From positions 119,989-183,988 of the forward strand of contig JAIUMU010000003.1 of the NCBI GenBank assembly GCA_022565355.1: a stretch of 64,000 nt of DNA, written 5' to 3'. The stretch's first letter is position 1. Every line of letters starts with the position of its first letter. Below, one piece after another: positions 1 to 64,000 of the stretch. This stretch comes from Idiomarina sp. (GTDB lineage: Bacteria; Pseudomonadota; Gammaproteobacteria; Enterobacterales; Alteromonadaceae). Both the position numbers and the translations under genes were made by a program. The notes under the pieces were generated by a model. It searched no databases and was not told the origin of the DNA. It saw only the letters and a program-made list of their open reading frames with translations.

Positions 1-243
1 AATGGATGGTTTATGCAAGCGCTTGCGGATATCACCGGCCATTCGGTACTACGTGCCGATACTGCAGAAATTAGCGTGCGCGGCGCCGCCTTTTTGGCTG
101 GATTGCAGGCAGGCATGTACCATTCACTCAGTGAACTTAATGCGCTGTGTAGCAGCAAAGGCAACTTTACCCCAGCAATTACCAGCGAAGATCGAAACGC
201 GTTATATGAACGGTGGTTAGCAGGTGTGGAAAAAATTAGGTAA
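1..243 (+). CDS. FGGY-family carbohydrate kinase (glycerol kinase/xylulokinase-like), C-terminal fragment running off the left edge
   Basis: Frame 1 is open from base 1 (NGWFMQALADITG...RGAAFLAGLQAG...ALYERW), which resembles the C-terminus of FGGY sugar kinases. Stop at 241-243. Confidence 0.6.
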   Translation, partial: NGWFMQALADITGHSVLRADTAEISVRGAAFLAGLQAGMYHSLSELNALCSSKGNFTPAITSEDRNALYERWLAGVEKIR

Positions 244-281
244 GATGTGTGCCCTTTTTTCAATTTGCAGCGTAGGTTTTT

Positions 282-713
282 ATGCAAGAGCCACACATGG
301 ATCAGGAAGCACGTTTACTCGCGGCGGTAAAAGCAGCGCAAACGAAAGCGTATGCCCCCTATTCTAATTTTCCAGTAGGTGCCGCAATCATTGCTGATAA
401 TGGCGAAGTTTATAGCGGCTGCAACGTAGAAAATGCTTCTTACCCTGAAGGTACATGCGCCGAAGCAGGCGCCATTGCAGCGATGGTAATGGCAGGCGGC
501 CGCAAGATTCAAAAAATTTACGTGATCGGTAACGGTGAAGGCTTGGTTTCACCCTGCGGTGGATGTAGACAACGCATTCGCGAATTCGCCCATGCCGACA
601 CTACAGTGCACATATGTGGCCCCGAAGGTGTGCGCGCGGTAATGAAATTACACGATTTATTACCACATTCATTTGGCCCCGAACAATTACACACTCATTC
701 TGCACAGGAGTAG
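282..713 (+). CDS. cdd: cytidine deaminase (small homotetrameric type)
   Basis: Zinc-ligand motifs CAE (TCAEAGAI) and PCGGCRQ are present. It sits first in a deo-type operon. The start may be the internal ATG at 297. Confidence 0.9.
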   Translation: MQEPHMDQEARLLAAVKAAQTKAYAPYSNFPVGAAIIADNGEVYSGCNVENASYPEGTCAEAGAIAAMVMAGGRKIQKIYVIGNGEGLVSPCGGCRQRIREFAHADTTVHICGPEGVRAVMKLHDLLPHSFGPEQLHTHSAQE

Positions 714-717
714 TAGC

Positions 718-1566
718 ATGGCAGAGTTAGCGTTACACGAGTTAACCCCAGAACAACAAGCGGCAAAGGCGTTTTCCTTGTTGGATTTAACCAGCCTTAC
801 CGATGCCGAAACCGCGGCTGATATTCAAGCAGTGGTAGATAACGCTAGCTGGCGTGATGCCGAAGGTACCCGCATTCATGTGGCGGCCTTGTGTTTGTTT
901 CCCCGCTTCTTACCGCTGGCCCGCAAGCTATTAGATGCGCAAGAACTTTATGCCGTGCGCTTGGCTACGGTAACCAACTTCCCTGCCGGCGGTGATGATA
1001 TTGATATTGCCGTAAAAGAAACCGCTGCCGCAGTAGCATACGGTGCCGATGAAGTAGATGTAGTACTGCCCTACCAAGCCTTGTTAGCGGGCGATACCCG
1101 CACCCCATTACAACTCGTACAAGCCTGTAAAGCGGCCTGCGGCCAACATGTGCAGCTAAAAGTAATTCTGGAAACCGGCGTTTTAGCCTCTGCGCAACTG
1201 ATTCAGCAGGCCAGTGATACCGCCATTGCAGGTGGTGCCGATTTTATTAAAACATCTACCGGCAAAGTAGCTGTTAATGCTACTGCAGAAGCAGCAGAAA
1301 TTATGCTTGCGCGCATTGCTGCCGATATTGCCCGCCAACAAGCTACCCAAAGTAGCGCGCATCCGGCACGTGGCGTAGGTTTTAAGCCGGCTGGTGGCAT
1401 TCGCACTTTGGCCGATGCCATCATGTACATGCAAGCTGTAGAAACCCAGCTTGGTAGCGCAGGCCTGCACCCTAGCCGTTTCCGCCTAGGTGCTAGCTCA
1501 GTGCGCACCAATTTAGTGGCTACTCTAGAAGGTAGTCAAGAATCATCAGCAGCAGGAGGATACTAA
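718..1566 (+). CDS. deoC: deoxyribose-phosphate aldolase
   Basis: Carries the Schiff-base lysine motif FIKTSTGK and lies in deo operon context. ATG at 718 follows the cdd stop (711-713). The longer ORF from 673 overlaps cdd and is less likely. Confidence 0.9.
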
Positions 1567-1567
1567 G

Positions 1568-2896
1568 ATGTTGCCACAAGAGATTATTCGAGCGAAACGC
1601 GATGGCAAAACCCTCAGCCGCGAACAAATTGCTTTTTTCGTGAAGGGCATTACTGACAACACCGTAACAGATAGCCAAATTGCCGCTTTTGCAATGTCGG
1701 TTTATTTCAATGGCATGGCGATGCCAGAGCGCGTTGCCCTTACTGAAGAAATGATGAACTCGGGCAACGTAGTAAGCTGGGAAGGTATGGATTTAGGTGG
1801 CCCCATTGTTGATAAGCATTCAACAGGCGGGGTAAGTGATTCGGTAAGCTTGATGCTTGGCCCAATGGTTGCCGCGTGCGGTGGCTATGTGCCCATGATT
1901 GCTGGCCGTGGCCTTGGCCATACCGGCGGTACCTTAGATAAATTTGAAAGTATTCCTGGGTACAATATTCAGCCCGATTTGCAAGATTTTCAGCGTATTG
2001 TGAAAGATATTGGCGTGGCTATTATCGGCCAAACCGCGGATCTCGCGCCAGCCGACAAGCGTTTCTACAGTATTCGTGATATTACCGCTACGGTAGATTC
2101 TATTCCTTTGATTACCGCCTCTATTCTTTCTAAAAAGCTCTCTGCTGGCTTGGAATCATTAGCCATGGATGTGAAAACTGGCAATGGCGCCTTTATGACT
2201 AGCCTAGAGGATTCGCGCGGCTTAGCCAGCAGCATTGTAGCCGTAGCAAACGATGCTGGCGTGCGCACCTCTGCCACCATTACCGATATGAATGAAGCAT
2301 TAGGCGATACCGCAGGTAATGCCACGGAAATGCGTGAAGCCGTTGAGTACCTAACCGGTGTGCGCCGCAACCCGCGTTTACATGAAGTAACCATGGCATT
2401 GGCGAAGCAAATGCTGCAGCTAAGTGGTATTGCTAATACGGCGGAAGAGGCTGAAGCGAAGCTCAATGAAGCGCTAAATTCTGGCCGCGCCGCAGAGATA
2501 TTTGGCAAAATGGTACACGCATTAGGTGGGCCAGCTGATTTTGTTGAAAACTGGCAGCACTATTTGCCAAAAGCTCCCGTAGTAATGCCTGTATATGCAG
2601 ATATGCCGGGGTACATTGCGCAAGTAGCTACCCGTGAACTAGGCTTAGTAGTAGTAACCCTTGGTGGTGGCCGCCGCAATTCCGCAGATACCATTAACCA
2701 TGCTGTAGGCATCACTGATATTCAGCCAATCGGCACCTACATTGATAGTGATCGCCCACTTGCTTTCGTGCATGCGCAAGATGAAATCAGCGCTGCAGCG
2801 GCGGCGGTAGAATTGAAAGCATCGATTGGCTTAAGCGAAACATTGCCACAGCTAAACCCAGTGGTTTATGAGACACTTACTGCTAATGATGTTTAG
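1568..2896 (+). CDS. deoA: thymidine phosphorylase
   Basis: 442 aa with the KHSTGGV(S)D motif and a full-length DeoA-like sequence. Tightly coupled to deoC with a 1-nt gap. Confidence 0.95.
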
Positions 2897-2907
2897 GGAG
2901 TAACCTG

Positions 2908-4143
2908 ATGGCCCGTGCAATTATTCTTATGCTTGATTCGTTCGGCGTTGGCGCTAGTGCCGATGCCGAGGCGTTTGGTGATGTGGGTGCTAATACGTTT
3001 GGCCACATCGCGGCTGCCTGTGCAGCAGGAAAGGCAGATGAAGGTAGGCAAGGGCCGTTAAAGCTTCCCAATTTAGAAAAGCTTGGGCTGGGTTTGCTCG
3101 CTACCGAAAGTGGTGGCGAGCAACCAGCTGGCTTCACATACGATGGCCCAGTAAATGCACTTTACGGTTACGCCCAAGAGCTTAGCCGCGGTAAAGACAC
3201 ACCCAGTGGCCATTGGGAAATTGCCGGCGTACCCGTGCTATTCGATTGGCATTACTTCCCAAATACCGTGCCTACATTTCCTGCCGATTTCATTGCCGAA
3301 CTCATAGCGGAAGCGGATTTACCTGGCATTCTAGGCGATTGCCACGCCTCGGGTACGGAGATTATTGCCAAGCTCGGCGATGAACATATCGCCAGCGGTA
3401 AACCTATTATCTACACCTCAGCTGACAGTGTATTGCAAATTGCCGCCCATGAAGAAAGCTTTGGCTTACAACGCTTACTCACGCTGTGTGAGCTCGCGCG
3501 GAAAAAGCTAGATGCGCATAACTTACGCGTAGGGCGAGTAATTGCTCGGCCATTTGCTGGCACGAATGCAAACAACTTCAAACGAACGGCAAACCGCCGT
3601 GATTACTCAGTGCTGCCACCGGCACCCACTGTGCTGGATAAGTTGGTAGCAGCCGGTGGTGAAGTAATCAGCATTGGTAAAATTGCCGATATATACGCCC
3701 ATCAAGGGATTACCCAAAGCGTAAAAGCAAGTGGCAACGATGCCATTTTCAACGCCACTCTTGCGGCCATTCAGGTGGCGCCAGAACAAAGTATCATTTT
3801 CCCAAACTTCGTGGATTTTGATATGGAGTATGGCCATCGCCGCAACGTGCCGGGCTACGCGCGCGCTTTAGAAGCCTTTGATCAGCGCTTGCCAGAACTA
3901 ATTGCCGCTCTAAAGCCGGGCGATCGAGTATTTATTGCCGCCGATCATGGTTGCGATCCTACCTGGCCAGGAAGCGATCATACCCGCGAATATATTCCGG
4001 TGATCTGCTTTGGCCCTGATTTAGAAATTCCAGCCACGGGCGGAAACATTGGCCGCCGCGCAAGTTTTGCGGATATCGGCCAAAGTATTGCTAGCCACCT
4101 TGGTTTACCCGCTACCGAGTATGGCGAAAGTTTTTTAAAGTAA
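2908..4143 (+). CDS. deoB: phosphopentomutase
   Basis: 411 aa. N-terminus ([11 protein letters not shown]) and C-terminus (ADHGCDPTW...DHTREYIP) are typical of DeoB. Confidence 0.95.
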
Positions 4144-4170
4144 CTGCGCCTGCACCGCTACAAAGAATTG

Positions 4171-4215
4171 CACAAAAAAGCCCGATGTTGATTCGCAACA
4201 TCGGGCTTTATTTTA
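4171..4215. terminator. bidirectional rho-independent terminator between deoB and the S9 peptidase gene
   Basis: 13-bp perfect stem: aagcccgatgttg (4178-4190) pairs with caacatcgggctt (4196-4208), 5-nt loop. A-run upstream and T-rich run downstream, so it works on both strands. Confidence 0.7.
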
Positions 4216-4233
4216 CTGATGGTAACTCAGCGT

Positions 4234-6339
4234 TTACTGCTTATATTTTTCAAACCATGCCAATGCATGTTCGATTTTCATAATCATGCGCGAAGGCCGA
4301 GTGGATATGCCGTGCGAGGCGCCTGGAATTCGCACCATTGCCGTATCTACACCACGTAATTGCAACGCCTGATAGAACTGTTCACTATCTGAGATTGGCG
4401 TACGGCGATCATTTTCACCGGTAAGCATCAGCGTAGGCGTAGTTACATTGCCCACTAATGATAATGGCGAGCGCTGCCAATAATGCTCATGCTCTTCCCA
4501 TGGCATACCAGGGAATTGGTTGGCTATTTGCCCCACATAGCTATCAGCGGTAAGTACTTTCGATACCCAATTAATCACTGGATTAGTTGCTACCGCGGCA
4601 TTAAAGCGATCCGTTAAACCCACTGCATAGGCAGTTGCGATACCACCGGCTGAACCGCCAGTGATAAACAGGTTGTTGGTGTCAACGAAGCCTTTTTCGA
4701 TTAACGCATCCATACCCGACATATGATCGGCAAAATCGTAGGGCGAAGAGTAATTATTGTTTAACAACATCGCGAAATCATAGCCGTAGGAGCTGCTTCC
4801 ACGGTAATTGTTGTAAAACACGATGTACCCTTCTGCTGCATAACGCTGCAATTCTGCTGCGAAATAGGGCCCGTATGCTAAATGAGGGCCGCCATGAATT
4901 TCAATCATGAGCGGGTATTCTTTACTCGCATCAAAACCCGGAGGCGTAATATACCAACCGTGAATTTCGGTATTATCGTAGCTAGAGTTATAGGTAAACT
5001 CATGCACTTCGCCCAGCTCGCGTTGGCCAAGCAGGTTTTCATTCAATCGGGTAAGTACACGAGCATCACCACCTTGCCATACCGCTACATTGCCAAGCCG
5101 ATGCGCAGTGGCTTGGGTATACGCGAGAACGCCGCTACCAGAGGCACTGAACATTCCCCCTAAATATGGGCGTCCGTTGCTACCCGTGCCTACATCGTTC
5201 ACCAAATCGGTATGGCGCCCACCTCGAGCTGCCACCCGCGCTAACTTTAGGCGGCCGCGATCGGCATATTGAAAGGCGATTGTGTTCGCATTCAGCCAGC
5301 TTGGTGATTCTATTGAACGATCAAAATCGCTGAGCAATTCAGTGATTTCAGGATTATTTCCATGTGAACGCCAGTTCATCACCTGAAGTTTGGCGTTGCG
5401 ATAAGGCTCAGGCTCGCCAGAACTATGCAAGAAGGCTAAGCTGCGGCCATCAGGAGAAAAGCTCGGTGCGTATTCACGGCCCGCAGTGTGGGTGATTTGG
5501 GTAAGCTCTGCACTCTCCAACGATACCTTAAATAAGTTTGCTTCTAGCGTGTGATATTCCCAATCATCGCGGCGGTTTGCAGAAAACACGATTGCGCTGC
5601 TATCAGGTACCCAAGCAAGTTGGCCACCATGGTTGTAATTCCCACTGGTAAGTTGGCGCTCCGCGCCTCCTTCAGCGCTTACCACGAAGAGCTGGCGATA
5701 TGCACTATCTAATAAACCGCGGCCATCTGCTTGGTAATAGGTGCGCTCTACAATGATGGCAGGCTCAGACCATTTAGCGCCCTCTGGCCGTGCTGGCCGA
5801 TATACCGAGCGTGCAAAATCGGTAGTAGGTGCCAATACCTCCATACTGAAGGCGATATGCTTGCCATCAGGTGCCCAAGTTACATCGCTTACGCCACGGC
5901 GCACATCGGTAATACGTGCCGTTTTATTCTGCTCTAACCAATGCACATGAATTTGCGAGCTACCGCTCATATTACTAATGAAAGCAACGCGCTTACCATC
6001 TGCAGACCAACGTGGGCTACTGTACTGATGCTCATCAGCAAATAGTGGGGTTTTCTCACCACTACGCACATCCACTAACCATAAGCTACGGCGAGTGCTG
6101 TCGGTCATAATATCGTTGCTGTGGCGCACATAAATAATGTGTCTGCCATCCGGGCTAACCTGCACATCATTGGCCCATTCAAGTGCAAAAATATCTTCGG
6201 CAGTAAACTTCGTAGCTTGCGTTTCAACTTGCGCTGCTGCGATACCCGTAGCTAATAACACACTCATAAAGAGCGCTTGTAGCCATAGGCGAGGCCCGCG
6301 CTGCAGCGGCCTGTTCGTGTTTGTGGATGAGAATCGCAT
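4234..6339 (-). CDS. S9 family serine peptidase (prolyl oligopeptidase / acylaminoacyl-peptidase-like), secreted
   Basis: 701 aa with an N-terminal signal-like segment and beta-propeller-like repeats. C-terminal catalytic GGSAGG serine motif, plus ENDRRTP (Asp) and GASHG (His). Confidence 0.85.
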   Translation of the reverse strand: MRFSSTNTNRPLQRGPRLWLQALFMSVLLATGIAAAQVETQATKFTAEDIFALEWANDVQVSPDGRHIIYVRHSNDIMTDSTRRSLWLVDVRSGEKTPLFADEHQYSSPRWSADGKRVAFISNMSGSSQIHVHWLEQNKTARITDVRRGVSDVTWAPDGKHIAFSMEVLAPTTDFARSVYRPARPEGAKWSEPAIIVERTYYQADGRGLLDSAYRQLFVVSAEGGAERQLTSGNYNHGGQLAWVPDSSAIVFSANRRDDWEYHTLEANLFKVSLESAELTQITHTAGREYAPSFSPDGRSLAFLHSSGEPEPYRNAKLQVMNWRSHGNNPEITELLSDFDRSIESPSWLNANTIAFQYADRGRLKLARVAARGGRHTDLVNDVGTGSNGRPYLGGMFSASGSGVLAYTQATAHRLGNVAVWQGGDARVLTRLNENLLGQRELGEVHEFTYNSSYDNTEIHGWYITPPGFDASKEYPLMIEIHGGPHLAYGPYFAAELQRYAAEGYIVFYNNYRGSSSYGYDFAMLLNNNYSSPYDFADHMSGMDALIEKGFVDTNNLFITGGSAGGIATAYAVGLTDRFNAAVATNPVINWVSKVLTADSYVGQIANQFPGMPWEEHEHYWQRSPLSLVGNVTTPTLMLTGENDRRTPISDSEQFYQALQLRGVDTAMVRIPGASHGISTRPSRMIMKIEHALAWFEKYKQ

Positions 6340-6406
6340 GGGTGTTCCCTCTTATCTGTTTTTTAATACATCAACTATGCGTGCAAAGATTAGCGAGTGC
6401 AAGCCG

Positions 6407-7087
6407 TTAGGCTGTTAGTACCTGCTGTAAAAATGCGCGTATATCTTGCAGCTGCTCGGCACATACTTGATGCGCCATTGGGTAGGTTTTATAGGTTACC
6501 GGGTAGTTTCGCTCACTCAGCCACGCCTTTGCTTGCTCACCGAGCTGCACAGGCACCACCGGATCTTGGCTGCCATGGTGAATAAGAATAGGCGTGGCCT
6601 GCTGCGCTAAATTCGGCTGTATAGAAGCATGTGTTGCTAAGTAGGTGGAAAGGCACATGATTCCAGCCAGTTTTTTATCGTATGTAAGCGCCGCTTCGTA
6701 CGCCACCGCACCACCCTGCGAGAATCCAGCAAGCACAATGCGATGCGCTGGAATACCCCGCGCAATTTCCCGTTCAATTAATGCTATAGCCTGCTGTGCA
6801 GAGGATCTTAGCTGATTCTCATCAACACTACGATCAATGGACATCTCCAAAATATCGTACCATGCCGGCATTTGCATACCGCCATTAATGGTTACTGGAA
6901 TTCTTGGTGCGTGCGGAAACACAAAGCGCGCATGAACGCCATTGGTAAGCTGCAGATGAGGTACCACGGGCTCGAAATCATGCCCATCCGCACCTAAACC
7001 ATGTAACCAAATTACCACTGCATTTGCTGGCTGCTGCGGTTCAACTTCTACACAAGGGAGTAAATTCATTGCTAATCCTGTATTCAA
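6407..7087 (-). CDS. carboxylesterase/phospholipase family alpha/beta hydrolase
   Basis: GFSQGG nucleophile elbow, HGSQDPVVP (Asp) and MAHQV (His). About 220 aa, typical of esterase II-like proteins. Confidence 0.8.
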   Translation of the reverse strand: MNTGLAMNLLPCVEVEPQQPANAVVIWLHGLGADGHDFEPVVPHLQLTNGVHARFVFPHAPRIPVTINGGMQMPAWYDILEMSIDRSVDENQLRSSAQQAIALIEREIARGIPAHRIVLAGFSQGGAVAYEAALTYDKKLAGIMCLSTYLATHASIQPNLAQQATPILIHHGSQDPVVPVQLGEQAKAWLSERNYPVTYKTYPMAHQVCAEQLQDIRAFLQQVLTA

Positions 7088-7125
7088 ATACGTTTGCTAC
7101 TGCTGTTATTTAATCAACCCAGAAA

Positions 7126-7539
7126 CTATTTTACGAGCTCTGTGGGAATGGCCAATTGGCTATTCATTAACGTGCGATGTACTGGGCATTTATTGGCGAT
7201 TTCGAGCAAACGTTGGCGCTGTTCATCATCAAGGTTGCCCTCAATATGAATATGCCGCTCTATCGATTCTGCACCCTTCTCGCCCTTAACGTGGCGCAAA
7301 TCTACGGTAACCTTCTCTAATGCCCATTCTTTGCGTTTTGCATACATGCGTAATGTCATTGAGGTGCACGCACCCAAGCCTGCCATCACCATTTCCATCG
7401 GCGCGGGGCCTTCATCGGCACCGCCTAAGCTTTCGGGCTCATCGGCTAACCAACGGTGATTGTAAGTAGTAACTTGGTTGGTAAATGGCGCCATCTTTTC
7501 TTCAACGCGCACACACCCTTCTTGTACTTCATGGCTCAT
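7126..7539 (-). CDS. OsmC family peroxiredoxin-like protein
   Basis: Two conserved Cys motifs (GACTSMT, NKCPVHR). Start placed at MSHEV, which has AGGAG 7 nt upstream. The ORF track start at 7560 lacks an RBS. Confidence 0.8.
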   Translation of the reverse strand: MSHEVQEGCVRVEEKMAPFTNQVTTYNHRWLADEPESLGGADEGPAPMEMVMAGLGACTSMTLRMYAKRKEWALEKVTVDLRHVKGEKGAESIERHIHIEGNLDDEQRQRLLEIANKCPVHRTLMNSQLAIPTELVK

Positions 7540-7614
7540 GTTTGTGCTCCTGTGTAACACCGGTTGCAGCCTAGATTCACATGCATTTAATAACGATATG
7601 TAACAATTGCTGCC

Positions 7615-7650
7615 GCAAAAAATAGAAAGCCCCGGCGCTGCCGAGGCTTT
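7615..7650 (-). terminator. rho-independent terminator downstream of the aminopeptidase gene
   Basis: Minus-strand hairpin aaagcctcggcagcgccggggcttt, followed by ctatttttt. Confidence 0.55.
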
Positions 7651-7680
7651 GATAATACATGAAAATATTTCAAGATGCGC

Positions 7681-9225
7681 TTATTCAGCAGAGTACAGTT
7701 TCACCCACTCTGTAAGCAAACGAACGCCATACCCGGTAGCGCCTTCCGGATGAATGCCCTGCGGGCTTTGAATGAGTGCATTACCCGCCATATCAATATG
7801 TACCCAAGGGGTATCACCAGCAAAATGCTGCAAGAATATAGCGCCAGCTTGGGCACCCGGAGACCCTGTATTGATACGATCAGCAATGCGGCTATTCACA
7901 ATGCCAGGGTAAGGGCCTAACGGTAACTGCCATACCAATTCATTGGTATTTTCACCCGCAACACGAAGGGTATTGATAATACTATCGTGCTCACTGAAGA
8001 TCGCTGAGTATGCAGTGCCTAATGCGCCAACTTTTGCACCCGTTAAGGTGGCGATATCGGCAATTACACGTGGGTTAAAGTGCTCACGTGCATACCAAAT
8101 ACCGTCTGCTAAAATTAAGCGGCCTTCCGCATCCGTGTTACCCACTTCAATCGTTGTGCCATCGCCTGCAGTAACCACATCGCCTGGCAACTGTGCTTCA
8201 CCAGAAATCATGTTGTGCGAAAGCGGCGCTACGGCTACTACGTTTAAAGGTGCATTTTGTAATGCTAATGCTTTCACAGCTCCAACTACCGCAGCCGCGC
8301 CAGCTTTATCTGTTTGCATGGCTAAAATTGATGCTGCTGCAGTTTTTAGGTTATAGCCGCCCGTATCAAAGGTATTGCCTTTGCCCACTAGCGCAATCGG
8401 CTGTTCGTCGCTACCGCGCCAATGCGCCACTAGCAGATGCGCTTTGTGTTGGCTGCCTTGGCTCACGCCGTACAACGAGCCCATTCCTAATTCACGCACT
8501 TGTTCTGGGCCAAGAATGGTAATTTCAATACCTAAGGGCTCTAGCTCGGCCCGCACAATTTCCGCAAATGCTGCTGGATAGCCGCTACTGCCTGGCAGAT
8601 TAGTGAGCTCGCGCGCCAAAAATACGCCGTGCGCAATGCCGCTGAACTCAGCGTATTGGCTTGCTGCATCACTATCCCCTACCACTAACCATTCGAATGT
8701 TTGTGCTGGCCGCGCAGCCGGTTCGCTTTTAAAGCGATCAAAACGGTAGTTTCGCAAATCAATACCGTGCGCCATAGCCGCCACAATACGGGCGTTAGCA
8801 GTAGCATCCGCAACTAAGCGAGAATCGATATGAATAGTTTCTGCTTTCGTAGCATTCACATGGTTTGCTAGCGATGCGCCTATTTCTTCGGCGGTTACAC
8901 GGGTTAGTTCATTAGGTGCACCAACACCTACCAGCACAACACGCTGCTCACTAAGGCCAGCTGGCGCGATAACAACCAATTCTTGCTTCGCTGCACCCGT
9001 AAACTCTCCTACTTGCATGGCACGATTCACGTGGCGAGTTGTGTCTCGGCTCCAGCCGCGCACAGCCAACTCTTCTGTATCAGCGGGCACCAATACCACG
9101 AGTGTTTCTGCAGAGCCGCTTAAGCGCTCGGTAAAATTCATTTTTGTATGTAAGTATTCAGCTGATGCCGAGAACGACATTGCGGTTAATGCAACCGCGG
9201 CAGCGAACCAACGCATTAGTTTCAT
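7681..9225 (-). CDS. M17 leucyl aminopeptidase, secreted/periplasmic form
   Basis: NTDAEGRL signature and VGKGxTFDTGG motif. N-terminal signal peptide MKLMRWFAAAVALTAMSFSASA. Confidence 0.9.
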   Translation of the reverse strand: MKLMRWFAAAVALTAMSFSASAEYLHTKMNFTERLSGSAETLVVLVPADTEELAVRGWSRDTTRHVNRAMQVGEFTGAAKQELVVIAPAGLSEQRVVLVGVGAPNELTRVTAEEIGASLANHVNATKAETIHIDSRLVADATANARIVAAMAHGIDLRNYRFDRFKSEPAARPAQTFEWLVVGDSDAASQYAEFSGIAHGVFLARELTNLPGSSGYPAAFAEIVRAELEPLGIEITILGPEQVRELGMGSLYGVSQGSQHKAHLLVAHWRGSDEQPIALVGKGNTFDTGGYNLKTAAASILAMQTDKAGAAAVVGAVKALALQNAPLNVVAVAPLSHNMISGEAQLPGDVVTAGDGTTIEVGNTDAEGRLILADGIWYAREHFNPRVIADIATLTGAKVGALGTAYSAIFSEHDSIINTLRVAGENTNELVWQLPLGPYPGIVNSRIADRINTGSPGAQAGAIFLQHFAGDTPWVHIDMAGNALIQSPQGIHPEGATGYGVRLLTEWVKLYSAE

Positions 9226-9585
9226 GAGGTTTTCCTTTTAGGTGCTTACGAACAAACATATAGCCTTGTAATAAAGTGGTACAAGAGTGCAAAAAAATAC
9301 CACTCAGCACAAGCGAAAGTGGGTGAAGCGCGACAATTTGGCGTTGATTGTAGGGGTTCAAGGAAATTCGCGAAACAGTTACGGGACTGTATTTCCATTT
9401 TGTTCGTAAACTCGCGAAACAGCAGCCCCGCAAGTGGTGATTTTAAGTGATTATTAAATTAACAAAAAATCAACATCTATTAGTGGTAAGATAGCGTAAA
9501 TTTTCTCACTTCAGCAATATACGGGCGTATATATATTCACGTGTTCTTATAAACGTTTTAAATTAAGGCGGGTGAACAACATTTG

Positions 9586-11748
9586 ATGCAACCAAATCGG
9601 GAAGAAAGAGTAACAACACAAACGATTTTTGAATTAATCGGCCAACATGCGAGCCGAGATAAACTGCTGCAGGCGATGGTAGCCTGGGTAGAGAACATTA
9701 TTCCCGAGGCGATCGTATCCATTATGGAATATGACAAGGCAACCAACACGCTTAGTTTAGCCAGTGGCGTACACTTCTCAGCAGAATTTCAAAAAGAGTT
9801 ACAACAAATTGAAGTTAGCCCTAACGGGGGAACCTGCTGTGTAGCTGCGCATTCTCGCGAGGTTGTGATAACAGATAACTTTCTTACCGACACCACTTGG
9901 CCGGGGTTCAAGCATGTAGCCACTACAGAACACCTAAAAGCATGTTGGGCTGCACCGGTAATAGGCGCCAACAGTGATCTTAAGGGCACTTTTTCAGCTT
10001 ATTTCCGTGAGCCTCGCAAGCCTACTGAACGGGAAATAAAACTTATTAAACGTGCGGCCAGCATGATCGCTCTTGCTTTTGATCACCAGCGCGAACGCAG
10101 TTTGCGGAACGAATTGAACGAACGCTACGCCTCCTTGTTCCGCAACCATCCTGATGCTGTTTTTGAACTCGATATGAATGGGAATTTTATTGCCGCTAAC
10201 GCCGCAACAGAAAAGCTTTCTGGATTCCCTGAACGGCAAATGCTCGGTACGCATTACAGTTCATTTATCATTGAAGAGTACCAGGCGCTGGCCAATGAAG
10301 CGTTTGAGAAAGCAAAAGCTAGTGAACCGCAAAGCTTTGAAATTGCTGCGGTACACGCTAACAATGGGCAGTTTTGGCTCGCTATGACGATCTTGCCGAT
10401 TATCATCAACGATGTTGTGGTCGGGGTATTTGGTATTGGTCGCGATATTACAGAACAAATTGAACAGAAAGAGTATTTAGAAAATCAACGCACGCACGAT
10501 ACCTTAACCGGCTTACCTAATCGCGCTTATTTTGAGCGCAATTTGAATCACGAACTGAAGCGCAATAACACGGAAAATCGTGGGTTTGCGGTACTCTATA
10601 TTGATTTAGACGATTTCCGTTCGATCAATGAAAGCTTAGGCCATGAAGTTGGTGATGAGTTACTTGCCGCAGTAGCGAAACGCATTCTTGCCTGCACATG
10701 CAAACAAGATACGGTTTCGCGGCTAGCGGCTGATGAGTTTGTGGTTCTATTACCCAATCTACACAATCAGCAATTTGCAATTAAAGTAGCGGAAGAGATT
10801 CTTCAGGCGCTAACACAACCATTCCAAATTGGCCGGCATCAACTTGCACTAAGCGCTAGCATCGGCATCAGCAGCGTTAACCAGCAAACACGCAACGCTG
10901 CGGAAATTATTAAGCAAGCCGACATGGCCATGAGTGAAGCAAAGCGCCAAGGGTGCAACACGTGGCATTGGTATGAAGGCGAAACTGCACTGGTTCATAC
11001 TGAGTACACAGCAATGCGCTTGGATATCGCCGAGGCCATTGAACAGGAGCAGTTCATTATCCATTATCAACCGATAGTTGATAGTGAAACAGGGATTACC
11101 AAAGGCTTTGAAGCACTCATCCGCTGGCACCATCCTACCCGAGGAATGATTGCACCCTGTTCTTTTATCCCTCTCGCTGAGCGTACCGGGCAAATTATTG
11201 CGATCGGTCAGCAAGTACTGCATCAAGCTTGTAAAGAAATTGCGGCATGGAATCAAGAGCACAAGCAGGCCATGACCCTAGCAGTCAATATTTCCCCCTT
11301 GCAGTTTCGCCGCGCGAGTTTCCTAGATGAAGTAATCAGTGCACTGCAGAAAAGTGGTTTGCCAGCAGAAATGCTTGAGCTTGAAGTTACCGAGAGTGTG
11401 CTGGTATTGGGCGCCGAGCGTACCATCGATATTCTAGAAAAAATTCGCGGGTTGGGCGTTCGCGTAGCCATTGATGATTTTGGTACGGGTTACTCTAGCT
11501 TAAGTTATCTGCGCCACCTGCCGATTGATAAAATCAAGATTGATCGCAGTTTTGTGCAGCATTTACCTGACAATCGTGAAGATTGTGCGATTGTACAAGG
11601 CCTAATTACCATGGCCCACCATTTAGGCCTTACAGTTGTTGCTGAAGGCGTTGAAACCAAAGAACAGAGTGAATTTTTAAAGAGTATAGAATGCGATTTA
11701 CTACAAGGGTTTTACTTCGCTCGGCCCGCGCTGTTAGAGCTTTCCTGA
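9586..11748 (+). CDS. GAF-PAS-GGDEF(degenerate)-EAL cyclic-di-GMP signalling protein
   Basis: GAF-like N-terminus, then a PAS-like segment (HPDAVFELDMNGNFIAAN). GGDEF domain has AADEF in place of GGDEF. EAL domain carries the EALIRW motif. ATG at 9586 sits one codon after the TTG at 9583. Confidence 0.85.
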   Translation: MQPNREERVTTQTIFELIGQHASRDKLLQAMVAWVENIIPEAIVSIMEYDKATNTLSLASGVHFSAEFQKELQQIEVSPNGGTCCVAAHSREVVITDNFLTDTTWPGFKHVATTEHLKACWAAPVIGANSDLKGTFSAYFREPRKPTEREIKLIKRAASMIALAFDHQRERSLRNELNERYASLFRNHPDAVFELDMNGNFIAANAATEKLSGFPERQMLGTHYSSFIIEEYQALANEAFEKAKASEPQSFEIAAVHANNGQFWLAMTILPIIINDVVVGVFGIGRDITEQIEQKEYLENQRTHDTLTGLPNRAYFERNLNHELKRNNTENRGFAVLYIDLDDFRSINESLGHEVGDELLAAVAKRILACTCKQDTVSRLAADEFVVLLPNLHNQQFAIKVAEEILQALTQPFQIGRHQLALSASIGISSVNQQTRNAAEIIKQADMAMSEAKRQGCNTWHWYEGETALVHTEYTAMRLDIAEAIEQEQFIIHYQPIVDSETGITKGFEALIRWHHPTRGMIAPCSFIPLAERTGQIIAIGQQVLHQACKEIAAWNQEHKQAMTLAVNISPLQFRRASFLDEVISALQKSGLPAEMLELEVTESVLVLGAERTIDILEKIRGLGVRVAIDDFGTGYSSLSYLRHLPIDKIKIDRSFVQHLPDNREDCAIVQGLITMAHHLGLTVVAEGVETKEQSEFLKSIECDLLQGFYFARPALLELS

Positions 11749-14490
11749 ACGCACCGGTGGGCTAAAGTAATACCCTTGAAAAATATCACACCCCTGCTCT
11801 AACAAGATATTGAACTGCTCCTCCGTTTCTACCCCTTCTGCTACCACAATCAAATCCAATGTATGGCCGAGAGAGATAATACTTTTTGTGAGCTTGCGGT
11901 GAGTGCGCACTTCTTCTGCAGTGGCAGTAGGAGAAGACACGAACGAACGATCTATCTTTAATTGATCAAGTGGTAAGCGCTGCAAGTACCCTAAGTTTGA
12001 GTAACCCGTACCAAAATCATCCAATGAGAACCGAACACCGCGTTCCCGCAGCGCAAGCATTTTCCGAATTGCATGCTCCGTATCGCCAATAAGCATAGAT
12101 TCCGTTATTTCCAGAATAAGTTTTTCCGAGCGAGCGCCTGTTTCTTCAACAATACTAAGTACTTGCTCTACAAAATTATCGGCCCGTAATTGTTTCACGC
12201 TTACATTCACCGACATGGTCCAATCGTGACGAACTTCATGATCAGCCCATTCAACGAGCTTATGGCAGGCCTTTCGTAACACCCAACTACCCAGTAAAAT
12301 TATATCCGCTGATTGTTCAGCTACGGTTATAAAATCACCAGGAGCGATCATGCCACGAATAGGGTGCCGCCATCGAACAAGCGCCTCTACGCCCACCGTT
12401 TCGCTGTAACGATTTACCTTCGGTTGGTAATGCAGCTCTAGCTCATCATTCAAAATACCACGATGTAAATCACGTTGTAATTCAAGGCGGGCATTCATAC
12501 GTGCTTCGATATCTGCATCAAAAACAACACAGGTATTGCGCCCCGCGTCTTTTGCCTCAAACATTGCTTGGTCTGCCTGCTGTAGCAAACGCTCAACACT
12601 TTCGGCTGTAGGCGTGATCAGAGTAACGCCAATACTTACGGTTAATATGTAGGAATCCTTGGCAAGTACGAATGGCTGTAACATTGCGTTATTAAGTGCA
12701 TCAGTGAGCTCCAAAACATGCTTCAGCGCTGCTTGCTCGCTATCACCAGTGTTTGCTAACAGGATCACAAACTCATCAGCAGTAACACGAGAAACCGTAT
12801 CCTCACTCGACACAAGATCTAAAAGCCGTTCACCCACCGCGCTTAAAACCCGATCGCCCTCTTCTTGACCAAGGCTATCGTTAAGCATCTTGAAATTATC
12901 GAGATCGATCGATAGAAGCGCCCCATAGCGTTGTTTTTTCTTCGCGTTCACGAGGGCCGTGCCAATACGTTCATGTAAAAGTGCACGGTTAGGCAGGTGA
13001 GTAAGCGCATCGTAATACGATAGCTCTTCAATTTGTTGCTGGGATCGCCGCTGCTCAGTAATATCTAACATCACGCCGTGCCATAAATTACCAGAGGCAT
13101 CGCTTTCACCTGGGCGAGAGTGAATATTCACCCACAGCAAATCGTTGTTCACATTCAAACGGCCTTGCCATGTAAAGGGTACACCTCTTTGAATCGCCGA
13201 TTCCTCGGTTTCAACAAAGCTTTCAATATCATCTTGATGAATAAGGTCTACCGCATAATCAAGTGTTTCGCTCAACGGCATTGCCGCGGGGATACCAAGC
13301 ATCGCTCGAGCACGCGGGCTCAAATAATAAAATTCTCGCGTGCCATCATTTCGTAATCGCAATTGATAAACACCAGCTGGGATTAGCGCTGTAAGCTTGC
13401 CATAACGCTCCAAAGATTGAACTAAAGCACTTTGCCGAACATTAATCTCATGTTCAGCAGTGCGCAGATAGCCTTGAGCTCTGCGAGCCGCAAACCATAG
13501 TGCCAGATATGCCGACAACAACACGGCAAATGGGATTAATAAACTATACAGCCACTCATGTATCACTTTCGTGCGGCTGCGCATCGCTACCGCCGTTATG
13601 TTGTATTCGGGCAACGGATTGATGTAAGCATATGCTTGCTCTTTGCTTCCATCCCGATCAATTTTTCGTTGGTACTGATAAACGCCCTCAGACTCATGCA
13701 TTATTTGCCGCAATTCTGGAGATATTTGCGCTTGATAAAGCTCAGCAAGTGTTTCTTCCGTGTGCTCACGAACAAGCGGATATACATAAGATAAATAGTG
13801 ATCAGGGCGCACCAGCGAAACTTGAATACCTTCCGGAACCACCATGTTAATGGATAACCGCAGCCCTCGTTCGAGCTCAAATACCAAGCTCATAAAGCCA
13901 AGCAGCTCACCATTATCAGCAAAAATCGGCGTGCGCATAGGCACTACCCAGCGGTTAATTGGTTCGAAGAAGTAAGGACGCGCAATATGAAACCCAGGAT
14001 TGGCCAGTGCGCTCTCGAATTCGGCAGCCGCCAAGCTAACACCATGAAGAGAAGGCGCTGGTTCGTTAACATCAGTAAAGCTAGTAACCCAAACATCGCC
14101 CACTGCCGTAACAAACGCCAAACCAATCACGCCCTTCTGTGGTAATTCAATGCGTTGTAAATATTTTTGTGCGGCTTCACGATTGGCAAATACATCGTTA
14201 TAAACTAAATCGTTACCAACCGTTCTTAAGAATAAATCCGTATTCGAGAAATGTGATCGCACACCTTGCTCAAGCATTTCAGCAACGTGTTTTAATTCAT
14301 GGTCACTACTGGTAACGCTGCGGCTCCAAAGGCTGGCACAAATCACTAAAAAGATAGCAAACAAAGCCCACGCAGCAACACTTACAACCACGCGTAACGA
14401 GCCAACATATGTATTTGCAGCAGAGGTTCTGGTAACACCCATCTGGGTTAATTCATTCCCTTGCTTAGTAGCGCCTTCTTCCAAGCTCAA
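11734..14490 (-). CDS. membrane sensor PAS-GGDEF(degenerate)-EAL cyclic-di-GMP protein
   Basis: 918 aa with two TM segments flanking a periplasmic sensor region and a PAS-like segment. GGDEF domain has TADEF and the EAL motif is EALVRW. The TTG start at 14490 is uncertain; an alternative ATG is at 14442. Confidence 0.85.
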   Translation of the reverse strand: MSLEEGATKQGNELTQMGVTRTSAANTYVGSLRVVVSVAAWALFAIFLVICASLWSRSVTSSDHELKHVAEMLEQGVRSHFSNTDLFLRTVGNDLVYNDVFANREAAQKYLQRIELPQKGVIGLAFVTAVGDVWVTSFTDVNEPAPSLHGVSLAAAEFESALANPGFHIARPYFFEPINRWVVPMRTPIFADNGELLGFMSLVFELERGLRLSINMVVPEGIQVSLVRPDHYLSYVYPLVREHTEETLAELYQAQISPELRQIMHESEGVYQYQRKIDRDGSKEQAYAYINPLPEYNITAVAMRSRTKVIHEWLYSLLIPFAVLLSAYLALWFAARRAQGYLRTAEHEINVRQSALVQSLERYGKLTALIPAGVYQLRLRNDGTREFYYLSPRARAMLGIPAAMPLSETLDYAVDLIHQDDIESFVETEESAIQRGVPFTWQGRLNVNNDLLWVNIHSRPGESDASGNLWHGVMLDITEQRRSQQQIEELSYYDALTHLPNRALLHERIGTALVNAKKKQRYGALLSIDLDNFKMLNDSLGQEEGDRVLSAVGERLLDLVSSEDTVSRVTADEFVILLANTGDSEQAALKHVLELTDALNNAMLQPFVLAKDSYILTVSIGVTLITPTAESVERLLQQADQAMFEAKDAGRNTCVVFDADIEARMNARLELQRDLHRGILNDELELHYQPKVNRYSETVGVEALVRWRHPIRGMIAPGDFITVAEQSADIILLGSWVLRKACHKLVEWADHEVRHDWTMSVNVSVKQLRADNFVEQVLSIVEETGARSEKLILEITESMLIGDTEHAIRKMLALRERGVRFSLDDFGTGYSNLGYLQRLPLDQLKIDRSFVSSPTATAEEVRTHRKLTKSIISLGHTLDLIVVAEGVETEEQFNILLEQGCDIFQGYYFSPPVRSGKL

Positions 14491-14654
14491 TGTGCTTCTC
14501 GAATTAAATATGAGGAAGCATTAATTTAGCTACTTCCGCGCATTTACGCAATGGAACTTCACACCCTGTTACAAAATAGATTTATTCGGCGCAACACTGG
14601 ACATACACAGGGAAATTCCCTAAAATCCACGCCTGCTAACAAAGCACCTAATAT

Positions 14655-14696
14655 GCACCCGTAGCTCAGCTGGATAGAGCGCCGCCCTCCGGAGGC
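14655..14696 (+). pseudogene. truncated 5' half of tRNA-Arg(CCG)
   Basis: 42 nt identical to positions 1-42 of the intact tRNA at 14749 (acceptor 5' strand, D arm, anticodon stem-loop). It then diverges (aacggtcaattg). Confidence 0.85.
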
Positions 14697-14748
14697 AACG
14701 GTCAATTGCAAAATGAGTGTTTGAGGCAAAAGTCAGATTTCAAGATAT

Positions 14749-14825
14749 GCACCCGTAGCTCAGCTGGATAGAGCGCCGCCCTCCGGAGGCGGAGGCCAGA
14801 GGTTCGAATCCTCTCGGGTGCGCCA
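14749..14825 (+). tRNA. tRNA-Arg (anticodon CCG), CCA encoded
   Basis: Cloverleaf readable by eye: acceptor GCACCCG/CGGGTGC, anticodon stem CCGCC/GGCGG with loop CT-CCG-GA, T arm AGAGG-TTCGAAT-CCTCT. Close to E. coli argX. Confidence 0.95.
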
Positions 14826-15092
14826 TCAAAGGCTTACAGCGTTATTCCCCCTCAAATTCCGCTACTTATCTTTTTATGAAATGAAGTCATATTGGAATCA
14901 CTGATGACCTTTGCCCGAAATCGCTTAGATCTCTCAAAAACAGGCCTGTGACATATATGTGGCAAATCTGTGACAAAATTTTCAGATCGGGTTTTTGAGG
15001 TTTGATTTTTTGACCTTTACCCACCCTTTCTTGATGCGAACGCCACAATTGTATTTGAATTTCGTTATACCAAGTTTCCGAAAATTTACTGA

Positions 15093-15273
15093 AAAGCGGC
15101 GTATCTAGCTGACGTGGCTCGGGAAACCGGAATTAAGCGCAGCACGTTAACTCGCCTTTACCATGAAACATGAAACCACCTCGCGTATTGACTTCAAAAC
15201 TTTCGAAATGCTGTGCAGGTTTCTTGATTGTGAGGTTGGGGAGTTATTGGAAATTGTTGACGAGGATCAGTAG
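15093..15273 (+). pseudogene. frameshifted remnant of a small Cro/CI-type HTH regulator, paralog of 27873..28076
   Basis: Reads ...VARETGIKRSTLTRLYHET then, after a shift, ETTSRIDFKTFEMLCRFLDCEVGELLEIVDEDQ*. The frameshift is a 7-bp tandem duplication, catgaaa/catgaaa at 15162-15175. The N-terminus is also truncated. Confidence 0.75.
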
Positions 15274-15472
15274 CGCCTCTAATCGTTTCCACACACTTGC
15301 AAAGACCGCCACTACAGCCATTCCACAAACCCTCCCCCTCGGTCAGATAGTTAACTTACCAAACCACAGAAATCGTAAACGAAAAATAATTTTAACTTTT
15401 ACTTGATCAAATTAGATTTCATGTTTATAGTTATCGTAAATCAATAATGATTTGTAACGTGGAGGAAAACAA

Positions 15473-16072
15473 ATGAGCGAGGTAACTATCAATTTAGTAT
15501 GTGAAACTATTTTTACTGGTATTCCGAGCAACCTAATTCAAAAGGCAGAGCCAGCAGATGCTACACATCATATGATCACGGGTTCATCTCTGAATCATGC
15601 CGGTGAGTTAGTTGAGGAAGCTCTTCAACCTGTCCAACTTAAAGACGAAAAATCGGCAACAAAGTTTCTCCTGAAGGAAGGTGATGTCGTGGTATTAACC
15701 CGCGGCAATTCATTTCGGGCTGCAATCGTCGACTCGAAAATCGTAAAGCTTAAACTGATACCTTCGGCTAATTTGGTGATTTTACGCCCTAACGCTTCGA
15801 AGGCAAAGCCAGCGGTGCTGGTCACTCACTTGAACTCTGCACTTGGTCAATCCCAAATGGAGCAGCTTGCTACAGGCACCACCATCAAGAATATACCCGC
15901 GAGCAAGCTAAAGGAACTGCGGTTTAAATTACCGAGCTTAGGAACACAGGGTCAAATTGACAGCTTGTTTTTTGCAAGTAACCAAGCCTATACCGCTGGC
16001 ATTGCAATGGTTGAGCAAGAGCGTAAAGTAGCGATGGCGAAGGTGAACGAGTTAATGCAAGGAGGCGCATAA
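15473..16072 (+). CDS. half-size HsdS-like specificity protein (single target-recognition domain)
   Basis: 199 aa with GGAGG RBS. One TRD-like region, then a conserved S-subunit helical motif (KLPSLGTQGQIDSLF...). Directly precedes an M-like gene with a 1-nt gap. Confidence 0.6.
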   Translation: MSEVTINLVCETIFTGIPSNLIQKAEPADATHHMITGSSLNHAGELVEEALQPVQLKDEKSATKFLLKEGDVVVLTRGNSFRAAIVDSKIVKLKLIPSANLVILRPNASKAKPAVLVTHLNSALGQSQMEQLATGTTIKNIPASKLKELRFKLPSLGTQGQIDSLFFASNQAYTAGIAMVEQERKVAMAKVNELMQGGA

Positions 16073-16073
16073 C

Positions 16074-17336
16074 ATGGCTATCAATTTCAACCAACAATTA
16101 GGGAAGTTAATAGATCAAGCGCGAGGTGAGTTTAAAGAAGAGCAAGCCTTATCACTGATTACGATTTTACTTTACATCAAGTCAAAAGATGCGAATGCCA
16201 TTGACGTGCTTCAGCGTATGGGGCTCGCGAATCAAAGAGCGGCGCTGAGAGATTTGCTTGCCACTTACTCAGAAGCAAGCAGCCACTCAGCTACACGAGC
16301 CATTGATTACGCAAATAACGAAGCGATTGCAGCCTTAATTTCGTTCGTTGCAAACATAGAAAATATAGGCCTTGCGAGCCAGGCTATGCGCGCCGCATTC
16401 CCAAACTCTCGGTCAATAACCGAGCACGTTTCTAACGCAAATGAAGTTAACCTGATACGTAGCCTGGTAAAGCCGAAGAAAACCGATAAAGTATTAGACC
16501 CAGCGGGGGGCATAGGCAATCTTTTATTATCATTGCCGAAAGCCAACATTGAGTTGCAAGAGCTTAACGCTGACACAGCAAGCATTTGCCAGATGCTTGC
16601 AAGTATTGAGAGCAAAGACATCCGCATTCACACAGGTAATAGCCTTGTTCAGCCGGCTTTTAAAGAAGCTAGTGCGGATTATGTGGTTATGACCCCGCCA
16701 CTTGGACTTCGGTTTGGCCGCGAACAAATCGACAAAATAAAGTCAGCTCCCTATTTACTGCCGCAAGAATCACAAACGTCCATTCCCATGACCGCTGGCG
16801 ATAGCCTGTGGCTTCAGTTAGCTTTATGGGCTTTAAACGACACCGGCAAAGGTTATGTATTTTTACCTAAAGGTTGGCTGTTCAGAGGCGGTTACGATGC
16901 CCAGGTGCGCGAGTACTTTGTCGAGAATGAGCTGATTGAAGCCGTTGTCCAAATGCCGAACAAGTTCTTCAGCCACACAGCTATTGCGCCCGTGTTACTT
17001 ATCCTCAATAAAGCAAAGGAAAAAGGCACCTCCGTTCGCTTTATCGACGCTGAAGCGACACAAAGTGACGCGGGCCTCGATTACCATTTAAGCTCGGACT
17101 ATATTGCCGAAATTGTGGGACTCATTACCGCCACCGAAATAGATGACCCAAGAGTCATCGAAAAATACGCACCAGACATACGCGAGCAAGACATGATTCT
17201 CGCCGTAAACCGGTACATTACGCCGCCAACGCATATTGAAGACATCAATTTCGAAGCAGAGTCTGCGAAATTAAAACAACTAGAAAGCACCTATGCAGAA
17301 GCCAAGCGCCAACTTAGCGCCCTGCTCGACAACTAA
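16074..17336 (+). CDS. N6-adenine DNA methyltransferase-like protein with non-canonical catalytic motif
   Basis: AdoMet motif I is VLDPAGGIGNLL. Motif IV reads VVMTPPLG (TPPL at 16692-16703) rather than (D/N/S)PP(Y/F/W). At 420 aa it is shorter than the canonical HsdM next door. Confidence 0.65.
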   Translation: MAINFNQQLGKLIDQARGEFKEEQALSLITILLYIKSKDANAIDVLQRMGLANQRAALRDLLATYSEASSHSATRAIDYANNEAIAALISFVANIENIGLASQAMRAAFPNSRSITEHVSNANEVNLIRSLVKPKKTDKVLDPAGGIGNLLLSLPKANIELQELNADTASICQMLASIESKDIRIHTGNSLVQPAFKEASADYVVMTPPLGLRFGREQIDKIKSAPYLLPQESQTSIPMTAGDSLWLQLALWALNDTGKGYVFLPKGWLFRGGYDAQVREYFVENELIEAVVQMPNKFFSHTAIAPVLLILNKAKEKGTSVRFIDAEATQSDAGLDYHLSSDYIAEIVGLITATEIDDPRVIEKYAPDIREQDMILAVNRYITPPTHIEDINFEAESAKLKQLESTYAEAKRQLSALLDN

Positions 17337-17347
17337 TTTAGGAGGAA

Positions 17348-19768
17348 ATGAACATGGATTACAGTGTACACAACAAACTTATTTCATTTATTTGGGGTAT
17401 CGCCGACGACTGCTTGCGAGACGTGTATGTTCGCGGAAAATACCGCGATGTTATTCTACCCATGGTAGTACTGCGCCGTTTAGATACATTGCTCGAGCCA
17501 AACAAAGATGCTGTATTAGAAGAAGTTAGATTCCAAAAAGAAGAAATGGGCGCAACGGAGCTGGATGATGCACCATTAATAGAAGCCAGTGGCTACGTGT
17601 TTTACAATACGTCTAAATGGACGCTTAAATCGCTGTTGAATACCGCCACGAACAACCAACAAATCCTACTTGCTAACTTCGAAGAGTATTTACTTGGTTT
17701 CAGTGACAATGTTAAAGAAATCATCGAGTGCTTTAACCTGCAGTCGCAAACTCGCCATATGGCGGCAAAGCAAGTCTTACTCGATGTAGTTGAGAAGTTT
17801 GTTTCGCCTTACATCAACTTAACGCCGGAAGCCGCTGAAGATCCTGACGGTAACAAAATGCCAGCCCTCACTAACCTCGGCATGGGCTATGTGTTTGAAG
17901 AGTTGATTCGGAAGTTCAACGAAGAAAACAATGAAGAGGCTGGGGAGCACTTTACTCCACGCGAAGTAATCGAGCTGATGACGCACATGGTCTTTGATCC
18001 GGTTAAAGACCAACTTCCACTTACCATGACTGTGTACGACCCCGCGTGTGGAAGTGGGGGCATGCTCACTGAGTCGCAAAACTTTATTGAAGAAAAATAC
18101 CCGAACGAAAGTCGTGATATTTACCTCTATGGTAAAGAAATCAACGATGAAACCTATGCGATTTGTAAATCGGACATGATGATTAAAGGCAACAACCCCG
18201 AGAACATTCGAGTGGGTTCAACTTTATCTACCGACGAGTTCGCGTCTTCACGATTTGATTTCATGCTCTCTAACCCTCCGTATGGCAAAAGCTGGGCGTC
18301 TGAACAAAAGCATATTAAAGACGGGGGCGATGTTATCGACCCACGGTTTAAAGTAACCCTCACCGATTACTGGGGTAACCGAGAGGAAGTAGACGCAACC
18401 CCGCGCTCTAGTGACGGCCAATTGCTGTTTCTGATGGAAATGGTCAGCAAAATGAAAAACCCATCGGAAAGTCCATTGGGTAGCCGCATTGCATCCGTTC
18501 ACAACGGTTCTTCATTGTTTACTGGCGATGCCGGCGGTGGTGAGAGTAATATACGCCGCTTCATTATTGAGAACGATATGCTGGAAGCAATTGTTCAGTT
18601 GCCGAATAACCTGTTCTACAACACCGGTATTACCACCTATATTTGGGTGCTGAACAATCACAAACCAGAAAACCGAAAAGGTAAAGTGCAGTTGATTGAT
18701 GCCAGCTTGCTCTATCGTAAGCTGCGCAAGAACCTTGGTAATAAAAATTGCGAATTCGCACCAGAGCACATCACTGAAATTACAGACACCTATCTGGCCT
18801 GCAGCGCTATCGAGCGGAAGCTAGACGAGAACAACGATCCAATCGGCATTGCAAGCCAAGTATTCAGCAACCAAGACTTTGGTTATTACAAAGTAACCAT
18901 TGAACGGCCAGATCGTCGCAAAGCCAGGTTTACTTCTGACGCTATTGCACCGCTCCGCTTTGACAAGCAACTAAGTAAAGTAATGACGCACCTGTATTCC
19001 GAGTATGGTGAGAGCGTTTATGAAACATCAGGATATGGTCCTTGCGGTAACAAGAGCTTTTTGCAGTCTATCGATAAAGAAATTTTGAGCTGGTGTGAAG
19101 ACAACGACATTAGCTTAAACGCAAAAGCTAAAACGAAACTTCTCGATGTAAAATACTGGTTAAAGCTCCAATCCTTACTAGAGGCTGCTGAGCAGCTGAT
19201 GGCGAATATCGGTCAAGAAGAGTTCGATGACTTTAACCATTTCAAAGTACTTTTCGATAAGGCATTAAAAGCATTGGGGATAAAGCTTTCTTCGCCGGAA
19301 AAGAACGCTATTCTAAATGCCGTCAGTTGGTATGACGAAAGCGCTCAGAAAGTCATAAAGAAATTACAGAAACTCAGCGGCGATAAACTCGATGCGTTGA
19401 TCACGCGTTATGACTGCCAAGTTGAAGATTTATCGCAGTACGGCTATTTTCCGACAGGTAAGCAAAACGAGTTTATCACCTATGAAACCAATGGTGATTT
19501 GCGCGATACCGAATCTGTAACGCTGGGGCAAAGCATCTACCAATACTTCCTTGATGAAGTGAAACCTCACGTGGATGAAGCCTGGATTAATCTCGATAGC
19601 GTAAAAATTGGTTACGAAATTAGTTTCAATAAATATTTCTACCGTCACAAACCGCTGCGTAGTTTAGAAGAGGTCGCAACTGACATCATCAACCTAGAAC
19701 AAAAAGCCGAAGGACTCATTGCACAGATACTGGGCGTGAAAGTGGCTGAAGTTCAGGGAGAATCGTAA
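17348..19768 (+). CDS. hsdM: type I restriction-modification methyltransferase subunit M
   Basis: HsdM N-terminal helix (FIWGIADDCLRD...), motif I YDPACGSGGML, motif IV LSNPPYG. The start may be the second ATG at 17354, which has better spacing to TAGGAGG. Confidence 0.9.
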   Translation: MNMDYSVHNKLISFIWGIADDCLRDVYVRGKYRDVILPMVVLRRLDTLLEPNKDAVLEEVRFQKEEMGATELDDAPLIEASGYVFYNTSKWTLKSLLNTATNNQQILLANFEEYLLGFSDNVKEIIECFNLQSQTRHMAAKQVLLDVVEKFVSPYINLTPEAAEDPDGNKMPALTNLGMGYVFEELIRKFNEENNEEAGEHFTPREVIELMTHMVFDPVKDQLPLTMTVYDPACGSGGMLTESQNFIEEKYPNESRDIYLYGKEINDETYAICKSDMMIKGNNPENIRVGSTLSTDEFASSRFDFMLSNPPYGKSWASEQKHIKDGGDVIDPRFKVTLTDYWGNREEVDATPRSSDGQLLFLMEMVSKMKNPSESPLGSRIASVHNGSSLFTGDAGGGESNIRRFIIENDMLEAIVQLPNNLFYNTGITTYIWVLNNHKPENRKGKVQLIDASLLYRKLRKNLGNKNCEFAPEHITEITDTYLACSAIERKLDENNDPIGIASQVFSNQDFGYYKVTIERPDRRKARFTSDAIAPLRFDKQLSKVMTHLYSEYGESVYETSGYGPCGNKSFLQSIDKEILSWCEDNDISLNAKAKTKLLDVKYWLKLQSLLEAAEQLMANIGQEEFDDFNHFKVLFDKALKALGIKLSSPEKNAILNAVSWYDESAQKVIKKLQKLSGDKLDALITRYDCQVEDLSQYGYFPTGKQNEFITYETNGDLRDTESVTLGQSIYQYFLDEVKPHVDEAWINLDSVKIGYEISFNKYFYRHKPLRSLEEVATDIINLEQKAEGLIAQILGVKVAEVQGES

Positions 19769-21096
19769 TGGAAAGTTTAGCGTTGATGCCGAAATATGAG
19801 GCTTATAAAGATTCTGGTATTGACTGGATAGAACAAATTCCGGAGGGTTGGGGGGTCGCAAGAATTAAAAACTACGCTGATGTCTTTAGTGGTGATAGTT
19901 TAAATGATAAACAAAAATCTCAGTATGAATCCGAAGATTTACGTCATCGCCCGTATATTTCTTCAAAGGATATAGATTTAAATTATTCCAAAATTAACTA
20001 TCTGAATGGGCTACGCATTCCTAAAGGGAGTAGCCATAAAGTTTGTCCATCGAACTCAACTTTAATGTGTATTGAGGGGGGGAGCGCGGGTAAGAAGATT
20101 GCATATACCAATCGAGATGTTTGCTTTGTTAATAAGCTGGCTTGCTTTGCTGCAAATAAAGGCATTGATAGTCATTTCCTTTATTACTATCTATGTAGTG
20201 TTACCTTTAAGAATCAGTTTTTTAACGCAATGACAGGTTTGATTGGTGGGGTTTCAATCTCATCAATTAAGAATTTTTGTCTTTTATTGCCTTCGACAAT
20301 TGAACAAGCAACGATTGTTAGCTTTCTCAATAAAAAAATATCCCAAATAGATGAAAGTATTGTGGCTAAAGAGCTGCAAATTAGCCTGCTAAAAGAGCGT
20401 AAGCAAATCATTATCCGTCAAGCCGTGACGCAAGGGCTTAATTCCAATGTGCCAATGAGAGACTCTGGTGTGGATTGGATAGGTCAAATTCCTGAGCGTT
20501 GGGAGATCATTCGGTTTAAAAATTTGTTTTCACAAAGCAGGCTGCCTGTTCGGAAAGAAGATGAAGTAGTCACTTCGTATCGAGATGGACAGGTCACTCT
20601 TCGTTCTAATCGGCGATTGGAAGGTTACACAGAGGCCATTATTGAGGGGGGCTATCAGGGGATTCGAAAGGGGCAGCTCGTTCTAAACTCTATGGATGCA
20701 TTTGAAGGCGCTATAGGAGTATCTGAATCTGATGGTAAGTGTACACCAGAATACGTAATTTGTGACCCAATTCGAACAGGAATATCTCAACATTATTTTG
20801 CATATTTGCTTCGTGAAATGGCATTGGCGAAGTACATCCAAGTTATCTGCAATGCAGTTAGGCAGCGTGCTGTCAGGATTCGATTTAATAATCTGGCTTC
20901 TAGGCTTATGGTACTTCCTCCAGAGGCTGAGCAGGAACAAATTGTCGAATTTATAGAGGCTGAAAAGAGTAAAATTGATAAAGGAATTGAATCTCTTCAA
21001 TTTCAAATTGAAAAACTCAAAGAATACAAAACCACCCTGATCAACAGCGCCGTGACAGGAAAAATAAAGATCACCCCAGAAATGGTTGAGCAATAG
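19768..21096 (+). CDS. hsdS: type I restriction-modification specificity subunit S (two TRDs)
   Basis: 442 aa. Two TRD-like halves are separated by conserved helical repeats (LLKERKQ..., EKLKEYKTTLINSAVTGKI). TAATG overlap with the hsdM stop. Confidence 0.9.
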   Translation: MESLALMPKYEAYKDSGIDWIEQIPEGWGVARIKNYADVFSGDSLNDKQKSQYESEDLRHRPYISSKDIDLNYSKINYLNGLRIPKGSSHKVCPSNSTLMCIEGGSAGKKIAYTNRDVCFVNKLACFAANKGIDSHFLYYYLCSVTFKNQFFNAMTGLIGGVSISSIKNFCLLLPSTIEQATIVSFLNKKISQIDESIVAKELQISLLKERKQIIIRQAVTQGLNSNVPMRDSGVDWIGQIPERWEIIRFKNLFSQSRLPVRKEDEVVTSYRDGQVTLRSNRRLEGYTEAIIEGGYQGIRKGQLVLNSMDAFEGAIGVSESDGKCTPEYVICDPIRTGISQHYFAYLLREMALAKYIQVICNAVRQRAVRIRFNNLASRLMVLPPEAEQEQIVEFIEAEKSKIDKGIESLQFQIEKLKEYKTTLINSAVTGKIKITPEMVEQ

Positions 21097-21105
21097 GATA
21101 CGAAT

Positions 21106-21324
21106 ATGTTCACGGTAAATCATCAAACCAACAGAATCAGCCCAGTTACGACGAAAAAATTCAGTGAGTTGGATTTTTCCGAGCGCAAGCATCTTCAGGA
21201 ATGGTTAGCACACGAACCTTCCGCACTCGGTGAAGAGTTGTTGATTATTCAGAAGGAGTTCGATGGCTTTGATGACACCCGTGAGCAATTCCGTTTAACG
21301 ACTTTCTCTGAGGAGCATCTATGA
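21106..21324 (+). pseudogene. N-terminal stub of a NucS/DUF91-like PD-(D/E)xK protein
   Basis: 72 aa. FSERKHLQEWLAHEPSALGEELLIIQKEFDGFDDT matches the usual N-terminal region of such proteins. It ends before the expected (R)xDLL...ExK nuclease core. Confidence 0.4.
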
Positions 21325-22022
21325 CTATTTACAAAATATTTTGTGATGAAAGCTGTCACCTTGAACATGATAGCGCAAACATCATGGTACTTGGTGCAAT
21401 TCACTGCACTGCCGAGAAAGCTATTGCTATTACAAAGCACATGAAGTGGTTGCGCCACCAACACAATTACACCCCCGAATTGAAGTGGAACAAGCTTAAT
21501 AAACAACAATGGCCGTTGTATCGAGATTTGATTGATATGATTACGTCAGACACCGATGTGCGCTTTAAAGCAACTGTCGTACTGAACAAAAGTATTCTCG
21601 ATCACCACCAATACAATGCTGGGTCTCACAGCGACTTTTACTACAAGATGTTTTATTACACCCTCCGCGACTTTTTGAAAGAAGGTAATGAGTATCGCAT
21701 CTACCTCGATTACATGGATACGTTAGGTGCCGAGAAAACACGAAAACTTTGTGAAGTACTGCAGAATGGTACACGGTGGCAATTAAAAGCGGTTGCCAAT
21801 GTCGTTCAGTCTTACGAAGTGCAATTAATTCAGCTGTGCGACCTATTGATAGGAGCCGTAGCGTACCGAAACCGCGACGACATTGAGCATAAAAGTGCCA
21901 TCAAAATGCAGTTTGTGGATTATTTAGAGTCAAAATTAGGTTACACATTGAATAACGGCACCCCACCTTGGGAGGAGCAATTTAATATTTTTCGCTTCCA
22001 ACCACGGAGGCATTATGCTTAG
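21321..22022 (+). CDS. DUF3800-like protein
   Basis: 233 aa. N-terminal IFCDESCH acidic motif and C-terminal LIQLCDLLIGAVAY motif, as in DUF3800. ATGA overlap with the upstream stub. Confidence 0.65.
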   Translation: MTIYKIFCDESCHLEHDSANIMVLGAIHCTAEKAIAITKHMKWLRHQHNYTPELKWNKLNKQQWPLYRDLIDMITSDTDVRFKATVVLNKSILDHHQYNAGSHSDFYYKMFYYTLRDFLKEGNEYRIYLDYMDTLGAEKTRKLCEVLQNGTRWQLKAVANVVQSYEVQLIQLCDLLIGAVAYRNRDDIEHKSAIKMQFVDYLESKLGYTLNNGTPPWEEQFNIFRFQPRRHYA

Positions 22023-22557
22023 TGAACCAATTGATTTAAGTAAGATCGATGCGACAAAAATTATTGACGTGCTCTACGGCTTCTTTCATCGCGATTTTGT
22101 TGCTGAGCGAACCTATTTAGCAAATAACATTTATATTAATCCGCGAAGCCATCGAAAAGACGAAGGAAAAGAGCTGGATTTCTGGCATTTAACCACGCGT
22201 GAAGATAAGGAACAGGTTTGGGAGAATGGCCAGCGAGTGACGAGATCAAATGGTCGCTACCCTGATTATGATCGAGGAAGTCGAATCGAATGGGTCAAGT
22301 TGATTCTTACGAACCATGCTCATGAGTCAATTAAGTTGTTTTATCACCGAGAAACTAATCGTAAACGTAGTATTCGTTTGTACTTGTGGGCATCTGATGA
22401 AGACTTTGTGGTGATACTACAAAAGTTGGGACGCGCGGATTCGTTCTTGGTTACGAGTTTCTTCGTTGACCACGATGGAAAGCGAAAAGACTTTGAGGAG
22501 AGGTTCCAGAATTACCTAGGCGGAGATCCCGACTTACAAGACTGTGAGTGGTTTTAA
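22015..22557 (+). CDS. hypothetical protein, translationally coupled to the DUF3800-like gene
   Basis: 180 aa with an 8-nt overlap with the preceding gene. I recognise no family. Basic, with an FWHLTTRED...RIEWVKLIL...IRLYLWA core. Confidence 0.6.
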   Translation: MLSEPIDLSKIDATKIIDVLYGFFHRDFVAERTYLANNIYINPRSHRKDEGKELDFWHLTTREDKEQVWENGQRVTRSNGRYPDYDRGSRIEWVKLILTNHAHESIKLFYHRETNRKRSIRLYLWASDEDFVVILQKLGRADSFLVTSFFVDHDGKRKDFEERFQNYLGGDPDLQDCEWF

Positions 22558-22875
22558 GATAGTGTAATAGAAAGGCAAAAGGAATGGTCGCCTATTGTAG
22601 ACCGGGCGATACGGTCACCTCTTTCTACTTAATAGTAGGTGAGCGCGTGAATTATGGCCTAAATCAGAGTAAGTTGTCAATGTTTATTGCCGCAGCGTTT
22701 CTTTGACCGGTGCTTGACTGAGCAAACTTTTATTTTATACAAAACTTTATAAATCAATATCTTGGTGCCGCGCATTTGTTTGACTGTAAGACACTGGTGC
22801 TGTAGATCACTAAGTAATCAAGCACGACGAGCGAGCGGTGATGTTTGGCTTTTGGAAATCAATTAGAGGGATATT

Positions 22876-25800
22876 ATGGTTAGTAAAACGAACGAACAAG
22901 CGCTAGAGGCGGCAATCGAGAAAAGTCTGACCGGTACTTGTTTAGAGGAACTGAGTGCGGGTGTGCAATTTGCTGAGCCTGACTATATCGGTGCGTTTTA
23001 CAAAATTGGCCAAGCCTCTGACTTTAACAGCCAATATGCTCTCGATGAGCGTTACTTTTGGGCGTTTCTCGAAAAAACACAAGAGCCCGAGCTCGAAAAA
23101 CTTAAGCGCAACAACCCGACAGACTGGCAACGAAAACTGCTTGAACGGTACGACCGCCTAATCAAAAAGCATGGTGTTCTGCACCTGCTCAAAAAAGGTT
23201 TAAGTGTTGATGATGCGCATTTTAATCTGCTTTACCCAGCGCCGTTAGCCAGCAGCAGTGAGAAGGTGAAGCAGAACTTTTACGAGAACATTTTCAGTTG
23301 TACGCGTCAGGTTCGGTATTCTCACGCAAACCCGCTACAAGAGATTGACATGGTGCTGTTCATTAACGGCATCCCGCTGGTTACGTTAGAACTTAAAAAT
23401 GCTTGGACCGGACAAACAGCGCGATACCATGGTCAAAAGCAGTATCGCGACGACCGTGATACAACTCAGCCACTTTTGAACTTTGGTCGCTGTTTGGTTC
23501 ACATGGCTGTGGACACCGATGAAGTTTACATGACGACCAAGTTAGCAGGGAAAAGTACTTACTTCTTACCCTTCAATAAGGGTCATAACCTCGGTCAAGG
23601 TAACCCTCCTAATCCTAAGGGGCATAAGACCGCTTATTTGTGGGAGGAAGTGTTCAGCAAAAAAAGCCTCGCGAATATCATTCAGCATTTTGTGCGTCTT
23701 GACGGTTCCATTAAAGATCCGCTAGCAAAGCGAACGTTATTCTTCCCACGCTATCACCAACTGGACGTTGTAAGAAAGTTGGTTGCTCATGCTGCTACGC
23801 ATGGAGTTGGCCAAACTTATTTGATTCAGCACTCTGCTGGTTCGGGTAAATCCAACTCCATTACGTGGGCAGCATACCAACTCATAGAAACCTACCCTGC
23901 CTCTACAGAAGTAGCTGGTGGTAAAGGTCTCGACGAGCCTCTGTTTGATTCAGTAATTGTAGTGACCGACCGCCGCTTGCTTGATAAACAACTTCGCGAC
24001 AATATTCGCGAATTCTCTGAAGTTAAGAACATTATTGCGCCAGCTTTTAAATCATCGGAGCTAAAGAAAGCGCTAGAGAACGGCAAAAAAATAATCATAA
24101 CGACGATTCAAAAATTTCCGTTCATTATCGACGGCATTTCAGATCTCAGTGATAAGCGTTTTGCTGTCATCATTGATGAGGCCCATAGTTCTCAATCAGG
24201 CTCTGCTCACGACAATATGAACCGGGCTATTGGTAAAGCGGACGTAGAGGAAGCTGAAGACGCGCAGGATAAAATTCTGCAAGCAATGAAATCCCGTAAA
24301 ATGCGCGGAAATGCATCGTACCTAGCATTTACAGCAACACCTAAGAACACTACTTTGGAAAAGTTTGGCCAACGCCAAGAAGATGGTTCATTTAAGCCTT
24401 TCCATCTCTATTCAATGAAGCAGGCTATCGAGGAAGGGTTTATTCTCGATGTACTGAGCAATTACACAACCTATAAGAGCTATTACGAGATTGAGAAATC
24501 GATTGCTGAGAACCCTGAGTTCGATACCAAAAAGGCACAAAAGAAGCTAAGAGCCTATGTCGAGCGGAGCCAGCAAACGATCGATACCAAATCCCAAATT
24601 ATGCTCGAGCACTTTATCCCTCAAGTCGTAAATGCAAAAAAATTACGGGGTAAAGGCAAAGGCATGGTAGTGACGCAGAATATTGAGACTGCTATTCGTT
24701 ACTACCGGGCGATTAAGCACATTCTCGAAGAGCAAGGTAATCCGTTTAAAGTGCTTGTTGCCTTTTCCGGCACAAAAGAAGTAGACGGCATTGAATACAC
24801 AGAAGCTGATGTCAACGGCTTTGCAGAAACCGACACCAAAGACAAATTTGATACCGACGAATACCGGTTGCTTGTTGTCGCCAACAAGTACCTGACTGGT
24901 TTTGACCAACCAAAGCTGTGCGCGATGTACGTTGATAAAAAGCTCGCTGGTGTACTCTGCGTTCAGGCACTATCACGGCTTAACCGCAGTGCGCCAAAAC
25001 TGGGTAAAAAGACAGAGGATTTGTTTGTTCTCGACTTCTTTAATTCGGTTGATGACATTCAAGCAGCATTCGAGCCGTTCTATACTGCCACGTCATTAAC
25101 TCAAGCCACAGACATTAACGTACTTCATGAGCTTAAAGACAGCATGGACGATTCAGGTGTCTACGAATGGTATGAAGTTGAGGATTTTGTTACCCGTTAT
25201 TTTAATGAAGAAGACGCGCAAAGTTTAAGTCCGATTATCGACATTGCCGCTGCTCGCTTCAATCAAGAGTTGGAACTTGAGCACGAAGACAAGGTTGATT
25301 TCAAAATCAAAGCCAAGCAGTTCGTAAAAATATACGGTCAGATGGCTTCAATAATGCACTACGAAATAGTGGCTTGGGAGAAGCTGTTCTGGTTCTTAAA
25401 ATTCTTAATTCCGAAACTAAAAGTTCTAGATCCTGACGCTGATGCAATTGATGAGTTGCTCGAATCGGTAGATTTGAGCTCATATGGGCTACAACGAGTG
25501 AAGCTAAATAGTTCTATTAAGCTGAGCGATGATGAAACTGAGGTAGACCCACAAAATCCTAATCCACGCGGTGCGCACGGATCCGAAAAGGAGACGGACC
25601 AGCTAGACGAGATCATCCGCACATTCAATGACCGTTGGTTCCAAGGCTGGAGTGCAACGCCGGAAGAACAGCGCGTAAAATTTGTGAATATCGCGGAAAG
25701 TATTCGTCAACACCGGGATTTTGAGTCCAAGTACGCGAACAACCCTGACCCACACAATCGCGACTTGGCATTCCAAAAAATACTGAAAGAAATCATGCTA

Positions 25801-25902
25801 CAACGGCGCATGGACGAATTAGAGCTATATAAGCTGTTTGCAAATGACTCTGCGTTTAAAGCGTCGTGGACGCAGAGTATGCAGCGGATGGTTGAGGGTT
25901 GA
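22876..25902 (+). CDS. hsdR: type I restriction endonuclease subunit R
   Basis: 1008 aa. N-terminal PD-(D/E)xK motif (IDMVLFINGIPLVTLELKN), helicase motif I (SAGSGKS) and motif II (IIDEAHSSQ). Confidence 0.95.
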   Translation: MVSKTNEQALEAAIEKSLTGTCLEELSAGVQFAEPDYIGAFYKIGQASDFNSQYALDERYFWAFLEKTQEPELEKLKRNNPTDWQRKLLERYDRLIKKHGVLHLLKKGLSVDDAHFNLLYPAPLASSSEKVKQNFYENIFSCTRQVRYSHANPLQEIDMVLFINGIPLVTLELKNAWTGQTARYHGQKQYRDDRDTTQPLLNFGRCLVHMAVDTDEVYMTTKLAGKSTYFLPFNKGHNLGQGNPPNPKGHKTAYLWEEVFSKKSLANIIQHFVRLDGSIKDPLAKRTLFFPRYHQLDVVRKLVAHAATHGVGQTYLIQHSAGSGKSNSITWAAYQLIETYPASTEVAGGKGLDEPLFDSVIVVTDRRLLDKQLRDNIREFSEVKNIIAPAFKSSELKKALENGKKIIITTIQKFPFIIDGISDLSDKRFAVIIDEAHSSQSGSAHDNMNRAIGKADVEEAEDAQDKILQAMKSRKMRGNASYLAFTATPKNTTLEKFGQRQEDGSFKPFHLYSMKQAIEEGFILDVLSNYTTYKSYYEIEKSIAENPEFDTKKAQKKLRAYVERSQQTIDTKSQIMLEHFIPQVVNAKKLRGKGKGMVVTQNIETAIRYYRAIKHILEEQGNPFKVLVAFSGTKEVDGIEYTEADVNGFAETDTKDKFDTDEYRLLVVANKYLTGFDQPKLCAMYVDKKLAGVLCVQALSRLNRSAPKLGKKTEDLFVLDFFNSVDDIQAAFEPFYTATSLTQATDINVLHELKDSMDDSGVYEWYEVEDFVTRYFNEEDAQSLSPIIDIAAARFNQELELEHEDKVDFKIKAKQFVKIYGQMASIMHYEIVAWEKLFWFLKFLIPKLKVLDPDADAIDELLESVDLSSYGLQRVKLNSSIKLSDDETEVDPQNPNPRGAHGSEKETDQLDEIIRTFNDRWFQGWSATPEEQRVKFVNIAESIRQHRDFESKYANNPDPHNRDLAFQKILKEIMLQRRMDELELYKLFANDSAFKASWTQSMQRMVEG

Positions 25903-25915
25903 GCTGTTGGCTACC

Positions 25916-26599
25916 ATGAGTTTCGAGCTGAAATCACCTAATGATTTCCTTCAATTGCCGAGTGAGTCATTGAAAAAGCAAGATGATGAATTGAGAGCGA
26001 TTCAACGGCTGATGCGATTTGACCTAGGCTTGAGTTATCCGGTAACAATTATGAAGCGCGAACGCCCTGACTTCCAAATTACAGAATCTACCTTCCAGAA
26101 AAGCATGGGCATCGAGCATACATTAGTCACTAACGAAGGCTGGGAGCAGGCTTGTAGTGAGCTAAGCAAAAAGAAGAACTCCCAGTTAAGGTTAGTTTCT
26201 CGCAATTGGTTGCAAGACCATAACAAGAAGGGCCCTGAACTAGGTGAAGATATTGTTTCCAAACAGAAACACTCTCGTGTTTGGTGTGCTGGTGAAAGTG
26301 AAAATACTAAAGCTTGTGAAATCGTTCGGGCTATTCAAAGAAAAGCAGATAAGCTCAGCAGCGGAAGTTACACAACTTACGATCAAAACTGGCTTCTACT
26401 TGTCGATTCATGGCCGTTTTTCTCAATTAGAACATCTGCGTTTGAAGACACATTGCTCAAGGATGAAGTTTGGGCTAACTCGCAATTCGACCGAGTTCTT
26501 TTTCTATGCAAAATGAAAACTGATGCTATCAACTTGTTTGAAGATAGTGTTGTAGAGCTTTCTAAGTCAGGCATAACTCAACTAAATACGAGCACTTAA
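25916..26599 (+). CDS. hypothetical protein
   Basis: 227 aa from ATG 25916 (MSFELKS...). The track start at 25838 overlaps the hsdR 3' end. RERPDFQI...GIEHT hints at a restriction-endonuclease-like fold, but this is unverified. Confidence 0.55.
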   Translation: MSFELKSPNDFLQLPSESLKKQDDELRAIQRLMRFDLGLSYPVTIMKRERPDFQITESTFQKSMGIEHTLVTNEGWEQACSELSKKKNSQLRLVSRNWLQDHNKKGPELGEDIVSKQKHSRVWCAGESENTKACEIVRAIQRKADKLSSGSYTTYDQNWLLLVDSWPFFSIRTSAFEDTLLKDEVWANSQFDRVLFLCKMKTDAINLFEDSVVELSKSGITQLNTST

Positions 26600-26617
26600 A
26601 CCCCAGGAGTAACCGGT

Positions 26618-27523
26618 TTGCCAAAATGTAAGATTCATGTCTATGCAGAAAATGATTTCAAAAATTATGAGGATGAAATCGACAGCGAGCGACTTACGAA
26701 ATTAGCTAACGGAAAAATAAACCTCATTCGGTTTCTCGAGCTCTTTGAAATATACGAGCAGTTACTTGATGCTCACATAGAAGCAAAGAGCGTTTTTTAC
26801 AAGCTGAACATCAAATCAAGGCTAAAGGCCGAGGATACTGCGCAATATTTTCATACGACGAGAAATGAGCTGAACAGACGCCTATTTAATACGCTTAACC
26901 TTGGCAAGCTCTATCTCGACAAGCATTTTTTCAAGAACAAATCTTTTGTATTTAAAGTTACACAAAGCGCAGAAAAGCATCAAAAGGTTCAAGAGCATCG
27001 TCAAGGTTGATTTCAGCGCAGTATGCATTACATGATTGGATGCGAACTTCGCCGCTTTAGCCAGCATGTTTCCATCATGACACGCATCATCTCAAGAGGA
27101 ATAAAATTTGACCAGGACTCAGGCGGCCTTACTTCGACTTTAAATGCGTCGATATTAAGAGAAGAGCTGTGTGAAGGAGTAGATCTTTCCAAAGAGAAAC
27201 TAGAAAGAACACCTGAAAGAATAAATCTTCACGAAACTTTAGACGGTTACATTGATGCTATATCTGCGATGCACTTTGTTAATCTAGAACTTACCGAGGA
27301 TACATTTGCGAATCTAATTGAACTATTAGATGGCTTTGCTCAGTCAGCATGCCAAAATTTGAACTTAAGCAGCGCTGAGGGATATGCGCTAGAAGTAAAT
27401 TCAGAGGACCGACGCAATTCAGCCGGACAACTCACCTTTGAAATCAGGGATTACAGGGAAATAAATTATTTCAGAAATGCTCGGCAGCAAAGAACCGAGT
27501 TACTATTGAAGTATCAAGTGTAG
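26618..27523 (+). pseudogene. HEPN-like (Rx4H) gene interrupted by one in-frame TGA
   Basis: ORFs 26618..27010 and 27023..27523 are in the same frame, separated only by TGA at 27008-27010. A candidate HEPN motif ELRRFSQH lies just after the stop. Confidence 0.45.
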
Positions 27524-27872
27524 ATTTACACGGAAAACTGGATCACGATTCGCATTAAAAATTGATTCACTTTTTTGCAAGTTCCCCCTGAAAAATAATA
27601 GCTGATTACTTGCTTAACCATCGTCAGATCTACTGATTATAGGGGGAGGCTTTCGGCGCAAATTAGCAGCGGCACACTCTAAAGTGAATAGAAACTCCCT
27701 AGATTAAGAAGTTCTTCCACTCATTTGATAGCACTCGCGAGCCCTAATGCACTGCCAGCTCTCTAAGTAAAAAAGCTTTTAGTATATTTAATGATTTTAA
27801 GGTTCTAAATCTAAGAACCGTAAACTATTGCCTGTGAAGAATCTATCAAAAGCCTGCTGCTCAATTCAACTA

Positions 27873-28076
27873 CTAATTATCAACGACCTTCAATAGCTCC
27901 CCTACATCACACTCTAAGAAACGACAAAGCGTTTCCAGCGTCTCGAAATCTATCCGAGAAGTAGTCTCATGATACAGGCGTGTCAAGGTGCTCCGGTTTA
28001 TTCCGGTTTCTCGCACCACATCTGAAATTTTAAGCTTCCTAGCCCCAAGTAGCTCTGCAAAGTTGCATTTTATCAT
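27873..28076 (-). CDS. small Cro/CI-type HTH transcriptional regulator
   Basis: 67 aa with an HTH (ISDVVRETGINRSTLTRLYH). Divergent from the xis/int operon. Confidence 0.8.
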   Translation of the reverse strand: MIKCNFAELLGARKLKISDVVRETGINRSTLTRLYHETTSRIDFETLETLCRFLECDVGELLKVVDN

Positions 28077-28117
28077 TTTAGCGACCTATTTTAACTCTTT
28101 AGAGAAACAAAAATAAT

Positions 28118-28146
28118 TTGACAAGTGCTTATTAGGCGTCTAATGT
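28118..28146 (+). promoter_or_regulatory. candidate sigma70 promoter of the xis-int operon
   Basis: TTGACA (28118-28123), 17-nt spacer, TAATGT (28141-28146). It lies about 50 nt upstream of ATG 28194, which has an AGGAG RBS. Confidence 0.45.
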
Positions 28147-28193
28147 ATCTCCAGAGCATCATTTTGGCTCTTTAACGTACCTAGGAGATTAGC

Positions 28194-28427
28194 ATGGAAA
28201 ACACTTACCTGACTACTGAGGAATTATCCAAGCGCATCAAATATGATGCTCGCACCATTCGCGAACGCCTTAAAGATTCGGTTCTACTAGAGGGTATTCA
28301 CTATATACGGCCGTTTGGAGGAAGAAAAATCCTCTATGTTTGGGAGGCTATCCAAAAAGATATAGGAAAAGCTTCAACGTCGTCGTATTCAATTCCAATG
28401 GCACGCGGAGGTTTAGCTCATGGGTAG
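28194..28427 (+). CDS. excisionase/AlpA-like DNA-binding protein
   Basis: 77 aa with an HTH-like TTEELSKRIKYDARTIRERL. Overlaps the integrase start by 8 nt. Confidence 0.6.
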   Translation: MENTYLTTEELSKRIKYDARTIRERLKDSVLLEGIHYIRPFGGRKILYVWEAIQKDIGKASTSSYSIPMARGGLAHG

Positions 28428-29616
28428 AATTTACACTCGAAAAGAAACGAATAAATTAGTTATCGACTTTTCGTTCAAAAATAAGCGCTGCCGAGAGCAA
28501 ACAGCGCTTACCGACACAAAAGCTAACCGAAAAAAAGTTGAGCGTTTCTTGGAAACTATTGAGGCTGAAATCACGCTTGGTACATTCGACTATGCCAAGC
28601 ACTTTCCAAATAGTCCTCGTGTTGAGCAATTCAGGGCAATGCAAGCACACTCAAGGTTTGTGGATACACCGCTCTTCGCGAATTTCGCTCAGCAATGGTT
28701 TAGCGAAATGTTGATTCAGTGGCGAACTTCACATTCAGACACAGTACAAAACTCGATGACCAAATACTTAATTCCCACATTTGGGGGCAAAGAAGTTGGC
28801 CGCATCACCAAAGCGGATATTTTGGAGTTCCGGACCTCTCTCGCCAAAGTTAGAACCCGGAGCAACCAATCATTATCACCGTCGCGGATAAACCACATCA
28901 TGACGCCATTGCGCATGATTTTGAATGAAGCAGCCAACCGCTTTAATTTTAGCTCACCTTACCAGGGAATTAAATCACTTAAAGTTCCACGTACTGATGT
29001 TGAGCCATTTGGCCTTGATGAAGTGCAGCTTATTATCAACTCGGTACGGCCTGACTTTCGCAACTACTATACCGTGCGTTTTTTTACTGGCATGCGAACC
29101 GGCGAGATTGATGGCCTGCAGTGGGATGCTGTCGACTTCAATCGTCGACAAATTATGGTCAAGAGAACGATTGTTAATGGCGAAGTCCAGTACACTAAAA
29201 ATGATGGCTCTTTTCGGGCGATTGAAATGAGTCAGCTCGTATTTGATGCCCTTAAGCGTCAATACGATGCCACCGGTAATCAGTCCTATGTGTTCTGCAC
29301 GCGAACCGGCACGCCACTTTCCCATAACAACGTGACGAAGCGCGTCTGGTATCCCCTACTCCGTCATTTGGGTATTCCAAAACGCCGTCCCTACCAAACG
29401 CGTCATACGGCAGCCACGTTGTGGCTCGCTGCAGGGGAAAGCCCTGAGTGGATAGCTCGTCAGATGGGGCACACGACGACTGAAATGCTGTTTCGCGTCT
29501 ATTCACGCTATGTGCCGAATCTAACACGCCAGGACGGCTCTGCCTTTGAGCGACTTCTAAAGGAGAACTTTGATTGCGCTCACCACCAGAAAAAGGAGCG
29601 GACTGATGATGCTTAA
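28420..29616 (+). CDS. tyrosine site-specific integrase
   Basis: 398 aa with an arm-binding-like N-terminus. Catalytic residues: TGMRTGE (Arg), RHTAATLW (HxxR), GHTTTEMLFRVYSRY (His...Tyr). Confidence 0.9.
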   Translation: MGRIYTRKETNKLVIDFSFKNKRCREQTALTDTKANRKKVERFLETIEAEITLGTFDYAKHFPNSPRVEQFRAMQAHSRFVDTPLFANFAQQWFSEMLIQWRTSHSDTVQNSMTKYLIPTFGGKEVGRITKADILEFRTSLAKVRTRSNQSLSPSRINHIMTPLRMILNEAANRFNFSSPYQGIKSLKVPRTDVEPFGLDEVQLIINSVRPDFRNYYTVRFFTGMRTGEIDGLQWDAVDFNRRQIMVKRTIVNGEVQYTKNDGSFRAIEMSQLVFDALKRQYDATGNQSYVFCTRTGTPLSHNNVTKRVWYPLLRHLGIPKRRPYQTRHTAATLWLAAGESPEWIARQMGHTTTEMLFRVYSRYVPNLTRQDGSAFERLLKENFDCAHHQKKERTDDA

Positions 29617-29935
29617 TTCTCAATCATTCACGCCCACAGTGATTCAAACCATACAGCACACGCAGCGTGACTTTGCAGGGCCGTTGGCGCAGCACCTGGT
29701 TGATTCACTCCATATTCAACAAGGTAATTCGCTTGTGCCCTATCTTGGCTATGGATTCGAATCCTCCAATCAAGATGCTCTTGAAAGTTGGGTTTACATG
29801 GTTTGCACATCATTGAAGATTCCATTTTCATCGGCGAGCCTCTCCACTCTTGAGAGTATTCTAGCACCCGCGCTAGATGCGTTGAGAAATGAACGGACGC
29901 TCTCGCTTGATATCTGCGAGGTGACTTATGACTGA
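29606..29935 (+). CDS. hypothetical protein
   Basis: Start set at ATG 29606, with AGGAG 7 nt upstream; it overlaps the int stop. 109 aa, no recognisable family. Confidence 0.5.
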   Translation: MMLNSQSFTPTVIQTIQHTQRDFAGPLAQHLVDSLHIQQGNSLVPYLGYGFESSNQDALESWVYMVCTSLKIPFSSASLSTLESILAPALDALRNERTLSLDICEVTYD

Positions 29936-30392
29936 TTCGAATCACCGTCATCACACAAGCGCTGACCGACACGGTCAGCGCCGCGTTGCCGGGCATTTGT
30001 CGGCAAACACACTTAGGCCTCGGCAACATGCGACGCTTGCCTACATCACGATTCAAGAAGCAGCGGCAATGCTTAACGTGAGCGAGCGCACCATCACACG
30101 CTGGATTAAAAAAGACGCCGTCGTCACCTTCAAAAACGGTCATCGCCGGCTGGTCTGTCGCGACTCACTTGCACGATTGACCGACAAGTATGACGACAAA
30201 CGCACCGACACCAATGCACCAGATGACGCAACTTTTACCAATACGCTTTTGGATATTCATGAGCTAATTTCATTGTTAGTGGCGCTTTATCATCCTGAGC
30301 AATTATCGGATTTAACCCGAAAACGCGACATTCAAACGCGCGTTACTGAACTTTGTACTGCCAAAAAACACACCGGAGGCACTCATGATTGA
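29928..30392 (+). CDS. excisionase-family HTH DNA-binding protein
   Basis: ITIQEAAAMLNVSERTITRWIKKDAV matches the excisionase/MerR-type HTH pattern. 8-nt overlaps with both neighbours. Confidence 0.6.
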   Translation: MTDSNHRHHTSADRHGQRRVAGHLSANTLRPRQHATLAYITIQEAAAMLNVSERTITRWIKKDAVVTFKNGHRRLVCRDSLARLTDKYDDKRTDTNAPDDATFTNTLLDIHELISLLVALYHPEQLSDLTRKRDIQTRVTELCTAKKHTGGTHD

Positions 30393-31614
30393 TTTTGATA
30401 CCTACGCGCATGATGCAGGGCGGTTTTTAGACCGTGAGCGTGTCGCGCAAGCACGCGCATTGATGGCAGAAGCGCGTTATATGAGCCGTCGCCGATTAGG
30501 GCTATTTCGCGACCGTCTCGAGTACTCTCATGAATACCAGCAAATGCTCGCATTCACGGCGGCTTATCTCGACATGTCGGGCGATGATGTGCTCGCACTC
30601 ATTCAATTTACGGACGAACAATCGCCGCTGGAATTTTTATTCTCACTCACTTACCTTACTTTTGCATCCCACAATCTAGGGCCGTCTGAGATTGATGGCG
30701 TGCCTATTCCGCGCCCAGATCGAGGTGATGATGCGACGTTTGATGCACCGCAGCTGCATAGCGCATTACATGCACAGTTTCCCATTCGTCTTGGTGATTA
30801 TCGCCGCGATATTGATTTTGTTTTGTGTCTAGGTGGTCATGAAATGGGGATTGAAATTGATGGCGCTGCCTTTCATGGTGATGACAAAGAAATACAACGC
30901 GACTTATGTTGTGAGCTCTGTTTTGCCGGCTATCAAATCCCGCTCATTCGCATTCAAACCGCAGCGCTAACCTGCACGCCGTTTGAACTCATGTTTCATG
31001 TGATGAATCACGCATTTGAAAAATTACCACTCGACCCGATTCGCCCAGCGGAACAAGAAGAAAAAGCATACCGCTATATACTGACCGCTGCGCACGACAT
31101 CCCGATGCTGTCCAGTTTTGTGGCTTCAGCGTTCGATTACTATTTTCGTGCGGCGGTTGTAAGCTCTATTAAAACCGGAATCGTCGAATCCAAGGCGCCT
31201 AAGTTTGCATTATTTAAAAACAACAGAAAAGCGAAAAGCGATTTCATCGCGTTCACAGTCACATTTGGCTCTATGCGCGCTAGGCTGGAGGTCACCGATA
31301 ATGCGATTATCGTGAATTCCGCTCTTAACCTGACGGCGCAGATGCTGATTCAGGGCCTGATGGTATTTTTCAATCAGTTAAGTTCGAAATATCGTTTTCG
31401 GCTCTTCGATATGGACGCGGGTGTTCCACTGCATTTGATTACATTTAGCCAAGCTGAGCGAACCGCTTCGCGTATTGCATTAGTGCGTAAGCGGCGTTTT
31501 CGCGGTGGCAATATCCTCATCGATGAACTTAATCAAATCGAGAGCCATAATCGTCACGGGCTTATGTGTGTGGGTGAGATCTCCTCCATGGATGAAGATG
31601 AAACTTACGATTAG
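30385..31614 (+). CDS. hypothetical protein with DUF559/Vsr-like endonuclease-fold segment
   Basis: 409 aa. DIDFVLCLGGHEMGIEIDGAAFHGDDKEIQRD...GYQIPLIRI resembles the D...E(I/V)DG..H...D..R core of DUF559-type nucleases. Confidence 0.45.
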   Translation: MIDFDTYAHDAGRFLDRERVAQARALMAEARYMSRRRLGLFRDRLEYSHEYQQMLAFTAAYLDMSGDDVLALIQFTDEQSPLEFLFSLTYLTFASHNLGPSEIDGVPIPRPDRGDDATFDAPQLHSALHAQFPIRLGDYRRDIDFVLCLGGHEMGIEIDGAAFHGDDKEIQRDLCCELCFAGYQIPLIRIQTAALTCTPFELMFHVMNHAFEKLPLDPIRPAEQEEKAYRYILTAAHDIPMLSSFVASAFDYYFRAAVVSSIKTGIVESKAPKFALFKNNRKAKSDFIAFTVTFGSMRARLEVTDNAIIVNSALNLTAQMLIQGLMVFFNQLSSKYRFRLFDMDAGVPLHLITFSQAERTASRIALVRKRRFRGGNILIDELNQIESHNRHGLMCVGEISSMDEDETYD

Positions 31615-31646
31615 GTAAGAGTTACCTTTTGCCATAAAAGTACTCA

Positions 31647-31680
31647 AAGCCCCGAATTACTATTTCGGGGCTTACTTATT
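31647..31680 (+). terminator. rho-independent terminator ending the int operon
   Basis: Stem aagccccgaa / ttcggggctt with a 7-nt loop, followed by a T-rich tail. Confidence 0.6.
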
Positions 31681-31938
31681 CCCTTACGCCTCGGCTCTTA
31701 GCTTTTAAGCACCTGCCTGACTCTCCTCACAGTCCTATCGCTCTCGGAACATTCTTGCCGTGCGAAACTCGTTTTGTAGCACCCCATGAATCATCAAAAT
31801 TGCATGAGTATTGTTCAATTTTTGCCGATTTACACCGTAGAACCCCTAAAAAAGGGTGCTCTACGGGATTTAATACTCGGTGCAAATCAACAACACTATT
31901 GTCATCGAATCCACATCCGAATTATTTCGAGAGACAAA

Positions 31939-32472
31939 ATGACAAAAATTGCACTCAAAAAAATACACTTTATTGATGTCAGCCTGCCAACTGGGTTCGC
32001 ACGCCAGAATCAAAAAATGGCCGAGGCACTATTGGAGCAATCCAGTCTCGAAACCCTACTCGAGGGGCTGCGTGCCATTCAATGTAATCGACGGGTTTAT
32101 GCACTCGAAAAGTTTAATCTTATCCAAGCGCTGCAGCAATTAGCCCCTAGCCTCACGCTTAACTGCTCAATAATCACAGTTAGGACTGTCAGTGATGTTA
32201 AAACTCGGGTAGCCCATGAGATGACTATCGCCAGTGTCAGCTCTGTAGCGCCGATTTTAATCGCCGAGTTCGAGCGCGCGAACAAAGTACCGCATTTGCT
32301 TTGCAAACAGCAGCTTATTGATGTGCTCGGCGTTAGTCGCAGTGCGCCCGGAAAACATAAGGAAAAATTCATTCGGAGTTCTCATTCCGAGGCGCCTGCG
32401 CAACCGTCAGGAAGTTTGGCGCAGCAACTCGCCCACATCCCACCAGAGCGAAAAGAGGATAAGCGGTCATGA
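31939..32472 (+). CDS. hypothetical protein, possible ParB/HTH-like
   Basis: Start uncertain: the ORF is open from 31786, and ATG 31939 gives MTKIALKKIHFIDVS. ATGA overlap with the next gene. ParB-like resemblance is weak. Confidence 0.45.
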   Translation: MTKIALKKIHFIDVSLPTGFARQNQKMAEALLEQSSLETLLEGLRAIQCNRRVYALEKFNLIQALQQLAPSLTLNCSIITVRTVSDVKTRVAHEMTIASVSSVAPILIAEFERANKVPHLLCKQQLIDVLGVSRSAPGKHKEKFIRSSHSEAPAQPSGSLAQQLAHIPPERKEDKRS

Positions 32473-34721
32473 TAGAGCGAGACGCACTAAAGAATGCCAT
32501 GCACGAGGAGTTTGACATTTTACCCTCGCATGAAATGTCAACTTACGCATCGCGTATGATTCGATTTTTACGCGCCCTTTCATCGCTTGCGTATATGAGT
32601 GCATACCAATCAAACGCATACCAGAAATACGCTGATGCGCTCAGCGAGGAGTCTGAATCAACAATTAATTTGCGATTCTCGCGCCGCGAGCTCTACAACA
32701 GCCTCACTAATGCGCCATTTTTTTCTACGCTGTTGCTACTCGATTGTGACGATAACGCATGTTCGTATTACTTGTTATTGGCGCATCTATACTGCGCACG
32801 CGCTTACAGTGAATATCGGCCCTACCTGCGTTTCTATCAGGCACTCTTATCTCGACATGCCAATGCTCTAATTATCTCAGTCGGCGCCCTAAAAACCTAC
32901 ACGCTCGACGAACTGCGCCTCGTGCTTACATCGCTCGCGGAGCAAAAGGATGATTCAAAACTGCGTGACCTCGCCAGTTTCTTGCGTCCACCCAAGCCGG
33001 CTAATGAAAAGAAAGGGCCCAGCATGCTGAGTACTTCGAATCACTCAGAACGACCCATTCATTCCGATAGCGAGGGCGCCCTGAAGTACGTCGAAGTATC
33101 CACTGATACTGGCGAGACCATAGGCTCGTTTTTAGACTGGACCCCACATTTACAAAAAACACAAGAACAAGAGCGGGCGCGTTTCAAGCGGGCCAAAGGT
33201 GGTTTGAAAAATGCGCTTTACCATGCCGAGTCACCTGCCGTTTGGTCATCGATGGCCGCGACACCGTTTGAACTCACACGCCTACTATCTTGCACCGACG
33301 CGGCTTTTATTGACTCAGATGTCGGCGCATTTGCAAAAGAGAGCGCCCCAATTTTTGTCATTTTGTTTTTACGCTTACTCGGCTTATCTGAGCCCGGTGA
33401 GTTAATGCTGATAAACGCGGGCTCCCCGCGATATCAGCCAACGACACAGCCAAATACGCTTGTTTACCATATCGACAAAACGACGAGTCGTATAGACGCG
33501 CATGTCATTCTAAACGCAGAACTACTGAACGTTGCTAAACCTAACACCAGTGATTCTCGCGTGCATTATAGCGCCCAGTCGTACATAGAAATTTCGCTCC
33601 CACATCCGATCCCGCTATTACTAAAAGCGGCATTTGTAAACGTCACCGCAACGCAGCGAAATCATCGGACGTTATTCGAGGCACTCCACCTCAACAAAAA
33701 AGCATATCGTTCAAAACTACGTGCATATATTAAAAATGCTGCTCTGCATGAAACGGGGGTGTCCATCGCAGGTGTCGAGAGAGCATTTTTTCATTACGCG
33801 AAAGAGCAACTGCCAGAGGTTGTATTTAATTTCCTGAGTGGGCGAAGCAGCGTGCAGCACCATTATATCTCTATAGAGAGGGCAACTATCGAAACCGAAC
33901 TAAGGGCGGCATGGTTTAATTTTCTTGATGATGCTCACATCGTACGGCCAAGTAGTGATAGCGATAACACAGTTTTTGGCGCCTATCAGGATTATCATGA
34001 CGAGGTGGGTTCAGCGAATACGTTACGAAATGAGTCATTCATCGCCATGCTGAGTCATTACAGTGGGCTAGTACAAGATAGTAACCTCAGTAATTTGGCT
34101 CGACAGAACTTTTGCAGCCTCTATTTGTATCTCAGAGTAGCGTCAACTGTCGGGCTGCGACCGGTTCGCGAGCCGCTTCCTGAATGGTCTGCCGTCGAAC
34201 CATCCCTGGGTGTTTTCAGCGTCGCCGACAAACGCGTTCATCATAGTGACGAGCGCCGCCTCATCGTCCTACCGCTGAGATTGAATGCCCTCCTACGCCA
34301 TTGGTCAAAAGCGGTTCACGTTATATCGATGGATCTAAACCTACCAGCACCTCATGCGCCCCTCATGCATTACTGTCAGGAACATCAAGGTTGGCAGTAT
34401 TTGAGTGCACGTTATGTAAATTCGCTATTGCAGAGGGATTTCCAGGAAGACCTCCACAATCGGAGTTTTCGCCATGTCGCCGCATCAAAGAATCTGCACA
34501 CCTTATTAGCAAACGGGAAATTTACTCAATCGGCTTTTAATTTGTTGATGAATCATGCCCGCGGCGGCGTATCGACCATGAACCAGCGCACTCTTGTCAG
34601 CATAGCGACCATGGTGCGGCAGCAACGCGCAATGATTGAATATAGTGAGACCGATGCAGTCATCGTTGATTTCGATGAACGTGTCATGGCCGTATTGCAG
34701 GAGTTGGCTTATGGGATTTGA
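32469..34721 (+). CDS. large (750 aa) tyrosine-recombinase-like protein, catalytic motifs partly degenerate
   Basis: GLRPVRE (box I Arg-like) and RSFRHVAAS (HxxR-like). An NHARGG segment follows without an obvious catalytic Tyr. Translationally coupled on both sides. Confidence 0.5.
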   Translation: MIERDALKNAMHEEFDILPSHEMSTYASRMIRFLRALSSLAYMSAYQSNAYQKYADALSEESESTINLRFSRRELYNSLTNAPFFSTLLLLDCDDNACSYYLLLAHLYCARAYSEYRPYLRFYQALLSRHANALIISVGALKTYTLDELRLVLTSLAEQKDDSKLRDLASFLRPPKPANEKKGPSMLSTSNHSERPIHSDSEGALKYVEVSTDTGETIGSFLDWTPHLQKTQEQERARFKRAKGGLKNALYHAESPAVWSSMAATPFELTRLLSCTDAAFIDSDVGAFAKESAPIFVILFLRLLGLSEPGELMLINAGSPRYQPTTQPNTLVYHIDKTTSRIDAHVILNAELLNVAKPNTSDSRVHYSAQSYIEISLPHPIPLLLKAAFVNVTATQRNHRTLFEALHLNKKAYRSKLRAYIKNAALHETGVSIAGVERAFFHYAKEQLPEVVFNFLSGRSSVQHHYISIERATIETELRAAWFNFLDDAHIVRPSSDSDNTVFGAYQDYHDEVGSANTLRNESFIAMLSHYSGLVQDSNLSNLARQNFCSLYLYLRVASTVGLRPVREPLPEWSAVEPSLGVFSVADKRVHHSDERRLIVLPLRLNALLRHWSKAVHVISMDLNLPAPHAPLMHYCQEHQGWQYLSARYVNSLLQRDFQEDLHNRSFRHVAASKNLHTLLANGKFTQSAFNLLMNHARGGVSTMNQRTLVSIATMVRQQRAMIEYSETDAVIVDFDERVMAVLQELAYGI

Positions 34722-37593
34722 TGACGTGGTTGTGCTGCTCTCGTCGGAGCGCACAAATGTTCGAGAGTCCGCCTATTTTGCATTTGAAACGATTCAAAAA
34801 ATCTGTCCGCGCGCGTTTCAGTCTGAGCCTAAGATCCCAAACGATTATTTGGTCAGTCGTGCCCGAACGATTTATGAACGGGCCAGAGATTATCCCGAAC
34901 TCGATGCGCTGCGGCTTGTACTAGTGCATCTATACCGAAGCTTAAAAGACGCCAACCCTGATTTAATAGAGCCTAAGCAAATTTTCCCAGCCCATCGCGA
35001 GCGCCCCGTCATTCACAAGGGTAATCCTTCGTGGCAACTGCAAATGCATCTGCACCAGGCTATCGAGACGGCATTATCTCAGTTGCATAGGCTATCGCCA
35101 GATGTCCGACAGATGACATTAATGCTCGCCCTTGCTCGCCAATATGGTGTTAGCGACGTTGACAGTTTACTCGCAATTCTGGCGCCCGACACGACCATAA
35201 GCTATTTACCCGATGCGGCCCGTGCCATCTGCATCACCTCGACTGGCGAGAATCATTTTTTGGATGCGCCTGCACTTGCGATGTGGAAAAACCTTAGTTC
35301 GTATGTACCGAAGAGCTTGAAGCATATTCATCAAAACTTTGCAGGATGGATTGATTATCAGCGAACCCAAGAGTCAGCGTTTCATTTGCTGAATTGTTCA
35401 CTCGAAGACGCGCTTCTCGCGCTGTCGTTTACCCACCAGAGTCTGGCCTCGGCCAATCTCGGCTCGCTCACCAAACCGCTATCACATTCAGCGCTTATCT
35501 ATGCCCTCACAGGCCAGACGATAACGACAGATTACGAAGTGCCAGAAGAACCTCTGCGTCGACGCCGTAAACGGCTCCCCCAATTTACAAAAATTGCCGA
35601 TTTAACCCCCACTCTTCAGCGGCCATTTAGTTTTCACAGTGAGCTCGGCCAAGAGGATACGATACTCATCAATGCCATTCGCGACGCAGTAAAAAAATAT
35701 GCGAGCGATGACAAACGACAATCGAGGGCATCTCGGTTCTATACCGACCTGACAGCGACACTGCTTAGGCTAATCAATGATGCGCATGCAAATCCGCAGA
35801 TTAGCGTTGTTGCATGGTATGTGGGTTTGTACTGTACTGACCTAATGCTGCACGGAAGCGCTCATAAAAAGCGGCTTCGTGCCTCAACCATGTTGACATA
35901 TCTATCGCGACTTAGCTCATTTGCAAAGGTGGTATGGACTGATGAGCAACTTATGAGTGATGCGCAACATTCATTCGACGCGCGTCTCGAACTTACGATG
36001 CACGTCGCTGAATCACTGAGCGACTACCTCACTGACAGTGAGTTATCCACGATTATCAATTTTTTCTATTACCTACAGCAAACCAGCGCTACGCTTTTTT
36101 TTGATGCGCAAGCGCTCGAATACTCTGGCGCATTTCCGGCAAATACACGCGCGCATTACATCAGCCCACATGATTTTGATATGACGCGTGAGAAGCTTTT
36201 AGAAACACCTAGCCTTGAACGCGAGCAATTTTGGCACTTCGCAACCCTCTGCTATCGACTCGGCCTGCGTCACGAGGAGGCCGCCAAACTCGCCGTTAAC
36301 GACGTGCGCTTTGACTGTGGCGATTTAATCGTGAGTAATGTGCTGCTCCGTAAAACTAACAGAGCGGTTCGTCGAGTCCGGCTGGCTTTTCTCACAACAT
36401 CCGAGCATGTGGCGCTAGAACAATATGTAACAGTTCGAAAAGCACGCGAGCTCGAATCGCTGTTTGATTCCCATGTCATTGACGCACTCCAAAACGAATT
36501 TCTCACAGCTCTACGTGACACTTCAGGTAACTCAGAAGCGGTCATCCACAGCCTCCGCCATAGCGCAGCGAACAATATTCTGTTCCAACTGAGCCTCTGT
36601 TGCATCTGTAATTTAATGGCCTGTCGTCATCGCTATCTGTTTTTGCAACATGACGTATTTGAAGAGCAGCACCTAGACCTAATCAAAAGCGATATTGCAC
36701 AGTCTGGGCGCCAATGCGATCTGTATTTTCCTGTTCTTGATGTGCTCGCTGGGCTACTTGGTCACGTTAGCCCAGCGATTACCATGCAATCGTACCTGCA
36801 TCTATTTCATCTACTCGCGTTTGAGCTAAATGCCTGTCGCGAATTGCCCTTATCCTTGAAAGCATTCATGCAGTTGGTTCCGCGCAATCAATATCGTTAT
36901 GAACACAAGGCTCGGTACAGGAAATGTATGAGCCACGGCTCTGAAAGCGCGAATCGTTACGCATTTAAACACGTCGTTCGCGGCTCCAATAATCAGCAAT
37001 ATCCTCTCAAGGCCGCTCCGGCGAAGAAACGTGTATCGACCAAACCCTTATCGTTCAGTGATTATCTGCTGGCATTACATCGTTACCGGCATGAGCCGCA
37101 GAGTCACTTCGCTAACAACGAGCTGCTCGACCATTTTGACCGGCTTGATGGAATGCTGGGAACCGAGTTTTACGATCGCTGGAAAAGCCGGGATTTCCCA
37201 GTGTGGCTGCGCTTGTTTGAGCGGCTTACAGATTTAAATTCGAACGCTGTGAACAATGACGCACTTGCTACTCTCGCTGCATTGCACGCCTCAAATACTG
37301 TCACGACGATTCGACAACTGAAGCGTTGTCTACGTGCATTTGAAATTCTCGGTTTACATGAACTCCACTTTACTGCTCGAGTGCCAGAAAATAAGCCACT
37401 TTCTCAAGCATGGTTAGAGGCTATTTCTGACGCGGCTCATCATGTCGATTGCCATGAGGACGAACAAGCGACGTCACCCGTGCTCGCGCTGCGACCCCGC
37501 GGTTTACGTTACGCACCTTGGAGCCATTTGCCGACCATCATCAAATTGCATCAGACCTACCAAACGTTGCCGGATAAGACGAGAATATTATGA
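34711..37593 (+). CDS. giant (about 960 aa) tyrosine recombinase
   Basis: Start at ATG 34711, with CAGGAG 7 nt upstream and an 11-nt overlap with the upstream stop. Central catalytic domain: GLRHEEA (Arg), IHSLRHSAAN (HxLRH), LLGHVSPAITMQSYLH (His...Tyr). Long N- and C-terminal extensions. Confidence 0.75.
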   Translation: MGFDDVVVLLSSERTNVRESAYFAFETIQKICPRAFQSEPKIPNDYLVSRARTIYERARDYPELDALRLVLVHLYRSLKDANPDLIEPKQIFPAHRERPVIHKGNPSWQLQMHLHQAIETALSQLHRLSPDVRQMTLMLALARQYGVSDVDSLLAILAPDTTISYLPDAARAICITSTGENHFLDAPALAMWKNLSSYVPKSLKHIHQNFAGWIDYQRTQESAFHLLNCSLEDALLALSFTHQSLASANLGSLTKPLSHSALIYALTGQTITTDYEVPEEPLRRRRKRLPQFTKIADLTPTLQRPFSFHSELGQEDTILINAIRDAVKKYASDDKRQSRASRFYTDLTATLLRLINDAHANPQISVVAWYVGLYCTDLMLHGSAHKKRLRASTMLTYLSRLSSFAKVVWTDEQLMSDAQHSFDARLELTMHVAESLSDYLTDSELSTIINFFYYLQQTSATLFFDAQALEYSGAFPANTRAHYISPHDFDMTREKLLETPSLEREQFWHFATLCYRLGLRHEEAAKLAVNDVRFDCGDLIVSNVLLRKTNRAVRRVRLAFLTTSEHVALEQYVTVRKARELESLFDSHVIDALQNEFLTALRDTSGNSEAVIHSLRHSAANNILFQLSLCCICNLMACRHRYLFLQHDVFEEQHLDLIKSDIAQSGRQCDLYFPVLDVLAGLLGHVSPAITMQSYLHLFHLLAFELNACRELPLSLKAFMQLVPRNQYRYEHKARYRKCMSHGSESANRYAFKHVVRGSNNQQYPLKAAPAKKRVSTKPLSFSDYLLALHRYRHEPQSHFANNELLDHFDRLDGMLGTEFYDRWKSRDFPVWLRLFERLTDLNSNAVNNDALATLAALHASNTVTTIRQLKRCLRAFEILGLHELHFTARVPENKPLSQAWLEAISDAAHHVDCHEDEQATSPVLALRPRGLRYAPWSHLPTIIKLHQTYQTLPDKTRIL

Positions 37594-38801
37594 GCATCAT
37601 CATTAGTACACATCAAACGCTAAACTATCTGAACGCGCTGTTAAGCACTGCGCGTCTTTTAGACACAAAAAAGGCTAGCAGGAGTGAGCGTGTTCAAGAT
37701 GCGCGAGAGCGCGTCGCCATATTTTTCTGTTCTCAATCACAATCCGTGCGATTAACGTCATCCATACAGTACAAATGCGCCCAAGCCACGTTTTCAGTGA
37801 AGAATCATGGCGACTGCATTGCGTCTGATTCGGCCTATGAGATTTCAGCAACCGGACTCTGCCATATCATCGAGAATCTCGAAGCGCACGACTACCTAGA
37901 TTTGACCATTTCCAATGACGAACACCATCTCATCATTCGTGGCGCACATGCTCAATCCGCAGACCTCTTCGCTCAAACGAAACGGTTTGCCATCGCAAAA
38001 TTTGGCAATCAAACGCGGTATAAAGAAGTCCTGACGCCTATAGTCGTTCCGGCCCTATACGAATTTACCCTTGAAGAAAATCGCGGCAAGCTTTCTATTA
38101 CTGCGTCTGATGCAAAAAAACTTCAAGCGTTGTACAGAGTTTGGGAGCTGCTTCCGAAGAGCCGAAATTTCCCTTTCATACTCCGCACTGGCGTGGGTCA
38201 ACTCTATGCAGAAACTAATTTTGCATCGGTAAAACTCTCGCCGCAAGCAGCGCACATGGAATCGTGCCGCTCTGAAATAACAAGCGCAGAGATCCGCGTG
38301 CTAGTCAACTTAATTGACAGCTTTACGAGCCCTAGTCATCAAAAAGTACCTACTATTTTACTTAGCGAGCGATTTGTGTGTTTTTCCTACCACCAATTCC
38401 GAGCGCGTCTACTCACATTGTCGGACCAACGTATGACGACACCACGTCATGAGAGAGATGATGACTGCATCCATCTAAGTAGCGATACCCTTCGGGAGCG
38501 GCTGAAAGCACTTCACATCACCACAGACAAAAAAAGAGATTGGGTAAAAATGACATTTTATCCTGACAATCGCCTACTCCTCGAATTTAAAGACCATGGG
38601 GAAGCTTCGAACGAAATGACATTTATAGGCGGATTAACCAGCACGGTAGAAGAGTCGGTCTCTCGAGAGTATCTATATCGAGCCCTAGATTTGAGCCCAA
38701 ATGAAACTATTACGATATGCGGCTTGCACAACAAAAGTAACGTATTTACGCTGCACTCAAATTCATGCGCTGTGTTGGTGCCAAAAATTCGTAGGTCATA
38801 A
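37590..38801 (+). CDS. hypothetical protein with DnaN (beta sliding clamp)-like sequence pattern
   Basis: 403 aa with an ATGA overlap with the recombinase gene. By eye it parallels E. coli DnaN along its length. N-terminus: MSIIISTHQTLNYLNAL vs MKFTVEREHLLKPLQQV. C-terminus: SREYLYRALDLSPNETITICG...CAVLVPKI vs NVSYVLDVLNALKCENVRMML...AYVVMPMRL. Confidence 0.45.
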   Translation: MSIIISTHQTLNYLNALLSTARLLDTKKASRSERVQDARERVAIFFCSQSQSVRLTSSIQYKCAQATFSVKNHGDCIASDSAYEISATGLCHIIENLEAHDYLDLTISNDEHHLIIRGAHAQSADLFAQTKRFAIAKFGNQTRYKEVLTPIVVPALYEFTLEENRGKLSITASDAKKLQALYRVWELLPKSRNFPFILRTGVGQLYAETNFASVKLSPQAAHMESCRSEITSAEIRVLVNLIDSFTSPSHQKVPTILLSERFVCFSYHQFRARLLTLSDQRMTTPRHERDDDCIHLSSDTLRERLKALHITTDKKRDWVKMTFYPDNRLLLEFKDHGEASNEMTFIGGLTSTVEESVSREYLYRALDLSPNETITICGLHNKSNVFTLHSNSCAVLVPKIRRS

Positions 38802-38948
38802 AGTAAGGCAATTCCAGTTTGATATATCCACAGCCGCCGATACAAGTGCTCGATAATAATTTGGTCATGGCTAAAAGCCATCGCACTTCGAACCGTCGCC
38901 ACCGCCTGAAAATGGCCAAGCTATTGATTTTACTGACACCTGAGCAAC

Positions 38949-40352
38949 TTAACTTCGTGCTAACTGTACCGCCTTTTTGTACCACCGAGAAACCCATTTC
39001 TCCTTCTTGTCTTCTAACCCGACGCCCTTTACAAGCTTCTCGTACCACTTCTTCAATTTTAACTCGGAGTCTGGTCGAGCCGCGTCTTTTCCGATTTGAA
39101 ACATAAACGATAAGACCACCTGTCGAACCATCCTATCAATCTTTACCAAGCCTAACGGAATGGAAGAAATAGAGGGAGACAAATCGCCGTGTAATATATC
39201 ACTGCGTAACTTGTAGAGCTGCCTGAAGTCATCACGTAACCGCTCCGCCTCCGAAGTATCAACGTACCCTCCAATAACGGTTAAGGCGGCAGCCCTATTC
39301 GAAACTATATTCTTGACACCTTTATTCAGCTTTTTGAATGTCAAAAGTCTTTCAAGACACGTCACATATTTGACTATACGTACAGCAGTATTTGTCTCTC
39401 GAATAGCATCACCCAGCCAACACTGAGCATCCAATAGTCGCTCAACCGTTGCGTATTGCTTGCTGTAATCAAAGCTTAAACTTACACACATACTCTGAAT
39501 GTCTCGGAGCTCGGTAAACTCGCCATCATGAAACTCAGACCAAAAGCGCGCTGGTATGCCAACATTTCCCCTAGACCCTCTAAAGGTGAAACGACAGTAA
39601 TTATTCTCTACTCTGTATATTTCGTCAGACTTGTTAACCGTCGGTATTTGAAAGCCAGCATTCATTCCATCCGAATGCGTTATTGAGGCAATCAGATGAA
39701 GCAGACTCAAAACATGCAAAGACGCCTGAGTAGCCAGCTCACGAGCGACCGAGTAACTATAGACCGAGGGGATCTCAACCAAGGCAACCCACTCATAGTT
39801 ACCATAGTTGGCTACGCACTCACTCCACAGCTCCGCGTCTATATCACTTTTACTTGGTCTTTCAATCTTACCGAGGTGAGCTTGTAAAGCGATTGAGTTC
39901 ATAAGAGTTACACGCTCAAATGATATTTCTACCGCCTCGTCACCAGCGGAGGTAATGTTACAGGGCACGAATACCGTATGGTCTCGGAGCTTTTCAGTTA
40001 TCCTCTGCTTTAAAATTGAAGTGAAATCAGCATCAGTTTTACACTCACTCAGCTGCCCATTACACAAGTCGGTGAATAAATTGAGAACCTCCTGTCTAGC
40101 ATCACCTATCGAAACCTGCTTGTGCCACCTTTGTTTTTCGAGGGCTTTATCTGCAAGCACACACAACGTCTCGTATGCTTCGTCACCTATATGAACATTT
40201 CCTTTTTCTTTGTGCTTAATATACGGTTTGAATAACAATGAGCCACCGCTTTCCAAGTAGTCCATCCGACCATTTCTGTTGATAAACAAGTCCATCTGCT
40301 GAACGGCTCTTGCTAGTAACCTTTGCTTCCCCAATACAGCCTCCATTCTCAT
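38949..40352 (-). CDS. ApeA-like HEPN-domain protein
   Basis: 467 aa. The C-terminal region carries LYKLRSDILHG, an RSxxxHG form of the HEPN Rx4-6H motif. Stand-alone gene, convergent with the recombinase operon. Confidence 0.5.
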   Translation of the reverse strand: MRMEAVLGKQRLLARAVQQMDLFINRNGRMDYLESGGSLLFKPYIKHKEKGNVHIGDEAYETLCVLADKALEKQRWHKQVSIGDARQEVLNLFTDLCNGQLSECKTDADFTSILKQRITEKLRDHTVFVPCNITSAGDEAVEISFERVTLMNSIALQAHLGKIERPSKSDIDAELWSECVANYGNYEWVALVEIPSVYSYSVARELATQASLHVLSLLHLIASITHSDGMNAGFQIPTVNKSDEIYRVENNYCRFTFRGSRGNVGIPARFWSEFHDGEFTELRDIQSMCVSLSFDYSKQYATVERLLDAQCWLGDAIRETNTAVRIVKYVTCLERLLTFKKLNKGVKNIVSNRAAALTVIGGYVDTSEAERLRDDFRQLYKLRSDILHGDLSPSISSIPLGLVKIDRMVRQVVLSFMFQIGKDAARPDSELKLKKWYEKLVKGVGLEDKKEKWVSRWYKKAVQLARS

Positions 40353-40785
40353 TTACGCTCCAATTATCCATTCTTCACCAATACGCTTTGGATTGCCAAT
40401 TGAAACGTTCCAACTAAGTACGCTTCACGGTTAACACCTTATGAAACACAAAAACTGCATTAATAGGATTAGTTTTGGGGAAGTGGACAGTATGTTTAAT
40501 ATCTAAAGCTCTAGAACTCATTGATACTTATAATTTAAAACGGTCTAAGCCTATCGCTTAACTAATGCGTTAAGCGTTTTAGTTGAGGCTAATACAATAA
40601 CCCTCGGTCCACTAAACCTTGCTTAGAGAATTTCAGTTATCAAGCAACTTGTGTCTTGTTCAACTTTAGCGTGTTATGTTAGCGCGGTGTAATATTGTTG
40701 ATTTGATTGCGATTAAAACTGTCGTACTCAGTTATTAGGATGCAGCCACTACTACCCACGTAGGGCTTATATAAGGAGATATACC

Positions 40786-43158
40786 ATGAAACGAATAATT
40801 GTAAGCTTAATTATCATATTTCTAACAGCCTGTAATAGCAGTGGTTCTAACCCTGAAATTATCGGTGTAAACCTCACTGTCTCACCCACCAGCATCGCTA
40901 CGGGCGATAGCGCAACATTAAATGCGTCGTTAGTTTATGACGATGACACAACGACTAGCTTAAATGCAGCGAACGCGAATTTCTCCATAAACGGTGACGA
41001 AGTAGCCACACTTGATGGCAATCAGCTTACTGGCATAAGTGAAGGCTCCGTTACTGTTACAATGAGCTATGAAGGCTTCACTGACACTGTTTCGGTTACA
41101 GTTGGTCCAGTTGAACTAAGATCTCTAGTGTTGTCCGATGAGAATGTGTCGTTAGCCTTGGGTCAAAGTTATACGCTTGAAGTCTATGGCAAGTATAGTG
41201 ATAACAACGTGAAGCTACTTGAAGAGGCTTCAGTGGAAATCCTAGATATGGATGTCCTTGAATTTAGCAACTCATCGGAAGCCACCATTCTGGAGAGTAT
41301 CGCTGTTGGCGAAACCGAGGTTCTGGTTACTTACGAGCAACTCGAAGCGGTTCTCACTGTGGTGGTAACCGATGCCGAGATCACTCGGATCGTGGTTGGG
41401 ATTGATGACGCACGCATTGCCGCTGGTGAGTCCACAACGCTTCTTGCAAGAGCAACTTTGACTGATAATACCCATCAAAATGTGACGGCAGACACTGTGT
41501 TTTCAAGCAATAGTGATATCGTCGAAATTACCGATAATCGCGTAACTGGAGTTGTCGTAGGTAATGCTCAAATTGAAGGTGAGCATGCCGGTTTTACTGC
41601 CAACGTAGACATTGAAGTAACGCCGGCTGTTATCACCGAGTTGAATATTGAGTCCAGCACTACTAGTTTACCCTTGGGTACTAATGCAACGCTTCATGCG
41701 CAGGCATCCTATTCCGATGGCGATGTTCGTAATGTAAGCAGCAGCGCAGACTGGACGGTCAATGATAGCACTGTCATTGAATTAAATAGCCAAGGCGACA
41801 TGAATGCAGTCGGTGTTGGAGAAACTTCCATAGCAGTTACATACCAAGGCTACTCTGATTCAATCAGTGTTGAAGTTACCGAAGCTGAATTAGTGACTAT
41901 TACATTAAACCCAGCTAGTAAGTTTGAAACTTTTTCAGGCGCGACTTTTACGGCAACCGCATCAGGTACTTATACCGACGGTTCTGAAACGGACATTTCA
42001 AGTAAAGTTAGCTGGAGCAGTAATGACTCTGGTATTGCCAGTGTTAGTAACCATTCTGACCACCCAGGTAGAATTGAGGCAAAGTCCGAAGGTGTTGTGA
42101 CTATTACTGCCTCTTTAAATGGTGAAGCCAATGAATTCGAACTCACAGTCGTAGAAGCGAACTTAGTTGATGTTGAGATTACAAACCAACCTTTAAATGC
42201 CAGCAATGCCTTGATACCTCAACTTATGTCCGTTGATTCGTCAGGCTATATGGGCAACATGAGTATACAAGTAAATAGCTCAGACTTACCGGCTGGCCGC
42301 ACTGTTCAGCTTTATGCCATTGGTACATTTGAAAATAGCGATGTAGCTGATGTCACATCAGCTGTGAGTTGGTCTATTGCAGATACAGATATCGCACAAT
42401 TTACTGATCCAGCAACCGAGCCTGGTAAAGTGAAAGGGCGAATAGTTGGCTCAACCAGCGTTCAAGTTGAATCTGGTAATGGCGTTATGGATTCTTATAG
42501 GCTTGATGTCTCTAACGCTGTTATTGATAGATTGGTTTTCGGTGATGGGGCTGGTGAATCGCTGTTTGTTGGTGAAGAGCGGCAGCTGATTGTTCGGGCT
42601 GAATATTCAAATGGTATAAAAACAGATGTTTCGAGCGATGCTTCCTGGCAGTCTTCAGATCCGGCTATCTTGTATGTGATGAATGAGCCTAGTGCCAAGG
42701 GACGAGTTAAAGGGCAACGGCTGGGAGATGAATCCATCACTGCAAGTCTAGAAGGGATTTCAGTCATCGAGTCAATTGCAACTATTAGCCCAGTAAGCGC
42801 AGTAATGTGTCGCCAGATATTTTCTGAGTGTAATGACTTATCCCTTCCTTATCTTGCGTTAGGTACAAAAAGTATTTCACGAATTCCAGCCCCAGCATGG
42901 TTTGACATCGTAGATCCAATTACGATTACAGTTTTAGGGGAATCAGTTACTGTAACTAGTGTTTCAAATTCGTTTCCTGAAAACTGCAGAGTGACTGGTT
43001 TGGAACAAGGCGATACTTTAAACGTCGGTGACGAAGTTGAGGTGAAGTTTCAGGTTGCTAGAACGTTTGGGCAAAGCGAATTCTGCCCATTAGGCATAGA
43101 GTTTAATGGAAGTAATGATATTAGACTTCAGGTTAATTATTCAATTACAACTAACTAA
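40786..43158 (+). CDS. surface lipoprotein with about seven bacterial Ig-like (Big_2) repeats
   Basis: Lipobox LTAC after the signal peptide. Repeated units of about 90 aa (ATLxAxAxYSDGxxxDVTxxxxWSSxDxxIAxVxxxGxVxGxxxGxxxITA pattern). Confidence 0.85.
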   Translation: MKRIIVSLIIIFLTACNSSGSNPEIIGVNLTVSPTSIATGDSATLNASLVYDDDTTTSLNAANANFSINGDEVATLDGNQLTGISEGSVTVTMSYEGFTDTVSVTVGPVELRSLVLSDENVSLALGQSYTLEVYGKYSDNNVKLLEEASVEILDMDVLEFSNSSEATILESIAVGETEVLVTYEQLEAVLTVVVTDAEITRIVVGIDDARIAAGESTTLLARATLTDNTHQNVTADTVFSSNSDIVEITDNRVTGVVVGNAQIEGEHAGFTANVDIEVTPAVITELNIESSTTSLPLGTNATLHAQASYSDGDVRNVSSSADWTVNDSTVIELNSQGDMNAVGVGETSIAVTYQGYSDSISVEVTEAELVTITLNPASKFETFSGATFTATASGTYTDGSETDISSKVSWSSNDSGIASVSNHSDHPGRIEAKSEGVVTITASLNGEANEFELTVVEANLVDVEITNQPLNASNALIPQLMSVDSSGYMGNMSIQVNSSDLPAGRTVQLYAIGTFENSDVADVTSAVSWSIADTDIAQFTDPATEPGKVKGRIVGSTSVQVESGNGVMDSYRLDVSNAVIDRLVFGDGAGESLFVGEERQLIVRAEYSNGIKTDVSSDASWQSSDPAILYVMNEPSAKGRVKGQRLGDESITASLEGISVIESIATISPVSAVMCRQIFSECNDLSLPYLALGTKSISRIPAPAWFDIVDPITITVLGESVTVTSVSNSFPENCRVTGLEQGDTLNVGDEVEVKFQVARTFGQSEFCPLGIEFNGSNDIRLQVNYSITTN

Positions 43159-43183
43159 CCTAATATATTAGAATGTTAAAGCA

Positions 43184-43209
43184 GCGCCGGCCATAAGCCG
43201 GCGTTTTTA
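43184..43209 (+). terminator. rho-independent terminator
   Basis: Stem cgccggc / gccggcg with loop cataa, followed by ttttta. Confidence 0.65.
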
Positions 43210-43289
43210 CATGCGAAAAAAGGTTTTATTCTAATATGAGTTTTTCGGCGTTAGGGGGACTTTTAATGCCTCCAATATCATTGACACTC

Positions 43290-44018
43290 TCACACCTCAT
43301 AATGAGGCTTGCTTAACTCGCTCAGGGTTGGCTTAGCGAAATGGAACCCCGTGATTGTGAGCATGAGCCACTTAATACTAATTTTGGGGGTTAATAGTCG
43401 ATCTAGGTTGATCTCGCGAAAGAAGATACCCGCAAATTCCTTTCCTTTAGCCCTTTGTGAAAACCTACCCTTACCTTGCGTTAAAAAACTCAACAGCAGG
43501 CTCATATCTTTATGAGTCATATCAAATCGATTATTTAAATATCCCCATACTTCATCATATCTTTTAAGGTCACTCACCTCTTCTGGAAGGACTTCCTCTA
43601 CCGTGTCTTTCACACACTCAAATAGAAATTCAACTTGGCGGGTCATATCACCACCATGAAAAACAATTACCAAGCATGAAAAACGATTAAATAATGACCC
43701 TATTGGTGATTTTTGATTATTTTAAACAATTCGGGTCCGCTTTTTTTCTCGACTCAGTGAGCCCGAATCGGCCCACAATGTGAGCAGAGTATAATCGATA
43801 ACATCCACACAAAACGCATCCTGCAATAGGATAGGCTCTGAATCGAAGCAAGGAGGCGGCTGGATGGCATGCCCCTCCGTTACAGTTAAAATGAGGGCAA
43901 ACACAGATTGCTCGGTTGAGGCATTCCATTTGGAGCGCTGCCAGAATTCAGCCGCAAAAACATGATTCTGTAAGAATCGGCAAGTAGCCTCAATTTTGGA
44001 TTCTGATAACGTTACCAC
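43290..44018 (-). pseudogene. unknown gene interrupted by a single in-frame TAA
   Basis: ORFs 43722..44018 and 43290..43673 share one frame. Only TAA at 43722-43724 separates them, and the 16 codons between stay open. Confidence 0.5.
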
Positions 44019-44073
44019 GTTCGCGATTCAGCGTTCATCACCACAACGTACATACATTTGAGGGAGCTAAACT

Positions 44074-44346
44074 ATGCAAAGAACTGAACAGAAGACCGTC
44101 GATGGGGTGACTGACATTTTATGCGATATTTGCGGTACGAGTGTCGTGCCAAGTGCCTTGAGAGCGCATCAAGACAATCTTGATGAATTTATCGACTATG
44201 GCGTGTTACAAGCGTCATTTGGCTACGGCTCAGCACAAGATGGAACGTCCGTGCATGTCGACTTGTGCGAGCCCTGCTTCATGCAATTAAACGAGCATGT
44301 TGCGGTGTTAAAGTCAGCTCATGAAAAAAGCAAAGGCCACCCATAG
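44074..44346 (+). CDS. small zinc-ribbon-like hypothetical protein
   Basis: 90 aa with two CxxC pairs (CDICG, CEPCF). Confidence 0.5.
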   Translation: MQRTEQKTVDGVTDILCDICGTSVVPSALRAHQDNLDEFIDYGVLQASFGYGSAQDGTSVHVDLCEPCFMQLNEHVAVLKSAHEKSKGHP

Positions 44347-44352
44347 GTGGCC
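44324..44352 (-). terminator. rho-independent terminator for the lipoprotein gene
   Basis: Minus strand reads ggccacc-tatg-ggtggcc followed by tttgctttttt. It overlaps the 3' end of the plus-strand 90-aa ORF. Confidence 0.55.
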
Positions 44353-44385
44353 TCGCTTACGATTATCTATTTTTAAATGAAAGCC

Positions 44386-44997
44386 CTAGGGCGCTGAAGG
44401 ATATTGCTCAATCAGTTCATAATCAGCATTCAAGGCATCCAGCTCACTCAAAATAGCGTCAATTGTATCTGGAATGAACTGGCTTGAATCCCCCACCACT
44501 GAGCGGGCAAGTGACGCGCCTAACGCTTGCGGGCTAAATCCGCCGCTCTGCATTTGGAAAGTTGAATACACATTCAAACGATACCCCTCGGTGTAAGGCA
44601 TCAAGCACACAAAAAACGTCGTACTTTCCCCTTGTGACGCCATGCCGGTATCCGCCGCATTCAATGTCAGAATCGAATCATTACATTGCGGACGACGCGG
44701 CATTTCACCAACAAATGCCGCAAGATTACCCGTGACCTGCGGCTGCACAAGCTGGAACCGTCCTGGCTCAGTTGGCATCGGGTATGGTGGGATATCACGC
44801 TCTGCTCGAACACGACTGGTTTTTGACTGTACGCCTTTGATAATCGCGGTTGATAAGGCATCACCCGATGCGCTATCGCCCTTGATATCGTAAATAACAT
44901 ACGAGCGAGATGTTTCATTCGTTGGCGTCGTTGACGCACAACCAGAGAGCAATGCGAGCGCAAGACCCGCAAAGGCTGCTTTTAATAGGTGTTTCAT
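44386..44997 (-). CDS. hypothetical lipoprotein
   Basis: Signal peptide plus lipobox (LALALLSGCAST). 203 aa. Confidence 0.7.
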   Translation of the reverse strand: MKHLLKAAFAGLALALLSGCASTTPTNETSRSYVIYDIKGDSASGDALSTAIIKGVQSKTSRVRAERDIPPYPMPTEPGRFQLVQPQVTGNLAAFVGEMPRRPQCNDSILTLNAADTGMASQGESTTFFVCLMPYTEGYRLNVYSTFQMQSGGFSPQALGASLARSVVGDSSQFIPDTIDAILSELDALNADYELIEQYPSAP

Positions 44998-45127
44998 TAG
45001 ATTTCCCTATGGCATTAAATTGGATTGAATCATTAATGCTTAGTCCAAAAAGAACCGCGCAGTGAATATTAGGCAATATCGCGCCCAACATTTGCTAATC
45101 ATAGTATGTAGAACTATAGTATGCAAC

Positions 45128-45143
45128 GGGTCAAATTTGACCC
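45128..45143 (+). promoter_or_regulatory. perfect 16-bp palindrome abutting the XRE gene start codon (candidate operator)
   Basis: gggtcaaatttgaccc sits immediately before ATG 45144, with no Shine-Dalgarno between them. An 8-bp direct repeat atagtatg occurs at 45101-45108 and 45116-45123 just upstream. Confidence 0.4.
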
Positions 45144-45380
45144 ATGAAAAACACTAAAAACCCAAGTGAACTTGCGCTACTTTTTTCAAGGAACGTGAGG
45201 CGCCTTAGAACCGATGCAGGGCTATCTCAAGAAGAGCTCGCAGAAAAAGCAGGCGTACACCGAACCTACATCGGCATGCTCGAGCGTGCGGAAAAGAATG
45301 TGACGATTTATAATATTGAGCGTGTTGCAAAGGCTTTGGGTGTTAAACCCTACGAGTTGTTAATGGAAGCGCATTCGTAA
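45144..45380 (+). CDS. XRE-family HTH transcriptional regulator
   Basis: GLSQEELAEKAGVHRTYIGMLERAEKNVTI is a classic Cro/CI HTH. Confidence 0.85.
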   Translation: MKNTKNPSELALLFSRNVRRLRTDAGLSQEELAEKAGVHRTYIGMLERAEKNVTIYNIERVAKALGVKPYELLMEAHS

Positions 45381-45426
45381 AAAATAGTGTTCGAATGATG
45401 GTCGCTCGTAATCGGAGGGATGAAGT

Positions 45427-45588
45427 ATGAGTACTGCAGACTTAATCGCAAAAATTTTTATGGTGCTTGGCCCCGTTATCGTTGTGATTGGCGTTGTCGT
45501 TTTCATCTACAAAAATAAAGCGCAATGGGATGAGGAAATCAAAGCGCTGCAAAGCGGTGGCAAAAAACAAACTGACTCCCATGATTAA
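45427..45588 (+). CDS. small single-pass membrane protein (not in the ORF track)
   Basis: 53 aa: MSTADLIAKIFMVLGPVIVVIGVVVFIYKNKAQWDEEIKALQSGGKKQTDSHD. A GGAGGG RBS precedes it. Confidence 0.45.
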   Translation: MSTADLIAKIFMVLGPVIVVIGVVVFIYKNKAQWDEEIKALQSGGKKQTDSHD

Positions 45589-45659
45589 CGTTAGTCACGG
45601 GAACGGATAGCGCATATTGCAGGAAAGCATTTCAAACAACTTTATAACGGGACGGCCTC

Positions 45660-45917
45660 ATGGATAATCCGGTTCATATTATTTTTTTGGGTGGTGCTCC
45701 ATTATTTGCACTGTTGTTAATTGGCATCTTTATATACCTCAATCGCAATCGCTTTCGTGAAGCAAATCAGCGTGAACATACAAAGCACTACACTATCGCC
45801 TTCGAGCACGATGACACAGCACTTAAAATGATTGAGCAACAAGCAAAAGCTGAAGGGGTAACCGTCGAAGCATTGATTAAAGACCGAGTCACGCGAGAGA
45901 TTACAACTATTCATTAA
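45660..45917 (+). CDS. small membrane-anchored hypothetical protein
   Basis: 85 aa with one N-terminal TM helix and a charged C-terminal tail. Confidence 0.45.
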   Translation: MDNPVHIIFLGGAPLFALLLIGIFIYLNRNRFREANQREHTKHYTIAFEHDDTALKMIEQQAKAEGVTVEALIKDRVTREITTIH

Positions 45918-45934
45918 TAGCAAACGAACTCATC

Positions 45935-46111
45935 ATGTCTGCCTCTGCAAACCGAAGTAAAGGTGCAAAAGGGCCTGATGAGTGGCTTCCACCCAATGAC
46001 GCATTTCATTGTCAGTACGTCACGCGGTATCTACGGATACTAATTTTGTACGATTTCGCTGATGAAGCTCGACAAAGGATGCGGAATCTTCAAAATAATA
46101 TGTGTCGATAA
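45935..46111 (+). pseudogene. C-terminal remnant of an HNH/DUF1524-type nuclease
   Basis: SANRSKGAKGPDEWLPPNDAFHCQY matches the N-x-x-K-G...W-P-P...C-x-Y tail of DUF1524/GmrSD-type HNH proteins. Only 58 codons remain, preceded by stop codons. Confidence 0.6.
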
Positions 46112-46229
46112 TGAACCTGATTAAGCACGACTGAAGAGCCGAGCTCGTTAGGAGATTCATTCGAATAGACGACGATTGTTCAGAACATCAGAGCTGACCA
46201 ACTAGAAACAAAGCAAGTGAATAATCAAT

Positions 46230-46622
46230 ATGCCTAAAGATAAAAACTTATCAACGTACATAAAAAGTGTTGAACACCAGATTGCGTCCATTGAGCAACA
46301 ATTACAGCTGCTGCGACAACACCTAAGTCAGCTTCGTTTCGAGGTATCGAAAGAAGATAAGTTACGACATCATGTGACTGACAATAGAGCCGTCAATGAG
46401 AAAGTAGATTATGGACTTGCTACAAGTACCCTACCGGAAAAACAGTTCCTGAGGCTCAAAGAAGTCTGTCACATAACCGGCTTATCACGCTCAACGATTT
46501 ATAAAATGACAACCACCAATGAGTTTCCGAAAAGTATTCGAATTTCAGGCCGTAATATTGCATGGGCAAAAGCAGAAGTAGACGCGTGGATTGCTGAGGT
46601 GCTTAAAAATGGTGAGCGATAA
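46230..46622 (+). CDS. AlpA-family HTH regulator with N-terminal coiled-coil extension
   Basis: FLRLKEVCHITGLSRSTIYKMTTTNEFPKSIRISGRNIAWAKAEVDAWI is the AlpA/prophage CP4-57 regulatory pattern. Confidence 0.8.
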   Translation: MPKDKNLSTYIKSVEHQIASIEQQLQLLRQHLSQLRFEVSKEDKLRHHVTDNRAVNEKVDYGLATSTLPEKQFLRLKEVCHITGLSRSTIYKMTTTNEFPKSIRISGRNIAWAKAEVDAWIAEVLKNGER

Positions 46623-46744
46623 ATCGAGCCTCTCTTCCACGCTGCGATATCATTTTCGCAGAGCTCCAAGTAGCGGTAATATTGATAGCGCATCAGAACT
46701 CAAATGAACAAACCGAAAACCAGAAATAGCGTAAGGAGACTGAA

Positions 46745-47020
46745 ATGAATAAGGATGTATTTAAAGAGGTTTTTAACCTGGAATATCTTAAAGACCATTT
46801 CCACCTGTGGCGCAGCGGCGAGGAAGCCATTGGACGATTGATACCCAAGAATATTGATATTGCGGCGATACAAGATTTCCTCGCATCTCATCCTGAAGCC
46901 CATTTAATGCTTGAGGAAGCTCAGAGCCACGCCGATAAAGATGAGCCCTTAAGTGCGACCGCAACAGACCTGATTTTCACTTGTCTAGATGAGGCCCAAC
47001 AAGCTATGGGGTATCACTAA
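46745..47020 (+). CDS. hypothetical protein
   Basis: 91-aa ORF with a GGAGA RBS. No family recognised. Confidence 0.45.
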   Translation: MNKDVFKEVFNLEYLKDHFHLWRSGEEAIGRLIPKNIDIAAIQDFLASHPEAHLMLEEAQSHADKDEPLSATATDLIFTCLDEAQQAMGYH

Positions 47021-47150
47021 TTAGCAATCGGAGAAGTGAAGACTCGCTCAACAACACGTTGACCTAGCGGGGCGTATAAACTAACTTAACGGGTGAGAGC
47101 TTTGGGTATCCCTGTATGAGCAGCTCACCAAAGACATACGATAAAAAGGA

Positions 47151-47176
47151 AGCCCGTGCATAGCGCGGGTTTTTCC
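47151..47176 (+). terminator. rho-independent terminator
   Basis: Stem cccgtgc / gcgcggg (one G-U pair), loop ata, then tttttccgttt. Confidence 0.55.
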
Positions 47177-47339
47177 GTTTCAGTATTTAGACATTTGTTC
47201 ATGCCTGTTAATTGTCAGCACTGGTAAGGCCTGATATTTATAGGTACTTTCTACGCTGTAAGTAATCAAAAAAGAGCGCTATCGACTATCTAACTTATCA
47301 GTGGTGATTCACCTTACTAAAAATAGAAAGAGTAAAAAC

Positions 47340-47783
47340 ATGTTTAATAACAAAAATAAATGTATCTACCATTACTTTGCTGATGTCGCTCGGCGACAAT
47401 TTCTATTATACATCTTAGCATTACTTTTCCTTTTACCCTTTCTCTTGGTATTTGGAGACCTTATGTTAGTAAAAGTAGAAATTGTGCTTGCGATTCTTTT
47501 GCTTCTTTGTCTGAGAGTTTTCTATGTTGCTCTGAAATTTACGATTTCAGACTATAGAGCGCCACCTTCCGTATTCTGGAGCCTTTTTGAAATTATCATG
47601 ACTCTACTGGTATTAGTCGTGTTTTTTTATGTTTATTTAGCGGGTCATTGTGTAGTTAGTGAGGCATCTTTAGGATCGACGGATATTGCATTTGTAGGCT
47701 TTTGGTCCAGTGTAATATTTGCAGTGATGGAAGGCATAGAGGTACGTTGGTCCCGCAAATATTCTGACGTTAATCATCAATGA
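47340..47783 (+). CDS. multi-pass membrane protein, unknown function
   Basis: About four hydrophobic helices. ATG 47340 is preferred over the GTG at 47301. Confidence 0.5.
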   Translation: MFNNKNKCIYHYFADVARRQFLLYILALLFLLPFLLVFGDLMLVKVEIVLAILLLLCLRVFYVALKFTISDYRAPPSVFWSLFEIIMTLLVLVVFFYVYLAGHCVVSEASLGSTDIAFVGFWSSVIFAVMEGIEVRWSRKYSDVNHQ

Positions 47784-48045
47784 TTTTTATTTGCAGTAGA
47801 ATTTGAACCATTGCACGCCTTAATTTGCATCGAATTCTGACCCAAAGGTTGAGTAAAGCTCACGTTTTCCAGATAAGGAGGCCACTGACTTTAGTAACGA
47901 AAAAGCTTGCAATTGGATGGATCAATTTTAGATGCACGTCGTTGATCAGTTTTGCCTGCAAATTAACACAAAGTGAAAAAACTGCCTAGCCGCCACCAAT
48001 CAGCTTGTAATCAGTCTAGGTCGGAAGTACCTTAAGCACTGGGTT

Positions 48046-49512
48046 ATGGGTTCAATGATAATAAATAGACCCTTTTATATCAGTGACTGGTGCCGTGATT
48101 CACAGCTTTTAATGAATTTTTCACGGAAGTTAATCATAAATAGAAAAAAGTATCCGAATTTACTTGTGTGCCCACTTACAAAAGGACTTGTCGAAGTGAA
48201 AAAGCCAACTACAAAGACCTTACGATACTTACTAATCCGTCGGCGGTCTGCAATGAAGCAACTAAGACGACAGTTTAAAATAAAACGGAAAAGACATCTA
48301 AAGCAGGAGAAAAGCAATCTGGTTTTTGGTAATCGACTTCGCGAATATAACTACTATAAAAATTGTCACCAAAAAGTAGACGTTAGTAACCGCCAAAGAA
48401 GAACATCTATAATACTTCCTCAACAATTTTCAGCAGCACTGAATCCTGACGGAGTATTGTCTGTCCTGCACATGGCTTTATCCTGTTCCGATATACCGGA
48501 TGTGAAGCGTATCTTTATATCCCATGAAAAAGTTAAGAAGCACGACTTGGCGGCCGAAGTAATGCTATCGGCCCTCCTTTCAAGCATAAGATCCCACCGG
48601 GCTCAACCAAAGTTTAAAAATATCACATATGCTGGCCGCTTTTCTGGGAGCTCTCAAATAAACCGTTTGGTTCAGTCAATTGGAATTGTGAAAGATTTTG
48701 GAAGCGTTGACGCAAAAATTGATGCGCCGGCGGCGGAAAAAATAAAACTATTTAATGCTTCGGGTATTTTTTACGAAAAGAAGAGTGCTTATTCGACCGA
48801 TAGAAAGACCCGGGTAACCGCGAGACTGGTGTCGCACATCGATGAAACACTAAACACTTCAGAACTTTCTCTTGCTCAACGCCCAAAAAGTGATTTGCGA
48901 AAGTATATAGGTGAGTTGCTAGATAATGCAGAATCACACTCTGGCGACTCACTATGGCATGCTTATGCGTATTTAGACGAAGGATTTATCTCCTCCGAGA
49001 GTAAGTCGGAAATCGTAGTTGTTAGTTATGGGAACTCCATATCAGATACTTTCAAAGAAAAAAGAAACGTTCCAAAAGTATGGGGGCAGCTCTGGAAGCT
49101 CGTAGAACATCACCGCGGCAAGATAGCTGACGACATCTTAATTTCAATATCTGCACTTACCCATCTAGTGTCTAGCAAGAAGGATATTGATAACAGTAGA
49201 GGTACGGGAACGCGAGAAGTTTTAAGGCTATTTAAGAATATTGCTGAAGCTTGGTCCAAAGAAACGAATAGACAGGCGTCAAAATTTGCCCCCGTATTGA
49301 CAATCATCACTGGTAACGTCTTTTTACAAATCGTTGCTGAACATGTAATTGCACACGATATCAGCGACAAAACCAAGGTTTTACCATTCAATGATGAGCA
49401 GGATCCGCACCTTCTTCCTAGCGAAAAGTATGCAAGAGAGCTAAAATACAGATTCCCTGGTACCATCGTAAGCATTCGCTTCCCTTACACTAAAAGCCTG
49501 ATTAATAACTAA
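48046..49512 (+). CDS. GHKL (HATPase_c)-like ATPase/kinase, SpoIIAB/RsbW-like core
   Basis: N-box-like YIGELLDNAESHSG and a G-box-like DNSRGTGTREV. Very basic N-terminus. Start uncertain, with an alternative ATG at 48253. Confidence 0.45.
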   Translation: MGSMIINRPFYISDWCRDSQLLMNFSRKLIINRKKYPNLLVCPLTKGLVEVKKPTTKTLRYLLIRRRSAMKQLRRQFKIKRKRHLKQEKSNLVFGNRLREYNYYKNCHQKVDVSNRQRRTSIILPQQFSAALNPDGVLSVLHMALSCSDIPDVKRIFISHEKVKKHDLAAEVMLSALLSSIRSHRAQPKFKNITYAGRFSGSSQINRLVQSIGIVKDFGSVDAKIDAPAAEKIKLFNASGIFYEKKSAYSTDRKTRVTARLVSHIDETLNTSELSLAQRPKSDLRKYIGELLDNAESHSGDSLWHAYAYLDEGFISSESKSEIVVVSYGNSISDTFKEKRNVPKVWGQLWKLVEHHRGKIADDILISISALTHLVSSKKDIDNSRGTGTREVLRLFKNIAEAWSKETNRQASKFAPVLTIITGNVFLQIVAEHVIAHDISDKTKVLPFNDEQDPHLLPSEKYARELKYRFPGTIVSIRFPYTKSLINN

Positions 49513-49523
49513 GGTAGGATATC

Positions 49524-49853
49524 GTGACATCCGTTAAAAGTATCGATATAACAACAGTTTCATCAGCTCCGGACGGGGTTTATGTTGGACGAGACAACGG
49601 CGAAGCTACCAGAAAAGCTATAATGCAGGATAAGAACATTAACTTAATGGATAAAGATATACGAGTTCGATTCGTATTCCCTAGAACTGCCGAAACTATA
49701 ACGACCTCATTCTTTTTGGGAATGTTATCTCAAAGTATTTATAACTTTAAAACTAAAGAGGACTTCCTGAAGCATTTCCAGTTTGATGCTAATGAGTACT
49801 TAATGGAAGACATCCACCAAGGCATTGATGATGCGTTTGATTCGTTGGATTAA
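49524..49853 (+). CDS. STAS-like (DUF4325-type) protein
   Basis: 109 aa. IRVRFVFPRTAETITTSFFLGML matches the DUF4325 pattern v.ldF.gv..is.SF. It starts 11 nt after the ATPase gene. Confidence 0.5.
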   Translation: MTSVKSIDITTVSSAPDGVYVGRDNGEATRKAIMQDKNINLMDKDIRVRFVFPRTAETITTSFFLGMLSQSIYNFKTKEDFLKHFQFDANEYLMEDIHQGIDDAFDSLD

Positions 49854-49855
49854 AA

Positions 49856-50428
49856 ATGACTGATCGCTATATGAAAATTTCAGGGGATTTATTTTTGTCG
49901 GAAGAAATGCTTTTAAGTCTTCTTACAGCAAAGAGTGGCCCCAACGATTGGGTGTTCTTTCTTGCGCCTGCTGCTTCATTAATAATTGTATCCGTTTCGG
50001 TTATCATTTTCCTATTTACTGAACGAAACAAGAAAAGAGAGTTTCAGAAAAACCAGTCTAATAACCTTTGGTTCAAAGAGGTTATATTCAATGACAATAT
50101 AAAACCATTCTTTGATTACCTGCTTAAAGCGCACACTTTAACAACTAAAGCTAGGGGTACTGGACTGAATTCAGATGAATTCAATGCCCTTAAAACTCAC
50201 CTCATCCGCGAGTACCGTAAAGTTAAACACGGCCTAATCATTTGCAAGAACCTCCCTGGTTTCCACGAACCTATAAACGCTGTCATCGCAAAGTCTGAGA
50301 GCACACGCGATAGACACTTAATGTGGACTCGAAAGATAGATAGCTACTCACCCACTGAAACTTTCATCGATCTATATACTGAAAGTTTTAAAAGGCTAAC
50401 CGATGCCCATCTTGATAGTCTCACCTAA
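49856..50428 (+). CDS. single-pass membrane protein, unknown function
   Basis: 190 aa with one TM helix (WVFFLAPAASLIIVSVSVIIFLF). 2-nt gap from the STAS-like gene. Confidence 0.55.
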   Translation: MTDRYMKISGDLFLSEEMLLSLLTAKSGPNDWVFFLAPAASLIIVSVSVIIFLFTERNKKREFQKNQSNNLWFKEVIFNDNIKPFFDYLLKAHTLTTKARGTGLNSDEFNALKTHLIREYRKVKHGLIICKNLPGFHEPINAVIAKSESTRDRHLMWTRKIDSYSPTETFIDLYTESFKRLTDAHLDSLT

Positions 50429-50717
50429 AGAAACCTAGTTTCATTTAATCAGACGGTGTTCAGGATGATTTCGAAACGGTAGGAATAAGCCCCACAGTGT
50501 TGAAATTTGTCTACATCAAAAGTCAGGTTTTTTCGCCAAACTAAATTTTTTTGTCGCGGCTAAAGGTCAAAAAATTGTGCTTGGAAAACACATGTATGTG
50601 CCACTATTTTGCATAGAATGATCTAAATCGGGGTGAAATATGAAAGGGGAATACTACTGAATGCCTCGTAAGGCCCTGTTTTTACTATATATACCGATTG
50701 ACCCCCAACTACCCTTC

Positions 50718-50766
50718 CGCCCTCCGGAGGCGGAGGCCAGAGGTTCGAATCCTCTCGGGTGCGCCA
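50718..50766 (+). repeat. 49-bp direct repeat of the tRNA-Arg 3' part (attR of island 1)
   Basis: cgccctccggaggcggaggccagaggttcgaatcctctcgggtgcgcca is identical to 14777-14825. It starts in the anticodon stem. Confidence 0.9.
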
Positions 50767-50774
50767 GAACGTTA

Positions 50775-50800
50775 AAACCCACCTATCATGGTGGGTTTTT
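50775..50800 (+). terminator. rho-independent terminator directly after the displaced tRNA 3' fragment
   Basis: Stem aaacccacc / ggtgggttt, loop tatcat, followed by a T-run. Its position suggests it is the native tRNA terminator. Confidence 0.6.
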
Positions 50801-50923
50801 GCGTTTTTGTGCCCGGGAGATGAGAAACTCTCTAGGTTCGACAAAACGGCAGGATAGCCGTTTTGGGCGTGCGAGCAACGCGAGAACGCCCCGAAGGGGT
50901 GAGCGCCATGGATGGCGCGAATC

Positions 50924-50956
50924 AATCCTCTCGGGTGCGCCATCAAAGGCTATCAG
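50924..50956 (+). repeat. short repeat of the last about 22 nt of tRNA-Arg plus island-left-end sequence
   Basis: aatcctctcgggtgcgcca is followed by tcaaaggctatcagc. At 14826 the intact tRNA is followed by tcaaaggcttacagc, a 13/15 match. Confidence 0.75.
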
Positions 50957-51268
50957 CCAAACCCTTCAGTTAAATAATTCGAACTACACCGCACTTCCAA
51001 AATCACGGCCTTGACCTTCGTTCGAAAATTGAATTTTAGCACTATTATTTCGCTGGGACCGTCATGGGACCATTCTGGGACCAAAAAATTCGAGAGCAGT
51101 TTCTTCATTCAATAATTCGACCTCTAGCCCAAAGTCTCCAAGATTTTATTTTCGAGCTATGTGATATATCTATAACTATCAGGCCTTACCAATAATCTGC
51201 GTATTCATTAGGGTCATCCTCATCTTCTGTAGCACTATAAGTACCCATTCGGCTTTGCTCAAAACTTC

Positions 51269-51838
51269 TTATACTTTGCTCAAAAAAAAGCCGAATGATG
51301 AATTAGAACTATCAGTAACTTTGTAATGCGCTTCATATTCTATTTCGGCTCGGTCAAGCGCTGAAATTAAATCGAGTTCATTTACGGAAAACGTAGTATG
51401 AGTACATGAGGTTGATTTAGTGGCCGGTCCAAAATAAACACAGAAAGTATATCTTTGAACTTCACCAAACTCTTCTGTGTTCAACTTTTCTCCACGTGGT
51501 TTTAGGGAAAAGCTTCTAGGGCTTTCCCTAGTGAAATACTTGATGGCACTAATTAAACCATTGACTCGTTCTTCCGTAGTTGTGAACCTTCCGTCTCTTC
51601 GGCTAGTTAGAAAGGATCTGTAGAATTCCTTTTCTTGAGTTTCCTGAGACGCGGTTGAAGTTTCTAATTCATCGGTATGAAACGAGAGATGGTAATTACC
51701 GTTAACATCGATCGACACTTGGATTGGATCTTTGTGATTAAAATCGAGATCTTCAATTTCCGTAGATGCGTTTGCAGCCAAAGGCGATGTTGCCAATAAG
51801 GAGGCTAGAATGAGAGATTTCATAATTATTAATTTCAT
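51269..51838 (-). CDS. secreted hypothetical protein
   Basis: 189 aa with a signal peptide (SLILASLLATSPLAANA). Confidence 0.55.
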   Translation of the reverse strand: MKLIIMKSLILASLLATSPLAANASTEIEDLDFNHKDPIQVSIDVNGNYHLSFHTDELETSTASQETQEKEFYRSFLTSRRDGRFTTTEERVNGLISAIKYFTRESPRSFSLKPRGEKLNTEEFGEVQRYTFCVYFGPATKSTSCTHTTFSVNELDLISALDRAEIEYEAHYKVTDSSNSSFGFFLSKV

Positions 51839-51995
51839 ATTATTTCCTTATATTTCATCTGCTTATAAATATTCAGTTACAAAGCCCTTTTCTCTTTTAA
51901 GAATGTAAATCCGCTGTCGCTTGAGTATGGTGAGGCCTGATTATTCTAGACACTTTCTAGTTACTCAAAATACTCACGTTACCAATCGGGTAAAT

Positions 51996-53315
51996 TCATT
52001 CGATCAGAAGTCGACGTTTACGCTCAAGCATACCTTCAAAAATAGGAGTCGAAACGCGCATCGGAAAATCATCCGGCAAATCGTTTTTCACTCGTTCAAT
52101 AACATCATCCACTTTATTGCATAGGGTGGTGATAATTTCGCTCATTCGGCTCGGGCTGAATTCAGCGTCTCTTGCGGTATTTAAAAAATGCCGCCGAAAA
52201 ATTTGATAGATACGCCATTTCTTTCCACTCGACCCTCGCAAGCTCATCGCAAGTTTTAAATCACGAATATTCAGGCCGCTTCCGCCTATTGCAGTGTAAG
52301 CAGAAGTGATGTCATAAAGCGGTGTTAACCGGTAGGCACCAAAGGGCTCTATGTGCACAGAGAAGTTCTTCGCATGCCCATCGGTTGCGCCTAAGAGAAA
52401 AAATAGCACCTGCGCTGCCATAAAAGTTTCACGATCGCGCGTAGGCTCAGAAGAGCCCTGAAGGTGTTTCATAATTTTGGCAGTCGTTGGTCCGTTATCC
52501 GATTCGTATTTTCTAGCAGAGGGCAAACCCAGTATCTGACAGTAATCTTCTTGAGGAAGTCTCATTAGCCACGAGTGATCTGGGGAATACTTACGATCGA
52601 AGCGCTCAATGGCGAGGGCTTTAATAGTTGGCGTGGTAATCACTTCACAATCAGGCGCATCAAAACCAAATGCTTTTGCAATTCTTAGGCACAACATTTC
52701 ATTCTCAACGCTATCAGTCAGGTCAATCGTGTGATCATGGCTTTGGATCTTCCCAATAGGAAGCTTAATGATGTGCGTAGTTGGGGTGTTCCCTTTTGGA
52801 AGACACCATGCATTGCCTATTTTTAGCAGGGCTGTTTTTTCCTGAGCGCCGGCAATTGAAATTCTAAAATCGTCTAGCTCCCGCAACATGCCCAAAGGTG
52901 CCTTGGATTGATAACCTTTTAAAATTCTCTCTAATTTGTCTTCGGTGAGTCTTTCATATTCCAGTTCATGAACGCTCCCTAGGTCTTCGTTTTCGGGAAC
53001 GAACTGCAATGCACCTATACTATCTTTTCCAATCGTCGAGAGTAGGTCAAAAGCTTGGTCGGAGTCGGCTTGATAGCGGGCAACAATTCTGTCTCTAATT
53101 TCTTCATTGTCGGGCAGTAAGTTATCAAAAAAGTTAATGACCTCCCGTCCTGAGTATTCGTCGTGCCTTAACGGCATCGACAAAGAAATTGGACGCGCTC
53201 CCACTTTGATAATCCAGCTCTTATCGTAACAGAACGTATGAGCGCCGGAATCACTTCGTCTCAAGTAGCCTACGCAGTAGCCGTTCATGTAAATAGCGAG
53301 TGTACTCATTACCAA
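51996..53315 (-). CDS. hipA: type II toxin HipA-family serine/threonine kinase
   Basis: 439 aa with a HipA N-terminal coupling-domain pattern (LAIYMNGYCVGYL...FCYDKSW) and a kinase core (DGHAKNFS). Overlaps hipB by 7 nt. Confidence 0.9.
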   Translation of the reverse strand: MVMSTLAIYMNGYCVGYLRRSDSGAHTFCYDKSWIIKVGARPISLSMPLRHDEYSGREVINFFDNLLPDNEEIRDRIVARYQADSDQAFDLLSTIGKDSIGALQFVPENEDLGSVHELEYERLTEDKLERILKGYQSKAPLGMLRELDDFRISIAGAQEKTALLKIGNAWCLPKGNTPTTHIIKLPIGKIQSHDHTIDLTDSVENEMLCLRIAKAFGFDAPDCEVITTPTIKALAIERFDRKYSPDHSWLMRLPQEDYCQILGLPSARKYESDNGPTTAKIMKHLQGSSEPTRDRETFMAAQVLFFLLGATDGHAKNFSVHIEPFGAYRLTPLYDITSAYTAIGGSGLNIRDLKLAMSLRGSSGKKWRIYQIFRRHFLNTARDAEFSPSRMSEIITTLCNKVDDVIERVKNDLPDDFPMRVSTPIFEGMLERKRRLLIE

Positions 53316-53584
53316 TCCTCACTCCATTTGGCATCGGGCAACACAGAGTTAGAATCATCCTTCAAATCATTGCTATTTTTAGGTTTTACTGACAGCTCAA
53401 GCTCTAAAGCTGATAGTAAACGAAATAAAGTATCAAGCTGCATTTTCTCTGGCATTGATTCAAATTTAGAAACCGTTCCTTGCCTAAGCCCAACTAAATC
53501 ACCAACCTTGGCTTGACTCAGGCCGCGAGTTCTTCGTTTATCTCGTATGTAGTTTGATAATGCTTTGGGATCAGTAATTTTCAT
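53309..53584 (-). CDS. hipB: HipB-like XRE-family antitoxin
   Basis: 91 aa with HTH GLSQAKVGDLVGLRQGTVSKFE, immediately upstream of hipA. Confidence 0.85.
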   Translation of the reverse strand: MKITDPKALSNYIRDKRRTRGLSQAKVGDLVGLRQGTVSKFESMPEKMQLDTLFRLLSALELELSVKPKNSNDLKDDSNSVLPDAKWSEDW

Positions 53585-53619
53585 TGCGCTCTCTTTATAA
53601 GCGAGTTCATATAAACCTT

Positions 53620-53697
53620 ATTTTAGACGCACTTGCGTATAAGTCAACATTCATACGCAAGTGCGTATGAATACGATTTTATACGTGAATGCGTATA
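53620..53697 (-). promoter_or_regulatory. hipBA promoter with three TATACGCA-N2-TGCGTATA-type operator palindromes
   Basis: On the minus strand: TTGACT (53642-53647), 16-nt spacer, TAAAAT (53620-53625). Palindromes at 53624-53641 (7/8), 53651-53670 (perfect 9+2+9: tcatacgca-ag-tgcgtatga) and 53680-53697 (6/8). Confidence 0.55.
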
Positions 53698-53925
53698 GAT
53701 AATATTTGATATGGATTCGCGTATAATAATTACAAACGGAAGGAGTTTCGGAGAATACCGATGCGCGGCTAAAGGTCAAAAGCTCGACTTTTTGAAACCG
53801 CTTTATGTGACACAATTTTGCATAGAACGATCTAAAGTGGGGTGAAATACCGGTGAAACGATCTTTAAAAATCATCTTAAACTACTGTTTTTAATGAATA
53901 TACCGATTTGCCCCTGCTATCCTTT

Positions 53926-53981
53926 CCGCACTCCGGAGGCGGAGGCGGAGGTCAGAGGTTCAAATCCTCTCGGGCGCGCCA
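53926..53981 (+). repeat. degenerate tRNA-Arg 3' fragment (outermost att scar)
   Basis: ccgcactccggaggcggaggcggaggtcagaggttcaaatcctctcgggcgcgcca. It resembles the tRNA 3' part, with several substitutions and a 6-nt ggaggc duplication. Confidence 0.75.
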
Positions 53982-54020
53982 TCCAACATGTTCTGTGTAT
54001 ACGAAGTTTAACTTAGAGCG

Positions 54021-54464
54021 CTACCAGCAAGGGAACCTGCGATCGGCGACTCTCGCGAAAAACTCAGGGGAAATCTCACGAGACTCACATACATCCTGCC
54101 ACGTGTGATATGAAACAGATTGAAGCTTAGATTCGGCGCATGAGCCAACAGCACGCTCGTTAAACCAAGAAAGGAGCTCTCGCCTTACATCGAATTCCTC
54201 AATTCGAGCAGTTAAATCTGCTTCATCTGCTCGCAACTGCCGATTGTTCTCGTTATGAACCTTAACGAGGTCATCATGGGCATGAATTCTCGCCATGCAC
54301 TCTGGACTCCTAGTGTTGCAATTAGTAACTTCGCGTCCTTCACGAAGTAAGCGCCGACTATCGCGTTCAACTTGCTCCCTGCGCTTAGCTAATTCTTGGC
54401 GTTCTGCTGTTAAATCGCGTCGCTCGTCCATATTTCGCTCGTATTGGAATTCATAACTTTGCAC
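54021..54464 (-). CDS. hypothetical coiled-coil protein, 5' end probably frameshifted
   Basis: The frame stays open upstream to 54602 and encodes a signal-peptide-like VAWVFFGCLSWLSFANA, but with no in-frame start. A strong AAGGAGG+ATG (about 54577-54592 on the minus strand) is out of frame by one nt. Confidence 0.45.
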   Translation of the reverse strand: MQSYEFQYERNMDERRDLTAERQELAKRREQVERDSRRLLREGREVTNCNTRSPECMARIHAHDDLVKVHNENNRQLRADEADLTARIEEFDVRRELLSWFNERAVGSCAESKLQSVSYHTWQDVCESREISPEFFARVADRRFPCW

Positions 54465-54753
54465 ATGATTTAAGCACTGAACTGCATATTGTCGGCTATC
54501 ATCACCGCCCGCATTTGCAAACGATAACCACGAAAGACAGCCGAAAAATACCCATGCTACGGAATAGATTTGGTAATGGCCATAACACCCCTCCTTTAGT
54601 TAAACTTAGCAACACAAAGCCACTTGCGCCATGAAAATACTCTATCGTGTTGACTACTAACCTCTGGATAAACTTCTGTTGAAGTACTCAAACGGGTTCA
54701 TATATATAGCGCCATTGCGAAAGCGAGTTTAGATTTCCTTAGCTTCACATTCA

Positions 54754-55170
54754 CTAGTAATCTCCTTTTACGTAGTACCAACGATCATTCTCAAACACAA
54801 AATCAGATTTCTCTGCGAGCATGCCGAGCTCATCTCCTACTTTGTAGAAGGCGCGAAAGTGCACAAACCCCTTTTTGCCACGCTGCCACGATTCCAATAC
54901 CTCAAGCTTTAACCATTGCGGGTTATCATCTAACTGCAAACTTGGCTTAGTACTCGGATGCCATGTTTGCTTGAGGTAATCCGCCATGCCGAGTGCAAAC
55001 GCACTATACCGCGAGCGCATTAATTGCTCGGGTGTTGCAGGGGTTGCCCCACCATGGAATAACCCACAGCACTTTCTATAAGCTGCTCCACTGCCGCAAG
55101 GGCATGTATTATCCGGGTTTGCATCGCCAGAATTCTCATTGTTATTGTCATCTCGTTGACTCATAACCAT
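54754..55170 (-). CDS. ychJ: YchJ-family (UPF0225, SEC-C motif) protein
   Basis: The CPCGSGAAYRKCC SEC-C metal-binding motif is followed by an NTF2-like region. The likely start is 55164. Confidence 0.85.
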   Translation of the reverse strand: MVMSQRDDNNNENSGDANPDNTCPCGSGAAYRKCCGLFHGGATPATPEQLMRSRYSAFALGMADYLKQTWHPSTKPSLQLDDNPQWLKLEVLESWQRGKKGFVHFRAFYKVGDELGMLAEKSDFVFENDRWYYVKGDY

Positions 55171-55296
55171 TCCTATTTATTCATCGCTTTTTTTCGCAGG
55201 CATGTTCCCTAGCCCCATCTGCGACTTGTTCTAAGGTAGCAAAAACAAAAGCGGAGGCAAATGCCTCCGCTTTATAATACTTAACCAGATCTACTT

Positions 55297-56433
55297 TTAA
55301 AAAGCGTATTGAGCTCGTAACGCAAATGCTTTTGGCTTCTCATCACCTGCGATGCCGTCTTTAATATCCGAGAAAATAATGTTCGCCATAAAACGAACAC
55401 TGCTACTCGCATAGTAATTTAAGCCTAGAGTAATGTTGCTTTGTTCACCACCAATAATAGCGCCATCGGAAAGGTTGGTTTGGCTAAAACGTGCCGCAAC
55501 TTCCCATGCACCTTTTCCGCTTGGGGTAACGCCACGGAAGTTACCACCACGATAACCACGTTTTTCACCGGTAAGCACATAACTCGCTTGCACGTGGAAC
55601 CCATCAAAGGTTACATCTGGGTTGCCGCTACGATTTACTGAGTTGGAAAGGTACTCAGCTTCCACCGAGAAAGGCCCAGATTGATATGCGGCTTCCAAAC
55701 CAAGCTTCAAGGTTGAATCTACATCAGCAATGCTGCCCGTATCAATTAAGCGAATATCAGCTGGGCGAACCTCTGGGCGGTCGCGATAACGGAGTGAATT
55801 GAAATCACCGCGATCTTCTGCAGCAACTGAAACACCTAAATGCAAGAGCTGATCATCAGCTACCGCTGGGTTAAACACTAAACGGCCAGCAACACCCATA
55901 GGTGAATCACTGCCCGAATTCGCTCCTGAAGGTCGTTCACCGCCGATGCTACGAGTGTAAACCATTGATTGGAACAAAACGTTATCCATTGAGCGGGCAT
56001 AATGAACACCTAAACGGCGGCTATCGGCTGTAATATTGCTGTTTGATGCACGCTCCATAAAGGTAATCGCGTTTGAGCTAGTTAACTCATTCAAACCCAT
56101 CGGAACCTTTACTTGGCCAATCGTTAACGTACCGTTTGCTAGGGAGCGACGAACGAAAACATCATTCGCACTGGTACCATTCTCGGAAAAATCATATTCA
56201 ATTTGGAATGACCAGGTGTCGTCTAGTTTTCCAGACATACCCAAACGCGTTCTTCGCATTGCCGTTGCATTACCTAATTCCGTAACATCTGAATCGTATG
56301 TAGCTGTATCTAAATGCATACGACCGCGCACTTCTATGTCTTTAGCTTCTGCAACTCCAGAAGCACACGCTATAGCAATGAATGTAGCCACCGCAGATAA
56401 TTTCAGGTTTGTGTTCATAATTGGTTCCATCAC
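55297..56433 (-). CDS. OprO/OprP-like phosphate-selective porin
   Basis: 378 aa with a signal peptide and beta-strand-alternating sequence ending in aromatic ...AQYAF. Pho boxes lie upstream. The start may be the internal ATG at 56418. Confidence 0.75.
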   Translation of the reverse strand: MMEPIMNTNLKLSAVATFIAIACASGVAEAKDIEVRGRMHLDTATYDSDVTELGNATAMRRTRLGMSGKLDDTWSFQIEYDFSENGTSANDVFVRRSLANGTLTIGQVKVPMGLNELTSSNAITFMERASNSNITADSRRLGVHYARSMDNVLFQSMVYTRSIGGERPSGANSGSDSPMGVAGRLVFNPAVADDQLLHLGVSVAAEDRGDFNSLRYRDRPEVRPADIRLIDTGSIADVDSTLKLGLEAAYQSGPFSVEAEYLSNSVNRSGNPDVTFDGFHVQASYVLTGEKRGYRGGNFRGVTPSGKGAWEVAARFSQTNLSDGAIIGGEQSNITLGLNYYASSSVRFMANIIFSDIKDGIAGDEKPKAFALRAQYAF

Positions 56434-56464
56434 AGGTTGAGTAAGAGTTACAGGAAGCTATTAA

Positions 56465-56515
56465 AGGTGAGTTATGTGACAGTTATGCTATTTAATTATG
56501 ACTTTTCCATGACAA
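56465..56515 (-). promoter_or_regulatory. Pho-box array (PhoB binding sites) upstream of the porin gene
   Basis: Minus strand reads TTGTCAT-ggaa-AAGTCAT-aatt-AAATAGC-ataa-CTGTCAC-ataa-CTCACCT. These are 7-bp repeats with 4-bp A/T spacers at 11-bp phasing, against the consensus CTGTCAT-N4-CTGTCAT. Confidence 0.55.
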
Positions 56516-56528
56516 CTACAGTGAACAC

Positions 56529-57170
56529 CTAATTCGCCAGAAACTCAAAGCGGGTACGCTCATCGCTTTTAAAGATACCGCCAAGCGATGTGGTTTGGGT
56601 TCTGGAATTCACATCCATAACCCCGCGCGCTTTTACGCAGTAATGTACAGCATCGATGGTGATAGCAACATTTTCGGTGGCCAATAACGTTTGTAAAGCC
56701 ACCAGTATTTGCTGGGTCATGCGTTCTTGAACTTGTGGGCGTTGCGCGAAGAAACGTACGATACGATTGATTTTTGATAATCCAATTACCCGTTTACTTG
56801 GGATATACGCCACTCGCGCGGTTCCATCGATGGTTACGAAATGATGCTCACAGGTGCTGTTAAAGCTGATGTCTTTCACTTTAATCATTTCATCAACCTG
56901 CATCTTGTTCTCTATCAGCGTTACTTTGGGAAAATTGGCATAATCTAAGCCGCTGAATATTTCATCAACATACATTTTCGCTATTCTATGCGGCGTTTCA
57001 CGCAAGCTATCATCATTGCGATCTAAACCTAGCACATCCACTACATCGGTCATCAGTGCACTAATTTGTTCGTATTTTTGCTCTCGTGTAAGTTCATTGG
57101 CGCGCATAGGGGTTTCTAAACCTTTGCTTGCTAGCGCTTCTCTTACGAGTTCTGCTTCTTTTAATAGCAT
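56529..57170 (-). CDS. folE: GTP cyclohydrolase I
   Basis: 213 aa with the STCEHHF zinc/catalytic motif and a conserved C-terminal half. Confidence 0.95.
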
Positions 57171-57211
57171 GTTAATTCCTTAGTAATCTTTTTCTGTACT
57201 GCAACCATGGA

Positions 57212-57994
57212 TTATTTCTCCATGAATGCTTGCTCAATCACATAATCGCCTTGTTGGCGAGACGTAGCTTTCACGAAACCTTTACGGTATAGAATAGCCA
57301 TACAATCAGCCAACATTGCTTGATTGCCGCATAACATGAAGCGGTCTCGAGTTGGGCATATGGGTAACAGGTTAACCTCACGAGCTAACAGTTCATGCTC
57401 TAATAAATGGGTAATTCGCTGTTGGTGCGCCTCTGTAAGAAACGCCTCTCGGGTAACAATCGGGTAGTAAATTAACTTTTCCCGAATATGCTCACCAAAA
57501 TATTCATTATTCGGCAGCTCATCATAAATCGTTTGTTGATAGGCTAAATCCGCTATGTGCCGCACGCTATGCACTAAGATGATCTTTTCATAGTGCTCAT
57601 AAATACTTGGGTCTTTAATAATGCTCATAAAGGGTGCTAAGCCCGTTCCTGTAGCGAGCAGATATAAATGCTTACCTGGCTTTAGATAACCTGCCACGAG
57701 CGTGCCTGCTGGCCGCGTTGAAAGGCTTAAGGTATCGCCCACTTGCAGATGCTGTAAACGGGAAGTAAGTGCGCCGTTAGGAACTTTTATACTAAAAAAT
57801 TCTAGCTCATCTTCATAGTTTGCACTGGCAATACTATAGGCGCGGAGTAAGGGTTTGTTATCCACCTCAATACCCAGCATTACGAACTGGCCGTTCTCGA
57901 AAGTGAAGGAAGGCTTTCTAGTGGTTCGGAAGCTGAATAAGCTCTCACTCCAATGGCGCACATAGGTTACCTGCTCTTCAATTGTTGCTCTCAT
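57212..57994 (-). CDS. fpr: ferredoxin-NADP+ reductase
   Basis: 260 aa with the RAYSIAS FAD-binding motif and the GTGLAPF NADP-binding motif. Confidence 0.9.
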   Translation of the reverse strand: MRATIEEQVTYVRHWSESLFSFRTTRKPSFTFENGQFVMLGIEVDNKPLLRAYSIASANYEDELEFFSIKVPNGALTSRLQHLQVGDTLSLSTRPAGTLVAGYLKPGKHLYLLATGTGLAPFMSIIKDPSIYEHYEKIILVHSVRHIADLAYQQTIYDELPNNEYFGEHIREKLIYYPIVTREAFLTEAHQQRITHLLEHELLAREVNLLPICPTRDRFMLCGNQAMLADCMAILYRKGFVKATSRQQGDYVIEQAFMEK

Positions 57995-58265
57995 TCTTTA
58001 CCTCTATTCGGAAATACACAGTAATGTTTGGCCCTACAAAGGCGAGTGGAGCACTGTGTAACAAGCGCAAGCACCTCGAGAAATTCGATAAACTTTATAA
58101 TACCCGAGTAAATTGGTCAAGTTTAACGTTGATCCAAGAAGTTCCTCTAAGCGCGCCAGCGCACAGACGGCTAAAAAGCATACCTGCATAGTCGCTTCCA
58201 TGTAGATTTCTACAGCATACGGGTGTTGCATATATCCCGTATCACTTTACTGCAAGGATATCCAA

Positions 58266-60590
58266 ATGCGCCCTACAATACTTTTCTTCTCCAGCCTGAA
58301 AAAATGGCTGATGTTAGCCTTAGCTGGCTCACTATTAATGGCCTGTAATGATGCGGGCCGTGATCCTATTCTCGGTGCAGATGGCAATGTTGCACTCGCA
58401 CCAACAGTAGTAATGGTAACGCCGGCGAACAATGCTACCGATGTTACGATTACCAACCCTGCGATAACCGCTGAGTTTAGCGGCCCGATAGCCGCCTTAA
58501 GCGCGTCGAGCTTCACAGTAACCTGTGCAAGCCCATGTGCAGCTGCATCTGGCACCATTGAGATGAGTGCAGCAAATACTGTGGCTACCTTTGTGATGGC
58601 TGAAGCCGACCTTCTAGAGCCTCTCACTGAATATACGGCTACCATCCATAATGCCACTAGCAGCGTAAATGGCCTTGCCATGGACAGCCCGTTCATTTGG
58701 CGATTCACTACGGGCCCAGCCCCTAGTGTTGATGAAGAGGTGGATGTAGCACCAACCGTAATCATGGTAACTCCTGAAAACAATGCAACGAATGTTGATA
58801 TCGCAAACCCTGCGATAACTGCTGAGTTCAATGAGCCGGTAGCTAACTTAACTGATACCGATTTCACGGTAACCTGCGCAAGCCCGTGTACGAATGCCTC
58901 TGGTACGATTGAAATGAGTGCAGAAAACACTGTGGCAACCTTCAACCTTGCCGAGTTTGATACACTTGAACCACTCACTGAATATACCGCTACTATTCAT
59001 AACGCCACTAGCAGTGAAAGCGGCGTAATCATGGAAGACCCATATATTTGGGAATTCACAACTGGCCGAGCGCCAGATACAACGCGCCCGCGTGTTGTTG
59101 CAACCAACCCACTAACAACAGACCCAGGCCCTACTCCTGATGTTCCAGCTAATACCGCGATTTCCGCTACGTTTAGCGAAGAGATGTTAGCTACCACGAT
59201 CAATGATACGAGCTTCACAGTTACCTGTGAGTTGCCATGCGAATCACCTGCTGGCGCCGTTTCATATTCATCTGGCTCGAACAGTGCTGTATTTACGCCG
59301 GAAGAAGATCTTGCCGAAGGCGCAACATATACAGCTACAGTTACCAGTGACGCTACCGATCTTGCGGGTAACAAACTTGCCGGTAACCAAGCCCCTAGCA
59401 CAAGTGCTAGTGATTATATCTGGGCATTTACTACTGTAGCGGCCATTGAGCCAGAGTTTATTTCTGTACTCTCTACCGATCCAATCGATGGTGGTGTTAT
59501 TGCGGTTTGTGAGAACGCCAGTATTAATGCAACCTTCGATATACCTTCTGGCCTGCGCCTTAATCCAGAAACCGTTAACAACATGACCTTCCTGATTGTT
59601 GAGAACAACGAACCTACAAATACTGTAGCCGCTGAATCGATCAAGCTTGATTTAGATACCGGCACGATCATGACCTTTATTCCAGAGAGCGATCTCGTGG
59701 AAGGAATGACCTACCGCGCTACGATAGTTGGTGGCGAAGATGGCGTTAAAGACCTCATGCTTCCTGGTAATCAGCTAGAGGAAGATTTCGTTTGGACCTT
59801 TACTTCAGAAGAGCCAGTTGATGGTTGCTTACAACCAGCAAACCTGGCAAGTGCCGCACCTTTTGGTTCGTTCGGTGGTAGTGCGGGTGTAACCAACCAG
59901 GGTTTACTTACCGTTGTTAATGGTGATTTAGGCACTACGGCTACATCAACATTAGTAACTGGCTTTGTTTCTGAGCCTGGCTGTGAATATACCATTACAA
60001 CGTTAAACGAAGGCCAAGTGAACGGTAAGATCTTTACCTCTCCACCGCCGCCAACCGTTGCTTGTCCGCAAGATGGTACTGCAGCTACTGAAGCCATCGC
60101 GATTCAAGCGCGCCTTGATGCTGAAGATGCGTTCATCGCGCTTTCACCTGCCAATATGCCAGGTGGGCAAGACCCAGGTAATGACAATCTCGGCAATCTC
60201 ACCTTAACGCCAGATATTTATACCGCCCAAAGTGGTTCATTCATGATCCAAGGTGGCGACCTAACCTTAGATGCGCAAGGTAATCAAAATGCCGTATGGG
60301 TTTTCCAAATGGCAACCACACTTACTGTAGGCGGCCCTGGTGCTGATTTCCCACAAAGTGTAACGCTTATCAATGGCGCCCAAGCAAAGAACATCTTCTG
60401 GCAAGTTGGTAGCGCTGCAACAATTAATGCAGCGGGTGGCGGCACTATGAAAGGCACCATAATCGCGCAAGATGGCGTGAGCATTTCAACCGCTGACAAC
60501 GTGAACATCGTTACTTTAGATGGTCGAGCATTGTCGCTTACCGCCTCGGTTACGGTTGTAAACACCGTGATTAACGTACCTGCAGAGTAA
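58266..60590 (+). CDS. lipoprotein with tandem SbsA/Big_5-like Ig domains and a C-terminal DUF3494 (ice-binding-like) beta-solenoid domain
   Basis: Lipobox LLMAC and three Ig-like units (VTPxNNATDV...FTVTCxxPC...TEYTATI). The C-terminal region (ASAAPFGSFGGSAGVTNQGLLTVVNGDLGT...) matches the DUF3494 start pattern. Confidence 0.7.
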   Translation: MRPTILFFSSLKKWLMLALAGSLLMACNDAGRDPILGADGNVALAPTVVMVTPANNATDVTITNPAITAEFSGPIAALSASSFTVTCASPCAAASGTIEMSAANTVATFVMAEADLLEPLTEYTATIHNATSSVNGLAMDSPFIWRFTTGPAPSVDEEVDVAPTVIMVTPENNATNVDIANPAITAEFNEPVANLTDTDFTVTCASPCTNASGTIEMSAENTVATFNLAEFDTLEPLTEYTATIHNATSSESGVIMEDPYIWEFTTGRAPDTTRPRVVATNPLTTDPGPTPDVPANTAISATFSEEMLATTINDTSFTVTCELPCESPAGAVSYSSGSNSAVFTPEEDLAEGATYTATVTSDATDLAGNKLAGNQAPSTSASDYIWAFTTVAAIEPEFISVLSTDPIDGGVIAVCENASINATFDIPSGLRLNPETVNNMTFLIVENNEPTNTVAAESIKLDLDTGTIMTFIPESDLVEGMTYRATIVGGEDGVKDLMLPGNQLEEDFVWTFTSEEPVDGCLQPANLASAAPFGSFGGSAGVTNQGLLTVVNGDLGTTATSTLVTGFVSEPGCEYTITTLNEGQVNGKIFTSPPPPTVACPQDGTAATEAIAIQARLDAEDAFIALSPANMPGGQDPGNDNLGNLTLTPDIYTAQSGSFMIQGGDLTLDAQGNQNAVWVFQMATTLTVGGPGADFPQSVTLINGAQAKNIFWQVGSAATINAAGGGTMKGTIIAQDGVSISTADNVNIVTLDGRALSLTASVTVVNTVINVPAE
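58398..59066 (+). repeat. tandem in-frame duplication (period 351 bp) encoding two near-identical Ig-like domains
   Basis: aa 45-150 and aa 162-267 are largely identical (APTV[VI]MVTP[AE]NNAT[DN]V...LEPLTEYTATIHNATSS...). A third, diverged unit follows. Confidence 0.8.
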
Positions 60591-60625
60591 TGGATAAAGC
60601 GCACACGCTTTTAGTGGAGAATAAA

Positions 60626-62071
60626 ATGAAAACGATGATGAAAACACAGGCGATTGTTACTCTTGCTCTACTTGGTATCACAATGCCAGCTTTAGCAACC
60701 GAACAGAACCGATGGTACTTCGGCGCCGGAGGCGGGCTTACGCTCGCCAACATCGCCCAGCAAGAAATTATTGCCGACCTACTTGCGGCCGGTTATGAAA
60801 CAACTGAGTTTCATGATAACGACAGTGATTTCGGTTACAAGCTCTATGTAGGTTACCAACTCAACCCATACCTCGCTCTTGAAGGGGGGTATTTTGATCT
60901 TGGTGCATTTGATTACACCGCAACTACCATTCCAGCGGGCATTAAAACCGGCGCATTGAGTTTTAGTGGTTGGAATATGGATGCAGTGGGAACAATTACA
61001 TTAACCGAGCGTTCTTCACTGATCGCCCGAGTGGGTTTGCATGAAGGCACAACAAAAACCCACTTCACCGGCTCAGGCGCGGTTAACGTATTGAATTCTG
61101 ACTATCGCAACAAAGACATTGATTACAAAATTGGTGTTGGCTATCAATATAAAGTAAATGATGCTTGGAGCTTACGCTTAGAAGCGGAACGTTTTCGTAT
61201 TGATGATGCTGTGGGCAATACCGGCCATGTAGATTTTTATTCACTGAATGTAGTTTACCGCTTTGGTACTCGTACCCATGCACCAGTAGCTGCAACCCCG
61301 CCGCCTCCAGTACAAGAGCCCGCACCGCGCCCAGTAGCAGTAGCAACAGAGCAATACTGTGCCGAATTGGGTATCCAATTTGAGATTGGTAACGAGAATA
61401 TTGAGCGAGTAAACCGAGAGCCTATCCTAGTTCTTGCTACATTCTTAGAAAAATACCCTGATACTACTGCCATCATTCAAGGGCATACGGATAACGTTGG
61501 TACCGCAGCGGATAATCAGCGTTTATCTGAGCAGCGCGCAAATAGCCTACGCAATTACTTAATACGTGAACATGGCATTAACGCAAGCCGCTTAACGGCC
61601 GTTGGTTTCGGTGAAAGCCAGCCGATTGCCAGCAATAGCAGCGCTCAGGGGCAACAAGCGAATCGACGGATTAACACAGTGATTGATTGTGCTACCGATA
61701 TTGCTGGCCTCAGTACACTGCCAGCACGCACAACATTAGCAATGGCACTTGAATTCGATATAGAAAGTTCAGCTGTGCAATCGAAGTATCATTCACAATT
61801 AGAAAGCGTTGCAAAATATATGCAACTCAATCCTGATGTGATGGTTACGCTCGAAGGCCATACCGACAATGCCAATCCTGCTACTGCGCAAAGAATATCG
61901 CAAGAGCGGGCGCAAAGCGTAGCGGATTATCTTGTGCAAACGCTTAAGGTTGATCGTTCACGCTTGAATGTTGAAGGGTTTGGTGCAACACGCCGCGATA
62001 CTTACAATATTACTGCTTCGCACCGCCAAGAAAATCGGCGTGTAAATATCGTAATTGGTTACCCTAACTAA
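60626..62071 (+). CDS. OmpA-family outer membrane protein with N-terminal beta-barrel and two OmpA_C peptidoglycan-binding domains
   Basis: Start at ATG 60626 (GGAGA RBS; signal peptide MKTMMKTQAIVTLALLGITMPALA). Pro-rich hinge APVAATPPPPVQEPAPRP. Two GHTDN...(S/A)xxRA motifs. Confidence 0.85.
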   Translation: MKTMMKTQAIVTLALLGITMPALATEQNRWYFGAGGGLTLANIAQQEIIADLLAAGYETTEFHDNDSDFGYKLYVGYQLNPYLALEGGYFDLGAFDYTATTIPAGIKTGALSFSGWNMDAVGTITLTERSSLIARVGLHEGTTKTHFTGSGAVNVLNSDYRNKDIDYKIGVGYQYKVNDAWSLRLEAERFRIDDAVGNTGHVDFYSLNVVYRFGTRTHAPVAATPPPPVQEPAPRPVAVATEQYCAELGIQFEIGNENIERVNREPILVLATFLEKYPDTTAIIQGHTDNVGTAADNQRLSEQRANSLRNYLIREHGINASRLTAVGFGESQPIASNSSAQGQQANRRINTVIDCATDIAGLSTLPARTTLAMALEFDIESSAVQSKYHSQLESVAKYMQLNPDVMVTLEGHTDNANPATAQRISQERAQSVADYLVQTLKVDRSRLNVEGFGATRRDTYNITASHRQENRRVNIVIGYPN

Positions 62072-62094
62072 TTACTGCCAACTACGAATCATTA

Positions 62095-62132
62095 CGTGTG
62101 CTCGGGAATCATTCCCGGCACACGTTTTTTTT
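62095..62132 (+). terminator. rho-independent terminator
   Basis: Stem cgtgtgc(t)cggg / cccggcacacg, loop aatcatt, followed by tttttttt. Confidence 0.7.
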
Positions 62133-62141
62133 GCTTACTTT

Positions 62142-62900
62142 TTACTTATGTGAAGAACTAGGTTTGTAATGCAACAATCGTTCGCATTCTACTTTTACAA
62201 CCTCATAACACTCACAGCTTAATTTCTCGAGCTCAGCTCGATTGGTGATGGTTAAGCGGCCCCGCTGATATTCAATAATACCCGCTTTTTGTAATTTCCC
62301 GGCAGCTACCGATACCCCTTCCCTGCGAACCCCTAACATATTGGCGATAAGTTCTTGGGTCATCGTAAGCACATTGGTTGGAATTCTATCGAGTGATAAC
62401 AACAACCATCGGCACAATTGCTGATCCACAGAGTGGTGGCGATTACATACAGCAGTTTGCGCCATCTGTGTCATGAGCGATTGCGTATAGAGCAGTAAAA
62501 GGTCGCGAAATTCCTTGCTTCGATCAAACTCTTCTTTTAGCACCTGAGCAGGCAACCGATAAGCCATGCCAGCACTTTGCACTACCGCTCGATGAGGCGT
62601 GCTATCACCGCCCAAAAAGAGTGCTGTACCCATCATGCCATCATTGCCGATAACCGAAATTTCTGCTGAATCACCGTTTTCCATTACATATACTAATGAA
62701 ATAATTGAATTGGTTGGGAAAATAGCATACTTAATTTTGTCGCCAGATTCATATAACGAATCCCCCAGCGGCAAATCCACTACTTCTAAATGTGGCTTTA
62801 TCCGTACCTTCACCATTTCAGGTAACGCACTCAATAAGTAGTTTTGTTCGCACGTTGATTCTGGGAACTCCCCGTTGTCCATCACCTGTATTGAATCCAT
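62142..62900 (-). CDS. Crp/Fnr-family transcriptional regulator
   Basis: 252 aa with a cNMP-binding-like N-terminal domain and a C-terminal HTH (TQELIANMLGVRREGVSVAAGKLQKAG). Confidence 0.9.
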   Translation of the reverse strand: MDSIQVMDNGEFPESTCEQNYLLSALPEMVKVRIKPHLEVVDLPLGDSLYESGDKIKYAIFPTNSIISLVYVMENGDSAEISVIGNDGMMGTALFLGGDSTPHRAVVQSAGMAYRLPAQVLKEEFDRSKEFRDLLLLYTQSLMTQMAQTAVCNRHHSVDQQLCRWLLLSLDRIPTNVLTMTQELIANMLGVRREGVSVAAGKLQKAGIIEYQRGRLTITNRAELEKLSCECYEVVKVECERLLHYKPSSSHK

Positions 62901-63153
62901 AGTAGATTTTTCCCATATGTTGGGTAGTAAACTTGTGTACTAGTGGTTCAGTAAATTTGGTGGCCATTCATACTCGAGTAATTCAACAACTACAACGCAA
63001 ATCATGCCTTGCTTCTATCTTTACTAATTATTAACATTCAACTATCGGCTTAAGTAATTGTTAAATAGTCCGATAAACTAAGGAGCTTCGGGCCGCGGAT
63101 TAAACACCCGCAAATACGATTGGTTCGGTAGATAAGAATAGGGAGCGTTTTCT

Positions 63154-64000
63154 TTGCACTTACCCACGCTAGTAGGAATTATTCTGTTACTCAACTTCAT
63201 GCTGGGTGGTTTGCTATTCGTTATCTATCAACTGCGCTCTAAGCAGCGCTGCTTCCTGTATTGGGCTATTTCCTGCTGGGTGTTTGTGCTCGGGGGCGCA
63301 TTTGCTGCAGCTCGTGAGTTCATTGAACTACCATGGCTAACCCATTGGTTAGCGTCAATTTTACTCATCACTTCGCCATTACTGGCAGTTCGTGGCATTC
63401 AATTCTTTCGCTCCCCGAATCGCCGCCATAAGTGGCTCGCGCAACTTTTGTTTCTTGCTGGCGCCACATTATTAATAGGCGCTCTATACCCTATTTATCC
63501 ATGGATATCGCCACTCACTTCGCTGGTAATTGCTGGGGTTTTCGCCTGGGCGGTATATCTGTTAATGCAAATTAAATCACCAATGCAATTACCCCAGCGG
63601 CTGCTTTGCATATTTTTCGTGTTACATGTAGCCATTATGCTATTACAAGCTATTTCAATGATATTTATGCTAGTAAATAACGCTGCGCTGCCCTTAAGCG
63701 CGAGCAGTGATCCCGGAATTATAGCTGGTGCTAGTGTTGAACTTGCCGATTCTGCGGCAATTACCACAACACTTTTAACAGCTACCTTTATTAGCCATTT
63801 ACTGCTTACAACAACCACTGCATTAATGTTTCCATTATTAGTATTTACCCGAAGTGAACAAACCCTGATCGAGCTGGCAAATATTGATGATTTAACCAAG
63901 CTATTCAATCGTAGGGCGTTTTTTATTGCGGCAAATGAAGCTTTTAGGGATACAAGAATGCAGCGAGGCAACCTTACTGTACTCATGTTAGATCTCGATT
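63154..64000 (+). CDS. membrane-anchored diguanylate cyclase (GGDEF), 5' part running off the right edge
   Basis: Frame 1 is open from TTG 63154 (GGGAG RBS; alternative ATG 63199) to the window end. It has about six hydrophobic helices and then LANIDDLTKLFNRRAFF...LTVLMLDLD, the start of a GGDEF domain. It is not in the ORF track because it has no stop. Confidence 0.75.
   Translation, partial: MHLPTLVGIILLLNFMLGGLLFVIYQLRSKQRCFLYWAISCWVFVLGGAFAAAREFIELPWLTHWLASILLITSPLLAVRGIQFFRSPNRRHKWLAQLLFLAGATLLIGALYPIYPWISPLTSLVIAGVFAWAVYLLMQIKSPMQLPQRLLCIFFVLHVAIMLLQAISMIFMLVNNAALPLSASSDPGIIAGASVELADSAAITTTLLTATFISHLLLTTTTALMFPLLVFTRSEQTLIELANIDDLTKLFNRRAFFIAANEAFRDTRMQRGNLTVLMLDLD

Follow-up and report, generated by a model that had tools for sequence, protein, structure and literature searches.

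Control of type I restriction-modification (R-M) systems is usually described as post-translational, in the form of ClpXP-dependent restriction alleviation, and half-size S subunits, e.g., S.AhdI, are known generally. It was only in 2025 that a transcriptional repressor acting on type I islands, RptR, was reported: a 9-kDa four-helix protein, it is encoded at the very start of a type I R-M island whose cargo sits between hsdS and hsdR, and it represses its promoter via repeated palindromes (PMC12255303). Esub1 of Streptococcus pyogenes (PDB 8VSQ/8VSR) is a solved half-S homodimer of ~200 aa with two identical DNA-binding heads, an arrangement that its authors found characteristic of a transcription factor; it is encoded away from type I genes, with no paired M-like gene reported, no clear HsdM binding and no known DNA site (PMC11754733). 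In PacII-type systems, two M subunits, both canonical (NPPF and NPPY), share one full S (PMC5100572). Finally, the Ronin system (ronA-hsdS-hsdM) of E. coli ECOR55 acts as a decoy, in which methyl transfer is dispensable and the effector is a 61-aa membrane toxin (bioRxiv 10.1101/2023.04.06.535777).

The locus considered here lies in a 64,000-nt stretch of DNA from Idiomarina sp. (the window; assembly GCA_022565355.1, contig JAIUMU010000003.1). A preliminary description of this stretch had placed a single-TRD S-like gene and a methylase-like gene, here named S' and M', ahead of a complete hsdM-hsdS...hsdR system, and all of these features were confirmed, with cargo between hsdS and hsdR (Table 1). 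The genes are tightly packed. A single nucleotide separates the S' stop codon from the M' ATG, with a GGAGG within the 3' end of S'; 11 nt containing AGGAGG lie between the M' stop codon and the hsdM ATG. The leader between the promoter and S' is also short (~35 nt).

Table 1. Features of the S'-M' type I locus and its candidate promoter, in window coordinates. A2, alignment of 7 relatives of the window clade.
Feature	Position	Strand	Description
O1, distal operator-like site	15373-15389		TCGTAAACGAAAAATAA; TCGTA half-site kept, right half degenerate in window clade; block AATCGTAAA..AAAATAATT invariant in the 7 relatives of A2
Putative -35 box	15403-15408	+	TTGATC; promoter scan; CTTGATC invariant in A2
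Putative -10 box	15426-15431	+	TATAGT, 17-nt spacer; promoter scan; TAT..T conserved in A2
O2, proximal operator-like site	15434-15450		TCGTAAATCAATAATGA, TCGT-N9-ATGA, one mismatch to TCGT-N9-ACGA; block TCGTAAAT.AATAATGATTT invariant in A2
S' Shine-Dalgarno	15461-15465	+	GGAGG; read from sequence; invariant in A2
S'	15473-16072	+	199 aa; half-size specificity-like subunit, single TRD and one C-terminal helix; PF01420, PADLOC Specificity_I
M'	16074-17336	+	420 aa; HsdM-like, degenerate catalytic and AdoMet motifs; PF02384
Motif X position in M'	16428-16445	+	VSNANE; canonical HsdM has (F/Y)(F/Y)TP; from column frequencies
Motif I in M'	16494-16523	+	LDPAGGIGNL; near-canonical in window clade, DGA(A/C)G(L/I)(A/G) in most of the family
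Motif IV in M'	16692-16703	+	T-P-P-L, where the canonical motif is (N/D)PP(Y/F)
hsdM	17348-19768	+	806 aa, NPPY, canonical; HsdM_N and N6_Mtase; PADLOC MTase_I, E 3e-263
hsdS	19768-21096	+	Canonical, full-length, two TRDs; PADLOC Specificity_I, E 9e-94, residues 7-436
Cargo between hsdS and hsdR	21106-22557	+	72-aa N-terminal PDC-S11 fragment, then PDC-M04A (DUF3800) and PDC-M04B; PADLOC E 2e-30, 3e-82 and 6.5e-65
hsdR	22876-25902	+	1008 aa; HSDR_N, ResIII, SWI2_SNF2 and T1R_D3-like domains; TIGR00348, E 3e-62

Public genomes and metagenomes yielded 56 distinct loci with the same gene pair in the same position, so that its placement is not due to chance. Besides metagenomes, the carriers include Aliidiomarina, Paraglaciecola, Glaciecola, Vibrio, Pseudoalteromonas, Colwellia, Legionella, Moellerella (on a plasmid) and Desulfovibrionaceae. 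S' immediately precedes M' in all 49 cases among these loci in which this could be tested. In 37 of 41 loci, an hsdM in the same orientation lies no more than 1.2 kb downstream of M'. This hsdM ranges from 489 to 866 aa and the accompanying hsdR from 821 to 1180 aa, and they come from different families. A search of the literature for this S'-M' family, for inactive HsdM paralogues, for a second hsdM or for the site described below yielded nothing specific.

The non-canonical motif IV of the window copy is what a decaying duplicate of a type I M/S module could look like, and an inactivated second module was one of the options first considered for this pair. Several observations speak against it. 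Both reading frames are intact in the 56 distinct loci; dN/dS values, calculated against four relatives at 76-79% identity, are 0.07-0.09 for M' and 0.11 for S', denoting strong purifying selection; invariant family-specific residues are present; and the gene order is kept across genera. With its identity to the adjacent HsdM at only 26%, and in the catalytic core only, M' is not a recent duplicate. Homologs with canonical NPPY/F, leaving TPPL as a private mutation, had been named as a sign of simple decay: a survey of 42 representatives found NPPY in one, motif IV being non-canonical throughout the family. A private TPPL mutation or decay was thus ruled out by the family alignment together with dN/dS, and we assign next to no probability to this explanation. 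In the explanation that we prefer, S' and M' form a module of their own, which arose from a type I methyltransferase and is kept by selection, and not a second R-M specificity or a copy in decay.

S' matches Methylase_S in Pfam (PF01420, E 3.9e-6). Its best PADLOC match is Specificity_I, with residues 4-197 aligning to positions 199-390 of the 392-position profile, that is, one half of a full S. The two-TRD layout of full HsdS is missing, since only one half of full-length S profiles was matched, and the single-TRD nature attributed earlier to S' is borne out by this half-profile match and by PF01420. When the S' profile was compared with solved structures, the best match was the Esub1 homodimer (residues 46-191, E 2e-16). 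Because the AF2 model of S', built with 7 close sequences, reached a pLDDT of only 45, its fold is assigned from the profile matches only. A search for HTH domains gave no match in either S' or M', and no meaningful relative of S' was found in phage records.

Across clades, S' can be aligned end to end without indels, at 30-46% identity. In the comparison with the Aliidiomarina halalkaliphila locus, S', HsdM and HsdR are 94%, 95% and 97% identical, respectively, while HsdS is only 37.5% identical. Thus, the TRD of S' is conserved and not diversifying, unlike that of the neighbouring HsdS.

The promoter of S' is flanked by two copies of a bipartite palindrome, TCGTA-N7-TACGA, whose half-sites are fixed and whose central bases carry no information; the fuller consensus is A(T)TCGTA-N7-TACGAA(T). 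The positions of the two sites are also fixed, at about -115 and -29 from the S' ATG. Exact TCGT-N9-ACGA sequences occur 56 times in the 9.7 kb of DNA upstream of S' (44 non-identical loci) as against four times in the remaining 545 kb, an enrichment of ~780-fold, and one of these four is a misplaced operator. Two exact sites are present in 25 loci, and two sites with at most one mismatch in 32 loci; TCGTA sites are absent in 2 of the 44 (L024 and L034). Most operators have one symmetric A/T position replaced, the left half of O1 reading TCGTT and the right half of O2 AACGA. No recurrent additional operator was seen elsewhere in the loci, e.g., before hsdR. Throughout the 64-kb window, TCGT-N9-ACGA with at most one mismatch is not enriched (18 found, 20 expected); exact sites at 40927 and 44888, the latter within an ORF, look like chance occurrences.

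In the window, O1 occupies the position of the TCGT-N9-ACGA site O1 of other clades and ends 13 nt upstream of the -35 box. O2 begins 2 nt past the -10 box and therefore overlaps the expected transcription start. The right half-sites of the window clade are degenerate (ATAA, ATGA), which makes the operators asymmetric. Such asymmetry is not obviously required by a symmetric homodimer, and counts against the explanation that we prefer below. Where the right half-site varies, the two operators of a locus vary alike: ACTA in L051, A(T/C)AT in L004 and AT(G/A)A in the window clade. In most clades the proximal site is in the transcribed leader, and for this reason it might also play a role at the RNA level.

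Paired palindromes around promoters are generic in regulated genes, and the binding of S' and M' to them is a prediction. Hence, the sites could be targets of a host or other factor, with S' and M' serving an unrelated purpose such as modulating the assembly or activity of the neighbouring HsdM, HsdS and HsdR. This alternative appears quite unlikely to us. The sites travel with the module, in Gammaproteobacteria, Legionella, Desulfovibrionaceae and on a plasmid, while upstream neighbours change; no other conserved gene is found between these variable neighbours and S', hence there is no other candidate binder; and in variant clades a change in one operator of a locus is matched in the other. 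Complexes of S' or M' with subunits of the neighbouring system are themselves disfavoured, as S' gives no BLAST match to HsdS of the window and the low identity of M' to HsdM covers the core only. Given that members of the family stand, with few exceptions, at the head of type I operons and next to two palindromic sites of their own, S'-M' is most likely a built-in transcriptional switch.

M' resembles an HsdM subunit in its fold. It matches N6_Mtase in Pfam (PF02384, E 2.3e-36), and its profile aligns with EcoR124 M (E 2e-44) up to chain residue 512 of 520. HsdM_N (PF12161) gave no match; the AF2 model (pLDDT 85.9) shows an all-helical N-domain of ~110 aa that Foldseek aligned to HsdM chains. 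The best Foldseek matches, all of them HsdM chains, are PacII M1/M2 and EcoR124I M (TM 0.65-0.73), and the model superposes on PacII M and EcoR124I M with the C-terminal helix included.

The catalytic motifs show a different pattern. The preliminary description had pointed to LDPAGGIGNL as AdoMet motif I of M' and to T-P-P-L in place of the (D/N/S)PP(Y/F/W) of amino-methyltransferases; both are present, at residues 141-150 and 207-210, and the latter, at motif IV, aligns exactly with the NPPY of EcoR124 M and of HsdM of the window. The M' family comprises ~45 clusters at 50% identity, and motifs were tabulated from 42 cluster representatives. Motif IV reads x-P-P-hydrophobic, where x is T, Q, E, S, V or R, and is non-canonical in 41 of the 42 (TPPF 7, QPPF 6, EPPF 3, EPPL 3, QPPW 3, TPPL 2, others; NPPY 1). 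In motif X (F-x-T-P), Thr and Pro have frequencies of 83% and 84% in canonical HsdMs; the M' family has Ser/Ala and Asn/Ser instead. The acidic residue of motif II, the (N/D)SL of motif III and the Pro-Pro of motif IV are kept. Judging from these replacements, M' is probably no longer a working methylase. A type I system of the M1M2S kind (m6A plus m4C) was rejected, for there both M subunits are canonical and one S is shared, while M' has TPPL and a half-S of its own.

Could M'2S'2 nonetheless be an active methyltransferase? It would then have a fixed palindromic specificity (~TCGTA-N7-TACGA) and an unusual motif IV, might share HsdR with the neighbouring system as a second specificity, and its expression would be sensitive to the methylation state of the two sites at its own promoter. 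Besides the retained fold, C-terminal helix and motif elements, this possibility draws on the fourth residue of motif IV, which is aromatic (F/W/Y) in ~60% of M' clusters, and on the one NPPY. SPPF is the motif of N4-cytosine methylases, and the (S/T)PPF of ~8 of the 42 clusters (about a fifth) resembles it. In addition, an A at position 5 of the site and a T at the symmetric position 13 set opposite-strand adenines 8 bp apart, a spacing like that of other M/S-type methylases (EcoR124I and AhdI sites). Given these features and the surviving parts of the AdoMet site, M' may possess residual or altered catalysis. However, the first residue of motif IV varies freely, including residues unable to accept the hydrogen bond of the amino group, and motif X is gone family-wide, which together disfavour a methylase with unusual chemistry. 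Moreover, R-M specificities do not evolve as a cross-genus constant beside a diversifying HsdS, and the position replaced in most operators (TCGTT, AACGA) is one of the symmetric A/T positions. We thus consider an active methyltransferase unlikely.

On balance, and with modest confidence, we favour the explanation that S' and M' form an M'2S'2 complex which binds the operators at its promoter, autoregulates the type I operon and has probably lost methylase activity. Assembly of the complex, its binding to the operators, the sign of the regulation and the loss of catalysis are all inferred. Two S' chains would dimerise via their C-terminal helices, as in Esub1, to give two identical DNA-reading heads, each with one M' held through the retained M' C-terminal helix. 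The complex would read the symmetric bipartite site A(T)TCGTA-N7-TACGAA(T), two copies of which flank the promoter of S'-M'-hsdM-hsdS, one upstream of the -35 box and the other, beside the ribosome-binding site, over the transcription start or just past it. At these sites the complex would most likely act as a repressor of the operon; at low occupancy, the distal one might also activate. Entry of the island into a naive cell would then be followed by a burst of expression of the type I genes and of their embedded defence cargo, with low expression afterwards. M' itself would probably serve as a scaffold that clamps DNA and possibly flips bases, with no enzymatic role, given the loss of the motif IV Asn/Asp, of the aromatic residue in many members and of AdoMet motif X. 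The earlier suggestion of a non-methylating DNA-sensing module agrees with this explanation; its corollary, that recognition feeds a separate effector, does not, the two conserved palindromes pointing to binding at the module's own promoter.

Type I adjacency, obligate in this family, would also suit a decoy or guard against DNA-mimic anti-restriction proteins (Ocr, ArdA), soaking up the mimic, so as to spare the real enzyme, or signalling its presence. Ronin is a precedent, its HsdS-HsdM pair acting as a decoy whether or not methyl groups are transferred (bioRxiv 10.1101/2023.04.06.535777). Such a role needs neither catalysis nor a diversifying TRD, matching what is seen in M' and S', and RonA-like genes for small membrane proteins do accompany more distant half-S/M pairs (a 60-aa ORF in V. 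gigantis, an 80-aa protein in L. salivarius). Nevertheless, neither the window copy nor the rest of the family has a small transmembrane or other constant effector alongside. A small transmembrane ORF was sought next to S'-M' at the window locus and in L004 and none was found, the 86-aa ORF that follows M' in L004 not being hydrophobic; this rules out a Ronin-like system at these two loci. In related loci, no conserved small ORF was seen beside S'-M'. The tightly linked ronA-like gene of Ronin would have no room in the window, considering the length of the leader and of the intergenic gaps. Besides, Ronin is mostly found without hsdR and keeps a canonical NPPF, and a pure sponge leaves the conserved pair of promoter palindromes unexplained. 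A decoy is therefore, in our estimate, improbable.

The decoy idea is compatible with autoregulation by M'2S'2 if binding of a mimic releases the repressor. The complex would then be both repressor and sensor: as it would keep the DNA-binding groove of type I methyltransferases, the phage or plasmid mimics Ocr and ArdA would bind M'2S'2 and pull it off the operators, de-repressing the type I operon and its abortive-infection cargo. We put this combined scheme forward tentatively, its probability being low. If it holds, a dead enzyme would serve as a transcriptional guard, de-repressed by the very mimic aimed at restriction, and an answer would be suggested to a question raised for RptR, namely what induces type I islands when a cell is infected.

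In more general terms, S'-M' would be a second head-of-operon module, unrelated to RptR and found in marine Gammaproteobacteria, Legionella, a Moellerella plasmid and Desulfovibrionaceae. Its proposed regulator looks like a copy of the methyltransferase core that has degenerated catalytically and been put to a new use, and the operator is precisely predicted. If autoregulation is correct, a bacterial pseudo-methyltransferase would act as a sequence-specific DNA-binding scaffold and parts of R-M systems would have been recycled into regulation. An annotation rule would follow, namely that S'-M' genes should not be counted as a second specificity when methylomes are interpreted, and two proteins with a 17-bp site would offer a simple system for studying the switching of type I islands and their embedded cargo.

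Compared with the M2S1 core of type I methyltransferases (EcoR124I HsdM/HsdS, PacII M1M2S; PDB 7BST, 7VRU/7VS4), M' shares the Rossmann catalytic domain and the C-terminal helix and, judging from the model, probably the helical N-domain, and S' shares a type I TRD and a conserved-region helix. Type I sites are bipartite with a non-specific spacer, like the site predicted here. However, M' is ~100 aa shorter, has no HsdM_N match, has x-PP-hydrophobic at motif IV and has lost motif X, while S' is half-size with a TRD that does not diversify. Esub1 resembles S' in its length of ~200 aa and in having one TRD-like head and a C-terminal dimerisation helix, the dimer being a prediction in the case of S'; it differs in that S' stands at the head of a type I operon and is in every case translationally coupled to M'. 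As for Ronin, the likeness lies in an HsdS/HsdM pair serving something other than host protection. The S'-M' family differs in its degenerate motif IV, where Ronin has NPPF, in having no such effector, and in being attached to complete type I systems.

RptR and the C proteins share with S'-M' the head-of-operon gene or genes and the repeated palindromes at the own promoter, at or around the -10 box; RptR also shares the island layout. C proteins are small HTH proteins, whereas the regulator predicted here is a methyltransferase-like hetero-tetramer of ~140 kDa (calculated) with a bipartite site. The likeness would be one of role and not of family, regulation by S'-M' being a prediction. Methylases of the M.SsoII and M.EcoRII type are polypeptides that bind their own R-M promoter (PMC12707154). 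These are catalytically active C5-methylases of type II systems to which a repressor domain has been added at the N-terminus; in S'-M' the regulator would be a separate, apparently non-catalytic paralogue, and the proposed reader of DNA is an S-type TRD. METTL14, the non-catalytic partner of METTL3, has the amino-methyltransferase fold as a nucleic-acid-binding scaffold, with DPPW changed to EPPL. The same EPPL is found in three of the 42 M' clusters; METTL14 is a eukaryotic protein that works on RNA and is not related to M' by descent, so the comparison serves as a precedent for a pseudo-methyltransferase only.

The gene pair that the preliminary description had placed ahead of a complete hsdM-hsdS...hsdR system was recovered with its genes and motifs where they had been located. 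The first gene, S', encodes a half-size specificity-like protein, and the second, M', an HsdM-like protein. In M', LDPAGGIGNL occupies residues 141-150 and T-P-P-L residues 207-210 (16692-16703), in the same alignment columns as the NPPY of EcoR124 M. A single nucleotide separates S' from M', with GGAGG inside the 3' end of S', and the 11-nt gap between M' and hsdM contains AGGAGG. S', M', hsdM, hsdS and hsdR look like a single transcription unit. Within the cargo, a 72-aa ORF (21106-21324) aligns with no more than residues 1-64 of PDC-S11, a PADLOC candidate defence protein of approximately 375 aa (E 2e-30). This ORF is a truncated remnant that was apparently displaced by the PDC-M04A (DUF3800)/PDC-M04B pair at 21321-22557.

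Features of the S'M' promoter region and of the type I operon in the window. O1 and O2 are the distal and proximal operator-like palindromes.
Feature	Position	Strand	Remarks
O1	15373-15389		13 nt lie between its end and the -35 box
Putative -35 box	15403-15408		TTGATC
Putative -10 box	15426-15431		TATAGT
O2	15434-15450		starts 2 nt past the -10 box
S'	15473-16072	+	199 aa; matches Methylase_S, one half of full-length S profiles only
M'	16074-17336	+	420 aa; N6_Mtase match E 2e-36, no HsdM_N match
hsdM	17348-19768	+	806 aa, NPPY; ordinary type I component
hsdS	19768-21096	+	ordinary type I component
Cargo, three small ORFs	between hsdS and hsdR	+	
hsdR	22876-25902	+	ordinary type I component

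Measured against four relatives sharing 76-79% identity, M' has a dN/dS of 0.07-0.09 and S' one of 0.11. Both genes are thus under purifying selection, which refutes a decaying duplicate. Since M' is 26% identical to the adjacent HsdM, in the catalytic core only, and BLAST detects no similarity between S' and the adjacent HsdS, the pair is, by these comparisons, an old separate lineage rather than a recent duplication. When the window is aligned with Aliidiomarina halalkaliphila (16074-16660 versus L005 10001-10590), nearly all differences in M' fall between residue 1 and about residue 195; its 225 C-terminal residues are near-identical and, together with the flanking S', hsdM and hsdR, show 94-97% identity. 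This restriction implies a recombination junction inside M', which would have exchanged the N-domain and the motif I-III region.

A word-indexed search returned 34 full-length relatives of M' in two tiers (76-89% and 29-36% identity), all of which keep the Pro-Pro of motif IV within flanks reading (T/S/E/V)-PP-(L/F/M). An exhaustive profile search covering 1.84 billion representatives defined a core family of ~45 clusters (406-438 aa), with generic HsdMs ranking only beneath it. Among 42 representatives, the most frequent forms of motif IV are TPPF (7) and QPPF (6), followed by EPPF, EPPL and QPPW (3 each), TPPL, TPPM, SPPM, QAPW, EPPW and QPPL (2 each), and SPPF, VPPM, EPPM, RPPL, NPPI, TPPI, QPPY and NPPY (1 each); the first residue switches from T to N even among close relatives (P0009). 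From this tally, the position that should act as hydrogen-bond acceptor for the target amino group appears essentially unconstrained. The preliminary description had reckoned with TPPL as a private mutation among canonical homologs; with NPPY in only 1 of 42 representatives, the survey identifies it as a family trait, not a private lesion. The non-canonical motif being family-wide and dN/dS lying between 0.07 and 0.11, the option of an inactivated module in decay is rejected.

Other motifs are affected as well. In AdoMet motif X, where canonical HsdMs carry Thr (83%) and Pro (84%), the M' family has (S/A)(N/S) instead, and in motif I an Ala mostly takes the place of the second glycine; the acidic residue of motif II and the (N/D)SL of motif III are retained. 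The fold is intact in the AF2 model (pLDDT 85.9), for which Foldseek ranks PacII M1/M2, S. thermophilus HsdM and EcoR124I M highest (TM 0.65-0.73), and the profile alignment extends across the C-terminal helix, the S-binding helix in EcoR124I. An active methylase of fixed specificity could draw on the partly preserved AdoMet site, on the hydrophobic or aromatic fourth residue of motif IV and on those members having (S/T)PPF or NPPY, but we consider it unlikely, given that the first residue of motif IV is unconstrained, that motif X is lost and that the target recognition domain (TRD) of S' does not diversify.

Neighbourhoods were collected from exact-protein look-ups, a Moellerella wisconsensis conjugative plasmid, a one-genome-per-species scan (18 loci) and a metagenome scan (37 loci), and all loci were annotated locally by phmmer against reference S', M', HsdM, HsdS and HsdR sets, giving 56 distinct M' loci. 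S' lies directly upstream of M' in 49/49 loci with enough flank, and a same-strand hsdM follows M' within 1.2 kb in 37 of 41. The partner systems are heterogeneous (hsdM 489-866 aa, hsdR 821-1180 aa), as is the cargo between hsdS and hsdR: an AAA_13 ATPase, an SLFN/AlbA_2 protein, DUF3644 or, in the window, PDC-M04. The exceptions comprise a convergent M-S pair (L004), an hsdR ahead of hsdM (L060), two loci lacking hsdM downstream (L055, L065) and two in which hsdM is reduced to a 5' stump of 197-230 aa after S'-M' (L002, 11367-11960; L012, 10236-10928). Past the stump, the latter two carry another type I system in convergent orientation, which in one case encloses CBASS genes. Apparently, S'M' and its promoter can outlast the system they once headed. 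By its placement, the pair stands consistently at the head of type I operons.

The whole unit seems to travel as cargo of varied mobile elements. A serine recombinase (Resolvase PF00239) sits directly 5' of the S' promoter in two unrelated clades (L001 8447-9100, L007 3325-3903), and the Moellerella plasmid has Tn7-like TnsA/TnsE genes upstream. The nearest relatives of the whole window locus are in Aliidiomarina. In the window, the unit occupies the tRNA-proximal end of a genomic island at tRNA-Arg(CCG) (14749-14825). An exact copy of the last 25 nt of this tRNA is found at 50742-50766 and one with 2 mismatches at 53957-53981, and an integrase lies at 28420-29616; the repeats look like att repeats of two tandem islands, ~36 kb and ~3 kb, integrated at the tRNA. 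A 42-nt exact copy of the tRNA 5' part precedes it (14655-14696). A 67-aa HTH_26 (Cro/C1-type) gene, intact at 27873-28076 (-), has a frameshifted partial copy, inverted, at 15110-15273 (+) just 5' of the S' promoter, probably a scar of island rearrangement. Just outside the island, two large GGDEF-EAL proteins, one carrying GAF and PAS domains, are encoded convergently (9583-11748, +; 11734-14490, -) with a 15-nt 3' overlap.

Type I TRDs are normally diverged past recognition between systems. S' proteins from all clades nevertheless align over their full length with no indels, at 30-46% identity, and have invariant TRD positions in common. Between the window and A. halalkaliphila, HsdM (95%), HsdR (97%) and S' (94%) are conserved, whereas HsdS is only 37.5% identical. 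These values indicate that HsdS changed specificity while S' did not, and therefore that S' reads a constant target. The closest solved relative of the S' profile (E 2e-16) is Esub1 of S. pyogenes, a ~200-aa half-S that crystallized as a homodimer via its C-terminal helix, an arrangement that its authors regarded as typical of a transcription factor (PMC11754733).

For S'M', this constant target appears to be the pair's own promoter. The first eight loci had a repeated element in common within 320 nt upstream of S'. Across 44 non-identical upstream regions of 220 nt each (9.7 kb), TCGT-N9-ACGA has 56 exact occurrences, against 4 in the other 545 kb of these loci (~780-fold enrichment); one of these 4 is itself an operator-like site, falling outside through a wrongly assigned start codon. 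Two exact sites are present in 25 of the 44 loci, two with at most one mismatch in 32, and TCGTA half-sites at both positions in 42. The extended consensus, A(T)TCGTA-N7-TACGAA(T), has central bases without information, the signature of a bipartite site contacted by two heads. The order in the largest clade is O1, ~21 nt, -35 CTTGC(A), -10 TAATAT, ~19 nt, O2, AGG (ribosome-binding site) and ATG, with ~86 bp between operator centres. In the window, O2 follows the -10 box so closely that it would cover the expected start site. A perfect TCGTA-N7-TACGA within a minus-strand ORF (44386-44997), at 44888-44904 and far from S'M', is probably due to chance, since a motif of 8 specified bases should turn up about once in 65 kb.

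The left half-site does not vary within the window clade, but the right one is ATAA in O1 and ATGA in O2. Elsewhere both operators of a locus deviate alike (ACTA in L051, A(T/C)AT in L004, AC(T/A)A in L027), as co-evolution with a locus-encoded reader would predict. That a host factor binds the palindromes is accordingly a poor candidate explanation: the sites are co-transferred with the module and co-vary within each locus. Genes upstream of S' vary (resolvase, TnsE, HD protein, tRNA), and no other conserved gene accompanying the palindromes was found in the upstream neighbourhoods examined.

We lean, with somewhat better than even confidence, towards S'M' being a transcriptional control of restriction-modification built from re-purposed type I methylase parts. 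An S' dimer and two M' subunits would form an M'2S'2 particle, likened to AhdI-type methylases, which are M2S2, and consistent with the Esub1 dimer. By binding O1 and O2 this particle would autoregulate the operon. The placement of O2 favours repression; O1, with its centre near -67, could contribute cooperativity, looping or, C-protein style, activation at low occupancy. Negative autoregulation from the first cistrons would allow a burst on entry into a naive cell, then a low steady state. The DNA-sensing module with a non-methylating role, envisaged in the preliminary description, is thus the option best supported: the conserved S' TRD with its constant target and the paired palindromes speak for it, but the location of the sites points to the pair's own promoter as the target, not to another effector being fed. 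A decoy of the Ronin type (the published ronA-hsdS-hsdM system) has the precedent of HsdMS acting without catalysis; it is doubtful here, as no effector gene lies beside S'M' and a sponge leaves the operators unexplained. A combination in which a DNA mimic frees the repressor from its operators is similarly improbable. The regulatory prediction is sharp, cheap to test and, if true, surprising to type I workers.

Full-text literature searches found no account of the S'M' family or of a TCGTA-N7-TACGA-type site, and none of inactive HsdM paralogues at the head of type I operons. More distant pairs exist. On Vibrio gigantis plasmid NZ_CP092386.1 (7921-10188), a half-S and a short M (motif IV CPPF) are placed behind a complete type I system. 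Upstream of the pair lie a 60-aa ORF that has one hydrophobic stretch and overlaps the beginning of the half-S gene, and two TACA-N6-TGTA palindromes on either side of a promoter-like TTGACA/TACTAT. This layout resembles Ronin as published, with its 61-aa RonA, hsdS, hsdM and essential upstream non-coding region, and paired bipartite palindromes may be general to half-S/M modules. Ligilactobacillus salivarius plasmid NZ_CP102520.1 (8124-10334) encodes a 185-aa half-S, an M-like protein with DPPM and an 80-aa protein with two hydrophobic segments, then, further downstream, a large methyltransferase, a DEAD helicase and a GIY-YIG nuclease; this non-canonical half-S/M arrangement occurs on many L. 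salivarius megaplasmids. By homology M' belongs to the type I M superfamily, but it departs from a working HsdM at motifs IV and X; S' belongs to the S superfamily, but lacks two TRDs and diversification. C proteins and RptR are alike in role and unrelated in descent. RptR, whose gene comes first in a type I island that has DarTG2 inserted after hsdS and ahead of hsdR, represses its own promoter via palindromes over the -10 box (PMC12255303), and is a published functional analogue of the autoregulation proposed for S'M'.

Follow-up and report, generated by a model that had tools for sequence, protein, structure and literature searches.

The window (the whole 64-kb stretch of DNA that was analysed) includes a type I restriction-modification (R-M) operon in which HsdM, HsdS and HsdR are all present as intact reading frames, recognised by Pfam; a tRNA-Arg gene and an integrase gene lie within the same window. 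A cassette sits between hsdS and hsdR of this intact operon, on a tRNA-Arg-linked island of an Idiomarina-like gammaproteobacterium (Table 1). The initial annotation had described three ORFs in this interval, a stub, a DUF3800 ORF and a partner, and all three were found at the positions it gave; the ATGA overlap between the stub and the DUF3800 ORF and the 8-nt overlap between the latter and its partner were also verified. The 318-bp spacer between the partner gene and hsdR has the length that had been reported, but it is not simply non-coding, as had been claimed: its minus strand carries a conserved gene for a small RNA (see below). The rest of the spacer probably corresponds to the promoter and leader of hsdR.

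Table 1. Features of the type I R-M operon and of the cassette located within it (positions of the window)
Feature	Position	Strand	Evidence
hsdM, type I R-M methyltransferase, 806 aa	17348..19768	+	Pfam N6_Mtase E=5.7e-60, HsdM_N E=7e-21
hsdS, type I specificity subunit, 442 aa	19768..21096	+	Pfam Methylase_S E=6e-12
PDC-S11 remnant (stub), 72 aa	21106..21324	+	PADLOC PDC-S11 E=2e-30
rlfA homologue, DUF3800 / PDC-M04A, predicted RNase HII-fold nuclease, 233 aa	21321..22022	+	Pfam, PADLOC
rlfB homologue, PDC-M04B, obligate partner, orphan fold, 180 aa	22015..22557	+	PADLOC, NCBI records
Small RNA gene, convergent with rlfB	22568..22646	-	Conservation, covariation, covariance-model match
Predicted sigma-70 promoter of the small RNA	22651..22680	-	11/12 consensus matches
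Rest of spacer, unconserved	22681..22875		Relatives' spacers dissimilar beyond ~22660-22680
hsdR, type I restriction subunit, 1008 aa	22876..25902	+	Pfam HSDR_N, SWI2_SNF2, ResIII, T1R_D3-like

The assignment of the 233-aa protein to DUF3800 was supported by a Pfam match above the curated cut-off (PF12686, E=1.3e-11; score 45.9 bits, cut-off 21; 2-148 of the 149 profile positions). The same protein matched the PADLOC model PDC-M04A (PDLC04353) at E=3.1e-82, over positions 1-229 of 232, and was found to be 39% identical to RlfA of phage P1 (E=2e-53). When its AlphaFold model (pLDDT 87.9) was compared with the PDB, the best 21 matches were all RNase HII/H2 structures (best E=1.5e-5, probability 0.99-1.0), with TM values of about 0.45-0.5 at a sequence identity of just 10-16%. 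Both motifs described for DUF3800 (Mestre 2020) are present, the N-terminal DE motif as D9-E10 and the C-terminal QxxD motif as Q171/D174, and residues D9, E10, D130, D133, Q171 and D174 are invariant among 58 homologues. The set of acidic residues is comparable to that of RNase HII and RNase H2A; RlfA differs from these enzymes in having the QxxD motif and extra helices and in needing RlfB. The structural model gives RlfA an RNase HII fold, its acidic residues are conserved, and nuclease activity is predicted for it; an RNase H-type reading of DUF3800 agrees with Mestre 2020 and Altae-Tran 2023.

The 180-aa protein matched the PADLOC model PDC-M04B (PDLC04360) over its entire length (E=6.5e-65, positions 1-166 of 166), is 28% identical to RlfB of P1 (E=1e-12) and is named 'RlfB protein' in NCBI records. 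The family comprises 820 clusters at 50% identity in a library of 1.84 billion proteins. The protein had been described as small and basic; its pI is 5.98, with 28 Lys and Arg against 32 Asp and Glu residues. Its predicted structure (pLDDT 93.4) gave no significant match in the PDB fold search (best E=0.055): matches to RNase toxins of the HigB/BrnT type recurred at E 0.07-0.6 and TM 0.2-0.4, too weak for use. A single uncharacterised phage protein was matched in BFVD, and profile searches against PDB sequences and Pfam yielded zero matches. The initial annotation had noted that a known toxin or antitoxin family for this protein would make the pair an ordinary toxin-antitoxin (TA) system; no such family was matched in the Pfam, NCBIfam, PADLOC and PDB searches. 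RlfB is the translationally coupled partner of RlfA, and its modelled fold has no known relative.

As judged from sequence, the two-gene pair is already catalogued: it is the PADLOC-DB v2 candidate PDC-M04, homologous to rlfA-rlfB of phage P1. The window contains the A match and the B match, in the order A then B, on the same strand and overlapping; P1 RlfA and RlfB themselves match PDC-M04. The proposal that the pair was a novel candidate was not upheld, since both models are matched in full length and rlfA-rlfB are named in the P1 and P7 genome records. As in the PADLOC candidate, the two genes are adjacent, co-oriented and embedded in a type I R-M operon; the PADLOC definition differs in consisting of two protein genes, without a small RNA. 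PDC-M04, with 679 catalogued instances, comes from a 'guilt-by-embedding' study of BREX, DISARM and type I R-M systems, which presents its PDCs explicitly as untested candidate predictions and argues that genes embedded in such systems belong for the most part to defence and not to mobile elements or housekeeping (Payne et al., 10.1101/2024.01.29.577857). The accompanying claim, that the pair is not an established, characterised defence system, agrees with the literature searched, in which no experimental characterisation of rlfAB or PDC-M04 was found: 'PDC-M04' occurs in no main text, and rlfA and rlfB appear just in P1 annotation tables.

Conservation of the pair was analysed for 52 related loci, which are distributed among the Gammaproteobacteria, Campylobacterota, Nitrospirae and Dehalococcoidia and a Woesearchaeota MAG. 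rlfA was found directly upstream from rlfB, on the same strand, in 50 of them, in line with the tight coupling and gene-neighbourhood co-occurrence that had been anticipated. Because the adjacent pair is conserved in so many loci and phyla, the two ORFs are more than a chance arrangement. Nesting in type I R-M operons is also recurrent: rlfAB has R-M genes on both sides in 18 loci and on one side or both in 22, and in at least 18 loci from distant phyla the pair is placed exactly between hsdS and hsdR. Most bacterial copies have no replicon genes alongside. In relatives, rlfAB adjoins PDC-S11, a second embedded candidate.

The stub is related to this second candidate. It aligns to positions 1-64 of the 375 positions of the PDC-S11 profile and ends just ahead of the 'DLLALD...IENK' PD-(D/E)xK motif of full-length relatives, so that its reading as a nuclease N-terminus halting before the core was accurate. 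The homology is confined to 21106-21286 and is followed by a 43-nt junction (21287-21329) without homologue; about 1.0 kb of PDC-S11 is absent from the window in comparison with locus L005 (blastn). A full-length PDC-S11 protein has about 350-400 aa, with a PD-(D/E)xK core and DUF4268; the stub has neither the catalytic motif nor DUF4268. Full-length homologues of 382-403 aa fill the same slot in loci L003, L005 and L006, and the full-length proteins match DUF4268 at E=1e-38, with weak, sub-threshold matches to NucS_C and PDDEXK_4. These comparisons identify the stub, at the sequence level, as a deletion remnant of PDC-S11. The DUF3800 pair did not replace the truncated nuclease gene, as had been supposed, for intact PDC-S11 sits between hsdS and rlfA in these closest relatives; disruption of PDC-S11 by an insertion of rlfAB was ruled out because the intact gene and rlfAB coexist there in the same order.

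The small RNA gene is approximately 65-80 nt long, with the match to the core model at 22584-22645. From 5' to 3' it is made up of a hairpin closed by CUC/GAG, the linker GAAAGAGGU, an H-type pseudoknot with the stems GACCG/CGGUC and UCGCC/GGCGA, and a tail rich in U. Run on the whole window with filters off, the model gave this match and no other (84.3 bits, E=2e-25). In loci where RlfB is just 64-74% identical, the DNA of the small RNA region is 95-97% identical; beyond ~22660-22680 the spacer is no longer similar to its counterparts in relatives. Both pseudoknot stems were 95-97% paired in 66 independent sequences, with compensatory changes at 5/5 pairs in each stem, and on a plain MAFFT alignment 97.2% of the cells of the structure were paired and 9/18 pairs were compensatory. 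The CUC/GAG helix and the purine-rich linker are invariant, variation being limited to short loops.

The predicted promoter of this gene consists of a -35 box TTGACA (22675-22680), an 18-nt spacer and a -10 box CATAAT (22651-22656), placing the predicted start at about 22644-22646, some 90 nt from the rlfB stop codon and without overlap of the rlfB coding sequence. Promoter scores of at least 9/12 were obtained in 42/51 loci, compared with 22% of shuffles and 11/51 loci on the opposite strand of the same segment, and in about 38 loci the -10 box ends 7-10 nt ahead of GCUCA.

The plus strand carries a terminator-like site at 22600-22616, and U-rich sequence follows the hairpin on both strands. 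An RNA read from the plus strand as the 3' UTR of rlfAB (model R1) showed good pairing, yet it was rejected as the transcribed strand for the following reasons: a conserved promoter stands at a constant spacing on the opposite strand; the hairpin, read from the minus strand, leads into a U-tract; 16-20 C.A 'mismatches' turn into G.U pairs on the minus strand; the loop lengths of the pseudoknot are feasible in the minus orientation only; and the element runs in the same direction as tRNAs and phage genes. In many sequences the pair at the outer end of the 5' hairpin reads U.G on the plus strand and C.A in the RNA.

Searches with Rfam 15, DUF3800-I and DUF3800-IX included, at thresholds of E<=10 for the window and E<=0.1 for phage tRNA-array loci, gave no family matching the element, and ARAGORN did not call it as a tRNA, so that a known RNA family was ruled out among those covered by Rfam 15 and ARAGORN. 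No tandem repeats were found at 20900-23000. A 40-aa ORF overlying the RNA gene on the plus strand (22584-22706) was considered spurious and showed no conservation as an ORF. The invariant linker GAAAGAGGUGA resembles a Shine-Dalgarno sequence (its complement resembles the 3' end of 16S rRNA); no conserved start codon follows it.

Taken as predicted from sequence, the 318-bp spacer holds a small RNA gene with its own putative promoter, a hairpin supported by covariation and a pseudoknot. The module had been proposed as one of two genes only, and this conserved gene is its third part. We are highly confident both of the identity of the cassette, PDC-M04 / rlfAB, and of this three-part anatomy.

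The small RNA was found 3' of rlfB in 51 of the 52 loci as well as in P1 and P7. It occurs once per locus, with no further match in 744 kb; at L053, a distantly related rlfAB locus, DUF3800-IX matches an element next to the pair that is separate from this RNA. rlfAB was located beside 41 of 96 distinct metagenomic copies and in 1 of the 33 viral contig loci that carry the RNA, and blastn searches with the RNA against cultured phage genomes gave no match. About half of the copies are stand-alone and some of these lie inside phage tRNA arrays, in the same orientation as the tRNAs, which confirms the orientation assigned to the RNA. The association is therefore one-sided: rlfAB is nearly always accompanied by the RNA and the RNA is often alone, as would be expected if the RNA were an antidote or a ligand able to exist by itself.

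The cassette probably represents a three-part protein-RNA module with a toxin-antitoxin-like role in defence, the mechanism of which we infer. RlfA and RlfB would together make up a nuclease whose free state is toxic or restricts phages. Binding of the small RNA to the proteins would either keep the nuclease in check or set its specificity, a role that may be likened to that of the RNA antitoxin in type III TA abortive-infection systems. The balance would be upset, and the nuclease released, when infection occurs or the locus is lost; phages with stand-alone copies of the RNA, some of them in tRNA arrays, would use these as antidotes; and nesting in the R-M operon would add a second layer of defence moving together with the R-M system. 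As a whole, the statement that the RlfA-RlfB cassette and its own small RNA make up an RNA-restrained nuclease defence module in a type I R-M operon is one towards which we lean slightly. The RNA-restrained mechanism, taken separately, is tentative and on balance doubtful. It seems rather unlikely that RlfA-RlfB and the pseudoknotted RNA constitute an unrecognised class of protein-RNA TA or abortive-infection systems, with an RNase H-fold nuclease as effector, to which the stand-alone RNA copies of many phages, often located directly behind tRNA-Met in tRNA arrays, are the antidote. The stand-alone life of the RNA is explained in the RNA-antidote model by assumption alone.

In its location among R-M subunit genes, and in the concept of a suicide nuclease kept in reserve, the cassette resembles PrrC and RloC. 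There is no sequence or domain relation to these proteins, and PADLOC gave no PrrC or RloC match for the three ORFs. In PrrC, ABC-ATPase and nuclease are combined in one protein, which has no RNA partner. The logic proposed for the module is that of type III TA systems such as ToxIN, in that a nuclease would be held by a neighbouring pseudoknotted RNA and phages carry look-alike RNAs; ToxIN is neutralised by a phage-encoded pseudo-ToxI RNA (PMC3475682). It differs from type III systems in several respects: no ToxN, AbiQ, CptN or TenpN match was found here (Pfam, NCBIfam, PADLOC); two proteins are present instead of one; and the RNA is single-copy, downstream, convergent and equipped with its own predicted promoter, whereas the type III RNAs are tandem repeats located upstream.

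The P1 pair (rapA-rapB in P7) consists of homologues of both proteins, in the same order and with overlapping start and stop codons, and the same small-RNA core with a convergent promoter is found after rlfB, at about 52911-52978 of AF234173 on the strand opposite rlfB. In contrast to the window, the P1 genes are located behind repL and a C1 operator (kilA-repL-C1 operator-rlfA-rlfB; P1 genome record) and not in an R-M operon; RlfB of P1 has 154 aa, with about 12 residues of one segment missing; and where the RNA of the window has the pseudoknot, that of P1 has a plain terminator hairpin. The name rlf comes from an annotation note in the P1 record, 'possibly associated with lytic replication'. 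In P1vir, rlfA and rlfB are induced early, together with the replication genes; both are non-essential for P1 lytic growth, as determined by CRISPRi, and their slot is variable in P1-like plasmids, where other cargo is found instead. The expression of the pair in P1, from a C1-controlled operator by repL and with early lytic induction, is unlike that of a classic prophage defence gene.

This P1 context and the early induction with replication genes would fit a different function, in which RlfAB performs accessory nucleic-acid processing for mobile elements, such as the removal of RNA primers or R-loops by an RNase H-type enzyme while the element replicates, in keeping with the original P1 note, or the maturation or turnover of the small RNA, its position in R-M operons being due to hitch-hiking in mobile islands. 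The RNase HII-like fold of RlfA and the occurrence of the RNA in phage tRNA arrays, where RNAs are processed, point in the same direction. We consider such a function unlikely: the pair is dispensable for lytic growth of P1, its slot there is open to other cargo, replicon genes are missing beside most bacterial copies, and both the exact hsdS/hsdR nesting in at least 18 loci and the mostly defensive nature of embedded genes (Payne et al.) argue for defence.

Alternatively, the small RNA, which is convergent and starts close to the rlfB stop codon, could act on the rlfAB transcript in cis only, either as a bidirectional terminator or as an antisense regulator comparable to the convergent antisense RNAs of type I TA systems, and would not bind the proteins. 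Its own predicted promoter would suit such a regulator, and so would the hairpin followed by U-rich sequence on both strands, including the plus-strand terminator-like site. However, there is no overlap of the RNA with the coding sequence of rlfB, and the stand-alone copies in phage tRNA arrays and other phage contexts have no rlfAB to regulate. The compensatory changes in the pseudoknot and 5' hairpin, together with the invariant linker and CUC/GAG helix, indicate a structure-specific role in trans, which makes regulation in cis very unlikely.

It is even less probable that the module consists of the two proteins, as PADLOC defines it, and that the element at its end is a passenger, for example an RNA gene of phage origin or a site of attachment or recombination marking where the cassette ends. 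About half of the copies of the element do occur without rlfAB; against this, 51/52 loci and P1 have retained the element, always in the same place and direction, with differing flanks across phyla, the covariation and G.U patterns indicate selection on a folded single strand and not on a duplex DNA site, and the conserved promoter indicates selection for expression.

Other associations between DUF3800 and RNA are known. DUF3800 genes are associated with 11 different RNA motifs, small structured RNAs that are encoded near them on either strand, often with a terminator (Weinberg et al. 2017, PMC5737381); the RNA described here shares these properties and matches none of the motifs deposited in Rfam 15. 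Fusions or linkages of DUF3800 are known, too, with the reverse transcriptases of type VII retrons and with loci of Cas12a2/Cas12a3 and Cas13 (sources include Mestre 2020 and Altae-Tran 2023). As in type VII retrons, a DUF3800 protein would act here beside a non-coding RNA; in contrast to them, no reverse transcriptase domain was found in the flanking ORFs scanned, the neighbours being hsdS and hsdR. These links, and the RNase H-like fold encoded next to a structured RNA, might suggest a programmable nuclease guided or templated by the RNA, like TnpB/IscB with omega RNAs or retrons with msr-msd, which is most improbable given that the RNA is ~62-80 nt long, conserved end to end and without a variable segment of guide length, that near-identical RNAs occur in unrelated genomes, against target-specific guides, and that the locus has neither a reverse transcriptase nor a CRISPR array. 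In Legionella, the strain-specific DUF3800 gene HL77S_00079, of the family though not necessarily of the RlfA type, was found to be essential by Tn-seq, and 4 of the 14 strain-specific essential genes listed were antitoxins or probable antitoxins.

The two-gene pair alone adds little, being an ordinary member of the catalogued candidate PDC-M04 / P1 rlfAB. What is new is the small RNA, with its own predicted promoter and a pseudoknot, that accompanies rlfAB in nearly every genome examined, P1 included, and the occurrence of the same RNA alone in phage genomes and tRNA arrays. An opaque pair of a DUF protein and a hypothetical protein is thereby turned into a testable protein-RNA system, for which P1, being genetically tractable, offers a concrete model in E. 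coli. Catalogues of candidate defence systems that are built from proteins only can miss RNA components. The finding is linked to the open question of why DUF3800 genes occur amid many unrelated small RNAs (Weinberg 2017) and of why DUF3800 is recruited to retrons and to Cas12a2/a3 and Cas13 loci. If the cassette does belong to a protein-RNA TA or abortive-infection class, it would provide the first functional handle on the association between DUF3800 and small RNAs.

Pfam searches identified a complete type I R-M set in the window (HsdM, HsdS and HsdR) and assigned the 233-aa protein encoded within it to DUF3800 (E=1.3e-11); no family was found in Pfam or NCBIfam for the 72-aa or the 180-aa ORF. 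The boundaries of these three ORFs and of the gap before hsdR, as given in the initial annotation, agreed exactly with the ORF list and the sequence.

Features of the rlfAB locus and its surroundings in the window
Feature	Position	Strand	Basis or remark
Truncated copy of tRNA-Arg 5' half	within 14657-14825		~90 nt upstream of tRNA-Arg
tRNA-Arg(CCG)	14749-14825		
199-aa and 420-aa genes	within 15473-17336	+	upstream of hsdM
hsdM	17348-19768	+	Pfam
hsdS	stop at 21096	+	Pfam
Stub ORF, 72 aa	21106-21324	+	ORF list and sequence
rlfA homologue, 233 aa	21321-22022	+	overlaps the stub by ATGA
rlfB homologue, 180 aa	22015-22557	+	8-nt overlap with rlfA
Small RNA gene (predicted), core model match	22584-22645	-	covariance model, 84.3 bits
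Invariant linker of the RNA	22619-22631	-	GAAAGAGGUGA
hsdR	start 22876	+	Pfam; gap of 318 bp after rlfB
Three ORFs, 253, 130 and 166 aa	25838-27523		between hsdR and integrase
Tyrosine integrase gene	28420-29616		13.6 kb downstream of tRNA-Arg
Second integrase-like ORF	34636-37593		

The whole R-M locus follows directly on the tRNA-Arg gene; this gene, its partial duplicate and the tyrosine integrase gene place the R-M/rlfAB locus in an integrative island. A second integrase-like ORF is also present, and there are possibly two tandem islands rather than one. The genes directly upstream of hsdM encode a second, shorter specificity-like protein with a single target-recognition domain (199 aa) and an N6-adenine methyltransferase without the HsdM N-terminal domain (420 aa). 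In PADLOC they matched MADS mad5 and mad2 weakly, and likewise the S and M models of type I; they may represent an additional pair of methylase and specificity genes or belong to a larger composite system. The three ORFs beyond hsdR, the first of which (253 aa) overlaps the hsdR end by 65 nt, could be further island cargo: the 253- and 130-aa ORFs had no match in Pfam, NCBIfam or PADLOC, and the 166-aa ORF, scanned against Pfam only, had none there.

Both embedded proteins matched PADLOC-DB v2 models over their full length, RlfA to PDC-M04A (E=3e-82) and RlfB to PDC-M04B (E=6.5e-65). The PDC systems are 145 'phage defence candidates' drawn from genes found embedded within operons of BREX, DISARM and type I R-M systems and presented by their authors as candidates, predictions only; the supplement lists the rlfAB-type cassette with a count of 679 and the entry 'Assign as candidate PDC-M04' (Payne et al., 10.1101/2024.01.29.577857). 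The pair had been put forward in the initial annotation as a novel two-gene module. The genes are real; the novelty does not stand, since the same reasoning had already led the authors of the candidate list to catalogue them. As a two-gene finding, the window pair is a further member of an already known candidate kind.

Database searches showed that the 180-aa protein is identical to a protein of an Idiomarina sp. MAG and that many of its homologues carry the name 'RlfB protein'. By tblastn and pairwise comparison, RlfA and RlfB of the window were 39% (E=2e-53) and 28% (E=1e-12) identical to their P1 namesakes, which themselves match PDC-M04A and PDC-M04B; P1 rlfA-rlfB is equivalent to rapA-rapB of P7. 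In P1, unlike in the window, the pair comes after repL with a C1 operator ahead of it; its sole annotation reads 'possibly associated with lytic replication'. Both P1 genes are induced early in lytic growth and are non-essential (CRISPRi), and in P1-like plasmids rlfAB is swapped for other cargo. A literature search found no functional study of rlfA-rlfB or PDC-M04.

Co-occurrence of the two genes in other genomes was borne out in 52 fetched genomic loci encoding an RlfB relative: a DUF3800/RlfA ORF was located immediately upstream of rlfB, on the same strand, in 50, and the remaining two hold RlfB fragments. In 18 loci the pair had type I R-M genes as neighbours on both sides, and in 22 it had them on one side or more, counts that are lower bounds because many contigs are short; such pairs occurred in Gammaproteobacteria, Betaproteobacteria, Campylobacterota, Nitrospirae, Dehalococcoidia and a Woesearchaeota MAG. 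The two genes are strictly paired and their embedding in R-M operons is frequent. The rlfB gene of one Haemophilus influenzae locus (L027, 8001-8542) is broken into two ORFs, which probably reflects a frameshift or a pseudogene.

The pair had been thought to replace a truncated nuclease gene. Instead, among relatives with sufficient sequence, the nearest three (L003, L005 and L006) carry a full-length PDC-S11 gene (382-403 aa) in the hsdS-rlfA slot, side by side with rlfAB. PDC-S11 consists of a weakly PD-(D/E)xK/NucS_C-like N-terminal part and DUF4268; the stub matches its first ~61 residues and diverges exactly ahead of the motif 'DLLALD...IENK'. In the DNA alignment, window positions 21106-21286 correspond to the 5' end of the PDC-S11 gene and those from 21330 onward to rlfA, with ~1.0 kb missing between them. 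A shorter remnant with different deletion end-points was found in Aliidiomarina quisquiliarum (L004, 7017-7298), retaining the 'RLDLLALD' motif and ~30 nt of the gene's 3' end, which suggests independent or stepwise decay. Intact genes in relatives and remnants in these two loci indicate that two embedded candidates were once adjacent and that one has decayed.

Fold searches, proposed for both proteins, gave significant PDB matches for one of them. For the RlfA model (pLDDT 87.9), each of the 21 highest-ranking PDB structures was an RNase HII/H2 (best E=1.5e-5, probability 0.99-1.0, TM ~0.45-0.5), and D9, E10, D130, D133, Q171 and D174 were invariant among 58 homologues. The predicted model thus shows an RNase H-like fold, in agreement with findings on other DUF3800 proteins (Mestre 2020; Altae-Tran 2023). 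For RlfB (pLDDT 93.4) no significant relative was found among PDB folds (best E=0.055), PDB sequences or Pfam, and the single BFVD match was an uncharacterised phage protein. With 820 clusters (50% identity) the RlfB family is moderately large, and the protein, described earlier as small and basic, has a pI of 5.98 and is not basic.

The 318-bp stretch before hsdR, previously taken as non-coding, contains a conserved structured RNA gene, predicted on the minus strand. In blastn comparisons of this spacer with related loci, window positions ~22580-22657 were 95-97% identical where RlfB was only 64-74% identical, and 25 loci still showed a recognisable element. Its architecture was recovered after rlfB, by inspection and with a regular expression, in 51 of the 52 loci and in P1/P7. 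A covariance model gave one match per locus, always after rlfB and none elsewhere in 744 kb; in RNA orientation with filters off, its sole match in the 64-kb window was the spacer element. In locus L015 an insertion of ~180 nt (8543-8726) separates rlfB from the RNA.

A first model had placed the RNA on the plus strand; it was rejected, as five lines of evidence favour the minus strand. A sigma-70 promoter is predicted there in the window (TTGACA-18-CATAAT, 11/12 consensus matches), and 42 of 51 loci have a predicted promoter of at least 9/12, a score reached by 22% of shuffles and, on the other strand, by 11 of 51 loci; in ~38 loci a conserved GCUCA lies 7-10 nt past the end of the -10 box. 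A U-tract follows the hairpin on this strand in distant loci and P1. An H-type pseudoknot (loops of 2 and 7 nt), feasible in minus-strand orientation only, arises from a second stem, UCGCC/GGCGA, that interleaves with the hairpin; one pair of this stem is U.G in 16, C-G in 14 and U-A in 2 sequences, so that the plus strand would carry 16 C.A mismatches there. Within phage tRNA arrays the element fills a slot of tRNA size on the same strand as the tRNAs, and the genes beside it in other viral contigs run in its direction.

In a plain MAFFT alignment of 32 sequences, 97.2% of cells were paired and 9 of 18 pairs compensatory, values reached by 0 of 500 shuffles, while slid versions gave 30-49%. 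Among 66 distinct, independent viral and metagenomic copies, the hairpin stem was 95.3% paired and the pseudoknot stem, to which the model had not been fitted, 97.1%, each with 5/5 compensatory pairs (whole structure, 0 of 500 shuffles). No variation was seen in the CUC/GAG helix or in the linker GAA(A/G)GAGGU, which suggests sequence-specific recognition; for part of the linker, pairing with the 5' CUC is predicted. The linker resembles a strong Shine-Dalgarno sequence, its GAGGUGA being presumably complementary to the 16S rRNA 3' end, and a conserved start codon after it is absent.

The RNA matched no family in Rfam 15, which includes DUF3800-I and DUF3800-IX, and no description of it was found in the literature or Rfam. 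A bona fide DUF3800-IX (56 bits, gathering score 36.8) lies on the minus strand of a distant locus, from a Chloracidobacterium MAG (L053, 1483-1545), ~50 nt beyond the rlfAB-associated RNA; being a separate element, it makes two different small RNAs in tandem beside one DUF3800 gene. An Armatimonadetes MAG (L043, 4222-4526) has, some hundreds of bases downstream of the module, a c-di-AMP riboswitch (92 bits) and a tRNA gene, which are probably unrelated neighbours. With the two protein genes, the conserved structured RNA gene stands as a third part.

Collections were also probed with the RNA core pattern alone. This yielded 33 viral contig loci (32 confirmed by the model), only one with rlfAB beside the RNA. 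Several viral copies are members of tRNA arrays, and at least eight directly follow a tRNA-Met gene (0-100 nt from tRNA-Met(CAT) in L060, L068, L069, L070, L072, L074, L077 and L087); in viral contigs L059, L070 and L085 the RNA takes up a slot among closely spaced tRNA genes, as though it underwent tRNA-like processing. A metagenome scan of up to 120 loci gave at least 96 distinct copies: among the 96 listed, rlfB ended within 300 nt on the convergent strand in 41, co-oriented tRNAs adjoined 12, neither was present in 32, and 11 were too near a contig end. The association is one-sided: rlfAB is accompanied by the RNA (51/52), and the RNA by rlfAB only about half the time.

This one-sidedness favours a protein-RNA module of the toxin-antitoxin or abortive-infection kind, in which the RNA would restrain or programme a RlfA-RlfB nuclease and phage-borne copies would serve as antidotes; we infer such a toxin-antitoxin-like module with phage antidote RNAs. 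Pseudo-ToxI offers a precedent (PMC3475682), DUF3800 genes have long been noted as linked to small RNAs (PMC5737381), and a Legionella DUF3800 gene scored as essential, in a list whose 14 strain-specific essential genes include four known or probable antitoxins. Against this module count the lytic, C1-controlled expression of rlfAB in P1, the independent existence of the RNA in phages and a geometry unlike that of classic type III systems, the window RNA being single-copy, convergent, downstream and free of tandem repeats. Among the rival readings, that rlfAB is a replication or RNA-processing accessory is one we consider unlikely; a purely cis-acting antisense regulator or terminator is quite improbable, a passenger element is very doubtful, and that the RNA is a guide is hardly probable.

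Beyond the already catalogued pair, the analysis adds the correction of the stub, the link to P1 rlfAB and the small RNA, which makes the rlfAB system experimentally approachable.

Follow-up and report, generated by a model that had tools for sequence, protein, structure and literature searches.

Introduction

Tyrosine recombinases are self-sufficient enzymes, and sliding clamps are tethers for polymerases. An operon in a genomic island of Idiomarina sp. encodes two exceptionally large recombinase-like proteins together with a protein predicted to adopt a clamp fold, raising the question of what such a combination does. In the literature, we found no described system that encodes a tyrosine recombinase and a sliding clamp together. 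We analyzed a stretch of 64,000 nucleotides of contig JAIUMU010000003.1 (the window), in which this operon lies, and compared it with its relatives and with known multi-recombinase modules.

Organization of the operon

The operon g1-g2-g3-g4 spans positions 31939-38801 of the window on the plus strand and comprises four translationally coupled genes, preceded at ~31650-31680 by a hairpin followed by Ts. The underlying open reading frames are all located on the plus strand (31786-32472, 32469-34721, 34636-37593, and 37590-38801), and the ATG at 34711 yields a g3 product of 960 aa. Start/stop overlaps had been given in the initial annotation as ATGA for g1/g2, 11 nt for g2/g3, and ATGA for g3/g4, and all three were confirmed upon re-reading the sequence. 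Gene structure and coupling of g1-g4 are established, with the following features:

31835..31866, no strand: imperfect palindrome found by repeat search, with 12-nt arms CCGTAGAACCCC / GGTGCTCTACGG and an 8-nt AT-rich spacer
31939..32472, plus strand: g1, small basic protein of 177 aa, pI 9.7, with a probable C-terminal helix-turn-helix
32469..34721, plus strand: g2, 750 aa, N-terminal ~510 aa followed by a C-terminal recombinase-like domain of ~240 aa
34711..37593, plus strand: g3, tyrosine recombinase of 960 aa, catalytic domain at ~aa 475-727
37590..38801, plus strand: g4, basic protein of 403 aa, pI 8.5, with a predicted three-domain beta-sliding-clamp fold

One complete recombinase and one tyrosine-less recombinase-like protein

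Judged by its catalytic residues, g3 is a complete tyrosine recombinase. It matches Pfam Phage_integrase (PF00589) with 33.1 bits at a cut-off of 27.1 (E 5e-8), the same family lies above the gathering threshold in all four g3 homologues tested (best E 4.5e-11), and the integrase family phrog_216 matches as well; sequence and profile searches of the PDB with g3 returned nothing. The catalytic set R520, K548, H613, R616, H685, and Y695 is invariant in four sequences that are 39-51% identical, which argues that catalytic competence is under selection, and the R-K-H-R-H-Y set is also carried by the g3 relatives of Aeromonas and Acinetobacter. Extensions of ~470 aa and ~230 aa flank the catalytic domain on its N- and C-terminal sides, and a family-specific insertion of ~45 aa, common to the Aeromonas and Acinetobacter relatives, separates R616 from H685. 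An invariant FQLSL sequence in g3 was considered as a clamp-binding motif, but was not counted as evidence, because it falls into the helix after the HxxR box of recombinases and is partly present in clamp-less relatives.

Neither a Pfam match nor a sequence or profile match in the PDB was obtained for g2. Profile-profile alignment (hhalign) of its C-terminal domain with the g3 catalytic domain gave an E-value of 2.6e-4 and a probability of 42% over 186 columns, co-linear and in the catalytic register, pairing R564 with R520, K588 with the K548 region, R665xxR668 with H613xxR616, and H696 with H685. The C-terminal ~240 aa of g2 retain R564, K588, R665, R668, and H696, and the nucleophilic tyrosine is absent after H696, where Q706 and R707 are found, and likewise from all homologues, including Aer_790 and Aci_725. 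On this alignment, g2 carries a tyrosine-less recombinase-like domain. Its AF2 model is poor (pLDDT 51), although the secondary structure of residues 512-750 follows an alpha/beta-hairpin/alpha order, as in recombinase catalytic domains. A Foldseek search with this low-confidence model yielded nothing significant, with Cre, the XerD C-terminal domain, and an integrase among the best weak matches, and was set aside, as the model is too poor for such matches to be meaningful. The presence of two oversized recombinase-like proteins, as initially proposed, is upheld, one catalytically complete and the other without the tyrosine.

A predicted clamp fold encoded by the last gene

The AF2 model of g4 (pLDDT 79, pTM 0.77) displays three tandem clamp domains in one chain. 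Foldseek comparison of this model with the PDB returned E. coli, Pseudomonas, and Enterobacter DnaN with an E-value of 1.2e-18 and TM scores of 0.69-0.79; the best 50 PDB matches were all bacterial DnaN over the full length, and matches in BFVD were headed by phage DnaN proteins. At the sequence level, g4 is ~11% identical to DnaN and has no Pfam match at E<=0.01 (including DNA_pol3_beta), phmmer searches of the PDB found no DnaN at E<=10, and the best that a g4 family profile achieved with DnaN (7rzm) was E 0.3, confined to the C-terminal domain. The earlier reading by eye, according to which the protein tracks DnaN from its N- to its C-terminus, therefore lacks statistical support, while the clamp-like nature that it proposed is recovered in the predicted structure: on the model, g4 is a full-length bacterial beta-clamp fold with three domains. 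A TIR match to aa 20-121 in PADLOC (E 0.002) was dismissed as spurious, as this region forms clamp domain I in the confident model.

In the model, g4 resembles DnaN and accessory or phage DnaN copies in its three-domain fold throughout and in a C-terminal strand similar to the DnaN C-terminus. It differs from DnaN in its low identity and lack of a significant sequence match, in its basic pI, and in its genomic setting, a recombinase operon whose surroundings contain neither a polymerase nor a clamp loader.

The first gene and its upstream palindrome

Translation of g1 probably begins at 31939, giving 177 aa, rather than at the start of the longer open reading frame at 31786, because homologues (29-37% identity) align only from Met52 on and because a palindrome at a conserved position lies inside the longer frame. 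The protein had been described as weakly ParB/HTH-like. The first part of this description was rejected, since no ParB family matched even at E<=10 among the four homologues scanned; the second holds faintly, with HTH_17, HTH_23, and HTH_29 matching in one of the four.

The palindrome at 31835..31866 is situated 73 nt 5' of the g1 ATG. Palindromes identified by eye at 61-73 nt 5' of g1 in loci L005, L009, L001, and L011, those of L001 and L011 being weak, extend this to a series with one palindrome per locus, lineage-specific arms of 11-13 bp, and an AT-rich spacer of 7-8 bp. A second copy was not found in any locus examined, and searches with the arms gave half-sites at chance level only. We consider the palindrome a candidate operator or core-type recombinase site; being intact and single-copy, it is less readily explained as a split att site than as an operator or resolution site.

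This geometry brings forward single-site resolution or maintenance of a circular replicon, either a plasmid or the excised island, with the recombinase acting on its own palindrome and the clamp licensing only freshly replicated DNA. Self-contained resolution modules such as XerS/difSL, Cre/loxP, and ResD/rfsF have a single palindrome next to the operon, and one intact palindrome directly 5' of the operon, without a second copy, is what each locus presents. Even so, the ~2,300 aa of protein encoded here go far beyond the need of any known resolution system, the weak palindromes of L001 and L011 allow the feature to be a plain operator, and the window copy and its close relatives on long contigs are chromosomal, with no replication or partition genes among the island ORFs scanned with Pfam in the window. 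We regard a resolution function as unlikely, and return below to plasmid-borne relatives that bear on it.

Distribution and genomic context

Word-indexed protein searches returned the query itself and one homologue only; the relatives described here came from an exhaustive HMMER search combined with contig look-ups. Among 1.84 billion representative proteins, four relatives of g4 were detected. No member turned up in 185,579 reference genomes, in phages, or in IMG/VR, and searches of E. coli, phage, and IMG/VR sequences and two scans of GTDB representative genomes found no relatives. The four genes occur together, as the initial annotation had suggested, in every relative detected: their order is kept in five diverged lineages with 27-51% identity and changing neighbors. 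By sequence comparison, the four-gene unit is conserved in changing contexts.

All close relatives on long contigs, like the window copy, are chromosomal-island copies. The 36 kb island surrounding the window copy encodes an integrase/AlpA module of its own and contains perfect 50-bp tRNA-Arg att repeats, so that the cassette is not needed to move the island. A type I R-M system lies directly upstream of the window cassette, with a GmrSD remnant and HipA downstream; L009 has GmrSD_C and HNH as neighbors, and L011 has SNIPE/T5orf172, GmrSD_C, HNH, HipA twice, and Xre/ParS. L009 and L010 share umuDC at 84% nucleotide identity and a downstream flank at 94%, whereas their cassettes have virtually no nucleotide similarity (one 62-nt match), indicating that cassettes were exchanged at the same site. 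As umuDC lies close to the cassette in the lineages L005/L009, L010, and L011 and is absent from the window and from L001, we treat it as shared island content and not as part of the system. An 8.9 kb block common to L005 and L009 was likewise rejected as a mobile unit including umuDC, because L010 shares the flank beyond its right "boundary" with L005, making this boundary an L009-specific replacement.

In none of five loci did inverted or direct repeats at the cassette ends reach significance, the best candidates being reached by 4-40% of shuffles; a direct repeat in L005 that resembles the umuC 3' end and occurs on both sides of the cassette was among those discarded (42/500 shuffles). Flanking-repeat searches revealed no att sites or termini for window-type cassettes, and no multicopy cases or identical copies in a new context were seen among the relatives found.

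Such a context could also be that of an anti-phage or anti-plasmid defense or surveillance system, in which a clamp ring on foreign DNA would recruit g2/g3 to trap or cut it via a covalent 3'-phosphotyrosyl intermediate, with g1 as repressor or sensor. Wherever enough sequence is available, the cassette is located among defense and toxin-antitoxin genes, the operon is self-contained, its distribution is patchy and very sparse with fast divergence, replacement at the cassette level between close relatives at one locus is typical of defense hotspots, and flanking att sites were not found. Yet islands of this kind gather mobile elements too, and PADLOC-DB 2.0 contains no model matching g1-g3 and none for g4 except the spurious TIR hit. 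The effector would moreover be a tyrosine recombinase; we know of no defense system with such an effector, and a literature search found none either. g3 also keeps the full set of religation residues and not those for cleavage alone. We rate a defense role as rather unlikely.

Three-gene relatives without a clamp

Profiles of g2 and g3 detect proteins of ~725-790 aa and ~1019-1120 aa in three-gene cassettes of Acinetobacter plasmids and Aeromonas (E-values of 8e-5 to 0.04 for g2 and 1e-7 to 1e-10 for g3), for instance WP_094069346/WP_070153152/WP_154320135 and an Aeromonas caviae record. These genes are annotated as hypothetical proteins and "tyrosine-type recombinase/integrase" only, and no paper describing the cassettes was found. 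They share with our operon true but distant g2 and g3 homologues, homology that is established at the profile level, as well as the same overlaps and the order of a small protein, a tyrosine-less protein of ~750 aa, and a catalytic protein of ~1000-1100 aa. They differ in small proteins without detectable kinship to g1, in being plasmid-borne and often adjoining rep/oriV, and in the clamp, as the g4 profile finds nothing in six-frame translations of their loci. The pairing of a dead and an active recombinase is ancient: both members are recognized in these trios, where the g2 homologues lack the tyrosine as well.

The A. towneri-type cassette is a discrete presence/absence unit of 6.4 kb (L017, 3649-10027), the right boundary of which coincides exactly with the stop codon of the recombinase gene. 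At 2-3 nt inside both boundaries lie imperfect inverted repeats, TTTTATGATCTAACT / AGTTAGAAATAAAA; this terminal repeat is AT-rich and marginal by shuffling (19/300), and an empty site preserving both flanks was not encountered. A. lwoffii plasmids, considered as cases of clean excision, instead harbor a partially deleted related cassette and were discarded.

These relatives bear on both alternatives raised above. In two Acinetobacter plasmid lineages the trio lies within ~2-3 kb of a replication initiator gene, in one of them also adjoining parAB, as would suit resolution of a circular replicon; the Acinetobacter unit, however, has repeats at both ends and not one internal site. For a defense system, proximity to plasmid replication origins and the resemblance to discrete elements with terminal repeats would be unexpected.

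Comparison with known multi-recombinase modules

The initial annotation held that no nameable module resembles the operon, which is too strong: SE, GInt, and Tn554 are comparable, although the operon is not a member of these families. SE (strand-biased circularizing integrative element; IntA-Tfp-IntB-Srap), GInt (GinABCD), and Tn554 are tyrosine-recombinase operons, each with a small auxiliary protein; SE and GInt also contain a tyrosine-less recombinase-fold protein, and their recombination requires all genes of the module, including those for the tyrosine-less and the small protein (PMC10214605, PMC5385486). SEs have 19-bp imperfect terminal repeats with the core operon at one end, and the layout of the Acinetobacter unit ends is that reported for SEs (PMC9345347).

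The likeness to SE comprises an overlapping operon in Gammaproteobacteria including Alteromonadales, a large tyrosine recombinase (the unusual size of IntB has already been described), a tyrosine-less recombinase-fold protein without Pfam match, a small auxiliary protein, and a core of ~5.5-6.4 kb, with imperfect terminal inverted repeats in SE and similar ends in the Acinetobacter trio. In contrast to SE, the operon encodes one catalytic recombinase and no IntA equivalent, g1 being a 177-aa protein without recombinase motif; g2 and g3 measure 750 and 960 aa compared with ~600 and 675 aa for the proteins from pAQU1 and pBT2436; and the small gene opens the operon rather than closing it, with the clamp-fold protein g4 in the place of srap. 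When the IntA, Tfp, IntB, and Srap proteins encoded by pAQU1 and pBT2436 were searched with profiles of g1-g4 (hmmsearch), no match had an E-value better than 0.18.

With GInt and Tn554 the operon shares several recombinase-family proteins plus a small protein, and the operons of those families are located at one element end with the boundary at a stop codon; in GInt, GinC lacks part of the catalytic motif, and all four genes are required for recombination (PMC5385486). Compared by description, GInt and Tn554 each have two fully catalytic integrases, proteins of normal size, and no clamp. By architecture, three (GInt) or two (Tn554) integrase genes precede GinD/TnpC, whereas our operon starts with the small gene, continues with one dead and one active recombinase, and ends with the clamp. 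None of the findings that the initial annotation had named as refuting its proposal was made.

A precedent for target choice via a clamp is Tn7, in which TnsE directs the element to replicating DNA by binding the host beta clamp. As a mobile element choosing its targets through a sliding clamp, Tn7 resembles what may happen here; it relies, however, on the host clamp and a DDE-type transposase, unlike an operon with its own clamp-like protein and a tyrosine recombinase.

Large recombinases have also been linked to DNA transfer: tyrosine-recombinase-like relaxases exist, such as SGI1 MpsA (PMC9299015), and a relaxase function was raised by the SE authors for the large IntB (PMC9345347). By analogy with these precedents, g3 could be a relaxase or nickase at an oriT-like palindrome of a mobilization/replication module, in which the clamp supports DNA synthesis and the island hitches on conjugative elements. 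The single inverted repeat adjoining the genes would suit such a module, as would the DNA synthesis that a clamp implies. But no further transfer or replication function is encoded in or near the cassette, and the dead recombinase partner is left without explanation; we consider this idea very improbable.

Proposed function of the operon

The reading that we favor, with a probability of roughly 40%, is that g1-g4 drive recombination for a new mobile element, one that is built on a multi-subunit tyrosine recombinase and equipped with a clamp of its own. It is favored by the invariant g3 residues, the ancient dead/active pair, and the discrete Acinetobacter unit, by a four-gene unit with different neighbors that was exchanged at one site and has a core-site-like palindrome at a conserved distance, and by the precedent of SE and GInt needing all their genes. 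Against it stand the lack of significant flanking repeats at the window cassette and its close relatives, an extreme rarity that is odd for a successful transposon, the marginal, AT-rich nature of the Acinetobacter repeat, and the defense and toxin-antitoxin neighbors. We infer both the DNA site acted on and the mobility of the window cassette.

As a mobile-element engine, g1-g4 would encode one multi-subunit, site-specific tyrosine recombinase machine, assembled as a complex. DNA cleavage and religation would fall to g3 alone, with its R-K-H-R-H-Y set, and g2 may serve as a dead recombinase-fold partner, probably at a second half-site or a second site pair, by analogy with Tfp and GinC. g1 would be a small HTH accessory or regulatory protein that probably binds the upstream palindrome. 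g4 would be a strongly diverged beta clamp, holding the complex on the DNA that it encircles. This clamp might couple single-strand exchange to replication (copy-out) or, by analogy with TnsE of Tn7, bring the complex to DNA that has just been replicated or carries a loaded clamp. The module would be small, rare, and mobile or integrative, working like SE, GInt, and Tn554 and being sister to the clamp-less three-gene cassette. More broadly, the operon may represent a new class of live and dead giant recombinase subunits with a dedicated clamp, in which recombination, transposition, or destruction of foreign DNA depends on clamp loading and thereby on the replication status or topology of the DNA; this we put forward tentatively, as a proposal with the odds somewhat against it.

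The four-gene combination of an active and an inactive giant recombinase, a small DNA-binding protein, and a diverged clamp is undescribed before. Should the clamp prove to be a functional part of the machine, it would offer a direct test of how SE, GInt, and Tn554 couple strand exchange to replication, elements of a type that disperse resistance genes such as tmexCD-toprJ, mcr-9, and blaGMA-1, and clamps would gain a new class of partner. Leaving the clamp aside, no description of the g2/g3 superfamily appears to exist, and its cassettes are found on many Acinetobacter plasmids, in clinical and farm isolates.

Gene structure and genomic setting of the operon

The four reading frames of the operon and their three overlaps are as the initial annotation described, with refinements for two genes. 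For g1, the gene for the small basic protein, given there as about 180–228 aa, the most likely start is at 31939, which gives 177 aa; homologues align from there only, and the longer ORF would take in a palindrome whose spacing from the gene is conserved. The recombinase gene g3 starts at an ATG at 34711 and encodes 960 aa. The palindrome, intact and in single copy 61–73 nt upstream of g1, is the one conserved DNA feature of the cassettes. It is clear in the window and in two other lineages (L005, L009), whereas L001 and L011 show it weakly. As an operator or a resolution-type site it would fit at least as well as it would as the site of a mobile module.

Names carried by identical proteins place the window in a metagenome-assembled genome of Idiomarina sp.

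Features of the genomic setting:
14749-14825: tRNA-Arg(CCG) gene
15473-25902: type I restriction-modification system, first in island order
28196-31614: integrase module following it (AlpA-like ORF, integrase, HTH_17 protein, 409-aa protein)
between integrase module and operon: terminator-like hairpin
31939-38801, plus strand: g1-g4 operon
50717-50766: exact repeat of the tRNA 3' 50 nt, 35.9 kb downstream
53932-53981: second copy of these 50 nt (80% identity), 3.2 kb beyond the exact copy

The tRNA gene and its repeated 50-nt end place the operon inside a tRNA-Arg island of ~36 kb. The integrase module lies mid-island and not beside the tRNA, which suggests that the island is composite. Within this module the end of the small AlpA-like ORF (28196-28422) runs into the start of the integrase (28420-29616), which carries an Arm-DNA-bind_2 domain, and the 409-aa protein had no match in any library searched. 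Island genes following the operon are mostly unannotatable, and G+C content is 48% in the operon versus 42–43% in its island neighbours.

The pattern of repeats suggests that several islands, in tandem or nested, occupy a single tRNA. A shorter copy including the native downstream flank is found at 50924-50957, the 5' half of the tRNA gene is duplicated at 14651-14696, and the L005 contig ends in the same tRNA-Arg fragment. A HipA-family toxin gene (51996-53315, minus strand) lies in the ~3.2 kb unit between the two att copies; this unit, enclosing 51269-53315, is bounded by ~180-nt repeats that are 79% identical (50555-50737 and 53764-53946). In the restriction-modification locus, methylase-like genes (420 and 806 aa) and specificity genes are each present twice; the locus also has a DUF3800 gene and an unassigned 180-aa gene inserted ahead of hsdR. 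Convergent with g4 lies a gene for a 467-aa protein (38949-40352, minus strand), without matches in Pfam, NCBIfam and PADLOC and with a faint one in PHROGs (phrog_38039, E 0.019); its adjacency to the cassette is not kept in the other loci. What is left of a GmrSD C-terminal domain at 45923-46105 is 70% identical to the GmrSD of L011. In L009 and L011 the cassette has intact GmrSD genes nearby; the islands thus share modules in differing arrangements. Outside the island, 58266-62071 encodes a 774-aa protein, in which four Big_5 repeats are combined with an ice-binding-like domain, and after it a member of the OmpA family.

A catalytically complete recombinase and a putative tyrosine-less partner

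By its sequence, g3 is a genuine tyrosine recombinase. All homologues tested exceed the PF00589 threshold, and the complete catalytic set proposed initially was confirmed, with R520, K548, H613, R616, H685 and Y695 all invariant. The family signature is an insertion of ~45 aa that separates the second Arg from the second His.

The g2 product had no match in any database searched. Profile-profile alignment, with both profiles enriched with distant relatives, nevertheless showed its last ~240 residues to be co-linear with the g3 catalytic domain (E 2.6e-4, 186 columns), pairing R564 with R520, the K588 hairpin with the K548 region, R665xxR668 with H613xxR616 and H696 with H685. All g2 homologues examined lack a tyrosine at the nucleophile position, in line with the earlier view of a recombinase-like protein with no clear catalytic Tyr. 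The AF2 model is poor (pLDDT 51), its C-terminal secondary-structure order fits a recombinase domain, and the best fold matches, none significant, include Cre, the XerD C-terminal domain and an integrase. With moderate confidence, we regard g2 as a tyrosine-less recombinase-fold protein.

A predicted clamp fold in g4

Four sequences sufficed for a good AF2 model of g4 (pLDDT 79, pTM 0.77). Among PDB folds, the top 50 matches are all bacterial DnaN clamps aligned end-to-end (E about 1e-18, TM 0.69–0.79, about 11% identity), and phage DnaN proteins lead the matches in a viral library; the predicted structure thus supports the proposed three-domain clamp along its full length. The likeness to DnaN noted by eye has no statistical support in the sequence: a g4 profile aligns with the DnaN sequence over domain III in the correct register at marginal significance (E 0.3), and otherwise the relationship is invisible in sequence. 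We infer that the clamp might serve tethering, coupling to copy-out replication, or targeting of replicated DNA.

Distribution of the four-gene cassette

When 1.84 billion representative proteins were scanned exhaustively with HMMER, only four true relatives of g4 emerged, and the surrounding DNA was recovered via contig look-ups and one metagenome scan. Every relative found shows the same four-gene arrangement with nearly equal protein sizes, so that the genes do travel together, a point that the initial annotation had put up as a test. In a fifth lineage, L010, the cassette is cut by the contig end.

Protein lengths (aa) in cassettes of other lineages
Contig: g1, g2, g3, g4
L001: 176, 746, 961, 409
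L005: 175, 744, 961, 396
L009: 184, 745, 961, 401
L011: 178, 744, 973, 402

Protein identity to the window is 27–51%. The family is absent from 185,579 GTDB representative genomes, INPHARED phages and IMG/VR; PLSDB plasmids hold distant g3 relatives only. Cassette neighbours vary, with an acetyltransferase in L001, umuDC in L005, L009 and L010, and toxin-antitoxin genes, GmrSD, HNH and HipA in L011. L009 and L010 carry very different cassettes exchanged at one site, with flanks 84–94% identical. This hotspot-like replacement and the consistent defence and toxin-antitoxin island context would also suit a defence or surveillance system, but domain content gives that reading no support and we hold it to be unlikely.

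UmuC is a known clamp client. In the L005/L009 and L010 lineages umuDC directly follows g4 in convergent orientation, and in L011 (2058-3780) it lies 3.5 kb upstream; it is not present in the window or L001. We read the linkage as shared island content instead of part of the cassette. The cluster after umuDC (L009 17628-21425, L010 5779-9624) is 94% identical between the contigs; it encodes a radical SAM-like protein, a PHP-domain protein and two proteins without assigned family, and may be another island cargo system.

Within L009 16060-16072, the similarity of L009 to L005 and to L010 stops at the same breakpoint (16064). The bases that follow, GCGACCTA, match exactly, as reverse complement, the arm TAGGTCGC of the palindrome that precedes g1 in L009 itself, and 3/300 shuffles gave an equal score. 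This copy may be a recombination scar or chance.

Clamp-less relatives in Acinetobacter and Aeromonas

Searches by tblastn with g3 gave weak matches, at the same relative position, to very large "tyrosine-type recombinase" genes on Acinetobacter plasmids and in an Aeromonas caviae record. Each comes last in a set of three overlapping genes (small protein of 209–234 aa, hypothetical protein of ~725–790 aa, recombinase of 1019–1120 aa), and these loci contain no clamp-like gene. The large proteins are detected by the g3 (E down to 1e-10) and g2 (E down to 8e-5) profiles, the middle proteins likewise lack the tyrosine, and the recombinases share the ~45 aa insertion.

In A. towneri-type plasmids, comparison with related plasmids delimits a 6.4 kb unit (3649-10027 of p19110F47-2) with genes of 234, 756 and 1062 aa. 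It adjoins the plasmid origin region, on the right it ends with the base that follows the stop codon of the recombinase gene, and an imperfect, AT-rich and statistically marginal inverted repeat lies 2–3 nt inside each edge. An empty site with both flanks did not turn up. In its layout the unit resembles a small element bounded by terminal repeats. Two of three Acinetobacter trio lineages adjoin a replication initiator gene, one of them also parAB. This plasmid-origin neighbourhood, together with the lone palindrome of the cassettes, would favour a single-site resolution or maintenance system, which we consider quite unlikely. Literature searches retrieved no paper describing this type of three-gene cassette.

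Comparison with known elements and possible function

Multi-protein tyrosine-recombinase elements in the literature include the GInts (ginABCD, PMC5385486), Tn554 and RIT elements; searches gave no report of a recombinase-clamp module. The nearest analogue is the SE (IntA-Tfp-IntB-Srap), hosted by Gammaproteobacteria including Alteromonadales. Its IntB has been called "extraordinarily long", Tfp has a recombinase fold, no tyrosine and no Pfam matches, and Srap is a small auxiliary protein (PMC10214605); SE genes overlap and SE ends are imperfect inverted repeats (PMC9345347). The g1-g4 profiles showed no detectable homology to the SE proteins of pAQU1 and pBT2436. SEs and GInts have two catalytic subunits, whereas the cassette has one and places the small gene first, and in comparison with SEs a 403-aa clamp stands in place of srap. 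By architecture, the cassette falls outside the SE and GInt definitions; it resembles these modules in outline and is not a member of them.

We favour, at a probability of about 0.4, the view that the cassette encodes a multi-subunit engine for site-specific recombination belonging to a rare module, mobile or integrative, because the complete catalytic set is under selection, the pairing of live and dead recombinases is ancient, the Acinetobacter relatives behave element-like and different cassettes were exchanged at one site in L009 and L010. Its weakest point is that ends, att sites and a second site were looked for and not found for window-type cassettes. A relaxase-like mobilisation role, by analogy with MpsA (PMC9299015) and in line with the speculation of the SE authors (PMC9345347), would be very improbable, and some other function takes the remaining probability.

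The initial interpretation as a possible novel integration machine or surveillance system was partly right, and the underlying observation holds and goes beyond chance. Among multi-protein tyrosine-recombinase modules the cassette is a new and very rare variant, set apart by a dedicated beta-clamp-fold protein, and this pairing of recombinase and clamp would surprise specialists in site-specific recombination or clamp biology.
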